From contig KZ538567.1 in NCBI GenBank assembly GCA_000934665.2, forward strand, positions 1 to 61,084: a DNA stretch of 61,084 nucleotides, given 5' to 3'. The stretch comes from Catajapyx aquilonaris (lineage: Eukaryota). Numbering within the stretch: position 1 is the first letter of the stretch; each line of letters begins with the position of its first letter. Positions 1-61,084 of this stretch are shown here, in pieces. The translations under genes were made by a program, and so were the position numbers. The notes under the pieces are model-generated. The model searched no databases and was not told where the DNA came from. It saw only the letters and a program-made list of their open reading frames with translations.

Positions 1-138
1 CGCGAGGTCCCGCGACGTGGCGGCTATCCTGAGGCGAGCTCGCCAGCTTCTGGCGACCTAGCGGCAAGCTCGCGGCTATGTTAAATTTTGGTAAGGGTGT
101 AGTTGGAGAGGAGTGGATAGGCGATAGGAGAACAAGCC

Positions 139-3100
139 ATGGCCCCCGTGGACAGGGAGTTGATGATGGAGACAGTCTTTGACATCAAGCGTCTCCTGCT
201 GGAGGATGTGTTGCCCCGACTGGCCTCACTGGAACCGATCCCGATCCGAATGGAGATGCTGGAGAATGGTGTGGGCGCCCTTAAGGAGTGGGCCTGGTGT
301 GGGGGGTGCAGGGTGACGAGTGAAGAGGAGGAAGTGGGTGAGTTGAAGATGGACTTGCATTTTTATGGGGCCCGCCATTATGGTGCATATTTTGATAACC
401 TTTTCTTTCTAATGTGTTCTTGTAATATTATTTGCCATATGTCGATCGATGGTCATCATCATCACCACATGTAAATGCCTCTATGGGGATGACATGTAAA
501 TATGAGAGTGCTGAGAATGAAGGTGTGACTAGAATGTGCTGTATCCCATCAGTTGCAGACGACAATCCAAGCAGCATGCCTTCTGAAGACCTCACTCCAG
601 TCAATGCCCATGTTGACAGTGGAGATACATCAGTGCCTGTGGACTACAAAAATTTTGCATTGGAACAGTGCGAGACTGAGGAGATCACAGGGGAGAATGA
701 GGGCCGTCAATTCCGTGAGAGTTGGGTGAGGATGAAATTGCTTATTTATGTGGTCACCAGGTCAAATGAAATGGCGCTGTCAAAAGGGGGATAAAGGGGT
801 TTAACAGGCGTTGTAAGTTGATCATATTTTTTTTGTACAACTAGGACATGACAAGTAGGTTTCTATGCACAAATCATCGCAACATTTGTACAGATGTGCA
901 GTCTGTGCAGTCACATACCTGTATCATTATTGTAGCCTGCTAAATGTTGTATAATTAGTGGTGCACAGTGATGCAAGTTAAAAAGGAACAGCATGAATCC
1001 ACGATGTAGCCTAATCTGAAACATAATGTTTAGTTGCAAAGAAACATTTTAATCACGCACTTATCTCCTAAAGAGGTGCTGTTGTGAATTTTAATGTGGT
1101 TTTCAGTCAATTGACATGGGAAGAAGATTTCTCTTATCAATATTGGTAGTGAAGTAATTGCTGAAGCCCAGTGAACATTATTTACTTATCTGAGTGATGG
1201 TGTCATTGCAATAGCATGTGTTGATAAGTGTTATATATAATAACAACAGATAACATCATTTTTATTGTGAAGTCTTTGTCTAATGCTAATAGGAAATATT
1301 GTAAGTTAAATGGTAACATGTTATATTTCCCTCTAATGGAAGAATCAACACTGGGAATCTGAAGAAGACGGAGCATCCAGAAACACTGGTGAAATGCCTG
1401 TCCTCCTGAGTGAGATTCAGTCAGATTGCAATGCAGAAGCTGGCAGTGTAGCAAACACAGGTATGATTGTGATTCGGGCAGAGCGGGGCAGAGTTTATCA
1501 TTATTTGACTGACAACTTCCAGGGGGAACTGCTGCCTGTAGTACAGCAGATCACTTCATGTGGAGATGGCATATAAGTATGGCCAGCATTGCTGGGATAA
1601 CACATTGTATAAAATGTTCCGGCATGAAACATCTCTCTGCATACATGGCCTTGTTTTGTGTGTTAACTAGTTAACACACAAAACAAGGTCATGTTAATGT
1701 TATGACTTACGAGCAAGTCCAATGGCCGTAGGAGGAAGTGTGTTCAGTGATGAAATAGTAAAGCCCCGTTTTATACATGTGAGGGATTTGACCAGCGAAG
1801 CAGAGCGAAGTCATGGCCGAGTGACATAACAAATATTGTTTGAGTTGAAAGTAACAATCGATTTTCGCGTACAACAATTAACAGGTTATTAGGGTTACTC
1901 AGCTTTGTTATTGCCGGAGATGACATCGCATGATCAAATCGCTCATATGTAAACACACATTAATAGCCTGTTTCGTGGTTTATTTATAGTATTTCCTTTT
2001 CTTTATAATTTAAATATTTTAACATTTGAATGTTTTTGCAGGCCTAGAAGCTGCCTCCACATCTGGAGAGGTCGTTGAAGATTCTCCCAGATTCTCCACC
2101 CATGATGGTGGAAACTCGCATCAGGAAGCACAACACTACTGGAACATGCAAAATATTGACGTATGGGAAATTTTGTTATTTTTTGTTATTTGTTATTTTT
2201 TGTTATTTTTTAAAATGGATGCTGGAGGCAGCTGTGGCATGCTGTCCCTTCATATGAATAGTGGCCAGTTGTTGCATTGAAACATGTTCCGCAAATAATA
2301 TTGATAGCAGATAATAATTATGTGAGGGAATTTTTACAATGTGGGGCCTTAATACACCACTTATTATAGTGAATGATTGAGTGGAATTAGATCGCCCATA
2401 ACTTGGTTTTTGTATTTGGCAGTCTCCTGCACATGCAGACACAGAGGACAATTATATGCCCATGCCTGATTTGAGTCATTATGCAGATGAATGTATGCGA
2501 CCGTGTTGCTCAGGTGACAATGCTCCTGCTGTCATGAGTGTGAAGAGGAAAAATCGGAAAGGAGAAGTACGCATGTTGTAAATAACAAGATAAGCATGTT
2601 GCAATCATGATTGTACATTACGACCTATTATTTTACTGCCCTAGGGTGCTGCTTCAGAAGCTTCTAGTGGCTCTGAACCTGATGGGGGTGAATCCATGCC
2701 ATCCGCTGCAGCTGACCCATCAAGTGAACCATCTCCTGGGCCAAGCAGAAGGGTGAGTAGGAAGAAACAAGTGTTGGTAAGCAACATTATGGGAGAAAAG
2801 TGGAAAATTCTTGGTTGCAAATGTATCACTTGTAGCCGTGAAGGTTTAACCATTACAACCTGCTTTGTTGGATTGCCATATGTATATTTTTTTGTATCTC
2901 ATAAGTACAATTTGAATATAAGGCAACCAGAATTGACAGATGTTGTACTCATATCCTTGATGGGGGATTCTGGGGGTGGAGGGTAGTGTAATTGGGCCTT
3001 TGGAAGTAATTTTTTATCATGATATCTTAGGCCACACTATTATTTTACTGCCCTAGGGTGCTGGTTCAGAAGTCTCCAGTGGATCTGAACCTGATGCGGA

Positions 3101-5652
3101 TGAGCCCATGCCATCTACTCCAGCTGATCCATCCAGTGAGCCATCTCCTGGCCCAAGCAGAAGTGTGACCAGGAACAAAGGAGCGCCTGTGAGTGAAAAA
3201 AAGGAAATGTTTTCCATTTTCTGCAGTGAGGAAGACATTATTTGGCTACATTGCAAAACTTGCATTCGTTTTCAATCAATCAATCAATCATGTACATCAT
3301 GGCATCTTCCCGTTATGGGGTTGCCAGCGAAGGCCAGGTACATTCGCCTATGGTCATCTCATGCATGGAGGAAATTGCTTTGATCCTTTGTAATGTTTAG
3401 GGGCTCAGAGCAGGCTGAATATGGGATTGGTCACACTCTACTACACTCTGTGAAGCAGATAAACTGGCATAATTGTTCTCATAGCCCTGTCCGCCTGTGC
3501 TCGCACATTTTTCACCATAGCATTATTTTAGTGCAGTACCAGATGCAGTAAAGAAAATTTGAAAATGATCAAATTTATGGAAACCTAACCCGGTTATTGT
3601 GCCATGCCAGCCACCTTCGGTTATACTGGGTCGACTTCATTTTATACCGAAATGCCGCTTTAAGTTAAGTAATATGGCAATTGGATCAGGGGAACTGCAG
3701 TACATAATTATTGCTACAATAAGTGATTATCTGACATGTTATTTATATGAAATTACATCCGTCATTAAGAACTTAAAATACGTCACTAGTAGCAAAAGAT
3801 TCAGGGTGGATTTAGATGTTCTTTATCACTGATTCCACATGTTGCAGGCTCCTGTGCACAAGGACACAGATGACAGTGAGCAGTCCTTTTCTGATCCGAG
3901 TGATTCTGGTGATGAATATATTCCTCCACATAGCTCACATGACAATACCTGTGCTGCCTTGAAGAGGAAGAGGAAGAAGCGGAAAGAAGATGTATGTTTT
4001 TGCTCAATTTATTATTTAGGAGCCATAAAGGTTGCAATTGCCTTTAGGCGATAGGGGAGTTATTTCTGATTCTTAAGGCTGTTCTTGAATCACACATACG
4101 AGCAGAGGAGGGGGCGGAAGGTTACATCCATGGAATGTGGCATAACCAGATCTACCCATAAAACATTATTTATTTTATTTTATTTTATTTTATTTTATTT
4201 TATTTTATTTACCCCGTGATGCAACCCTAGGCCGCTTTAGGGGGGTGGCAGACCACCATACAGTTTTCTCTTGCGTTTACTTCAATCACCGGTGCAAGGA
4301 ATACTAGGAAATTGGGTAAGGGTAGGGGATTGGGGAGGCAACACATGTGCACGTGCATTGTCCAGTGGTGGGCCAGGTGCAGTCCCCCAGGAGGTCAGGT
4401 TGCCAAGACGCCTCCTTAGGCGCGGGTCACGACCCAATGACGCAAGCGAAAGGTTTGTTCCCGGGTGGGGATTTGAACCCGGGACCTTTCGCATAGCAAG
4501 CCGAGACGTTACCATCTCGGCCACCGTGCCTCCCCCCCCATAAAACATTATCAGTTGCATTCATAGTCAGCACGTAATGTGAACTAGATCACTCTGTACT
4601 AAAATCCTTAGGCAAATAGTGTTCAATGGTTAAACTCCAATAACTTTACAGTTGAAAGTTGGAAAATTTAATTGGAGATGCTGAAAGAGGAGAGCCCAAG
4701 TGAAATTATATGAATCCTACACCTGTCCATCATATGGCTGCTGTCTTGGAATTGGGAGTGAACCGCTGTTCAAAAATGAGCTGCAGATTTTGGTGGATCA
4801 GATAAGCTTAGAACTTGAAGTTTTTGTTTTGTTTTGCTTTGTTTGGTTTTTTTGGCTCAAGCTACCACTTGATTCAAGATTGCATTTGAGCTGTGTTGGT
4901 GTGAAGGTCAAGATTTCCATTTTGATTTTGCTTGCCATGATTGGATCAATGAACAACTCTAAGACCTTTTTGAATGTGTGTTTCATTTGTGCAGTAGTAA
5001 TGTTGAATTTCTTTTAAAGGATATCTGCAAAATGCAGTCAGATGAAATGAATACTTCGAGAACCACTGGAGCCTTTCATATGGATGGTGCAACTTCAGGT
5101 GATTTGTATCTGGGCTTGAAAAAGAATGTGACACCAAGGGAAACGACAGCAAACAAGAAGAAGTCAGAATCAGTCCACACTCAAGTGAAGCAGAAGTTGA
5201 CTGGCCATGAAAGTCTCAGATCTGATGATGGATCTTACCCATGCAGTGATTGTGATAAGAGGTATATTACAAAGTGGGGGTTACAAAGGCATTGCAAGGA
5301 TGTCCATCTTGGTGTTAAGCCTTACTCATGTGACATGTGTGATAGGAAATTTTCTAGGGAGTATGAGATGGTTGTTCACAGGAGGACCCACACAGGAGAA
5401 AAACCTTACCAGTGTGAATGGTGCGAAAAATGTTTTTCTTCAAGTTCTCATTACCACCTTCATGTTCGGGTTCACAAAGGATTGAAACCATTTCACTGCA
5501 CCACTTGTGGCAGAAGATTTGGTCAGTCAGCACACTTACACCAGCACATGTTAATTCACTCAGGCGAGAAGCCTTTTGAATGCAGTACTTGTGGCAAAAG
5601 ATTTGTTCGTAGGGGGACACTTACACCGGCACATGTTAATTCACTCAGGTGA
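139..5652 (+). CDS. C2H2 zinc-finger protein, tandem copy 1 (multi-exon; finger array truncated by a frameshift)
   Basis: Phase-consistent GT-AG exons read by eye: 139-337, 553-725, 1343-1460, 2042-2160, 2423-2566, 2645-2776, 3057-3188, 3848-3991, 5020-5652. The last exon encodes CxxC-x12-H-x3/4-H fingers with TGEKPY/SGEKPF linkers. Four fingers are intact before a +1 G in the run at 5612-5616. Confidence 0.8.
1762..1960. mobile_element. PIF/Harbinger-like MITE in a copy 1 intron
   Basis: TAA duplicated at 1759-1761 and 1961-1963. Imperfect inverted ends (tacatgtgagggatttgacca / tgatcaaatcgctcatatgta). The paralogous site in copy 2 (~8881-8900, gatgaaagagTAAtagcctg) is empty. Confidence 0.75.
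3273..3660 (-). mobile_element. Probable retroposon (LINE/SINE) 3' fragment with a (TGAT)n tail
   Basis: (caat)n at 3273-3289 begins a block absent from the copy 3 intron. The 5' boundary is uncertain. Confidence 0.4.
4170..4536 (-). mobile_element. Full-length tRNA-derived SINE
   Basis: Minus-strand head GGCACGGTGGCCGAGATGGT...CTTGCTA...GGGTTCAAATCCC (Pol III A and B boxes, TGC anticodon-like loop). (AAAAT)n tail. Perfect 15-bp TSD cccataaaacattat at 4155-4169 and 4537-4551. Confidence 0.92.
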
Positions 5653-5911
5653 GAAACCCTTTGAATGTAGCACTTGTGGCAAAAGATTTAGTCGGTCAGC
5701 ACACTTACACCAGCACATGTTAATTCACTCTGGTGAGAAGCCTTTTGAATGTAACACTTGTGGCAAAAGATTTGTTCGTAGAGGACACTTACACCAGCAT
5801 ATGGTAATTCACTCAGGTTAGAAGCCTTTTGAATGTAGCACTTGTGGGAAACAGTTCATCCAAGAAGTAAGAATGCAGACACATGTAAAATCAATGCATA
5901 CAGGTGTGTAG
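5612..5911 (+). pseudogene. Out-of-frame remainder of the copy 1 finger array (rest of finger 5 plus fingers 6-8)
   Basis: cgtagggggacactta versus cgtagaggacactta in the later finger shows a 1-nt insertion. The GEKP linker carries GAG>TAG at 5819-5821. The last finger CSTCGKQFIQEVRMQTHVKSMH ends at TAG 5909-5911. Confidence 0.8.
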
Positions 5912-6799
5912 GATAAAAAGGACAATATTATTTTTTTTCGCCCAACCCCTGAGGAAATTATTGCATGATTAGTAGCATATCCGATCATTAACAACAAGTA
6001 AGATTCACAATCACTGAAATTTGGAGCAGCAGTACTAATTTAATTCCCTGACCATTAAATGGTGCTCATGTGATTATGAGCAACCTTTGATTTTTTTAAA
6101 GGCAGGAAGTAACCACATCCAAACAATATTGCAAATTGTTTGGCACTGAAGTGTGCTATGATGGATATCCAAAATTGGGTCATATATGATCCTGGGTTCA
6201 CATTCAGAAATAATAAGTACCTTTGTATGCAAGTGTTTCCAATGCGAAGATGTACAAAAGTTTTAATATATACAATGAATGTCTGGAAGAAATCTGCTGG
6301 TATATTTTTACCAGCAATGTTTATATGTATAAATACATATACGTGTAATGCAGGAGTAGGGTACATATGCCAAGCAGGTACTAATGACCCTGTTTTTTGC
6401 TATATACTCATGATTAGAATATGTTGAAGAATTTGCGTGATTGTGCAATAATTGATAATATTGTCAAAAATATATTTAGATGTATAGTGAATGTAACAGT
6501 CTGGTCATTTCTTCATTTTGATGCTGTATTAGGAAATGTCACTGGTGACTTCACAAATTGTTTTAGACCTCCCATTTAACTCCATCCATATCTGGTTTAA
6601 AAAAAACTCGTATGTAATATCTCATAATTCTAATAAATAAACTATACTTATGAATTTTTGCATTTTTGGGCGGTAAAATAAGCAACTTATGAGTGGTGCT
6701 TGAAGATAAGCAGTCTCCGTAACGGTTATTTTCAGCAGTCATTTGAGGACATTGCATTTTGCCTTAAGCGTTAGTTGTTATATTAGTTCTTGATATAGC

Positions 6800-6860
6800 T
6801 GCTTTTCCTGTACGCGATTTTCTCCCCACCCTGAATCCAAAATGGCGTCTTTCTCGTTCT
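6800..6860 (+). promoter_or_regulatory. Probable promoter/TSS region of ZF copy 2 with YY1-like motif; paralogous site at ~11970-12005
   Basis: ccaaaatggcg at ~6837-6847 (ccaacatggc in copy 3), 110-160 bp upstream of the ATG, in sequence conserved between copies 2 and 3. Confidence 0.4.
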
Positions 6861-7000
6861 GAAAGTGACAGTCTGTTGAGAGGATTTTGTCCGTTTTTGA
6901 GACGTGGTTGTGGGTAGAACCGGGTTGGATCGAAGCACAGGGTCTCTCTCTTTAGAGTCAGGGTATAGTTGAAGAGGAGTCGATAGGGGAACAAGCCATC

Positions 7001-10000
7001 ATGGCCCCCGTGGACCTGGAATTGATGATGGAGAATATCTCGGCCATGAAGAGTCTCCTGGAGATGCTCGTGCCTCGACTAGACAAATTGGAACTGATCA
7101 TGCCCAGACTGGACACTCTGGAGGAAGGTGTGGGCGCCCTGAAGGAATGGGCCTGGTGTGGTGGGTGCAGAATAAGTGAAGAGGAGGAAGAGGGTGAGTT
7201 GAAGGGGGACCTGCATTTTTAGGGGTCTTGACACCCGAGATGGTGTGCTTGGAAGGAAAGTGTTCGCAACATGTTCTAACAATAAAGGTATAGGAAGAAA
7301 AAGCCAGTGGTAATTATGATGATGAGTTGAGTTGAAAAGTCTCCCCTGATCACCAGATTGCTGGGAGGATTTCTCATTTTGGATATGGGTTTGCTGTATA
7401 CCCACTATGTTCGCTTGGGTTTTTATGGTTTTGTTCCAATTTCCTTCAACTGTAGCATTCCCTGACCATATTGAGGCTAACAATAATAAAATATCTGGCC
7501 AACGAAAATCAAATAATCGACAAGTTTGAACGCATTTTGGTGCACGTTGATAACCTTTTCCATCCAATGGGTTCATGTAATATTATTTGCCATATATAGA
7601 TGACCATCATTGTCATCAGATGTAAATGCCTCTATGGGTGTGACATGTAAATATGAGAGTGCTGAGAATGAAGGTGTGACTAGAATGTGCTTTATCCCAT
7701 CAGTTGCAGACGACAATCCAAGCGGCATGCCTTCTGAAGACCTCACTCCAGTCAATGCCCATGTTGACAGTGGAGATACATCAGTGCCTGTGGACTACAC
7801 AAATTTTGAATTGGAACAGTGCGAGACTGAGGAGATCACAGGGGAGAATGAGGGCCCTGAATTCCTTGAGAGTTGGGTGAGGATGAAATTAGTGCCTATT
7901 TATGTGGTCAAGAGGTCAAATGAAATGGCCAGGACAAAAGGGGGTTACAGATGTTTGACAGGCGTTGTAAGTTGACCATATTTTTTTTGTACATCTAGGA
8001 CATGACAAGTAGGTTTCTATGCACAAATCATCGCAACATTTGTAAAGATGTGTAGTCTGTGCAGTCACATACCTGTATAGCCCTCTAAAAGTTGTATAAT
8101 TAGTGGTCCACAGTGATGCAAGTTAAAAAAGGAGGAGAATGAATTCATGATGTGTAGCCTAATGTGAAACATTCGGTTTAGTTGCGAAAAAACATTTTAA
8201 TCACGCAATTATCTCATAAAGAGTGCTGGTGTGATTTTAATTTGGTTTTCAGTCAAATTGACAAGGGAAGAAGATTTTCCTTATCAATTTTGGTAGTGAA
8301 GTTATTGCTGAATGAACATTATTCTTTATACTTACATCGGTGCATGTGTCGGTGTGACGGTGTCATTGCAATAGAACATGTTGATAAGTGTTATAATCAC
8401 AGATAACATCATTTTCATTGTGAAGTCTTTGTCTAATGCTAATATAAAGAAATTGTTAGTTAAATGGTAACATGTTATATTTCCCTGTAAGACTGGGTAT
8501 CTGAAGGAGACGGAGCATCCACAAACATTGGTGATATGCCTGTCCTCCTGAGTGAGATTCAGTCAGATTGCAATGCAGAAGCTGGCAGTGTGGCCAACAC
8601 AGGTATGATTGTGATTCGGGCAGAGCGGGGCAGAGTTTATCATAATTATTTGACTGACAACTTCCAGGGGGAACTGCGCTCTGCCTGTAGTACAGCAGAT
8701 AACTTCATGTAGAGATGGCATATAATTATGGCTAGCATTTTTGAGATAATGGGGTTTATACACAGTGTATGAAATGTTCCGGCATGAAAGCATCTCTCTG
8801 CATACATGGCCTTGTTTTGTTTGTTAGGTATGTTAGTGTTATGAACAATTCCAATGGTCGTAGGAGGCAGTAGGTTCAGTGATGAAAGAGTAATAGCCTG
8901 TTTCAGGGTTTATAGAATTTCCTTTTATTTATAATTTAAATATTTTAACATTTGAATATTTTTGCAGGCCGAGAAGCTGCCTCCTCATCTGGAGAGGTCC
9001 TTTCCGAAGATCCTCCCAGATTCTCCACCCTTGATGGTGGAAACTCGAATAAGGAAGCGGAACACTGGAACATGCAAAATGTTGAGGCATGGGAAATTTT
9101 GTTATTATTTTTAATGTATGCTATTATGCATGGTGGGGGCCTGTGGCATCCTTGTCCCTTCATATGAATATTGTAGTGGCCTGTTGTTGCATTGAAACAT
9201 GTTCCACAAATATTATTGGCAGCAGATGATAATATGTGAGGGAATTTTTACAATGTGGAGCCTTAATACACCACTTATAGTGAATGATTGAGTGGAATTA
9301 GATCGCCCATAACTTGGTTTTTGTATTTGGCAGGCTCCTGCACACGCAGACACAGAGGGCAGTTATATGTCCATGCCTGATTTGAGTCAGTATACAGATG
9401 AATGTATGCGGCCGGGTTGCTCAGGTGACAACCCCCCTGCTGTCATGAGTGTGAAGAGGAAAAAGCGGAAAGGAAAAGTACATATGTTATTGTAAATAAG
9501 AAGATTATGCATGTTACCTGATTGTACGTACATTACGACCTGTATTCAGAGTCAACACTTGGTGTGCGAACTGGACCACTCTAAAGCTTTTAATATACTT
9601 AAGAGTATATTACTGGTGCTGAGTCAGGCCATTGTAGTTCCTCTCATTCAGACCCATCTCCATGTGCACCAATTTATTGTACTGCTCTAGCGTGGGGCAC
9701 CATTGCCATAATTATATTAACCACATTGATTGCCTCAGAATATGTGCACATTCATTGGAATATACTTTGCCCTTTAACTATCAAAACTTGCTTTGTTGGA
9801 TTGCCATATGTTAAGTACAATCTGAATATAATGCAATCAGAATTGACAGATGTGGGACTCATTTTTTGGATGAGGGATTCTGCAGGCAGAAAGTGGTTGT
9901 GCCTTTGTCAGTAATTTTTTATCACGATATCTTAGGCCACACTATTATTTTACTGCCCTAGGGTGCTGCTTCAGAAGTCTCCAGGTGCTCTGAACCTGAT

Positions 10001-11148
10001 TGGGATGAATCCATGCCATCTGCTGCAGCTGACACATCAAGTGAACCATCTCCTGGCCCAAGCAGAAGGGTGACTAGGAAGAGACAAGTGTTGGTAAGCA
10101 ACATTATGGGAGAAGAGGGGAAAATTCTTGGTTGAAAGTGTATCACTTGGAGCAATGGAGGATTAAGTGGAATTAGACATTCCTTGCCTTTTCTCTGCAT
10201 TTTGCAGACTCCTATGTACGAAGACACAGAGGACAGTGACCAGTCCTAGCCTAATATTAGTGACTCTGGGGATGAATGTATTCCTCCATGTCTCTCAAAT
10301 AACAAAGCCAATGCTCTCCTGAATAGGAGGAGAACATTTTTATATTTATGGGAGTATTTATATTGATTTAAGATTGCCTTTGAGCTGTGTTGGTGTGAAG
10401 TAAGGTCCAGATTTCCATTGATTTTGCTTGCCATGATTGGGTCAATGAACAACATTAATACTAAGACTTTTTTTGATAGTGTTTTAAATTTGGGCAGCAG
10501 TAATATAATGTTCCATATTATTTAAAGGATACCTGCAAAATGCAGTCAGATGAAAGAAATACTTCGAGAACCACTGGAGACTTTCATAGGGATGGTGCAA
10601 CTTCAGGTGATCTGTTTGTGGGCTTGAAAAAGAAACCAAGGGGAAAAACAACAAACAAGAAGAAGTCAGGAACAGTCCACACTCAAGTGAAGCATAAGTT
10701 TACTAGTCAGGAACTCCGATCAGATGGTGGGCCTTACCCATGCAGTGATTGTGATAAGAGGTATACTACAAAGAAGGGGTTACGAAGGCATTGCAAGGAT
10801 GTCCATCTTGGTGTTAAGCCTTATTCATGTGACATGTGTGACAAGAAATTTGTTTGGAAGTCTCACATGGTTGTTCACAGGAGGAGTCACACAGGAGAAA
10901 GGCCGTTCCAGTGTGAATGGTGCGAAAAATGTTTTGATTCAAGTTCTCATTACCACCGCCATGTTCGGATTCACAAGGGATTGAAACCATTTCACTGCAC
11001 CACTTGTGGCAAAAGATTTGGTCGGTCAGGAACCTTACGCCAGCACATGTTAATTCACTCAGGTGAGAAGCCTTTTGCATGCAGCACTTGTGGGAAAAAT
11101 TTCAACCGGAAAGCTCACATGCAACGCAATATGAAATTAGTGCATTAG
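7001..11148 (+). CDS. C2H2 zinc-finger protein, tandem copy 2 (possibly pseudogenising)
   Basis: Paralogous exons 7001-7193, 7704-7876, ~8492-8602, 8968-9086, 9334-9477, 9962-10093, 10528-11148. Four intact fingers plus a last finger lacking its first His. Lesions: shortened exon 3 acceptor region, GC donor at 9087, and an in-frame TAG (10247-10249) in a skippable exon starting at 10208. Confidence 0.7.
7225..7545 (-). mobile_element. Possible decayed non-LTR retrotransposon APE-endonuclease fragment in intron 1 of copy 2
   Basis: Block absent from copies 1 and 3. Minus-strand peptides NIVGIQQTH (cf. DIxxLQETH) and LVIRGDF (cf. GDFN) occur in different frames. Confidence 0.35.
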
Positions 11149-12109
11149 ACGAGGCATCAAGTTGTATATGAAGAGTAAAAAATCCCATGACAACTGCAAA
11201 TTCTGTGAAAATTCTTGTAATATTCATCACATATCTGGAAGTTTCATTATTCACCAAATTTTTAACCAGCAGCACGTTTCAATACCATCAGGACTGATCG
11301 TAATTGGAGGGAAATATGGACACCCCATTCGCAGAGTTGTTTCCTTGGTTGTTGCCTCCTCTGTTGCTACCTTGCTATGCAGGTTATATGAAAATGTTGA
11401 AACGTTTGTTGAAAATGAGCATGCCAATGTAACAGTTCACTTGCAACTGTACCTGCTGAGAAAGTACATCATTATTGCACCTCATGACATTTGGTTGGTG
11501 GCTGTTCAATTCATGTTGTTTTAACAAGTGTAGAATCTCTTTTATTCCACAGCACAACCCAACAATAATTTTTGTCATACCATAGAAAATGTATTGTGGA
11601 ATAAATAAAGCTTTCAAAGTCACACTGACTTTGAGTTTCACTCTTTATTTGTTTACCCTGTTTAGATCAAAACAATCATAATAATTTTGCAAATATGAAT
11701 TTTTGTGGTAGGCCTATTCTTGATTTTTTTTTAAATGCAGCACAGCAAAAATATTACTAAGCTAAGAATAAAGGTCAATGATTTTCATACCCTTTGTTTG
11801 CCATGGTTGGATTAAAAACACCCAACAAATATGTCACATGCCATTAGTTTCAATAACGGTTTATTTTTAAGCTGTTATCCCACCCCATTAGGAAATCGCC
11901 ACTTCCATAAAGCGCTATCTGTTGTATTAGTTCTTAATAGCCGCTTTTCATTGGCCCTAACAGCTACGGGATTTTCTCCACATCCTGAATCCAACATGGC
12001 ATCAGTTGCGAGGATTTTCATTTCTTTGAGACGTTTGTAGTTGTCCTGGTTGTGGGTGGAACAGAGTCACAAGTCGTCAAGTGTCGGGGAGTTGCAGAGA
12101 GGAGCCACC

Positions 12110-15100
12110 ATGGCCCCCGTGGACCTGGAGCTGATGATGGAGACAATCGTGGCCACGAAACGTCTCCTGGAGCTTATGTGGCCTCGACTGGACACACTGG
12201 AACTGATCCTTCCTCGACTGGACACACTGGAGGATGGTGTGGGCGCCCTGAAGGAATGGGCCTGGTGTGGTGGGTGCAGAGTGAGTGAAGTGGAGGAAGG
12301 GGGTGAGTTGAAGGGGGACTTGCATTTTTTTAATTAAAAGGGGGTGACATATAAATGAGAGCTGAGAGTCATTGGAATGTGCTTTCCCTCTTCAGTTGCA
12401 GATGACATTCCAGGCAACTTACCTCCTGAAGCCCTCACTCCAGTCAATGTCCATGTTGAAACCGGAGATTCTGTGCCTGTGGACAACATAAAAGCTGAAA
12501 TGGATCAGTGCAAGACAGAGGAGGTAACGGTGGAGGATGAAGGACCACAAGGAATTGACGGTTGGGTGAGGATGAAATTGCTCATTCACTGGGTCTGGGG
12601 GGCCAAATCAAATAGATAGGTCAAAATTGTAAGAGACTATGACAGTGATGGTGTAAATTGGCCATATATTTGGCCTATTATAGAGGAATTTTTTAATGAG
12701 AGCACGTGACTCTTGGGCATCTCCATTGTTCTGACGACAAAGTTGCTATTAAAATTTACACCATAACTTCTTTATGAAATAATTGTGTGATCATGGTGTT
12801 CCTTTGCAATGATTGTGCCTAATATTAGTTTACACTATGGACCTGTAATGTATGGTTATATGGGTAATGTGAATGCACATTTTAACAAATTTTGTGATAC
12901 TTGGTGCATAGCCATACTATAATGAGAGCAACTGAGTGCACACCACAGTTCAAGCAGCTTGAATGGTTGCCATCATCAATGATTGTTGGTATGCTCTCTG
13001 TATTGGGTGAACCGGTAAAAAAAAAACACTGCACTTGTTTCCTGTGATGCGCTTGGAAGGGAACAAGGCTCTGAAAGAAACCTCAAAAGCTATAGGTGTA
13101 TGTAACTCTATTAATATGATTTTCAGTCAAGCTGAAGAGGACAGTTAAATGTTCCGTATCAATATACGGTAGGTAGTGAAATATTATTGTTGATGTGAAA
13201 TGAAAATTGTGTCCAAAATTAATTTATTTCACTGCAATAAAACATGTTGATCAGCATTGATAAAATTTATTCGTTCTCTAAAAGGGCTGTACAACTTTTG
13301 TGATTTGGTTACATTGTTCTTATGATGATACATCTGTGGGAGGTAGAGTATAAGTGTTTTGTAGATGGGATATACCGATCATTCCATGTCCATAGAAGTC
13401 ATGCTAATCCATGTATGGGAAGTCTCTCCAAGGAGCTTATGCTCTCTGGACAGACTAAAATCAATCAAATCAATCAATCAATCAAAGTTGATGAATGTTA
13501 CAACAGATAACAAATTTTTCATTGTGAACTGCTTGTCTAATGAGTAATGATCATATGAAAATTTGTTAGTACAATGGTAACGTGTCATCTCCTATGATGG
13601 TAGGATCCAGACTTGGAAGCAGGAGAAGATGGTCCATTGAAAAACATCAGTGAAATTGCTGCCTTCTCCGTTGAGATTCAGTCACATTCAGATGCAGAAG
13701 TTGCCAGTTTGGGAAACACAGGTATAATTTTGATTTGCACAGGATATTTTCATTATCTGTCTACCAAACTTCCGAGTTAACTGCTGCAGTGCACTGTAGA
13801 TTATATAGATGTAAACAATTTAGTCAAGAATAAATAGACCTTTCAACATTTCTTAATATCCAAGTGAAGGTTCTTGGGAGTACAGGGTTTTAGATATCTC
13901 TTATTATTTATAATTTAAACATTTTAAGAAGTATAGCATATTTCCATTCCATCACATTTCTGCAGGTGGAGAAGCAGCCTCCACATCTGGAGATGTCTTT
14001 TTGGAAGATTCGCCTGGACTCTCCACACTTAATGAGGGGGAGACACAGCAGGAAGCAGAACACTGGAACAGGCAAAATATTGAGGTAGGGTAAATTTTAT
14101 CATAATTTGGAAAGGAAACTATCAAGTATGATAAGAGGAGCTCTGGTATTGGTGTCCCTTCATATGGATATTGCAATGATGCCCTTGGAGCTGTTGAACA
14201 TTGCATGCTGGACACTCGGCGATGGACAACACAGGAGCTTGATTTCCAGTGTGGGACAAGTCAGAGCACTATGCTTAGGACTCTGAAAGACTGAAAGGTC
14301 TCACGAAGTTGGCATCCTCACTGGTTCCTTGCCATCTCTTAGAGGTGCAAAAGTGCCGCCATTTTGCCCTCGCTTGGAACTCTTTATCATGATATCATAG
14401 GCCACACTATTATTTTACTGCCCTAGGGTGCCGCTTCAGAAGTCTCCAGTGGCTCTGATCCTGATGGGGATGAATCCATGCCATCCGCTGCAGCTGACCC
14501 ATCAAGTGAACCATCTTCTGGCCCAAGCGGAAGTGTCACCAGGAACAAAAGGGCATCTGCAAATAAAGTTAAGGTGAAAAGAAAGAAATGTTTACCATTT
14601 TCAACAGTGAGAAAGACATTCTTTGGCTACATTGCAAAAGTTACATATTATGTGACTTTTGCAATGTAGCCAAAGATATTAAAATAATAGTGATCTATTA
14701 TATTCTACCAGTAATTTACAACAGATAATACATATTGATAGATAGCATTCCCAAGCTTGTGTGCCATTTCCAAAACATATAAACATATGCTCTGTTCGTC
14801 CCAGCCATTAAAGAATTTGATTGATTGTAGAATGTGAAAGCAGCTATGTCAGAGTAAGGCATATTATTCATAAGAGTGTGACAGGAAGTCACATAATTGG
14901 ATCAGGGGAACTGCAGTACATAATTATTGCTACAATAAGTAATTATCTGGCATGTTATTTACACATAATTACATCAGTCATTAAGAACGTAAAATACCTC
15001 ACTAGTAGCAAAGAATTGGGTGGATTTAGATGCTCATTATCACTGATTTTTCATGTTGCAGGTTCCTGTTTATGAGGACAAAGAGTACAGTGAGCAGTCC

Positions 15101-16410
15101 TTGTCTGATTTGAGTGACTCTGGGGATGAGTATATTCCTCCACATAGCTCACATGACAAGACCTGTGCTGCCTTGAAGAGGAAGAGGAAGAAGCGGAAAG
15201 TAAAGGTATGTTGTGCTGAATTATTTAGGAGCCATAAATTGCTGCAATTGCCTCTAGGGGATGGAAATTTCTCACTCCTAAGGCTGTTCATGATTCACCC
15301 AAGATCGGCAAATCATATGAGCGTGATTAGAGTATACTTTTTCATGTTTACTGCTTTTGTCCCCAACGTCTGTCACAGGGACTGAAACCACCCATAACTC
15401 ATTTTCGCCAAAAGTGGACTTACCCTTTTCCCCCTCCCTCCTCCTACCCTCAGACTGCCCCTTTCCCCATTAAAAAACCTATCCTATAGCAAACCCATCT
15501 TTTATACCTTTCATCAAAAAACCGCCAGACCACCAGCCCTGGCTGAAGGTCTAGATCAGTGGTTCCCAACCTATTTTGGGTCGCGACCCCCTTTTATAGT
15601 AGCCCCCCCTGAATATGTATTTAATTTGTGCAATAGTAGGCTAATGTTGAATATTATTTAAAGGATATCTGCAAAATGCAGTCAGATGAAACAAATACTT
15701 CGACAACCACTGGAGACTTTCATAGGGATGGTGGATCTTCAGATGATTTGTGTGTGGGCTTGAAACAGAAACCAATAAGGGAAAAAACAGCAAACAAGAA
15801 GAAGTCAGGATCAGTCCACACTCAAGTGAAGAAGAAGTTGACTGGCCATGAAAGACCCAGATCTGATGGTGGGCCTTACCCATGCAGTGATTGTGATAAG
15901 AGGTATACTACAAAGAAGGGGTTACAAATGCATAACAAGTATGCCCATCTTGGTGTGATGCCTTACTCATGTGACATGTGTGACAAGAAATTTCCTTGGA
16001 AGTCTCACATGGATATCCACAGGAGGACCCACAGAGGAGAAAAACCTTATCAGTGTGAATATTGCGAAAAATGTTTTTCTTCAAGTTCTCATTACCACTG
16101 TCATGTTCGGATTCACAAGGGATTGAAACCATTTCTTTGCACCGTTTGGGGCAAAAGATTTGGTCAGTCAGGAACCTTACACCGTCACATGTTAATTCAC
16201 TCAGGTGAGAAGCCTTTTGAATGTAGCACTTGTGGGAAAAGATTTAGTGGGTCAGGAGACTTACGCCGGCACATGTTAATTCACTCAGGTGAGAAGCCTT
16301 TTGAATGTAGCACTTGTGGGAAAAGATTTGTTCAGTCAGGACAATTATGCCGGCACATGTTAATTCACTCAGGTGAGAAGCCTGTGGGAAACAGTTCAAC
16401 CCAAAAATAA
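12110..16410 (+). CDS. C2H2 zinc-finger protein, tandem copy 3
   Basis: gccaccATGg start. Exons 12110-12302, 12396-12565, 13604-13721, 13966-14084, 14427-~14570 (donor uncertain), 15062-15205, 15664-16410. Six finger units; finger 4 has C>W (CTVW) and the terminal finger is destroyed by a deletion after GEKP. Confidence 0.8.
13252..13486 (+). mobile_element. 5'-truncated LINE 3' end with (AATC)n tail
   Basis: gttgat duplicated at 13246-13251 and 13487-13492. (aatc)n tail at 13459-13485. The site is empty in copies 1 and 2 (tgttgataagtgttata). Confidence 0.7.
15557..15610. mobile_element. hAT (Charlie-like) transposon terminus, fragment
   Basis: CAGTGGTTCCCAACCT terminus immediately preceded by gtctagat (NTCTAGAN target preference). 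No matching second end seen. Confidence 0.55.
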
Positions 16411-16869
16411 GCATTCAGACACACATGTAAAATTAAAGCATTAAGGTGTGTAGGATAAAAAGGACAATATTATTTTTCTTCACCCCTTCCCTTGAGGAAA
16501 TGATTGCATGATTATAGTAGCATATCAGATCATTAACAGCAAGCAAGATTTAGAGTCACTGAATTTTGTAGCAGCAGTACGAATTTAGTTCCCTGACAAT
16601 TAATAGTTGCTCAGGTGATTGTGAGCAACCTTTGATTATTTTGATGGCAGGAAGTCACCACATCCGAACAATATTTCAAATTGTTCGGCACTGAAATGAG
16701 CTCTGGATGTCCAAAATTGGGTCATATACTGTATATGATCCTGGCTTCACATTCAGATACAAGTGCCTGTGTATGCAAGTATTTCCAATGCAAAGTTGTG
16801 AGAAAGTTTATACAGGGAATGTCTGGAACAAATCAGCTAGCATATTTTTACTGGAAATGTTATTATGTA

Positions 16870-17011
16870 CTATGGGGCTCAAATTGTTTTGGCCACTTAA
16901 TCCTGGTCTTGAAGCAACCATTCACACACACGCACCTGCTTAACGTGGGACATGTGGGAAGGGTTGCTTCAAGATCAGGATAAAGTGGCCAAAACAATTT
17001 GAGCCCCGTAG
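16870..17011. mobile_element. Palindromic TA-flanked MITE; second copy at ~55107-55238
   Basis: ctatggggctcaaattgttttggccactt ... aagtggccaaaacaatttgagccccgtag with TA on both sides. Absent from the paralogous copy 1 region (~6320-6345). Confidence 0.85.
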
Positions 17012-17885
17012 TACATATATGTATACAAAGCATGACGTACATATACCAAGCAGGTAATAACCCTATTTTTTTTTGTTATACTCCTGATTAGAATATGTTG
17101 AAAATTTTTCCATGATTGTCAAAAATATATTTAGATGTATCGTGAATGTAAAAGATTGCAGGTGATCATGAAGGATATCACATGATTAAATAAGATATGG
17201 AAAGATTACAATCACAGGTGAAAAATATTGACTCGTTTTTCAGAGTGTGTTACTCCTAACTTGATGCATCGTTCTGCAAATTGTAAATTCGGGCGAGACT
17301 AAAAATTGCCATGGCCTGGCAGTAGTTCAAGTACACTGCAACTCTCATTCATTAAACTAAGACTGTCATGACACACAGGCTTATGTGTTCGTATTGCAAG
17401 CTGTCAACTCTTGCCGTGCACAGTTTTCCATAAAACTACTTGAAATAAAATGTAACAAAAATAATATATGTGTTTTAAGTGAATATGTGGGTTTCAGATC
17501 TGCATATCATCCAGGCATGCACATAGACCTCTAATATCAGGAACATCATAAAATCGGTGGATTGTTTAAGTGAGTAATTAAGTCAGCTGCTGTTACATGA
17601 AGCAACATTGAACTAATTTCATGTAGCATAGGGAATGTAACTTATAATTATATTATTTATATTATATATATTATATTATATTATATATATTATATTACAT
17701 TATTAGGAGCAGCCCACTAGTGTTGGAAGGAAATATCTCAAGACTCGGACAATTCTCTCTGAAACTGTTGGAATAAAGAGGTGCACCTTCTGCAAAACTT
17801 CTGGATCTCCTTGAGAAAATAAACTATTTTTCATTTAAGTCACATTAACATTGTTAAAGGGGGAAAAAATGATGGGCATCATTGC

Positions 17886-20801
17886 TTATATCCTCAGAGT
17901 GTCTTCTAGGATGGCCCTGGAGTCTGTCCATCTCCTGATCCTGGCAAAGAAACTGTACTCGGACGAGGAATCGCTTGACCTCCTCCGCCTCTTCCTCTCT
18001 GGACACCAGTTCAAGGGCCACAGAGTCACGGCGAGGGCCTTCCACAGGGTGGTTGACACGTACGCAGGGAGTATTGGGATGTACACGCCGCTCCTCATCC
18101 AGAAGGAGATCCAGGTCAGCAAGGGGAGGTCGTAGGCCGTAATCCCTGGGCTCCTCCTTTTCATCTTGGCCTCCCTCCTCTTGGGTTTTTCCAGGATTGC
18201 GACGTCTACCTCGTGCAGCATCAGGTGCCACTTGGTCACCCCTCGGTCGTTGCGGTCACCTGGGGCTGCCATGTCCAGGACTGTCCCGAGAATGAGCGAA
18301 ACCAGTATCCCGTTGGACAGGATGGCCGTCAAGAAGATGTCCACATCCGGATTGCCGGTAAGGTTCATGTAGTGGGCCACGTTGCGAACTGCGCCGTTCT
18401 GGGCCATCATATCCTGCACCCACAGTGGGATGAGCTGCATCCAGGAAGATTTCTTATTACATCACAAGCACAATGGAGTCCAATAGCCTTTTATGGGTTA
18501 TTGGGAAATTAATTAGCTGAACCATACCTGTCAACACCACTTTTCAGCTCCAAAATATCAATCCTCTATAAATAATCGCGGGTTTAAAAGCCATTGCAGT
18601 ATACTTACCAGTCCCATGGAAGTGGTTAGCCCAATGATGATGACGTTCCTAGGCGAGGACATATTGACCTGCGAGCTGATGGAGATCCCTGTGGTTGCCA
18701 CGATCCCTAACCAGTTGAGGATTATCCCGGCGATTATGGGCCTGGGTATGGCCAGGAGGAACCCAGCGGTCTTCCCGAAGATGGCCAGACCGATCAGGAG
18801 CAACGATGTGAGGTACATGATGAGCCTGCTTCCGACCTTGGTGCAGTCCACCAACGAGACGTTTTCCTGCATGGTGGTGAACCCCATGGAGGACCCAGTC
18901 AAGGCAGACTGCAAGGTGGCAATTCCTTCGACCAAGAAGCCGCGGTTGAGGGCATGATGCGGCGGATGAGCAAGGCCCAGAAACTCAGACATGACACAGT
19001 GGTCGTACACCGAGTTCATGATTCCGACGACCAAACCGGACATCATGATGGCGGTCTCTCCTCCGCCGAAGACCGGCTTTGACCAGAACTTCTGCACGGG
19101 CATAATGTACCACGGAGCATTGGTCAAGCCTTTCCATGCATCAGTGGGCCAGTTCCACTTTAACACAGCGCACAAGCCCCAGAGCAGGACCACAGTCAGG
19201 GTCAGCTGAGGATTGAGCAGAACAGTACACCAGTTCAGCAACTTTTGTTCAGTAAGTCCCTCCTAATAATTTGGCAACACTATACCTGGCCCACCCACCA
19301 CTTTCACATTTTTCTCCTAAGAGGCTTTTTCTCTCCGTCGGATGTTTGTCCGACCTGATTGTGTTGCTATCTCTCACAGGACGGTGGCAGGGTTTTCTAG
19401 TACGACACGCACGTTGGTGATGAGTCACCACGGGGACAAAGCCCACCAGGGTGCTATAACCTCGCCTCCATTGACGTGGGTCCCACCCTCTCTGACAGCT
19501 ATGCCCTTCCATTGTTTAACCAGTAAAGTGAAAACAATGGTAACTGCTACCTAGGCGATGAGTCAACATGGACAATCTTGTTGACAGAGAGAATAAGCGG
19601 ATTAGGTATATACAAATAGATTAATGCATACCGAGAAGCACGAAAAGATCGGCAGACGAGTAGTGATGAGCCCGCTTCTGCCAGATCCGGTCATGGGCAC
19701 TACAAGCGTTCTCAGCAACTGTGCAAACAGCAGCAGGGTAAATGTGGACCTGTGAAAACAGCGTGTTTCATAATGTCAAAGGTGAGAATAAGATGAGTGC
19801 ATTCATTTACGCCATGGTGAGGCCCGCGCCCTCGGCAGCCATGTCGAGTACGACGTTGCTTGTGGCCATGGTGATGCCGAGGGTGAAGATGCAGGCCGAG
19901 AGAGTGATTGGGGATATCTTCTTGACTATCAAGACTCCGAGTCCAGTGAGTCCCAATAGCATCTGTACGACGGCTATGATCACCAGTGGACCTCGAATGG
20001 CGTCCCGACGTGACTGGTACGTCTGGTCACGTACCTCCTCTGAAGACTTCATGTAGTGCTCCTTGTCGTAACAGTGGTTTTTGTTCATCAGTAGCGCCGA
20101 GTATGTCACGTAGAGGTAAAACAGGCTGGGACCAGACACCACGGGCAGACGGACACCGAGTAGGTTCTGCAGGAAGGTGGTCTCTCCGGTGATCAGAAGG
20201 ATGGAGCTCAGGAGTCTCTGGCTCTCCGGTTGGGTCGCATCCAGACACAAGAGCCCCATCAGGATGTGGAATGCAGCAGTGGCCATCACCATGGCCACTA
20301 TGCAGTGCTGACAAGGATTGGAAGTCAATTTCAGCAAAATGTCAAATTGTCCTGCCAAAGGTCATATAGTACTACCTGCAGTGTGTAGATGATGCACAGG
20401 TACCATGATGGGGTCTCGTTGACGTGAAAGAAGAGGCTGGATGCCGGCACGAATGCGTTGGAGGCGATGCTGGGCACCGAGATCTTTGTGGTATCGGAGA
20501 TGCCATCGCTGGCCACGCTCGCGGTTCTGGTGACCAAGCGCTTGTGCTTCTTTGGCACTGGGGCTATCGATTCGGACTTCGATTCGGATATCGTTGTGAC
20601 AGTCGATGAATCAGTCGACTGCAAAATGTCGCAAATAACATCTCATTAAACATCTCTTCAACTATAATAAACCTACTATAGGTTCTTGGTTGAACATAAC
20701 TACTAAATTAAGATTAAGTCAAGTGCATTACTTACCGTATCGGATTCGATGCTGGCTCGACGACCTCGACTACTTCGACGGTCTCGACGTAGGTAGTCCA
20801 T
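17886..20801 (-). CDS. SLC23/NAT (NCS2) family nucleobase-ascorbate transporter, ~689 aa
   Basis: Six phase-consistent GT-AG exons: 20801-20736, 20618-20376, 20307-19811, 19749-19632, 19205-18609, 18434-17886. Motifs: TM1 QH (LQ|HC), GVRLPVVSGPS, NRGFLVEG, NAT signature ENVSLVDCTKVGSR, VNMSSPRN, VLDMAAPG..RG and YDLP. Many hydrophobic helices. Confidence 0.92.
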
Positions 20802-21120
20802 ATCTGCTGGTGGCTGAAGTCACCTTTAACCTACTGCAAGACAGATACGCCGGAAAGGTTCGTGTTTGTTTACTGCAACAATGCCTTATGGCTCACCTAA
20901 GTAATGAACTAAACAAAGTTAATGTGGCCATTGTGGTTCATAAGAGCCATTCACACAGCGATGTGCCCGTTCTGAATCCGGTCTACTATAGTATTTCATG
21001 ACAACCCAAAGACAGCCGACAATGTCCAGACACTACATGAATCGTATGCGTATATGGTATGTATACAGAGGCTATTTCACGTCTATGTGACCGACGTTGA
21101 AATGGCAGTGGAAAAGTACC

Positions 21121-21360
21121 ATGGCGAGATTCCTGCGGGAAATGGGCCTTATTGGTGAAAAGCCCAGACCAGGACACATCAGCATCGTGTACAAGACAGC
21201 TGCACAGTGTGGCATGCCTTCAAGAATAATTCGCTTTTGGGAAGGGTACATTGTTGCTCTTTCCAACGGGGAACGTGGAACAGTGGAATGTACCTGTCAG
21301 ATCAGGAATCAGCGTGAGCTAAAAAATTTCACGATGCCAGACGGATCAACGCAGTGTTGA
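21121..21360 (+). CDS. Hypothetical 79-aa intronless ORF divergent from the transporter
   Basis: accATGg start context and protein-like composition. No recognised family. Confidence 0.25.
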   Translation: MARFLREMGLIGEKPRPGHISIVYKTAAQCGMPSRIIRFWEGYIVALSNGERGTVECTCQIRNQRELKNFTMPDGSTQC

Positions 21361-21396
21361 ATCGTAACAAATTCGCCATATCATCAGTTGCTGGTA

Positions 21397-21558
21397 CAGT
21401 ACTAGCCAATAATCGAGGCAACGACTAGCGACATTTTCCCGAAGCGGCAGAAGAAGGAATCGAAGATAAGCATGCTACGAGCCGGGCGAGTAAGATTCCT
21501 TCTTCTGCCGCTTCGGGAAAATGTCGTTAGTCGTTGCCTCGATTATTGGCCAGTATTG
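21397..21558. mobile_element. Tc1/mariner-type palindromic MITE
   Basis: TA-CAGTACTAGCCAATAATCGAGGC ... GCCTCGATTATTGGCCAGTATTG-TA, ~65-bp arms. Shares ctagcgacattttcc..gcggcaga with the 43316 family. Confidence 0.85.
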
Positions 21559-21965
21559 TACCTCAGGACACGGCCAGAAGTGACACCCCACACTGCGCCG
21601 ATCACCGGAGGTGGCGAAGAAAAGGCAAGTAATGGTGACAAATGAGAACCCAAACACCCAAGGGCACATCGCATCATGCGTGGGAGTGTCCCCGTCAACT
21701 ACTGTCCATCGCAAGATCTGAACTTGGAAGTACGTCACAAAGTCAAAGTTCATGGGCTGAAACCGAGTCACATTGCAGGTGGGGTGGGACAAAATTGACC
21801 TTCCTGCTTTAAAAATAAGTCTCATTGAATGAAAGCTTCGATGTTGGCTGATAGTCCGACTACAGGGGTATCACATACAACAACGTCGTTAGTGGCGAAT
21901 GGTTTCACACTATGTTATTTTAAATCGCAATTCGGTCACATAGAGGTGAAACAACCATGTATATA

Positions 21966-22229
21966 CAGTGTGTTCCAAATTCGTTCTAATTCGTTTAAAA
22001 AAAACTGATATCGCCTGATAGTACGAGCAGGATTTTTTTTGTAGCTTGTTGTGCCCCTAACCAGGTGCCCCATTCTACAGCAACTGCTACATTCAACCGC
22101 CTGGGAGTCGAATATAGCTGTTACTATAGAATGGGTCACTTGGTTAGTGGAACAATAAGCTATAAAAAGCAACTACCATCGGGCAAATTTCAGTTATTAA
22201 AAAACTACCCACGAATTTGGAACACCCTG
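21966..22229. mobile_element. Mariner-like MITE
   Basis: TA-CAGTGTGTTCCAAATTCGT ... ACGAATTTGGAACACCCTG-TA, plus an internal inverted repeat. Confidence 0.85.
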
Positions 22230-22289
22230 TATGTGTATAGACATGAAGGAATTTGTCAGATATTTGAACTTTTCCTGACCTTCCCCAAA

Positions 22290-22780
22290 TCTATAATATT
22301 TAAATCCTATTCATGTTGTATGGTTATGCCTTCTGATTGGTCCGCTGCATATTGTTACCGCGACTCTTCCGATTGGCCCCCTCACACAACAATACGAGCA
22401 GTGTCCCTTCATTGACACTGTTTACTCACATTGTAGAGGTCATTTCCATGGAAATCCCATGGCGATTAACAAACAATGTGAACTTCACCACCTCAGGCCG
22501 CAGACCTAGAAAAAGGGAGCGAAGCGATGGTTTTTCTAATAATATTAAAAACCCCATTCATGTTGTGTATGGTCATGCTTTCTGATTGGTCTGCCTCATG
22601 TTGTTACCGTACCGCGACCGCTTCCTATTGGGCCGCGTCCTGCGCATGCGCAATGGGGTGGAGGCAGCGCCTCTGGTGGGTGAGAGAAAAAACTGTTCAT
22701 TCGATCGCTGTCAGCCGGAGGGTCTACATCTCTCCCTTCCCCACCCTTGCACCCACTGAGCGAAGCGAGGTTTTTAAAAG
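22290..22780 (+). mobile_element. Head-to-tail pair of non-autonomous Helitron-like elements (family B)
   Basis: A|TCTATAATATT start and a shared ctgattgg..ttgttaccgcgac..ttcc.attggc core. Junction near 22535. Homologs at ~34845-35070 and 55250-55471. Confidence 0.7.
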
Positions 22781-23393
22781 TTTTTATTTAAAGCTTAGGA
22801 TTAGCCTAGTCACCTGCACTGTACTCTTCCATTCTTGCAAAATTAGGTCAAGATGAGGCGAGTCTGGTCCCCAGAGACCTGCAGTGTTAACAAATGTTTG
22901 GGGGGTGGGGGGGGGGGGGNGGGGGGGGGGGGGGGGCGAGTTGGTTCAATGGCACACGCTAACCTCCCAGGAGCAAATTTAGTCCTTATGCACATTTTAT
23001 GACTCGTCGGTCCCATTCTGCTGCGTACAACACATGTCCACATGCAGCTTGGCACGTGACCCATTTTACACTTATTTTTAGGACATAAAAGTATAGGATC
23101 TACGAGGTTTGGACCGTAAAAAATTATTACTTTCAACAATGTCAAACTATGCTCAATGGCTTTACCTGTCTAGTCCCTAGCATTAGAGAGAAAACGGGAG
23201 GCAAACAAGGCATTAGACACCTTGACAATAATTAGATTTGATCCTGGCGCATGCCAGGCTCGAAAACAATATTGCGATGCACCACCATCAAGGATGAGTC
23301 AGAAGCTTAAGAGCCTGGCTGCTCAACCTGTCATTCACGGTACACCATGCAGTGCGATTATTATTGCCATTAACCTTTAATACGACCTTTCCA

Positions 23394-23415
23394 ACTCTCT
23401 CTCTCTCTCTCTCTC
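23394..23415. repeat. (CT)n microsatellite
   Basis: Direct reading. Confidence 0.9.
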
Positions 23416-23506
23416 AGCCACAGACAGCTGGCCGTGACCTAACTGCATACCCAAAGTTGAAACCTAATCTGTACTGTGAGTTTGAGTAATTACGACATAC
23501 CCTGTA

Positions 23507-24207
23507 CAATGTTGGACATTAATCGCGTCGTATTGCTAGCGACATTTTCTGCAAATCGAAGTGATAGAGTGCGAGCCGTGCGAATAAGAAGAGGTAGGCC
23601 TTAAAGGGACACTCCACTCAAAAAAACAAGTTGGCTTCTAAAGATTGGGCAAAAAATCCTGAATCCGACGGTGCAATCCGTTTTTCGCTACGCGGAACGG
23701 TAATCCCAGGGCGAGAGGTCAAAATCTGTCGTCTGCTAATGAGCGGTGCGGCGCGCCGCCGCCACGCGGGGAACAGGGGAACTGGAGGGCTGCACCGCTC
23801 TGGGATGGGCCTAAGCGCGCGGACAGGCGGGAGCAGCCCTCCAGTTCCCAAGGTCCCGAGGGCGGCGCTGGCGGAGCGGCCATCTTTTAGCGCACTATTT
23901 GCATTTCCCCACTTTGACCCCTCGCCCTGAGATTACCGTTCCGCGTAGCGAAAAACGGATTGCACCTTCGGATTCGGGATTTTTTGCCCTATTTTTAGAG
24001 CCAAACTTGTTTTATGAGTGGAGTGTCCCTTTAAGTGACGTCAACGTCTGGGGGGCAATGAAGAAAAAGGCTTGTCCCCCAGCCAGTGACGTCACCCAAG
24101 GCCTACCCTTTTGTACTCGTATGGCTAGCGCTCTATCACTTCGATTTGTACGTCTGCCGCATCGGAAAATGTCTCTAGCAGTATGATGGAATTAATGTCC
24201 AGCACTA
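23507..24207. mobile_element. Tc1/mariner-type palindromic MITE interrupted by a Kolobok-like insertion
   Basis: TA-CAATGTTGGACATTAAT ... ATTAATGTCCAGCACTA-TA. Collinear with the intact copy at 43316-43610 once 23605-24034 is removed. Confidence 0.88.
23605..24030. mobile_element. Kolobok-like non-autonomous DNA transposon (TTAA TSD)
   Basis: TTAA at 23601-23604 and 24031-24034. ~120-bp TIRs AGGGACACTCCACTCA ... TGAGTGGAGTGTCCCT. Purine-starting ends favour Kolobok over piggyBac (CCC). Confidence 0.85.
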
Positions 24208-24884
24208 TACTGTAATGGACAACCTGAGACCCATTCGGATTATGGACCTACTTCTCTTGATGGTATTACGTCCACTGGACAGATTAGAAACAAAATGACG
24301 TACTTTTGGACGCAATCTTATTGAACTAATAAACAACGATGACCGTACAGGGAAATCAAAGGAAGATGCGCTCGAGGATGAAAAAATAAATAATTACAAC
24401 CCCAATCAGCTGGGTCTTTAAAACGTAAACATTACGCTCCTGTGGACACCTGTAAACAGATTAGGTCCTTTTTTTAAATCCTCAGAAATTGCTAAGTACA
24501 CAGCAACAGATTTTAGGACATTAGAGCGAAAAATCTGCGCTTAAATTCTCTCTATTCATCACAAGCTCAACAAGATTAGCTGAGCTGGCAACGAAAACGT
24601 CGTGTTAATTTCATTGCTTCGTTAGTAATGGCCGGTACTCATTAAAACAAACTCGTCATGGCCCCAAGTTTAATGTATATACGGATAGTGACTGTTTCGG
24701 GGATTCATCGTTGCGTAACGGTGTTAATTTGGTGGTTACACGCAGCATCCATTCAGGCGACCTTTCACTCCTGGATGACATTTAGGGAGGTAAATCTGTG
24801 ACAAAAGGGGGTGGTGAAGACAATGTGCAAAAACTAGGGAAAAGGTGGGAGGAGCTGGAAGGGGGGGGGGGAGGTTGAATTTGC

Positions 24885-25137
24885 AAAATGTCACGTGAGC
24901 AGAGTGCGCGCGGAGGGGGGGGAGGAGGAAGGGGGGTAAAGTTCCTCCCCAACCACCCCTCCCTTTCCCCTCCCACTTCTCTCTCCAGCAAAATCTCCCA
25001 ACTCAACTATACTACAGTTGCTGGCAGTTTGCCACACGGGTTGTGTGTATCGGGGGAGCTTCTATAAAGCACATTGTTAGCACGCCGCGTTTGTTGTCTT
25101 GCTGCAGGGATACGGAGCCGACACAACAAACGAGGGG
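24885..25137 (+). other. Candidate promoter and non-coding first exon of a large + strand gene
   Basis: GC/CpG-richer patch, E-box gTCACGTGA at 24890-24898, purine/pyrimidine tracts, and a strong donor G|gtaagt at 25138. Confidence 0.3.
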
Positions 25138-25289
25138 GTAAGTTTTGTTGTCACCGGCTTGAATTTTGCCGCCTGAAAGATGGCCGCTTGGTGTATATAT
25201 AGTTGAATACCCTTTTACTTGAAACGAACGTGTGAGCTGCTTATTATTAAGCAGTTTGCTAACATATTAGCTGCTCTGATGCATTTACG

Positions 25290-25990
25290 AGCACTATTAG
25301 TTATTCGTGGAAAATATCTGTCTATATATAAAAGGCAACGTTTGATAGCTTGTTTGTTTGTCCAAACGTGTAGCACTTTGTAAAGATATTAGCTGCCCTG
25401 CTGCATTTACGAGCAGTATTAGTATTAGTAAATATCTGCCTATACAATTATGCAAATTATACAGTATACAAATATACAATATATACATATAAAAGGCAAA
25501 GGTTGTTTGTCTGTTTGCCTATTTTAGCCATTTCGTACCCATTTTATACACAGGTGAAGAACTGGTTCCGTGCTATAGGTATTAATTAAATAATTATTAC
25601 TTTATCACATTTAGCACTGTTATTAGTAGATATTATCTGTCTATATATAATAGGCAAAGTTGGTTTGCTTGGTTGTCCATTTTAGCAATTTGGTACCAGT
25701 TTTTTTAAACCCATACGAAGAAGTGGTTCCCTGCTAGTTATTTTGTTAATCATACATTGATCTCCATTATATAAGACAAAGTTTTCATGTCCATTTCATA
25801 CCCATTTTAAACCAATCTTATACCCGTTTCATGCCTATATTTCATACCAATTTTATATCCGTTTCATACCTATTTCATACCAATTTTACACCCATTTCAT
25901 ACCAATTTTATACCCGTTTCATACCGATTTATAAATGTAGGCAAAGTTTGTTTGGTTGTCCAGGTTCGGGAACCGTGTCAACTTAGAATA
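25290..25990 (+). repeat. Tandem array of mini-Helitron-like units plus a (tttcatacc)n minisatellite
   Basis: Repeated atctgtctatatataa.aggcaa..gtttg(t/c)ttg units at ~25316, 25434, 25635 and 25761. One unit ends in gCTAGt (~25737). 10-11-bp repeats at 25790-25930. Confidence 0.65.
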
Positions 25991-27641
25991 TATTTTCAAA
26001 GTAATTATACAATTTATTGCAAAAATTTGTTAACTTTTGGACACATTGTTGGAACTTCGGCCGATCATTTTATTTAGAGGTCATTTGGTCTTAGTAGCTC
26101 TTGATGTCAAATGGGTGTGGGAATAGAGCCTGCGACACTTCCATCGCCTGCTGCACTATAATTATATCGCATTTAAATACCTGGCCCTTTCAACACTCTT
26201 TAAGTCGAGTTACGCGCAAAAATGTGACGTCATTAATGGATACATCGTGTTATCTCTGCACTAAAAGGAATTTATACAGGCCCATATGTCACCCCCCTTT
26301 TGAGATTGAGTTGCTTGGAAATAATTCATAAGTGAACTGGCAAATGCGGCCTTTCGCATTGCCCCCACTAAAATTTTGTGTACCTGATATGCAAATCTGA
26401 TTACTACACTATTATTTAATAGACACATGCTGCAGGGAATTGGCTGGTACACCATAATCACATTGTGTGAGAGCTCACAGTATCAGTTTTTATGGAACCC
26501 TGCCCCGAAAATTATGTTGTAATCCTCACAGAGAATTACTATAACGATAATATAGTTTGCACTGATCAATTAGGATAATCACACGCGATGTTGTTGTTTT
26601 TTTAATGTGGAAAGGAAAGGGTTGGATCTGATTATTATAATTTTAAACTTTGATGGTCTGACTGATCAAAGTGTTTGATTCCGATCAAGCGGCGTATAGG
26701 AGAGGGTATTTGCACTTCGGAGTTTGTATTGGCGCGATTCAATTATCCGGGGCTTAGAGGAGGTTTAAAAAAAAAAGTGCAGGGCGTGACATGGATTTGC
26801 TCAGATGGCCCTAATAAGGCAACATGCCACACCGCTACTTTTTTTTTGGTGAAATAATGTAAACATCTGTTGGCAATTTGGTTATGAATTAAACTTCATA
26901 AGACAATATTCTGCTGGTTATATCGCCCAGTAATTTCCGTAATGGGTCGTATAACCCGCAGGACATAACTTACCGGTCACGGTCACCAATACTTGCGTGA
27001 AAGAATCAAATAGGTCATATTCTGTTATATATCATATTTTAAATTAGAAATTCCCTAAAAAAAATCTGGATCCGACAGAATATTCGGGACATTTCCACCA
27101 CCATTGCAATAAGCGCACATAGTTTGCATAATTTTTGCCAGCAAGTATGTTATTGCAGTAATATTAGCATATTGATTTTTTTCTGCACTTGATTAGTTTT
27201 CGACCCCCCGCTGGTTACGCATAATACAGCTGAATTCCTCTCTTCTTTTTTTTTGAACGAAATGGTTTCAACAAATTTTATTAGTTAGCAAAATTTATTG
27301 AAATTATTATTATTTTCATAGTTCATAGGTGAAATCAGTGATCGTTAATATTAATTAAACTTATTTTAATGAGTAATAGTGATCATTTGGCTTCCCGAAA
27401 GCCCCCCCCCCCCCAACAAAATTCGCACCGTTTTTTACAGTATCCCTAAATCTCATGTTTTTTTTTCTTTATTTAGATACCGTAATTTTCTGCGTAATTC
27501 ATATTTTTTGTGATGTTGTAATGTAACCATAATCATTGTCAAGTGCATAGTATGTGCTCTTAGTAGATGAAGTTTATTAGGGTGTATATGCTTCCCTCTA
27601 AAAAGGTGTCAATCTTAGTGGTTATAATAAAATAAAACTTA

Positions 27642-27845
27642 TCTCCTAAAAGGCTTATTCTCTCCGTCGGATGTTTGTCCGATCTGATAGTATCGCTATC
27701 TCTCGCACGACCTGAGGGTGGCAGGAGTGTGCAGAGGGAATACGTGCCATATATGCGTGAAAAGTATTACTACGTTGCAAATCGACTGGACATCTCATTA
27801 AAGTTGTTTGATTGTCATTACAGGTTTTGCCTAATTTTGGCAACG
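27642..27845 (+). mobile_element. Non-autonomous Helitron-like element family A (copies at 19313-~19390, 42905-43255, 60746-60946 minus; fragments ~35105-35212 and ~54925-54985)
   Basis: Shared TCTCCTAA.AGGCTT..TCTCCGTCGGATGTTTGTCC start, subterminal ttgcc-N-ggcaa hairpin, and a CTAG|T end in the complete copies. Confidence 0.75.
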
Positions 27846-30800
27846 ATAAAATAAAATAAACAAATAGTGATCATTGGCTGCAACTGCAAAAATTTCCAAA
27901 CATTAAAAGCAACCAAGCTCTAAACTGCCTGTTGTATTGTTTACAAGCGACAAAAATTCACTAATACAATTTTGGCTCGTACTAATATATCAGTATCCTT
28001 TATGCTCCTGTCGTCGAGCATGACCCGGCTCCAGTGTTAATGACACGTAAATCCCGGCCCAAAATATTCAGGGGGCTCCAATTTGGAGGAAAAGGAATGC
28101 AAAGTGTTTGAAAGCCCCTGGCCATACACCATGGATTGTTGAAAAGACAATACGTTGGATGCCACACACACGATTGGTCGGATTCCCCCACTTTTGGGTC
28201 ACCCCCCCTCCCCTTTTCCCTCCTCGGTTTGTGATTAGTGTCCATTGTTTTCCTCTCTAGTTGCAACACATTCGGTCGTCTCTCTGGGCCAACGTCATCT
28301 ATAATTCAGACCCCTCCGATTTGTATGGCAGGCACGGAAATTCTGTGCGGAAAAGCAATTTGCCTTCCACTGTTTCAATTGCCAGTGCTCCACACCCCCA
28401 TTGCCATGCAGGTAACAACAAAAGGGACACCCCCCCCCCCCTCTAACCCTTAAAATAATATTTGGATTGATTTTTTTTGTGGTCCTTTTAATTGGAGCAT
28501 GGCTCTTGAAAAAAGACAACACGGTCAGCATGTCAGGATTATTCATGCTTCTGCATATTGCAATTTTTTTTTTTGCAGGAACGTTTACATGTCGACGCAT
28601 GGATGGGCACAGTCAGTTTGAATTAAATGAGAGGATTTTAATACCTGGGGGTTTGTTTTATGCACAGTTGCGCGGGGGGAAAAAAATCCATAGACGTCAA
28701 GTGTAATATGTGTTCATAAATTTATGTACCAGTGCACGTAATAATTCAGGCCACTCAATATCGGTGGGATGGATTCAATTATTTCATTAAATTTTGTTTG
28801 CAAAAAAAAATGCAAATAGTACGAGCCGATGTGCAGAATTTTGGCACATACTAACTGCAATGTTGATCTGCCCAGCCAAAATGCACACAGATGGAAAAAG
28901 ATGTTTTCAATCTTGCTAAAAAAAAGAGGTTATGCCTGCAGATATCTAAAAAGGAAAATTCTTGTCATCTTCCATTTTTACTCCCCCCCCCCCTCTCCCT
29001 CATCCTCTCTCTCTCCCCCCTCCATACCCTCAAGCAAAAGTTGAGAGCAGGAGGCCCTTTTGCTGCAGGCTCGTTAGAAATGCTTGATTAAATTCGTACT
29101 CCATTTCTATGAAAGAGGAAACGAGGGATATGAGACGAGGGTTACTAGAGGGGGGGACAATTTTCTACGACTATGATTTTACCTGGCCCGAGTTGCAAGT
29201 TTTCCGCATTAAAAATTGAATAAACTTTCCCTCTAGTTGAAAGTGTGGACGACAAAAATACGTGTCTTCAATTTGGTGTACTTTTGAAAATATTGAAAAA
29301 CCTGAAGTGCATTAAAACTTGTGCAGATTAATAATATTTGTGTTTATTAATTTTAATGCATACATTTATGCATAGAATGCATTTAAAAATTCAGCTTCAT
29401 ATTTGACATATTCACATATTGAATTTTTAAAATCCACATTTTCATATTACTGTATGTGAATTTTGAAAATGCAAAATGCAATTATGCATTAAAATGAATG
29501 AAGGAAAATATTATTCACTTGTCCCAGTTTTTAAGTTAGAAAATGAATAAAATTATGCACTCGAATGTTTTCAGTGAATAAATTCGTGAGAAAAAAATCA
29601 CCTACAAGTACGAGTAATATTGTCAAAAAGATGACGATTCATTCCCTAGAAATATGAGTCATTGACTACTATATGAGTGCAGGTATTTTTTGATGAGTCG
29701 ACGCCAGGTATGGATTTTTGCTGCTATAGTTACAGTTGAAGGCCTGCTATACTTGAAATGTGCTATTGGCAACCCTGCTGATCACTACGATTGAAATCAA
29801 TTGAACACTCTCTGAAAATGGTGTGAATGCTATAGTAAGTGTGCGTTTAATTTTGGCAACACCGTTTGGCATTTACCGATCCCGAAGCATTGTTTCAAAA
29901 TGTGCGAATTTTTTTTGCCAATATTTGAGATAGTGATGCCTCCAGAAAATAATAGGATATGTCATTTTTTTCCATAGCTCTTTGCGCCTGCAGCTGGTCG
30001 TGAATGTGACGGTTTGCGAATTCAAGTTTTTTCGATACATTTTTTTTTTTTGCCGATGGGAAGAATAATGGCAATGCCTTTCATTTTCTCTCGTCCTCTC
30101 CATCTCTCTCCTTCCTTCTCTCATTTTTTTGTATTAGAGAGGAGGGAAAGAGAGAGAGAAACGGGGACTTTTTTATCTTCTTTTTTTTGAAATAGATATA
30201 CGCCCCGCAGTTTTCCAGGCCCCAGCAATTTGCTGTAGATTAAGTCTGTGGATTGGTGTCCTTTTAGAACTGCCTTATTAACACTGCATGCTCTACCTGA
30301 CATTTTCATTAACGCCAGAGGGACACACGACTGATGGATTGCTGTCACACGGTTATTCAAGCTGTCGCAATAATTGTTGCATTTTTTAAGAAATTGTCAA
30401 ATTTTTTGTCATGACTTTGCAATGATGCGCGTGAGAAATAACTAATTGAATGAAGTTGACACACTGTGCACAAGATGTGCATAATAAATTGCATAATAGA
30501 GTGCAACAAATAAATAAATGCATAATTTAAATTAATAAACAGTTAAATTTTAATAAGTACATAACATTTTAAAAATTACAAATTAATGGATTAATGAATT
30601 TAAAAAATCTAATTTATTAAGTTAATTAAAATAATACATTTTAATAAATACAGTGCATATATTGAAACCTAAATTTTAATAAGCTAAATTTAATAGCCAT
30701 TTCTTGAAATGAATTTTAATGAATGAATAAATTTTATTGAAATTGTGGATTTTAACGAATGAATAAATTGTAAAAATAGTAAATGTCATTAGAAACATAA

Positions 30801-33108
30801 TTTCAACTCACACCTTCCTGAACTTGAACTAGAAGTTGCAATTATAATTAGTATTTTAATCACATCTGTTTATATCAATTATTGTTGACACGAGTGTTAT
30901 TACAAACAATTTTTTATGAGCTAAACAATTGTCGACAATGCATGTATGGCTAATCACTAGCTCATTTTACTACCTATTAATTCAAATAATTTCAGTAATA
31001 TATTGTTGTTAATTATAACAGTCAAAAACTTACAACTTGAGGGTAACGACATCGGGTTGTAAATTTCAAGTTTATGAAGCGCATCTAAAAGGAGGAAAGG
31101 GGGGAGGGGGGGCACTCTTAATTCCTCATTACGTAACAATGTGCTCGTTTGTTAATTGAGAAAAGATTTGGAGCTGTGCCAGGATTTAATGGAAAATAGA
31201 GAGGCTCCCTTTATGCGTCGGAGTTGCTCAATTTTAGAGAGGGTGTTTTGGGGGGTTGGAAAACCCCAGTCTCTGTATATAGTTTGCAGCAGGAATTTCA
31301 TTGCGTAATTATTTATGGACCGACCTCGTGCGCCTTAATAACTGCGCTGTTAAATCATTATTTCTCGAGAGGTTTTGTTATTGGCTGTTGAATAACTGGA
31401 ATAAGGTGTTATGCAACGATTACGCGACGGTTCATGGGAAGGGTCTAAAATGAAGTGTGGCCGTTTCAGCCCTATTAAATTGAACAAAATATTTTTTTGA
31501 CGACTGCAAAAATTATTATCTGCAAATATTATGTTGAGAGTATATATTTTCTATTCAATCAGGTAATTGCATTTTTCTGCAGGGAATGTTGTTAGGTTAG
31601 CTAAATGTATAGGTGCTTCAACCATCCTATTCATGTTAATTTTCAAGTTGTGACAGCCATTGCCTGAAGTACGCCCCTCCCAAAAGCGTCTATGTATAGA
31701 ACTCGGTTTGAGCCATTTGTGCAATTGGGCTCTCGTAATTCCGCCATTCAAAGAGCATTGCAAATGAAGAAGGCACAACGTCCTTTGTACAGTACAGAGA
31801 GCTTTGCACAAACTCCTCCCACCCACTCACTTGCCACACCCACAATTGTGCACCTTTTTTTTACATATAAATTCGCAACAGTTGGTGTAATACTTATAGT
31901 TCGCTTTTGATTCCTTCTCCTGGATAAACCTTCACACTTTTAGACCCGGACAAAAACCCTTCAAGACTTCACTGCCACCTGGAGACTAATCAGCTGATTC
32001 TGACAGTCCTACCTCTCCCCCTTTCTTTTATAGTACACTCTATATTGTAGAGTCTATCTGCCACTAAATCCCAGGCAGAGTTTGCTGTCTCTATATAGTC
32101 TCTGTATCTCACAAGTTCCGGACAGGGCCCGGCAAAAGCCGTCACAAAATGTATCCGGAAAATCCATACTTGCCAGTTATATGCTTTTTCCATATAACAA
32201 GGATGGTTATCGGAGCTGGAAAAAAAATGAGAGTATGACCTCAGGCTGGAAGTACAGGGTCCACAACAAATTGCTGGAAGAAACAACCAGCTTGTTCTGG
32301 TTAAATTTGTAGAATTTTTCCGCCATCCTATTGGTGGGGGGGATCGACAAACTGACATTTGAACCGGTACGCTGTACACGGCAAACGTTATCGACATATT
32401 GGCTGAAAAGACATGTCTTTTTTTTTGAGGATCTGATTGGCTTTCATCTTTTTTTCTCTCGGTTAGTCATACACAAAGGGCTGTCATGTAACGTGAAATG
32501 TTCATTGCTTTGCTGTATGGCGCACTTTGAACATGACCTGTGTATAATAGATGACAATAAGACACATTTTTGTAGCAGCTGCGTGACAACACTTTAAGTT
32601 TGATTGAATAATGAAACACCTGGTATTATAGAGCACTCTGTTTCCCACATCCCATGCTCCGCAAGCAGGGATTTAAACACTTTGAGCAACGCTGCCTTCA
32701 AAGGCTCTTAATCCCACAAACAACATGTCCCTCTTTGTACCCGAACAAAATGGACTCAAATATTTCCTCCCCATTTTTAAACATGGCAGCAAAACCGGCA
32801 TGATCTGAGCTCAGAATCCAGGTTAGAAGAGCTCTCTTTTCCTAATCCTCTCCTGCTGGTATCTCCAAGCATGCCCTGATGCCACGGAGCCTTACAGTTG
32901 GGATTACCAGCCATGGAAACTGCGCAGAGAGACCAGACTTGTCAGGTGTAGGAGGAAAGACAGGGTGTGTCTGAAGGTGCATGCTACAACTTACACTAAA
33001 ACAAATTTGGCAAATCACGCGAACGTGATTCGAGTATACTTTTTTCCATTAGGCAGTGGGAGATGAGGCTGACAACTTAGTTGAAATAGTCAGAATTGTG
33101 AGCGATAC

Positions 33109-33734
33109 CAGGGAGCATATACTACATAAGAGGCGCAAACATTCGATTCGCGCGTCTCTCTATTTGGGCCGTTGCCAAGGCTGGCTGCCATTTTGAAACG
33201 GGGGCAACGCCAACGAGGTATAAGTAGGGTACAGGCAGGCCGTAAAGGTCCGCCATCTTTGATGGTGTTAGCGGTCATGGCACTTCATGGCAAGAACACG
33301 CGCGAATTTGAATATTTTTGCAGTACTTTTTTTTACGTTACCCCGTGATAGTGCCAGAGGCCCTTATGGAGGGGTGGAATACCACAATTTTTCCTTCAAT
33401 TTTCTGAATTTTTCTTCTAACTCCGGTGCAAGGATGAAAGGACACTGGGAAGGGATAGGGATTTTTTGGGGAGGGAACTTTTTTTTTTGCAGTACTTACG
33501 GAATTAATACGTAGAAAAGTGCAAGGAGCTCATACGGCAAAAATATTCAAATTCGCGCGTGTTCTTGCCCTGAAGTGCCATGGCCGCCAAAACCATCAAA
33601 GATGCCCTGCCTGTACCCTATTTATACCTCGTTGGCGTCACCCCCGTTTCAACATGGCCGCCAGCCTTGGCAACGGCCCAAACAGAGAGACGCGCGAATT
33701 GAATGTTTCCGCCTCTTATGTAGTATGCTCCCTG
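33109..33734. mobile_element. Long-TIR foldback MITE (CAGGG...CCCTG, hAT-like ends)
   Basis: ~200-bp inverted arms 33109-33325 and 33533-33734. TSD is only degenerate (gcgatac/gcgattc). Confidence 0.85.
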
Positions 33735-34748
33735 ATGCGATTCCAATCAGACAACAATGACAGAATGTTGTCACGATCATTTCCCATTGCAAAGAAACCC
33801 ATATGACTTCCTTACATTATAACGTCCTATAACTTGCAACTCCTATGATTGGTTACAGCCCAAACTTCCTGTGTAATCATCGATGTATAGTTTGTATACT
33901 GAAGACGAACCAGCAGGCTGGAATCGATGGTAGCGAGCATCAAGGGAAAATTTGTTGTATCGGAAAAGCGAGAACAGAGCGGTAATTCATACTTGGATGG
34001 TCGACCTTATTGTTATGCTCATGGACTGTTGGGAACTAGGCCACTTGCTTCGGAGCTGAGATATTGGAAGCAGTATATCTAAATTTTGTGGCATATGTGC
34101 TGAGGAAGAGCCCCTGTCAACATTTCAGTGCAACTAAGATTTTCACATTTTTCCGAGTCCATAAATTGCGGCAGTAATTAGCATTTTCTCAGGATATGAC
34201 CTTGACAGGTTTGTTCCCAAATTCCTCCAGCATGTCAGTAGGATTGCGAATTAATGCCACTCGACTCCAGATAATGGCAGGCTCAAGTCTACCTTTGAAA
34301 AATTCACCCTTTCCTCGCCTTTTATTTAAAAGTTTCGCCTTCCGTCATGAACTTTTTTTAATATATTTCCAACCGACAGGGTCTCTCACTCTAGAGCGCA
34401 CACATGCATTATTGCCGTTCATTAATTAGGATTTAAGTTCTGCGAGTGTGCATTCGGGGGGGATGCTTATTCATGAAATCCAGACTCTCCCTTTCCCCCC
34501 CTCAGCATCCAACGGGCCCGGCTCTTCTGACTTGAACTAATTACGAACTGATAATTAGTGCCTCGCTAACTGCTTGTGAAAACTAAGGGCGTCAAAGTCG
34601 CTAGGATTGTCTCCACGTCGTGGAGAGATTGATTGAAACGGACTTTTGCTCGTGGGTGGGAGGATTTTCTCAGAGACTATTGCAGGCCATTTGTTTCATC
34701 CTGGATTTGCCGACTGTCCAAATTGTCCTGAAAACTACCAATAGTCAC

Positions 34749-34814
<66 letters not shown>
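34749..34814. repeat. (AAT)n microsatellite
   Basis: About 22 units read directly. Confidence 0.97.
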
Positions 34815-37186
34815 CGACCCCTCTGATTTGATGGTGCCATGTATAATACGATTTGAATCGTATTCGTCGTGTTTGCGTAAGGATTGTGATTGGCCCGCCG
34901 TATATTGCTACCGCGACGCTTCCAATTGGCCCCCGTTCTGCGCCTGCGCAATGGTGGGAAGAACTCTTCAGTTGCATGCAGACAGGCGGCGAGTAAACAT
35001 CACGGATCGTCTCTGACGACACTTCAAAACCCTTCTCTCTAGCCTCGAAAAACGCGATCGAAGCTAGTAGAGTGGTTTGATAGTCTTATTATATGACTCA
35101 ATACCCATCGCATAGATGGCGCATCCTACCTCTCTGCACACTGCTGCCATTCTCAAGGTAATTCGGGCGGTTGTGGTACTATCACCTCGGACAAACAAAT
35201 GGAAGATGGACAAAGTGTGATATTGTGTTGCTTGAACTGGTTATTAAATTTTTGGGCTGTGGATATGTTCAGTTCATCTCCATCTACTATATCGTTGCCA
35301 ACACATCCATCATTCAACCCCGTAAGTGTTGAAAGCACGTGTAAACACACACTCGCCTGTGGTGATAATGAAGGTCTCGACTACATTTTTTTTTGCGCAT
35401 ATGTTCGCACATTTTAAACAGCCTGTTATATCGACTGAAGATCTGTTTTGGCAACATTACACTTGCATGTTCAAAATATTATGATCAAACTCGGGGTTTG
35501 CGAATATTGTTTTGCATAATAGAGCGATAACGTTGCGAACGAGCGGAATGCAGACTATTCCTTGTTATCATAATTTTTGTGACACTGAATTTAAGCAGCA
35601 TGGCGTACATTGTTTAAAGCTGGATTTAAAGTGGTTGTAATCACCCGAGGTACAGCTATTGCTAATTATAATCCAGCTTCCATTTCAGGTGATGCGCAGT
35701 GAAACTTACCTCAGTTGCCGTGGTAGCGAAATATGGACAAACAAACAAACAAACAAACAGTCCCTTTTATAATAATAGAAGATTCAGTTACTGGCTTTTA
35801 GAGGATGTGTTATGCAACTTATAAAATTAAGTGGCCTGTAAAAATGCAAATTCTGGCCTGTTTTGCATATTTAATATTTACGTAAATTGTTTGAATAATT
35901 TACATTTAATATTTGTGCAAAATATCAGCAATGAAGCTCAGGTCTTTCAATCTTCAACTTCATCTCTCCCCGTGTGACCCATCCAGAAGCCAGGAGCCGT
36001 AAAATCGCGTTAAGTTTTCATTTATTCTGTCGCATCGCCTCATTAGCGGGGGGGCCTCTCCTTTGCGAATTTGCGAATATGACGAGAGGCAAACACAAGG
36101 GATGATGCCAGGCAAAGCGAATTTTCCATCCTCTAATAGAACTTAGCTGGATTGCGATGCATCTAACACCCCACGGGGGAGGGGGATGCTTAACACGAGT
36201 TTCGTCACGTTACATTGAAGCTACAATAAATAACTATTAATAATAAATTTAACAGGTAGGCCCTACTGAATTTAATAAAAAATTGGTGGTGACATATGTG
36301 GGTCCCGGACTTTTCGCCCCCGCCGGTTCGCTCCCGGACTTTTCGCCCCGTGGCCATTTCGCCCCCGGCGAAGATGTGACTATATTTTAAGAGGCCGTAT
36401 GCACGGGTGTAGATCCTTTCGAATTATGCTATAATTGCGATTAACAATATATTGCAGTGCTAGAAAAAAACCGAGGTTTTATCTATAGTAATGTTTAAAA
36501 TGTTTAAAAAATTTAATTTGAGAGGCTGACCTTCAGACCTGTCGGTCACATTTCCAACACTGATATTTCCATTGGCTGCTGGACGATTTCCAGTGCAGTC
36601 CTGGAGTGTAGAAACATGACCGCAAGCACAATTTGCAAGCAAAAGGGGGGAAATTAGCTTCACCGTCGCTCGACTACGGCTCAATGGAGGGAAGAGGAGG
36701 GACGAAAATTCGCACTGACTTATCGCGGAAATGGAAACTCGAAATTTTCATAATATATTTTTCGCTCTTAAATAATGGAAAAAGCTAAAAGAACTGGAGG
36801 TTGAAACTACAGACAAAAGCTGTTGTGAAATTTTGGAAGCTTGGAAGAGCCTTGTGATTTTGGGACTTTGCTCATGTCCGGACCATTATTGGCGAAACTG
36901 AAGCTGAATGTAGTAGGGAAAAGGCTTAGTTAGGAAAATGCACTACACCTGGGGGAAATTTCAAAGGTTCTTTGATGCAACTGGAGGATTTGTATGGTTA
37001 GAAATTAAGCCGATTTGCAACACTGTATTGCACAGACTTATGTTTATAATCGGCTCATGTAAATAATGTGTCAATGCTGCATTTTCTGATGGGGGGGGGG
37101 GGCTATGTTCAGTATGAATTATTTCTAATGTTTGATCAATCCATTTGAATTTTGCACATCAATAATATTTTTGCACATTTTTGCAG

Positions 37187-37552
37187 GTATTGGCTTCTGG
37201 TCTGGCTCCCTCAAAACGTGTGGGAGTGTGCATATGACTGTGCGATTGCGAATGATGCGGTCTGTCGCCACGTGACCTGGTTGCTGTGGAAACTGGTACC
37301 GAAGTAATTAGGCTGTGCTTCAAGCGGGGTCCCCCATTTTTACTCGGTCTGGGTGGTGTGCTTGAAGCTGACATGTCGACCCCAAACTTCAGCCTCTGAT
37401 TGGGAAAGAGAAGAGACCTAACTTTGAAACCACCCTGGTTTTCCAACCATGAGTCTGAGGTCGGTCAGGTCATCCAGCACCAGAAGCAAGAAGAGGAACT
37501 TCCAGCTTGAGCCGGTCAGCCACCACAGGGCATCTTCATTGTATGTCAAGAG
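37187..37552 (+). CDS. Candidate exon carrying 5' UTR and first coding segment (ATG 37449; MSLRSVRSSSTRSKKRNFQLEPVSHHRASSLYVKR) of an unidentified gene
   Basis: Strong acceptor tttttgcag|G at 37186, accATGa start, strong donor AG|gtaagt at 37552, and raised GC relative to flanks. No downstream exon found in the window. Confidence 0.5.
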
Positions 37553-40500
37553 GTAAGTACAAAACCTCTAACGATGTCAGGTGTGTTAATTACAGATGCT
37601 TGGACTGGATACCTGTAACAACCGCTAATTAACACGCCTGAAAAATGTAGCTGTTTACAGCCAGTGGTGTCACGTATTTCCAACTGTTTCATTAGTTCCA
37701 ACTCTTTGCTATTTCATTATTTGAGTCATTCCACAGTAATTAATGGATTTTGCTTTTTTTTCAAATTAAAATTCTGTAGGCATCAGAGAGTTTTTGAGTG
37801 TTATGTAACATTGCAACAGCAACATATTCATGGTGTTAAAATTTATGAAACATCAGTGTGATTTAATTGCATTAAGTTGGGTAACGGATGGGACTGCAAA
37901 AGGCCATTAGCACACAATCATAATATCATAACTATCAGAAATAAATTTTTCAGTATGTTGCATGTAGAAGATTATAGTATCAACAAAATAGGTTATGTCC
38001 TGAGATGACCTTGAATTAACCTCATGCAGATAAGTACAACAAGAAAAGTTGGAGAGTGACCAAAATTGAGGGGTGTTTCAGTGTCCTGAAGTGCTTCTGG
38101 ACAGATGTTGATGGGACAGAGTGGAAGGGACGGCTTTAACGCGGGCTGGGAAATCCGTTTAGTGCGTTTGAATCTAATTGTGAAGGCGCAGGAGAGAAAC
38201 ACAATATAAGGGGGGGGGGGGGGGGGGGGNGGGGGGAAGAAGCCGCAGCAGCAGCTCGTTGTTATGAAGATGAAGTTGATGAGTGTTTTTTTTTTTTTAA
38301 AACAAGGATGCTGCCATAATTGCAGCTAAATTGCATTGTCGAGCAAGCAAGCAAAACAAGCACATTTTGATGGGCGATCTTGTACTGTAAAGTGATTTCA
38401 TTTCAATTGCTGATTTAATATTGGAGGAAAAGTTGGCACCAATATTTTTGGTCTGATTAGGTACTTTGCGAATTGGTTTTTTTTTTGCAACATCCTTGTG
38501 AAAACAAAAGTTTGTTGATTGCAGGAAGTACACATTGCGTAATAATATCAAGAATCATATTATAGCAATATTTTTTGCATGAAGCATAATCATAGTCTGG
38601 CACCAGAATTGATTGTTGGAACTGGGGGGAATTCAGTAAAGTTCGAGTGGTTGATCGGATGTGATTGGGAAATTGGCTCAATTAATTGATGAAGCGGCTT
38701 CAACCTTGTTATGTTTGCGGCGATTGCAAAATGTTTGCCAAAAAAAAACGAGCAGTAGGGTAATCGGTGTATTCTGTTTTCCTGACCGTATAGGAGATCT
38801 CTCATTTGCACATATTTTGATCCCAATTTTCTTTTTTTTAAAAAAAAGTAGGGCAGGGTATGCATGCGAGGATTCAGGTTTTTGTAATGACAATGGAAAG
38901 CTGTGATGGCCTCTTTCATTTGGACCGATTTAGGGGTTGTGCAGGATCCGATAGGACGCTCAATTATGCCAATGAAAAGAGCTGTCAGCGTGCCATTTTC
39001 CTCTTTGATAGAGTCAGCATAAACGAAAAAAATAAAATGCAAAATAATGCATATCATGTAAACGGAATTTTGGGCTAAACACTCTTCCATATACTGTATA
39101 ACCTGAAGTATAGTAAGTACCTGGAATTTATTAACCAATCAGTACATTATTTATCAACAAATATATTTCTACCAGTTTTGCAAGTGAATTAGAGTCGATG
39201 CCATGTAATTTGAGCATGTTTGCGTAAATACAAATGACATCAGATAATTATGATTTTTTTTTGTTCTGTCCAGCATTGTCAGTGCAATCAGCTCTATTGC
39301 ATGTCATTTGGTTTGAAATATTCGCTTCAAAAAAAATTGATAGTCATACAGTAACCTATTCACTAATATTGCTGTTTTGAACAGATTCTGTCAAATTTCG
39401 ACGAAAAAATTATTATCGAAGTTGTCATTTTAGATTGACATGTTATTGTACTGCAGTTAGAGTTTGTGACGGGTGTGCGTTATGAATATGTCGTAACTCT
39501 GCTTAATTTTAATTCGGACTAATATTCACTGTTACGAGTAAAGTGTTACAACTATCCTTCATGTCGCGTGATTTAAAGTCTGAATCATCTAGTGTCACCA
39601 GCAGTTTCCACAGGGCGTGTCCAACCCACGAAATGGACAGATGGCTCCCATGTCACATGAATAATTCTCGTTGTCTTTCCACCTCAATCCCCACCACTGT
39701 GTGTTTACCTTTACCCCAATAGCCAGTTGGTGTCTCCTTCAAGTATTTATACCTGACCCCAGCCCCATGTTCTCTCTCTCTTCTCCAATAATTACACGAC
39801 GATGAATTTAAAATCGCGTCAACATTGACACGGTTTTCCAATCGCTGAATTTCAGATGACGCGCATGTTGCTGACTCACCCTTTTTTTTGGAAGAGAAGG
39901 TCAGGAGAAAATGAGATGCATGCAGGGTTGAAATCAGTCAGTGTCAGTGGCCATATCTGGTCTCTAATTATGCTTTAATTTTTAATCGCGTTTGGTGACG
40001 AGCATGAAAGGGGGGGAGATGATAGCAAAGGACAGCAACAATCACCTGAGTCAACAATACGCCACTTGAGAGAGTTACGTAAATACGCAAGTTTACCCGT
40101 TTGCTTCGGGTGTGTACAGTGTACACTGCAGTTATGACGCTGTACTTCAACCGCGAACTCTGTTGACTTCCTCTACCATCAACTGTTAAGTTCAACAACT
40201 TCATTACACACCAGTCTTCCTAACAAGCTACTTTATGTCCGCCATTTTTAAACGGCATTGGTTAGAAAGCGCTGTTGCCAGATTGGATTTTCTTTTACAA
40301 CTAGTAGCGGGCCCGTTGCCGAATTTTGGAAACACTAATTGGCCCACCCCCTAACTTGGACGTACTACAATAGGCCACTACCAGTTGACGCATAGCTCAG
40401 GGCGAAAGTAGTACTACATGCACGTTGGTGATGAGTCACCGCGAGGACAAAGCCCACTAGGGCGCTATACTGCTGCTGAACGGGGAAAGGGAAAGCTATA

Positions 40501-41016
40501 ATAACGACTACCTAGGTGATGACTCACCTTGTTTACGGATTGCGAATTCTGCATATAATTCGATGTGCAAAAAAACTGCTATAATGCGAAAATCGCTTTT
40601 ACTACAGGCTTGTAAATAACTCAGAAGAAACTGCTGGAGGATTTTTCGCGCACAAAAAAAGAGAGGACCTGGAGGTTGCAAATCCCAGGCTTAGTGGGTT
40701 TTGCGCTTGTCGAGGGTGGACTCTTTTGGGGTCTGTCCCCTGGGAAACCATGCAGCGTGTAGAACAAGGCTGGGCTGCTTTCCCATAGGTTGCCGAACCC
40801 TCTACACATCAGGGAAAAAAGGGGCTGAACTCAAGGTCACCCCTTTTCCTCCTTTTCCTTGATAGAACCCGAAGCTTCTACCAAGCCTGGGGATTTGCAT
40901 TGCCTATGCATACATTTCCACATGTGACATTGTACTGTCCAAGCTCGGAGAATGGCGAAGAACCACTTCCAGCGAACAAGCAAAAAAAAGGCAATCAGAA
41001 AACAAGTTATGTTAGG

Positions 41017-41304
41017 TTTTTAAAGACTTTTTCTCATCGAAAAAAAGGACGTATAGAATGGCACTGTCCGTCCGTCTGTCTGTGGACAGTTATCAGGGCC
41101 TAAACCACAGGAGATAGCGACAAACGATTTTCGGAATCGGATTTGGCGGATCCTAAATAAGTTTCATGGCCTACTTTGGGCGACCTTGTGAACGGGACAA
41201 CAATCAATGCCATTGTTGTCCTATTCGAAACGAATCGTATCGTCAGCCGAATTTCCATCTTCCCGATGAGAAAAAGTCTACTCGAATCATGCTCGCGTAG
41301 TTTT
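41017..41304 (+). mobile_element. Helentron/DINE-1-like (HINE) non-autonomous element; relatives at ~44425-44765, ~46010-46165, and minus-strand fragments at ~33000-33080 and ~15320-15345
   Basis: Perfect 15-bp subterminal inverted repeat gactttttctcatcg (41025-41039) / cgatgagaaaaagtc (41264-41278). (GTCC/GTCT)n microsatellite at ~41066-41082. T-rich flanks with no TSD. Confidence 0.75.
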
Positions 41305-42904
41305 CCTTTTTCTTTTTCTTTTTTGCAAAATGAAAATGTCGTTAGCAAAAATTACATGCATCAATTTTCAATATATGGAACATTTCCGCAATTATTGGTC
41401 CACATCACATTGGGCAAAGTCGCTTGGGCTGTGAAAAGACTCGCTTAATCTGAAATATATGTTTTCTGAAGGATTCGTACCGAAGAAGATAGCCTATAGT
41501 TTTGATAATGATAATATTTTAAACTGACATATCCGAGCTGGACAAAATTTTGTTCATTATTAGTTTAAAAAAATTCTTATTATTGGAACATTGTTAAAAG
41601 CAGAATGGTCTATCCCATCTTGATTTTGTGCCTATAGCCTGGAGCAAATTGAAATGGATTGCATCAATATCGTGCCATTTGGAATCGCTGAAGTGATTGG
41701 ACCAATGGAATGCTGACGAGTACAAGATGAGCTTGAATGAATGAATGTCAAGGGGGGTCCCAGAGGGAGGGAGGGAAGGGGGAGTGGAAGTTATATTGGA
41801 CAGGAAAAGGAAGTGTGAGTGCCAACAATCCACCGTTTTTATTCCTCTTCAAGAGGAGCCATTAGCAATGGAGATGAGCTTAGTTCGCAATGGGTGGGGA
41901 AGACCCAAGGCTCCATTTCCCTTCCAATGATTTAATTATGCTACACCCGCTCTCTTTCATTAGCTCCCACTCCTCTTTTTTGCCGATTGGCTGGACGCAG
42001 ACAAAAATCGGCATATCAATAGCCTTCTAGGAAATGCGGCCTTGCATACCGAGATTATGGACCTTGGATGCTGACTGCTGGAGAAAACTGGATGAAAACT
42101 AACATTTAATGTACCTGTTCAATCCAATTATAGTTGAAACAGGCGTATATAGGCTGTATCCACGACATTATAAAAATTTTCTCACAATTATTACGACACA
42201 CCCTGTCTACTTTTGATCAAGAAAACGTCCTTGTCAGTTACTGTACTGTACAGAAAAGTAATCTGCGAAAAGGAGGCCAGACATGTGGTACCCTCGGCTC
42301 ATATCGAGCTCAACCTGGGTTGGTTAGTTGGAGCTACCGAGAGATGGCAGCCATGATCAGTATTAGTAAAAGGGGCTGAAGGATCCTACAATTTGCCCCC
42401 ATTTGATTGTCTCATTTTGCTTCTCTTTCGGCCTAAATCGCTCTCGAGGAATCATGTGAAAGTGGATTAAGCCAAATGAATCTAACAGTTATTTTTACCA
42501 TCCTTTTTTGACAGCTGTTGCCTGAATCTGATTGGTTCAAGATGCGGCGTAATTGTTGGCTGGCGGGGGGCGGTAATGACCAACTTTGATTAGGTCGATT
42601 GAAACCCATCGTAGCAGGGGAGCCAGCTAAACACAATGAACACGTGCAAACAGGACGCGCCATTCAAAAAAAACGGCTATTTTCCCATCGCCATTATACC
42701 CACGTCCAGGGGGTTTAGTACAAGTAATAGACTCAAAACTCGCCCGAGTGCACAATCACCATAAGACCATCTGCACCTATCAAAACCCCCGACATTTCAA
42801 TCACAAGGTGCTCCAATACTGAATGAATCATTACCAACAGAAATCATTGAACATCAATAATTTTTAACTGATAGTGAATTTCTATGGATTAGTATGTGCA
42901 TTTT

Positions 42905-43255
42905 TCTCCTTAATAGGCTTATGCCTGGTTGCACCAACAAAATTACCGGTCCGATAGCTCCTAACGGACCGATAGCACATGTTAAAAGGTCTATCTATCT
43001 GTCCATTAGGAGCTATCGGACCGGTAATTTTGTTGGTGCAACCAGGCATTATTATCTCCGTCGGATGTTTGTCCGACTTGATGGTTACGCTATCTCTCGC
43101 CCAACCTGATGATGGCAGGATTGTGCAGAGGTAGTATGCGCCATCTATGCGTGAATAATATTATTACTGCTTTGTAAAATCGGCGGGTCATCTTTTGATT
43201 GTCACTCTCATATAGATTGTAGGTTTTGCCGAATTTTTGGCAACATGTTCACTAG
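42905..43255 (+). mobile_element. Helitron-like family A element carrying a nested MITE
   Basis: TC start, ttgccgaatttttggcaa hairpin, and end ttcaCTAG|t. Confidence 0.75.
42922..43048. mobile_element. PIF/Harbinger (Tourist-like) MITE
   Basis: TTA TSD (42919-42921, 43049-43051) and perfect ~43-bp TIRs tgcctggttgcaccaacaaaattaccggtccgatagctcctaa. Confidence 0.9.
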
Positions 43256-43315
43256 TATTATTACTAGCAGCCAGGGTGCATTGTGGTGGTTACACTTCAT
43301 AAAACTTACATAGTA

Positions 43316-43610
43316 CACTGTTGTACATTAATCGCGTCATACTGCTAGCGACATTTTCCGATGCGGCAGACGTGTAAATCGAAGTGATTGGGTCCGAGCC
43401 GTGCGAATCAGAAGAAGTAGGCCTTGGGTGACGTCACCGGCTGGGGGACATGCCTTTTTCTCAATTGCCTCCCAGCCGGTGACGTCACCCAAGGCCTACC
43501 TCTTCTGATTCTCACGGGCTCGCACTCTAATGACTCTATCATTTCGATTTGCACGTCTGCCGCATCGAAATATGTCGCTAGCAGTACGACTCGATTAATG
43601 TCCAACACTG
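43316..43610. mobile_element. Tc1/mariner-type palindromic MITE, intact copy
   Basis: TA-CACTGTTGTACATTAATCG ... CGATTAATGTCCAACACTG-TA, with near full-length inverted symmetry. Confidence 0.9.
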
Positions 43611-45660
43611 TACTACTTCAGAGTGTGCACTTTATACTGTATGCTTAAAACTGGACCTATATGCCATTGTGTAATAAGCCAAAGTTTTTCAATACCTCAT
43701 CTGAGGAGGTCAATCACGCCTCGGTTAGCTGTGTGTCTGCGCATATATGCTGATTTGGATGTGTAAAGAAGATGAATGAAATGTGTTGGTTTTGGCGATT
43801 GGATCACCTTGTGTTTTTTTCTCCGTAAAGCTGATAAGCTCCTCTGGAGATTGTCGGATGTGTGCAGGTGACGATGAAAAAGAGGACACATCCCGGGGAT
43901 TTGTCCGGCCATGCGTGTCCGGAGGAAAATTTTTGTTTGCCTCCTATGGGAGGACTCGTTCATTGGGCGCCAACTGAAATGTTCCATAGGAATCCATGCA
44001 GCGCAATGAATCTGTGCCCCCATAACTCTATACACTTGACCCCAATTTTGAATAGAAGCTACCTACATTTTTGGACGTAATTGAGCCTTATCAGTTTTTG
44101 TGCAAAATATTCAGTTTCAGTCGCGGCTTATCTCGCATAATAAAATCGGGAAAGTTTGGTGGTATGATTGCAACATTCGTATAGTGATGGAAGTCACGTA
44201 GGCTGTATTATGCATTTCACATGCTTACAAAGCTTTCTGAAAGCAACGGCCATACTTTAATTCCGATTGGTGCTAAGGGATGTCGCCTTGAATAATTCAG
44301 TCCCTGGCGCCCACCTGTGGAACTATTTGCAGACGTTTATGCGCCTTAAGACACGCAATGCCCTCCTTTGCTTTCCAACCAATAAAAAGTGAGACTATTT
44401 TCACTTAAAAAATGTAATTTTAGAATCTTTTTTTCATCGAATTAAAGTTTTATAGAACGGCTCTGTCTGTGGACAGGTATCAGTGCCCAAACAGAAGGAG
44501 ATGACGACAAACGGTTTTCGGATTCGGATTCGGATGATCAACTTCCGGTGGCCGGCCACTTCCGGTTTTCCGGGTTCACTCAATCCGCCAAGGTCACGTC
44601 TACACCTTATAAATTAGTTTTCTTGAGTTTTCTGGCAACGGAAATCGATACTGATGTCATAGTTGTCCATGGTGTCGTATCATATCGTATTCAAAAATGT
44701 TGTCGGTCTCATTTCCCACTGCCCAATGCGAAAAAGTATACTCTAATCACGTTGTCCTTGTTTAGTCGTTCACGATAACTCGGCGCCTGGATCAAAAAAA
44801 TTTGTCGAATTCACACTCGTCCTAATCTTTCTGTCCGATATAGTACCTAGAAGTATGGTGCAAAAAAAAATTGCGAAATAGAAAGTGATGAATGGAAATG
44901 GTGTCGGAAGAATTATTGTTAGTGGGAGCTTGGGACCTGGTACAAACCAAGTGGAACCAGCTATATTTTAGAAGCCTTCGCCTGGTAAAGGAAGCACCTT
45001 TAAAAGTATCTTTTTGTCAAAAAAAAAAAAGCTGTAATATCTGGGTGTGAAAGTAGTGGTCTTGATGGGGGCAGCACTTGAGCCAAATCGATTCGCAGCA
45101 GCTGGGGAAAAAAACTAATTTAAAGCTATTTCCCCCACTTACTTTTTTCTCTGCAAATACTCTAGGGGTAATTAGTGCCCTCGGAATTTGAGCCACGTGT
45201 CGCATCTGATGTGTCGTAAAGTGGGGTTACTCTGGCCCAGCTCACTTCTGGTGGGGGGCTCCCATTTTACCTTTTGATGGAAGCATATACACACTCCAGA
45301 CCCTCCATCGAGCGGATAAAAGTGTCACTAAGTGCCTGCCATTATGCTAGAGCTGGACGGATGGCACATGGCACTTGGTCGATACCTGCTATCTGGTCCA
45401 TGCATAGTTGAAGGCCCTGTCACTTCAAATGTGACATTGGCACACATGCTGGGTGGATGATACCAGATATAATCTGGAGGGAATTGGACGCCTGTGTGTA
45501 TGCATACAGGGTGAGTCATATTCGGTAGATTGGACTAAAATTAGAGGCGCTATTTTTTTACGAGCTCAACCAGGTGCTCACCGACACTCGCGCAGCTCAG
45601 TTGTTCTGACAACAACGTTGCCAGACTTACTCCCCAGAGGCCAATTCATACCCGTACGTA

Positions 45661-45855
45661 CACTGTAAACCTCAGAACATAAAAATAGCATCATTGGTGA
45701 GTCTCTTATCGAATTTCAGCAATTTTTAATGCTCTGCCAATGCTCCTTTTTGTTGCTAAAAAGCATCACAAGAGCATTAGAAGAGCATTAAAAATCGATG
45801 TTCCACATAAAAGACTCACCAGTGATGCTCTTGTAATGTTTTCCTGTTTACAGTG
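45661..45855. mobile_element. CACTA/EnSpm-like MITE
   Basis: TA-CACTGTAAAC ... GTTTACAGTG-TA with internal inverted blocks (gcatcattggtgagtct / agactcaccagtgatgc). Confidence 0.75.
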
Positions 45856-47047
45856 TAGCCAAAGACATTGAGAAATAGACTGCTTAACCGGCGGCCATCT
45901 TGAATCGAATTGAAAGCCCGGCGGCCATGACAGTTCCGGAAAAGAATTACGGGAAATGTCGCTGATAAGTTTTTTGCTATAGGACGACAAGTTTCTCGGG
46001 CGATTATATTCAACAAACGGTTTTACAATTCGGATTCAGCGTGGCTTAGGTTCAAAGGTAAACTTCCGGTACAGGCCACTTTCGGTGTTTCGGGTTCACT
46101 CTATCCGCCAAAGTCAAGTCTACAGGCGGGTAACCGTATAATTCAGATTCAGAAATTAGTTTCTTTAAATAACTACGAAAATAACTACTAGCAACCACCC
46201 AAGCAAACACCATTTACAATTTACGCTGTTTTTCCCGGAACTGTCATGGCGGCCAAACGGTTTTTTTTCGACTTCAGGTTGATGGCTTTGACGGCAATGG
46301 GTTAAGCGGTCTATGTATCTCAATGCCTTTGCCCGTAGCCTATGATGCTCGTTCCAGACCCTTGGCAACGTCGCAAATGTCGGCCATTTTGTTCTCCCCC
46401 ATGCGTAGCGTTGGAAATAAGTGCAGCGCCCATTATGCATGCACTATATACAGAGAGCTTACCAGAAATCATTGATAGTGCCAACCCTGCACGCTGCGCG
46501 AATTGTGGTGCGCACTCGGTTGCCTCTTGCGTCTAAGGGGGCAATCAAATTCAGGTAAGATCGTCTCAGCGATTAATCCGCCGATCACTCGCCGTGCCTT
46601 TAACTCGATAATAAACAAGCATTAACCGCAATCAAGACTCGATCATTGTTGCGCTCTAAACTGCCTCCACTTTCGCGTGCATGGAAGGCAGCGACAGTAA
46701 TTCAGCCAATAATTTACCGGGCCCGAAAGGCAAGGCGTCGACTATAGATAGCAATCGGCTCGCAAAAACAGGAGCGAGAGAGGAAATTGCGACGCGCATT
46801 GTTGCATCCATTATTGCTACTCTAGGGTGATGAAGTCGTCTTACTTTATGGCAAATAGAGTGCATTGTGACATTTTACTAATGTTTGTATTTATTTATTT
46901 ATTCGTTCATTTACTGTAGCAGCAGACTCGTTGTCAAATTTTGGCAGCACTGCTTCCCCCCCCCNCCCCCCCCAACTAGGATGTAGTACGATATATACCG
47001 CTATACAGTGTATAAAAAATGTGAATTTAATTATTCCTATATGAATT

Positions 47048-47243
47048 TTTTATGATCGCAACCGCGTGCGCACCTCAGTTCGCGCAAATTGTTTCCAACA
47101 CTAGGCTTGAGGGGGTAACAATATGGCCGACTTTTGCGACGTTGCCAAGGCTCTGGAACGAGTCTCAGATCCTGAGAAATAACTGTTGTCGCGGAACAAT
47201 GGACTTGTGCGAGTGTGGATGCGCACTCGGTTGCGCTCGTAAA
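47048..47243. mobile_element. Dispersed inverted-end repeat family (copies ~46335-46530 with other end ~45557-45625, 51262-51460, 52575-52858)
   Basis: Ends gcaaccg.gtgcgcac / gtgcgcactcggttgcgct.gtaaa and a core aa.atggc.gac.tttgcgacgttgccaa.gctctggaacga. Superfamily not assigned. Confidence 0.75.
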
Positions 47244-50200
47244 CAAATTCTATGCCAATTGGCGCATATGCTCTCCCTATGCACACTCCTGCCGCTCTCA
47301 GAGGGCAGAGACAGAGACCCGCACCAGGCGGCAGCATCGAAGCGACATCCGACGGTGAAGTGCAGAATCGAGTCGCCACCCAGGAGGTGGCGGCCCGGAA
47401 CGGCGGAAATAGGAATTCCGTGGAACGGCCGCGGTCGACTTCCTCCCCTTTCTTTTTAGTTTACAAAGTCCCTCTGCACCTTTTCTAAAAAACAAAAGTG
47501 ATTTGCAAATATAGAAAACACGGGCAAAATTTTGACACAATTCCCAAAGCTGTAGAGCGTACGATTAGGGAGGATTTATGGGTACAGTAGCCTTTTCATC
47601 ATATAGATGCAAATTGGTGATGAGTCACCGCGCGGACAAAGTCCATCAGGGCGGTATACTACTATTTCCTTTATGAAGTTGAAATAATACATCATTTATT
47701 GCATTTTTCTTAACTTCTGATTTTACTTGACGCAATTGTTGCTTCATTTCAAACCAGTTTCTGTAATATAAACTCAGTTTTTCAGCCCAAGCCGGGTACT
47801 GCTGCACCGGGTCCCATACATTTGTTGGGGGGAAAGAAGAAGGTACCCCGGGTAGGTGTCGGGTAGGGGGTCGTCATTGATTGGTAGTGTACGGAGTGTG
47901 CGCCTGAGGGCATCCCGAGTAGAGGTTTTTTGGAGGGTGGGTTGGGGGTGAACACTTCCAACCAACCCAAACCAACCATCCCCATACAGCAGACCCTGCC
48001 GGTCTCGTTCCTCCTCTCTGGAGATTAAGAAGTCAATTTTTTGGTTGTTGTCCGGGTACATTTTGAGCATGGGTTCCTAGGATGTGCCCGTATCCAGGGC
48101 CCCGGAGCCGACCCCGGGCCCAACATGTGAAGAGGATAAGGCCCCGGGGGCCTGAGCCTAAGCCCCAGATTTGTAAGAGAAAAGTAATATAAGGAAGCAA
48201 CAGCAGCTGAAGAGCTGCTGGGAAATGTCCGTCCGAAGTTTACACAGAAGGGTATCCATGTGAGTACAACATCCTTTTCTATACACTCAGTGTACAGTAC
48301 AAACATGTCTAAACCTCATCACTCGAGGATTTACTGCCATAAAGTTCGGGGGGCATCAGTTAACCGTCGATTAATTATATTAATAATTAAACGCATCTGC
48401 CCGCAAGTATACCAAATTATTAATAAACAAACATTAACCTAGGGTCAAGATTTTAAACAAAACTGGCCCGAAATTTTAATTTTGCATTATGTGCCTGAAG
48501 CAGTTTAGTGCTTAACTATCGGTTAAAAGGTCCGCAGTCTGTCTGAACCGATTCCAAAAAAAGTTGCAACAAAGGTCCGCCATCTTTGTTCTCTAGAAAT
48601 ACTGTAATTTCGTTTGAAAGCTCGTGACTTGAAACATAGCCCGAAAAACCGGTTCTAACTTTTCGAAGGGGAAAAAAAGGTGATCTGAATATTCGATGGT
48701 TTGTGATCTTGCCAGGTTTTCAGATCAATTATTGACCAGCAAGGTCAATGGCATTCTTTCCCAGCTAAAAGAATGTTTCCAACTAGGTCATAGTGTCATC
48801 CTCCCACTACCCCCCCCCCCCCCCNAAAACTGCCCACATGTTCTGAAGGTTGTCATGGAAATGGCGCAGGTTGGATCCATTTTCTAGAAATTGGGACAAT
48901 GCAGTTTTTTTTTTCAACTCTTTAAAAAAAAAAAAAAAAAATCATTGGAGCTGAAGGCACAAAATTGATCACTGAACTTTTTTTAAAAAAAAGATTGAAC
49001 AGGCAAATTACTACGCCAATATCTGCAGCTGGGGGAGTCGCTTTCAAACTATAGAGAAAAAAAAGTAAGTTCGGCTTGGAGCCCATTAGATTGCAATAAT
49101 CGATTTATTTTGCGAATCTAAACACGTGTCGCGTGAGTGCAACAATCGGAGAATTGCAAGTTTAAAGTTGCATTATTCTCTGCACACGAGCTGAGAGGGT
49201 TTATAGGTTCAGATTACGACTCCCAATATTTGCAGCTGGGTCACATTTTTTGGGTCACAAATTTGTTCGCGAAAATAATGCAAAAAGTTTGCGAACTGTT
49301 GAGAATAATTCTCAACAGTTTGCGTTGTTATTAATTTTTTTTTGTAAAAAGGTGCTATTAAATTGTATCATTGTGCAATATTTGCAAGCATTAATGCAAA
49401 TTAAACGAATTAAAATAATATGTGCGAAAATTCGTCTGAGAAATTACATTTTCGTGGAAATTATGCAAGAATTGACAAGTTCGCTAACGAAATATTTGCA
49501 AAAAATGGCACAATTTTGCGCGAATTAAATATTTGCAAAAATGTGCAAAGTGACCTCTTTTTGGACCTTTTAGTCATTCAGCACATGTTTGTGCGGTACG
49601 CCACTGGACACGCTCGAATAATCCTATCACAAGCCCGAATGAGTTTTTGCATAAGTCACTTTCGATCGGGATTTGTACCCATTCCGTGCCAAAATATTGG
49701 CAATCGGTAAGGAATCTCCGAATTTGCAAAAAAAAATTGTCAGTACAAAAATAGTCACTCGGTACATTTTGGCGAACATGCAACGTGCTTGCCACGTGTC
49801 CCATATTTTTTTGTGCAAAACTGTTGCGTGCACGTGCGTGCATGAATGGCTGGAATTTCGCACATGCGTGCAGACATTGGCCGTACTTCATTCACAGAAA
49901 GATAACTTTTTCCCTCTCCCCACTCACTGCTATATAGCCAATCAATAAGTTAGAGTGGGCCAAGGCATAAAAATATATCCGGATCTCAATTGCTGTACAG
50001 GATGATCCATAAAGATCGTTCACAACCTTCTAAAAGCAAGTTTCAATCAGAAATTGGTTTCAAAGAGTATGAAATTTTCAGGCTTTTTTTTGAGGGGGGG
50101 GGGGTCTTTCAATCAGCAATTCCGGATACTCCGGGCTAGGTCCACTTTTTTTTGTGGGTGTCAGCTTTGCTATTGGCTATCAAGTGTCAATTGCTCGTAA

Positions 50201-52071
50201 AGGGACCGATTTGGGGAGCTCCAGGAGTGGAACTGGATCAAAAAAACATGGGGACCGGTTTTAAAGCGAGGGGTTTTAACACGTTACGCGTATAGTTGAA
50301 GTCCCTCTTACTTGATGGCTATATACACTTGCAGTGTTATGTTTCCCAGTGCTACAAGCTGTTGCATACCTGCTAGGATGTCATCTTTTTTTTGAGGAAG
50401 AATTTTCACCATACAAAACAGCCAGTTCTTTTTGAATGATCTGTACGCGACTTGAAAGCAAAGGGAATTCCGATCATTCAAAATTCCGACTGCAGGATGT
50501 TAATTCGTTCCTGGAATTGTGTCGCAATTGTCAAGGAGAAACAAGAAGACCTCAGGTGTTTTGATGCTATTTTGGGATCCTCTGATAAAGGATGGGAAAA
50601 CTTTTTTTAAGGTGTTTTTTCGCAATTTTATTTCTTCTTTTTCGCGAGTGTGTCAAAGCCTAGCCATCAATTCTGTACCCAATTTCAGCCTCAATTTCAA
50701 ACGGAATTCAGCTTTTTTTTTTTTTGGCTGAAAGTCGCAAATATCTTGGGTGGATAAAATAGGTTCGACGAACTCTCAGATTACTAACTGCAATTTTTTG
50801 ATTGTGATTAATTAGTTTTTTTTTTGCAGGATTGTTGGAGAGTTGGGGGGGAAAAAATCGCGATGTGGATTCATTACTAAGGGAGGTTATACGTGACAGG
50901 CTGGCGTCAAATGTGGGGGGATAACTAATGAGGGTTTTAGCTACAGCTCGGTTGTTGCCAGACAAAACAAGGTCAAGTACAAAACACTCGTAACCAGCTG
51001 GTGGTTGCGATAAAGACAAGTGGGCATGATAGCGATGGGGATATTGAAGCACATAGTGACTCCAGTTATTTGAAATCAATTGAATATGTCATCTGTGCGG
51101 AAATGAGTCATGTTCAATTTATATGACTCACATTTGCGGTTACTTGCAACTCGAGGTTTAAAAGGTGACTTCTTTTAAAGCTTGAAGCCAAAAAAAGATC
51201 AAAGAGAAAGTCTGCAAAGACTGGTGTTTGAATAAGGTTTGTTCTAATTACAGATGAATTTTTTAATGAGCGCAATACAGTTCGCGCACATTGTTTCCAA
51301 CACTACGCTTGAAGGGGGTAACAAATATGGTCGACTTTTTGCGATGTTACCAAGGCTCTTAGAGCCCCCCCCCCCCCCCCCNCCCCCCTGATAAGCAACG
51401 TTGTTGTCGGAACAATGGACTTGCGCGAGTGTGGGTGCGCACACGGTTGCGCTAGTAAAAATTTCATCTATAACAAGATCGTACTTGTATGCCAGAAGAT
51501 GCTCGAAAAATTGTTGGTCAAAAATAAATGCGTTCAGCTTAATAGAAACCGCCAATAATTAGCGGTTTTAGCTGTTGAGATTTGAAGCAGTTATTGTGGA
51601 AACGGTTAGCAATTATTGCTGACCGTTTCCACAATAACTGCTTCAAATATTAACTCTAAGAATTAGTTTGAACCGCACCGTACAATATGATACATCGTTA
51701 ATAATTGACTGATTGTACCACAATGGGTTGTTTGTTAGTCATGCTCTTTTGGGAGTAATCACTGGCGCATTGAAACATAATTGCATACTACACCCATTAT
51801 TACTGTTTACGCCGTTTGGATTAATATAATTACCGGTAATTACATGCCGGTTCCTTCGTAATAAAATGGCCGAAAATTTGATTCCGATAATGCATGCGAT
51901 TCTCTGTTAAAGTGAATCGAAACTGAAATGAAATATCGAGGCCATCTTTTCCAATTTTTTTCGATTTTTTTTCTATGCGTCATAGGTCAGTTTGACATAA
52001 GTTGAACTACCTTTTGAACTATTTTTAGCCGGATTTTCTTTCATATATAGAGAGGGGGGGGGGGGGGGAAT

Positions 52072-52266
52072 NNNNNNNNNNNNNNNNNNNNNNNNNNNNN
52101 NNNNNNNNNNNNNNNNNNNNNNNNNNNNNNNNNNNNNNNNNNNNNNNNNNNNNNNNNNNNNNNNNNNNNNNNNNNNNNNNNNNNNNNNNNNNNNNNNNNN
52201 NNNNNNNNNNNNNNNNNNNNNNNNNNNNNNNNNNNNNNNNNNNNNNNNNNNNNNNNNNNNNNNNNN
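52072..52266. other. Assembly gap (N run)
   Basis: Ns flanked by poly-G and poly-C tracts. Confidence 0.99.
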
Positions 52267-52876
52267 CCCCCCCCCCCCCCCCAAAAAAAAAATGTGATAT
52301 TTGAACTATGAATTTTTGCACATCGGACCGGGGTGTACGTCATTGCCAACAAATTTTTGTGTGTGCAAAAACCGGGTTATGTTGGCGGAAAAACTGATGG
52401 CGTAATTGGACAGGAATAATCCGGGGGCGTGTGACGCAAATTATCGCCCGGATCTTGGGCAAAAATAGATCCACAAATTTTTTTTGAGGGAAACTGTGCC
52501 AGGTTGTATTAATTATAAGTTGAAGACATTAGCAAATGTGACCGTTTCAATATTATAAATGTGGATTTTTTAAAGAACACAACCGAGTACGCACCATAGT
52601 TCGCGCAGCATGCACGGTTGGCATTATCAATATGATAGCTGGTAAGTTCTGTATTGTGCGCTTAACTTATTTCCAACGCTACCGTTGGGGAAAAACAAAA
52701 TGGCTGACGTTTGCGACGTTGCCAAAGCTCTGGAACGAACCTCGGAGGCTACGTGTGCGAATTTTTTTTTGACCCCCTAGGGAATAACTCTGGCAACGTT
52801 GTCGTCAGAACACCGGAGCTGCGCGATTGTTAGTGCGCACTCGGTTGCGCTTGTAAAATATCAATTTAAGAATCCC

Positions 52877-53312
52877 TATATGAATTTGCTATTATGAATA
52901 TATGAATATTACGAATATATGGATTTGGTATATTATGACTATATGGATTTGGTATATTATGACTATATGAATTTGGTAGATGATGAATATATGAATTTGG
53001 TATATGATGAATATATTAATTTTATTTATAACAACAACAACAATAAATATGTGGCTATATGCACATGCCTTAGTAGTTATTATGAATTTGGTATATGATG
53101 AATATATGAATTTGATGTGTTATGAATATATGAATTTGCTATATTATGAATATGAATATGCCGGGGGCGAGAAGACCGGGGGCGAAACGGCGGGGGCGAG
53201 AAATCCGAGACCCGATGAATATATGAATTTGCTACATTATGAATATGAAAATGATGAATATATGAATTTGCTACATTATGAACGTGAATATGATGAACAT
53301 ATGAATTGCTAT
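52877..53312. repeat. AT-rich minisatellite (~23-bp unit tatgaatttg.tatattatgaata) with a GC-rich insert at 53160-53213
   Basis: Direct reading of degenerate tandem units. Confidence 0.88.
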
Positions 53313-54070
53313 ATAATAGCAACTATTTCGCAATAATATTTCGCGAACTTTGGGAGTTACTTCACCAATTTTTTGTAGATAGTTAATTTAGTGTATTTAT
53401 TTACTCCTGAGGGTAATTTGCAATATTGCGAACCTCCGAGTGTCTGGCTTGAATCGCCTGGCTAATGGAGTAAATATTGATGAACTCTCAGATTCAGACT
53501 TAAATCCTCTCAGGATTTGCAAAGGAGGGGGGGGAAAAAAGTAAGGTGAAGGCAAGTTCTCCCTGGCGGCACTTTCTTGCCAGCTAATCTCAGGGATTAA
53601 TTACGAAGGAAGCAATCTGAGATTGCCTCCGGTACACTTATTGCCAACCTCCAACCGAATTTTTTTGCTGCTAATCGTTCAAACCTCCATAAATACGGTT
53701 AATCACAGGCTAGCCTTCAGGGCTAACACCCTCACCAGAGAGGAGGAAGGGTGGGGGGGGGGGGGGNGGGGGGGGGGTATCACAAAAATAAGTTAGAGTT
53801 CTTTGGACTTGTTTGCGTGAGTTGCATGAAGGTTGCTGGGGTCGAGTCGCGTGCATGCTTCCAACACAGCCAGAGGTCTGGGTTTTAATACTTTGGAAAA
53901 AATAAATATATATAGGGTGGGGTAGTTGGACATTGATCGGTTCTAAAATTGGGTTTTGATCAAGTCCAAGCACCTTTGCAGATAGGAGAGGAAATGGACT
54001 GCTTTTGTTGTGGTGCACTGCTTTGTAACATGGATGAAAATATGCTTTGTGAATTGGGGGGGGGGGGGGG

Positions 54071-54119
54071 NNNNNNNNNNNNNNNNNNNNNNNNNNNNNN
54101 NNNNNNNNNNNNNNNNNNN
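54071..54119. other. Assembly gap (N run)
   Basis: Ns following a poly-G tract. Confidence 0.99.
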
Positions 54120-55249
54120 GCATTTTTGGAGCAAATATTTTCTAAACTAGTAGCTGACCCATTGCCAAATTTTAGCAACACTGCTAAAGTAGGCGATGAG
54201 GCGACATGGAGATATAAGCAGACAGATAGAATAAGGGATTTAGTAGTATCACTATTATAATTGAGCTGCATTTTTCCATTTTGTGCATTGTTGTTCATTA
54301 CATTAAATAATTTTTTCCGTACCTTTAAAGTCGAAAATTCAGACCGCAACAATGAGACCATTTTATTGGCTCCATCGGGCGATAAAGTACGTGATTTTTT
54401 CGTTGTTTTTTATAGGGGGGNGGGGGATCGTTGTTTCGCAATTTGGTTGCATCGATCTGCTATTGAGCGACTCAGGTTGTGGCAGGACATGGCCGTGTAT
54501 ACACGTTAAAAATAGTGGACTGTAAGTCCATTCGGTTCAACTAGGATTTATGAACAGATTCACTTAAAGTAAGACATTTCCATGGGTTTAAAGACATTTT
54601 TTACTAACAGGTAAGCAGTTACTTTTTGAGCTAGAATTGGTGTAAATATTGCTGGTAAAAGTTTTTGTGGTTGTTTAGAGCTGGTTTTAGTGACGTAAAA
54701 TCCGGTTCCTGCGAGATTGCGAAATCGGATCAGAGCGAAAATGTTGGCCCCCGGGTGTAATACAGGGTGATACTGTGGGCGTCCATGTTGTGAAGCAAAT
54801 TGAAGTGGACTGTTGCCAAGGAGCTGTCGAGTCGGGGGGTGCACCAATCAAAAAGGGGGCAGGGACGGAGACGACATCTCGCAGCTGTTAATTGGCTATT
54901 AACGCGACCTCGCTGGTACCATATCCCTCACGTAGATGGCGCTATGCCATTCTCAAGGGTTTAAAGGGTGTAGTGGTACTATAGGCAGAATGCACGTCTG
55001 GCACCTCCAACTTTTCAAATTTCAACAAAAGGTTGCCAGAAGGCATAAGTGACGTTTTTGAAATAATGTTACATTAAAAAAAAAATACATATCACCTACC
55101 GAAGTAGTATGTGGCTCAAATTGCTTTGACCACTTGGTCTTGCAGCAACCATTCACACACACACCCTCACCGTGGGGCCTGTGCGAAGGGTTGCGTCAAG
55201 ACCAGGATAAAGTGGCCAAAACAATTTGAGCCCCATAGCTCAATATCAA

Positions 55250-55471
55250 TCTGTAATATTAAAATCGTAGTGGGCTTGTATGTACAATCCATCTGATTGT
55301 TCCGCCGCATATTGTTACCGCGACGGTTCCTATTGGCCCGCGTTCTACGCATGCGCAGTGGGTGGAGACAGCGCCTCTGGTGGGTGGGAGGAGGAACATT
55401 CATTCGATGTCTGCCGGAGGGTCTATATCGCTCCCTCCACGACCCCCGCATCCAGTCAGCGGTTTTTCTAG
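55250..55471 (+). mobile_element. Helitron-like family B element, complete copy
   Basis: A|TCTGTAATATT start and ggttttTCTAG|T end. Homologous to 22540-22780. Confidence 0.75.
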
Positions 55472-58400
55472 TTTACATATGAAACACACAATCACCTGAG
55501 TACTATTTCCTTTGGAGCATGCGTGGAAATTCGAAAAGTGGGAGGTGCCATATGTGCATTCCCGGAGGACCGCTGCCTATACATGCAAATTTCCTGATGA
55601 ATATGTGAAACAAGCTCACCATCTATCAGTAACAATTTTCAGCACTCTCAGCAATCTGAAAGTGGGTTAGGTAGCCCGGACATACATACGCACAAGCTTT
55701 CTGCTTCATTATGTAAGATTTCCAGGTGAAGTGACCACCACCTTTTTGGATTTATCCAGGTGAGTGTGAATCGTTCCAAGTGCTCTGGAAAGGCTTTCAT
55801 TTGGTGTCGAGAAGTGGATCCAAGTGAGAAGCTGAGTGGGGATGACTTTGTGGTTGGTATTGATTTTGGGAGGCCCAAGCAACGCGGGGGCGGGTTTTGG
55901 GGAAGGCTAGGTGGTGGGTGGGTTGGTGGAACTAGGGAGAGACTAGCTAGGGTGTGGTCTCATGCTTTTTTTTTTCTTTCTTTTCTCTAACCCTTTTCCT
56001 AGCCTTGGCAGCACAACATGCCTGGAGCTGAAAGCAACTCCCCCTTTTTCAAGCCCCCTATGTAACAATAGGCACGTTTTAGGTTACCCCCCTACCACCC
56101 ACCCACATGTAGTTTCCGCCTGGGACAGGCTAAGGTGGCATCGATCTAGCTTGACTTTTGGCTAGCTTCCTGTACAAAAGACGAGCCTCTCAAGGTGTAA
56201 TAACTGGGCTATTCAAAAGTAAGTTTAGAAATGCAGGGCACTTAAAATTTCACACATTACCATGCCTGAATAAACGGTGCTTGTCGGGTACCGGTATTGT
56301 TGGTACCGAATCTTTAGGAAGAAACCTTTCGACCTTTTTAAAGGCGAGTTGAAAGTGTCATCAAAGGGAATTTGTCACTTAACATTCATTTTTGAAATTT
56401 GGCTGTTCGGGGTCGTTTGATAAACTGTCGCTGGAGGATCGTCTCCATCTTTTTTTTTATTGCCCCGGGGCAAATTATCCGGCATCTGAAAGTACCGCCT
56501 ATAAAATGTATACTCCGCAGCAGGAAAAGAGAAGCGGATTTTGGTTGCTCCGATGCAAATGCGGCAATGGGATGTATTTGATCGTAGCTGCCTCTTCTAG
56601 TTTGTGTTTAGGTGACAAATGGTCCAGGTTTTGTGTTTCCGTTTTATGTCAGACTTGAACCGCTCACTTCTGTTCAATGGAAAAGAAAGAAAATAAGAAA
56701 TAGTGCGGATTTCAGACTTTTTCCCCTCAATTATTGGCACATAAGGCATCAGAGTGCTAATTTTCAGCCAGGACATACAGACAAACCTTCTCATTTATAA
56801 ATATAGAGATGCTGAACATATCTGTGTCGTGCATTACGAAAAGGTCACGTCTCCGGCCCCTGCTGTAAGAATAAATGGGAAAAGTTCAGTGAAGCTCGAC
56901 ACTTGGTCCCCCATCTCCTTTTGTATATTTTCTCAGTTGGAAGCAAGGAAGTCATAAAATAACCGGGGGTCTAATTTTCACCCCACCACCTTTTCCCTCC
57001 AACCCCCCCCCCCCTAGCGAATTATGCAAGATGGTTTTTTGGAGGACGATGTAATTTATGCATTTAATTATCGATATTTATTCAAGCTTGACACAGTTGG
57101 TTATCCTGTTTATAGCACCTTTTATGTACCTGTCAGATCAATTGGGTTCACACGTGTCGAAACTCCGCCGGGAGCACATCATATTTATAACACAAGTTTT
57201 TTAAAAATAAAGCACAATTTAGCCTGAATCGACCACCAAAATTTTGTGGACAAAAAACATGCGTGGGTTAGGTTTTCATGTATGAATATTCCCTCAGTGA
57301 ATGTCACGGCGGGTGTTTATTCAGCGTTGTTTGTTTACCAGAATGGACACCTGCATATCCCCTGTGGACATACACCTTTTTTGGGGGGGGACATACAAAC
57401 ACCTTTTATACACATCGACAGTCAGTTATAATCAATTTTTTTTACAGTAAACTGATATTGAAAATGTTATTTTCATATACATTTTGGCCTATGCTGGACT
57501 CATTATCGACCATTTTCATGGCCTTATTTTTGAGGGGAGCATGAGGAGGATGGAGGGGACGAAGAACCGGGGACAATGATTGGCAAACCAATTTTGGAAG
57601 CTCAATTTTGTACCGGTGCATTGGCCTTCAATAAACGTCTAGCAACTGCACACAACGACTCCCTGATGCATAAATCAATTTTCCCAGTTATATTATCTAC
57701 CCAAAAAATGGGGGAAAAAATTGTGCAGAAGACACACCAAATAATATTAAATAAAAATCGATGCTTTAATCAGGCAGATGTAAATAATTGGGCTCAAATT
57801 GCTGATGGATTCGCGTCCGAGCAAAGTTAAGCGCCGAAAGTTCCTATAACAAACGTATAACGAGCTTACTTAAGAGGGGGATTTGACTAGATAATTTTCC
57901 ATATGCAGCATAGCATGCCTGACTTCAAGTGGTGTTGCATAATGGAAAGGGGGGTGGAGGGGGTGGGGGGTTAAAGAGGACGTTCCATTTAAATCCAACG
58001 TTGGCTTGTTGGAACATTGCTTTAAACGCTTATCTGTGTTATACCATTTATTTTCTTTTTTTTTTAAATAAAGCAAGTAGATTTGTAAAATATTAGTTTG
58101 AAAACACACATCCATTGATTTTGTTGGATAAACCACTTTAGGCATTGAGAGAAAGAGGAATCGAGGTGTCTGGAAGGATAACATGGTTATTGGCGTCTGT
58201 CTGATCCTTCCTCTTCCCTTACACCGTCTATTTCCTAACACAATTTACTCCGCCTCTCCACCAGAAAAAGCAGGGGAAAAAACCTCTTTATACATGCGCT
58301 GCTTAGGTGGAGAAAAACGTCGCCTGGGCACAAATTGGCCTCGCGACTCGAAGAAAATGATCCTGAGATCACCAGGCGTCTCAGTAATCGCCACATTATG

Positions 58401-58671
58401 CTGCGGATTTTTTTTAAGCGAGCAAATCGCAGCTCTCTTGAAGCCTTTTTTGCTCGCGATTGTTGTGGATGTGTCATGCTATAAGAAGGAAGATGAAGGT
58501 TTGCAATACAGCCTCCTTTTTTTTCGTCTTTCTGAAGCGGGAGTGGGGGAAGGTTAGAGGGATTCATGGGAATTCCACCCACTCATATCGATTGTTCCAG
58601 GGAGAGACGATCCATAGAGAATGAAGGATCAGCATCAAGTTCTGACTACAAACGACTTATAGACATTGTAA

Positions 58672-58825
58672 CAGTCGGTTAAAGGAGTATCTTGGGGAGA
58701 CCCAAGAAATTAGCCTCCAACAGAGGTGTTGCCTCCCTCTGATGCAATAACTTGTACTCCTCCAGGAAGTACCTCCGTTGGAGGCTAATTTCTTGGTCTG
58801 GCTGGAAAGATACTTTAACCGACTG
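58672..58825. mobile_element. Palindromic MITE (CAGTCGGTTAAAG termini)
   Basis: cagtcggttaaag...ccaagaaattagcctccaac / gttggaggctaatttcttgg...ctttaaccgactg-TA. Confidence 0.8.
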
Positions 58826-58845
58826 TACTCCGTATTATAATCTAA

Positions 58846-59205
58846 CTAGGCACCAACTTGGCAAAATGAGGCAAAAAATGAGGCAAAATTGCGAAAGTGG
58901 CGAGAGATTCGGACCAGGCAGCGACATCCGACGACGAAGTACCGAAGTGAGCGAGTCGCCACCCTGGAGGTGGCGCCCCGCGGCCGGAACGGCGTTTCTG
59001 GAAACTCCGTAGTCGCGGTGGTTTTTAAAAGGCGGTCGGCGTTTTTTTTTTTTGCATTTTATAAATTCCCTGGATGCTATTTCCAAAAAACATAAGTTTA
59101 TTGCAAATATAGAAAACGCGGGCTAAATTTTGACATCACTCCCAATGCTGTAGGCCGTACAGAGCGGGAGGAATCGCCATCACAGTAGGGTATTAATAAT
59201 ATAGA
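58846..59205 (-). mobile_element. Helitron-like family C element; second copy ~47320-47608 (minus)
   Basis: The minus strand starts A|TCTATATTATT and ends gcCTAG|T. Shares gcgacatccgac, gagtcgccaccc.ggaggtggcg and ttgcaaatatagaaaac.cgggc.aaattttgaca with the 47.3-47.6 kb copy. Confidence 0.75.
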
Positions 59206-60745
59206 TATAAATATTACATATACGTACTGTATATAAATGAAAAGGTTTGTCCATACGTATGTCATGGCTATACCTAACCCACTTCCGGAGTACTGAGAGT
59301 GCTGAAACTTGGCACACTGACGTTTTACGTACCGTTAATTCAGAGAAAATTCCGAAAACTCCAATTTTTTAAAGTCTAAATACTGAAAATTTAGGATTGT
59401 CTAAAAATTGGCGTTTGGTGTTTTATATACGAAAATTGTGGATCATTTATTTATCAATCAATTCAGCTTCTAGGTTTATGTACGCCAGTAGGTGAAGGAC
59501 AGGACGTGCGTTATTATACACTTATTGTGAATGTGTGCCCAGACGTGAACACTTGAAGGAAGTTAATTATGGAGTCTGAGTTGGGAATTTGGCAGGGATC
59601 GGGTGCGGCTTTATGACTTTGTTATAAACTGGAGCCCAAGTTATTTCCGAACAGCATGTGTGCTGCGTGTCTGTTTTTCTTGTCCATACGGGAGATCGTT
59701 TGCGTCATTGTTTCTCTTTGCCATAAGGGGTTTAGATTGCCATCTCTGCTCGATGATGAACTGGCGCCTAAACATAGCAATTGCACTGGCTCAATCTCAT
59801 TCAGGTTTGATAAGCCTCTACCAAGCCGCTACTAAGCTTGCCATAAGTGCTACAAATCCACCTGTATTAAAGTGTTGCTCAGGTTGCTTTTATGCAGGAT
59901 CCTGTCCTGCTCAAGTTCACAGTGGAAGTGGGAAAACTCACCCTAGCAACCGGTTGAAAAAAACTTATATTGTTATCAATCATCAACGTTCATCAATTAT
60001 TCTGTTAATATTAAGGAAATGTTGATTTTTTTTGTATTTAAGGACACCCCTTGTAATGGTTGATTTTGAATTAGTAAACGTCTATTATTAACAATCATCA
60101 GCTTTGTTGCCGAGTTACTCAGAGTTACTCCCCGGATTTTAAAGGCCACCAGTCGAGAGAGACCCTTAACTCGCATAATTTTCCAGAGCACTCAAAAGGC
60201 TTGGAATCATTTAAGGCCCCGTTTTTAGGGTCGAGCAAAGTGCAACATCCAATAGTCGCATTTAAAACCTCCGGCTTTAAAGGGCAGGGTTAAAGAAAGA
60301 TGTGCCCTAGGGATAGGACCTAACGACAACTAGGTTCTCTCGAATTTTTTTTTCAAGTGCACTTTTTTGCTACATAGCCAAGGAATATTGCCAACAGAAT
60401 TTTTTTTAATGTTTCTCCTTCCCTTCCTCCCACCATACCCCATCCTTGTTGAACTCTTTCTAAAGTCCCGGAGCTTCATCCATCACGGGTTATCTCTCCG
60501 GAAAAAGGGAGTTCCCCGGCAAGCTTTGGCCCTGGGACACTTTGCGTCACCGCCAATGCACTATCTCCTTCAACACACGAAGAAGTGTGCAAAAAAGTTA
60601 AAAAAAAATAGGAAGTGAGTCAAGAACGAGGACAAGATACGCTCGGAAAAGTCTTCATGTCCGCCATGCTACGGTCTTTACTCTTGTATTCACTACAGGG
60701 TGGTTAGAATAGGTTAGGATAGGTTAGGTTAGGTATTATCAAAAA

Positions 60746-60946
60746 CTAGTGAACCCGCTGCCAAAATTGGGCAAAACCTTTGGAATCAGTATGACAGTGA
60801 TAGAGGTTCCCCGCCGATTTACCACTTAATATTATTCTTCACGCACAGATGGCGCACACTCTCTCTGAACACTCCTGCCAGACTCAAGTCATGCGAGAGA
60901 TAGTGGTACTATCAGATAGGACAAATATCCTAAGCCTATTAGGAGA
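60746..60946 (-). mobile_element. Helitron-like family A element
   Basis: Reverse complement begins TCTCCTAATAGGCTTA and ends ttgcccaattttggcagcgggttcaCTAG|t. Confidence 0.7.
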
Positions 60947-61084
60947 AAGTTGCACTGATATTCGCACACTGTAAACATCTTATATACCAGGGTGTCTATT
61001 GTAACTCTGCAAAGACTTTCAGGGATAATAGAGGGGACCAAGACAAGTATTTTTGACATAGGAACCCGTGTCCGGAAACGTCAT

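Follow-up and report, generated by a model that had tools for sequence, protein, structure and literature searches.

Fast-evolving clusters of C2H2 zinc-finger (ZNF) genes take their identity from the N-terminal head that they encode (KRAB, SCAN, ZAD, FiNZ, or DUF3669), which sets what a bound finger array does. At the start of contig KZ538567.1 of Catajapyx aquilonaris, three neighboring genes each begin with a short separate exon and end in zinc fingers, which raises the question of whether this first exon encodes a head of its own kind and, if so, how such a head may work. We addressed this question computationally within a window of 61,084 nt, the whole stretch of DNA that was analyzed (Table 1).

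Table 1. Positions of the three tandem zinc-finger genes, their exons, and their motifs in the window
Feature	Position	Strand	Details
Copy 1, gene	139-5652	+	
Copy 1, exon 1	139..337	+	66 codons + 1 nt; phase-1 donor G/GTGAGT
Copy 1, invariant motif (15 aa)	268..312	+	exon-1 alignment
Copy 1, seven small linker exons	553..3991	+	GT-AG throughout, phase-consistent
Copy 1, linker exons 1-4	553-725, 1343-1460, 2042-2160, 2423-2566	+	
Copy 1, linker exons 5-7	2645-2776, 3057-3188, 3848-3991	+	
Copy 1, terminal C2H2 exon	5020..5652	+	four intact fingers; fifth cut by 1-nt frameshift
Copy 2, gene	7001-11148	+	
Copy 2, exon 1	7001..7193	+	64 codons + 1 nt
Copy 2, invariant motif (15 aa)	7127..7171	+	exon-1 alignment
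Copy 2, linker exons with lesions	7704..10330	+	
Copy 2, terminal C2H2 exon	10528..11148	+	five fingers, ORF intact
Copy 3, gene	12110-16410	+	
Copy 3, exon 1	12110..12302	+	64 codons + 1 nt; start context GCCACCATGG
Copy 3, two 30-nt (10-aa) PRLDTLE repeats	12182..12241	+	one R-h-x-x-h-E each
Copy 3, invariant motif (15 aa)	12236..12280	+	exon-1 alignment
Copy 3, five linker exons (12396..15205)	12396-12565, 13604-13721, 13966-14084, 14427-14573, 15062-15205	+	
Copy 3, terminal C2H2 exon	15664..16410	+	six fingers; finger 4 minus one Cys

Architecture of the gene cluster

The three genes are tandem paralogs by blastn, with the whole unit duplicated together, so the likeness among the copies reflects descent and not chance. 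By the Pfam cut-offs, they are predicted to encode tandem C2H2 zinc-finger proteins, and the fingers of each copy are confined to one terminal exon, as the initial annotation had proposed. Matches of these exons to zf-C2H2 and zf-H2C2_2 ranged from E 1e-18 to 1e-39 (for copies 1, 2, and 3: 2.7e-20, 2.6e-18, and 3.4e-25 with zf-C2H2; 1.5e-27, 3.7e-29, and 3.3e-39 with zf-H2C2_2), and pattern counting gave n = 4, 5, and 6 fingers, respectively. In the ESM Atlas, the finger exon matched generic animal C2H2 clusters only, and a longer-protein homolog search with the pre-finger part of the copy 3 finger exon returned 11 candidates, none scored.

When copies 1 and 3 were spliced conceptually, on the basis of ORF and phase logic, exon 1 led to the single terminal C2H2 exon in a phase-consistent ORF, with GT-AG at all junctions of the nine exons of copy 1 and of the seven exons (545 aa) of copy 3. 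The proposed layout of exon 1, linker, and finger exon thus held as far as in-frame joining is concerned, but five (copy 3) to seven (copy 1) small exons lie in between, which makes a two-exon layout too simple, and copy 2 is disrupted. The linker exons of copy 1 encode acidic sequence that is rich in Ser and Pro and interspersed with basic KRK runs, and they had no Pfam match; the Pfam scan found no KRAB, SCAN, or BTB-POZ model in the linker exons.

Lesions were present in all three copies. In copy 2, the sole AG acceptor of exon 3 (8492) shifts the frame and leads to a stop at residue 142, the donor of exon 4 (after 9086) is GC, and an exon-8-like block (10208-10330) contains an in-frame TAG and lacks a donor; this copy is probably a pseudogene unless the lesion-bearing exons are skipped. 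In copy 1, a 1-nt frameshift that follows finger 4 interrupts the array and leads to a stop at 5650-5652, beyond which further fingers are recognizable out of frame to about 5900. In copy 3, finger 4 has a Trp in place of a Cys, and the last finger is deleted. With only three copies visible, every one of them damaged, the earlier suggestion of an expanding family found no support here. At base-contact positions, 23 of 48 pairwise cells differed, compared with 39 of 228 elsewhere in the fingers (p 1.5e-5, for pairs that are not independent). Because contact differences exceed those at other finger positions, the sequences of these genes behave like those of live, diversifying ZNFs.

Coding evidence and database searches for exon 1

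All three exon-1 intervals named in the initial annotation proved real: they translate as claimed (the peptide quoted there is copy 3 exon 1), and residues G43-R57 are identical in all three. This continuous run is part of the 40 invariant columns among the 66 of the exon-1 alignment. In each copy, only frame 1 is open (one to seven stops fall in the other two frames), a Kozak-type ATG, the first in-frame ATG past an upstream stop, opens the exon, and the donor is GTGAGT. Length differences are all in frame (199 vs. 193 nt in exon 1 and 173 vs. 170 nt in exon 2). The peptide runs from the N-terminus MAPVDxELMME through two 10-aa PRLDxLE repeats and the invariant 15-aa end motif to an acidic tail, with one CxxC and no other Cys. 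At the sequence level, exon 1 is a coding-like module that is joinable in frame to the finger exon.

Searched by tblastn across the entire 61-kb window, the three peptides matched three loci only, with cross-matches at E 1e-19 to 1e-30 and the next-best match at E 0.097. The other exons of the three genes did not recur within 16.5-61 kb of the window, and Rfam and ARAGORN returned nothing on the window.

The three exon-1 peptides were compared by hmmscan with the full set of 24736 Pfam-A models, allowing E up to 10, although the HMMER filters drop most matches above E about 0.1. No family reached threshold for any of the three peptides, in agreement with the first reading of the module as neither KRAB, SCAN, BTB, nor ZAD; LRR_15 stayed below threshold (15.2 bits vs. 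a cut-off of 24). An exon-1 profile run against 1.84 billion protein representatives gave three matches at E up to 0.001 (1.7e-7, 2.5e-4, and 2.8e-4) and none at 1e-10 or below. We rejected these three as relatives: they cover only profile positions 18-48, lack the end motif, and consist of repeat proteins in which PRLDxLE-like or LxxRLxxLE units stand in tandem. DndE, the best PDB sequence-profile match, was taken as chance at E 0.09; the best ESM Atlas score of 0.84 was under the meaningful level; a longer-protein homolog search gave six candidates, none scored; and the exon-1 peptide had no match in paper full text. In a metagenome scan, 86 pattern matches yielded no relatives. A second scan gave 174 pattern matches and a single locus (L001), which matched over 24 residues around a selected pattern, lacked fingers and other exons, and was set aside as chance.

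A neighboring SLC23-type ORF had a best identity of only 35% in the protein collection. This collection thus seems to cover the species and its close relatives poorly, so the blanks for exon 1 are weak evidence for true lineage restriction.

Patchy selection on exon 1

Divergence among the copies is mosaic. Copies 1 and 2 share about 85% identity through the introns and only 77% in exon 1; for copies 2 and 3, exon-1 identity is 87%, yet their introns are unalignable. The 45-nt end motif is nucleotide-identical in copies 2 and 3, and the two PRLDTLE repeats of copy 3 share identical 20-nt cores; this identical motif and these homogenized repeats fit gene conversion. Such observations could be explained if exon 1 were a functionless leader of a recently duplicated, decaying cluster, its conservation reflecting short divergence and gene conversion. 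The lesion in each copy is consistent with a leader of this sort, as is the lack of any relative in the homolog, profile, and metagenome searches.

In its substitution pattern, selection on exon 1 is patchy across its length. In all three pairs, dN/dS over the whole exon was 0.43-0.46; the middle third stood at about 1 and the end motif at 0. The first 11 residues had pN of 0.00-0.06 vs. pS of 0.25-0.32; in the helix core, pN/pS by pair was 0.36/0.33, 0.29/0.26, and 0.20/0.33, and this approximate equality again suits a functionless leader. Between copies 2 and 3, exon 1 differs at 10, 7, and 11 sites of codon positions 1, 2, and 3, with no third-position excess. A confident match to a known domain, or confinement to this locus with a dN/dS near 1, had been named in advance as signs against the module. 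No known domain matched, the module is so far seen at this locus only, and the dN/dS values above for the exon, its middle third, and its end motif amount to neither refutation nor strong support.

The end motif argues against a functionless leader. When copy 1 is compared with copies 2/3, the motif shows four synonymous changes on 10.2 sites and no non-synonymous change on 34.8 sites, although the synonymous rate would predict about 11-14 of the latter (Fisher p about 0.003, from a single independent comparison because copies 2 and 3 are nucleotide-identical there). As sequence evidence, these counts show purifying selection on the end motif, and because they comprise four synonymous and no non-synonymous changes, its conservation is apparently greater than shared descent accounts for. 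All three copies also retain the ORF, the start context, the donor, and indels that are in frame at an exon-1 dS of 0.29-0.60, and the preferential diversification of the fingers at contact residues is unlike plain decay. We consider a functionless leader somewhat unlikely, though an alternative to be reckoned with.

Conservation is strictest at the two ends of exon 1 and not in the helix core, which could also point to an effector or docking head like those of KRAB or FiNZ proteins. The end motif, with the kept N-terminus, would then be a short linear motif recruiting a cofactor, and the helix only a spacer. The head is short, occupies a single exon, and is followed by acidic residues, much as FiNZ is described as a Glu-rich head of 28 aa (PMC10547256). 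However, neither KRAB nor another effector model showed similarity in the Pfam scan, and we regard a cofactor-recruiting head as unlikely.

A predicted helix with paired motifs

Given the three-row alignment, AlphaFold2 predicted a single long amphipathic helix over residues 6-52 (mean pLDDT 81.3), and from copy 1 alone it predicted helices at 6-30 and 35-53 (pLDDT 69.9); the models are in line with the helical nature proposed for the module. In the predicted fold, the CxxC has helix before it and non-helical, acidic, low-complexity sequence after it. Copies 2 and 3 showed a hydrophobic periodicity of 3.33-3.5 residues (z about 3.1, reached by 1.6% of 5000 shuffles), and heptad periodicity in copy 1 was not significant (z 0.73). 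Two Pro residues fall inside the predicted helix in copies 2 and 3, as do LP and EPIPI in copy 1.

The R-h-x-x-h-E (RhxxhE) motif, which had been noted earlier, occurs twice in each of the three copies. At least two such motifs arose in 0.4-1.0% of 20000 shuffles, a figure that applies to three copies that are not independent. As read from the sequence, the paired motifs are spaced 10 residues apart rather than 7 or 14, so they cannot share one unbroken heptad register. A complex prediction of two exon-1 copies plus Zn scored 0.07 against a mark of 0.32, in a run without controls that left the three-row alignment unused, a score that does not weigh on binding either way.

The W-C-G-G-C end bears what we take to be a resemblance to the thioredoxin active site, and it could accordingly be read as a redox-active CxxC of that kind. 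The resemblance is local only, consisting of a Trp directly before C-G-x-C. No thioredoxin-fold Pfam match appeared even at E up to 10, and the motif lies at the end of a lone predicted helix, followed by an acidic low-complexity tail. A redox role is extremely unlikely.

Relation to other zinc-finger families

A lineage-specific head combined with a finger exon is a known kind of architecture, represented by KRAB, ZAD, FiNZ, and DUF3669. Like the KRAB, SCAN, and BTB-POZ families, these genes have head exon(s), a linker, and one finger exon in tandem clusters with diversifying contact residues, but exon 1 has no profile match to any of these models. Like FiNZ genes of cyprinid fish, they combine a short lineage-restricted head without a known domain, in its own exon, with a single finger exon and tandem clusters (PMC10547256). 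FiNZ is outlined in that source as a 28-aa head of unknown mechanism, lying immediately upstream of the finger exon and present in about 700 genes of zebrafish; compared by description only, the head here is about 57 aa, with five to seven linker exons in between and three copies. The account of Wells et al. also mentions dozens of other ZNF families that are uncharacterized across animals, outside vertebrates and insects (PMC10547256).

Arthropod ZNFs of the ZAD type are alike in that their tandem C2H2 genes evolve fast and encode a Cys-containing head at the N-terminus. The four Cys of ZAD, in two pairs, bind zinc within one chain, whereas the exon-1 head, with its single CxxC, did not match the Pfam zf-AD model. 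ZADs are described as homodimerizing (PMC7913770). The zinc hook of Rad50 is similar in having one CxxC per chain beside a coiled-coil helix, which is predicted here. The Rad50 CxxC lies at the apex where two antiparallel helices meet, whereas the exon-1 CxxC has a predicted helix on its N-terminal side only. The hook sets a precedent for zinc shared by two chains with one CxxC each (PMC5093744), as the initial annotation had envisaged for this head.

By analogy, DUF3669 is the best model for how the exon-1 module may work, as both are N-terminal helical heads with two R-h-x-x-h-E motifs on tandem C2H2 proteins. DUF3669 is described as a coiled coil at the N-terminus of a subset of KRAB-ZNFs, which it trimerizes; it contains two RhxxhE motifs and derives from L1 ORF1p (bioRxiv 10.1101/2025.03.01.640934). 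However, exon 1 had no profile match to the DUF3669 Pfam model (E up to 10), and the ten canonical heptads of DUF3669 compare with about 47 residues here, with Pro and with periodicity significant in two of three copies. No KRAB comes after the head here, and the motifs, at their 10-residue spacing, are each preceded by Pro. Exon 1 also has an invariant CxxC end, which is not known as a feature of DUF3669.

Two RhxxhE motifs in a helical ZNF head form the feature set of DUF3669 and anamniote L1 ORF1p (bioRxiv 10.1101/2025.03.01.640934), and RhxxhE also turns up in some of the L1 ORF1p literature. The head may thus have been captured from a retrotransposon coiled coil of the ORF1p type, bringing trimerization with it, a claim about origin that is compatible with the explanation we favor below. 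By contrast, Pfam gave no match to DUF3669 or any transposon family, 1.84 billion representatives yielded only the three PRLDxLE-type repeat proteins, and the helix of about 47 residues falls short of ten heptads. Moreover, the 10-residue spacing suggests that a local 30-nt duplication made the motif pair. Such a capture strikes us as very improbable.

A candidate self-association head

Judged by analogy with these families, exon 1 is best read as encoding a real and so far undescribed N-terminal module, probably for self-association, in a small ZNF cluster that evolves by birth and death. The fuller explanation that we favor, and hold tentatively, is that coding sequence truly starts with exon 1 in a small and young tandem cluster of multi-exon C2H2 genes and that its ~57-aa module, without a described family, most likely serves self-association through its helix. 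The helix would make the protein self-associate, as SCAN, ZAD, BTB, and DUF3669 do in other finger families, and this would give short arrays of four to six fingers higher-avidity DNA binding. The kept CxxC end would clamp the oligomer via inter-chain zinc or disulfide, or else act as a docking motif, and we infer that the three genes' proteins would function as nuclear transcription factors. Recruitment of co-repressors and targeting of transposons, both raised in the initial annotation, are conjectural roles.

Several observations count against this explanation. Only three copies are known, all with lesions, and copy 2 looks dead; pN in the helix core is about equal to pS; and the fold alignment has only three rows. 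In its boldest form, the head would be a novel ZNF-associated oligomerization domain, a paired-RhxxhE coiled coil with an inter-chain Cys4 zinc or disulfide clamp, from a family reaching well beyond this locus and possibly of ORF1-type retrotransposon origin. We think this distinctly unlikely.

With three copies known, the present weight of the head is modest. If it is new, it would be one more independent solution among ZNF heads, one in which a lone invariant CxxC accompanies a coiled-coil-like helix, and it would make a compact candidate for an oligomerization or metal-clamp tag.

Three tandem zinc-finger genes share a first exon

Three head-to-tail copies of a single multi-exon gene occupy the window's first 16.4 kb, all on the + strand. 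In blastn among the three units, exons align, and introns align at ~85% for copies 1 vs. 2. Every unit starts with an ATG in Kozak-type context (GCCACCATGG in copy 3), the first in-frame ATG past an upstream stop, from which the sole open frame of exon 1 runs to the donor. With copy 3 as reference, the other two exon 1 peptides (the "head") are 80% and 67% identical. Translation and alignment confirmed the initial annotation's claim of a separate first exon with an invariant end in all three copies: 40 of 66 columns are invariant, with an unbroken run at G43-R57 (the end motif, which includes one CxxC). In the 61-kb window, tblastn of the head peptides found no locus beyond these three, and no exon of the finger genes is repeated in the other 44 kb.

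Coordinates of features in the window
Feature	Position	Strand	Remark
Exon 1, copy 1	139-337	+	66 codons, then G/GTGAGT
Exon 1, copy 2	7001-7193	+	64 codons, then G/GTGAGT
Exon 1, copy 3	12110-12302	+	64 codons, then G/GTGAGT
CpG-rich stretch, copy 1	1-90
Upstream block, copy 2	6766-6849
Upstream block, copy 3	11910-12003
Shuffled linker exons	2423-3991, 9334-10330, 14427-15205
(ATTTT)7 microsatellite	4172-4206		beside tRNA-like stretch
tRNA-like stretch	~4440-4540	-	intron 8 of copy 1
~145-bp element	16867-17014, 55104-55238		two copies
SLC23-type permease gene	17857-20361	-	Xan_ur_permease (Pfam) E 5.9e-33 (18561-19262), 4.8e-11 (19810-20361)
N runs	52072-52266, 54071-54119		plus seven single positions

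Copies 2 and 3 also have a conserved block ~110-235 nt 5' of the ATG (72% identity; CCTGAATCCAAAATGGCG lies within the copy 2 block, CCTGAATCCAACATGGCA within that of copy 3), possibly a promoter element common to both. In copy 1, a CpG-rich stretch takes its place.

Gene models were made by a script joining exons by coordinate. In copy 3, seven GT-AG exons give a clean 545-aa ORF. The nine GT-AG exons of copy 1 keep phase throughout. Its ORF is cut short at 5650-5652, where a stop comes into frame after the fifth finger has changed length by 1 nt; three further fingers and a TAG are still recognizable beyond it, out of frame. Copy 2 is damaged: exon 3 offers a single AG, which throws the frame off and brings a stop at residue 142; the donor of exon 4 is GC; and the exon-8-like block has lost its donor and carries a TAG in frame. 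An ORF is kept only when three exons are skipped. Length differences in exons 1 and 2 are all multiples of three. The terminal exons hold four C2H2 fingers plus a truncated fifth (copy 1), five (copy 2), and six (copy 3), far exceeding Pfam C2H2 cut-offs in all three. Because of co-duplication, phase, and ORF logic, exon 1 is putatively assigned to the finger gene.

The linker exons between exon 1 and the finger exon are acidic and Ser/Pro-rich with basic runs, and none matched Pfam. They are internally duplicated and shuffled (in copy 1, exons 5 and 8 resemble each other, as do exons 6 and 7; a single 6/7-type hybrid exon is present in copy 2; copy 3 is without equivalents of exons 5 and 6), which points to unequal crossing-over within the gene.

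Elsewhere, a tRNA-like stretch seen by eye, with a GGTTCAAATCC box, resembles a tRNA-derived SINE head and was called by neither ARAGORN nor Rfam. The ~145-bp element aligns to its other copy in either orientation, at 84% and 77%, and is thus palindromic and MITE-like. The cluster is closely followed, on the opposite strand, by a nucleobase-ascorbate (SLC23-type) permease gene with large ORFs, within a GC-rich patch (0.52 vs. ~0.40). The N runs, far from the cluster, are assembly gaps or masked bases.

Selection and gene conversion

For exon 1, dN/dS was 0.43-0.46 in all three pairs (dS 0.29-0.60), and other exons ranged from 0.3 to >1. The first 11 head residues were constrained, as was the end motif, where copy 1 differs from copies 2 and 3 by 4 synonymous and 0 non-synonymous changes (10.2 synonymous and 34.8 non-synonymous sites; Fisher p ~0.003), a single comparison because copies 2 and 3 are nucleotide-identical there. 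In the middle third of exon 1, pN ~ pS, and copies 2 and 3 showed no third-position excess across exon 1. Divergence along the gene is a mosaic in blastn among units; therefore, gene conversion appears to have acted on the cluster. That recency and gene conversion alone conserved the head, a reading favored by this mosaic and opposed by the purely synonymous changes in the end motif, is unlikely but far from negligible. Finger base-contact positions differed in 23 of 48 cells vs. 39 of 228 elsewhere, a pattern typical of ZNF clusters that are diversifying and not simply decaying.

Head anatomy and predicted structure

The head runs from MAPVDxELMME through a variable stretch, two tandem 10-aa repeats (P-R-L-D-x-L-E-x-I-x), and the end motif to an acidic tail; in copy 3, the 20-nt cores of both repeats are identical. 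The RLxxLE noted initially does fit RhxxhE, the short coiled-coil trimerization motif, with one per repeat and thus two in each of the three copies. At least two such motifs arose in 0.4-1.0% of shuffles, the copies not being independent. From the three-row alignment, AlphaFold2 predicted a single helix spanning residues 6-52 (mean pLDDT 81.3, pTM 0.39); from copy 1 alone, it predicted helices at 6-30 and 35-53 with a break at EPIPI (pLDDT 69.9). Copies 2 and 3 showed significant hydrophobic periodicity of 3.33-3.5 residues (z ~3.1), but copy 1 did not (z 0.73). Motifs 10 residues apart, together with the prolines, speak against a classical coiled coil of uninterrupted heptads.

Search for relatives of the head

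In Pfam at E up to 10, the three head peptides matched 0, 1, and 0 families, none above cut-off, which bears out the initial impression that the head is unlike KRAB, SCAN, BTB, or ZAD; it also fails the ZAD Cys count and has no profile match to DUF3669. The one match, LRR_15, scored 15.2 bits (cut-off 24). A three-peptide profile reached a best E of 0.09 against PDB sequences and, against 1.84 billion protein representatives, 3 matches with E no higher than 0.001, none of which reached 1e-10. These 3, proteins with tandem PRLDxLE-like or LxxRLxxLE repeats, were rejected as relatives, since they align to the repeats of the profile alone and lack the end motif. One, an unrelated 596-aa transporter-like protein, has about eleven tandem 10-aa PRLDNLENTK repeats (residues ~240-350) closely resembling the head's two PRLDTLE repeats; this likeness may have arisen by convergence of a 30-nt minisatellite-type repeat, or by chance. 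Head relatives were likewise absent from a word-based search of longer proteins, the ESM Atlas (best score 0.84), and a metagenome scan (0 among 86 pattern matches), as were head motif strings from the paper full text searched.

The organism and its near kin seem barely represented in protein databases, because the SLC23-type ORF reached a best identity of only 35% and the pre-finger linker had no relative in the protein search. These blanks therefore say little for a restriction of the module to this locus.

Proposed function

By analogy with SCAN, BTB, ZAD, and above all DUF3669, the head helix would most likely be a self-association handle. DUF3669 is described as an N-terminal coiled coil that has two RhxxhE motifs and trimerizes KRAB-ZNFs (bioRxiv 10.1101/2025.03.01.640934), and paired RhxxhE is the only feature it has in common with the head. 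The same preprint derives DUF3669 from L1 ORF1p; a transposon-derived origin of our head, improbable here, would be compatible with self-association. The end motif may be an inter-chain clamp or docking motif. As a clamp it would use one CxxC from each chain, a principle with precedent in the Rad50 zinc hook (PMC5093744). That the CxxC is instead redox-active is very improbable.

The gene layout is of a known kind, tandem clusters in which a head exon restricted to one lineage accompanies a single finger exon, as FiNZ is described in a report that also counts dozens of such ZNF families as still uncharacterized (PMC10547256). An effector or docking head of KRAB- or FiNZ-like type is, with KRAB itself unmatched, a reading we consider quite unlikely. 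The head module is real, on the thin support of three copies, each with a lesion. The expanding family, the co-repressor recruitment, and the transposon targeting suggested initially are conjectural.
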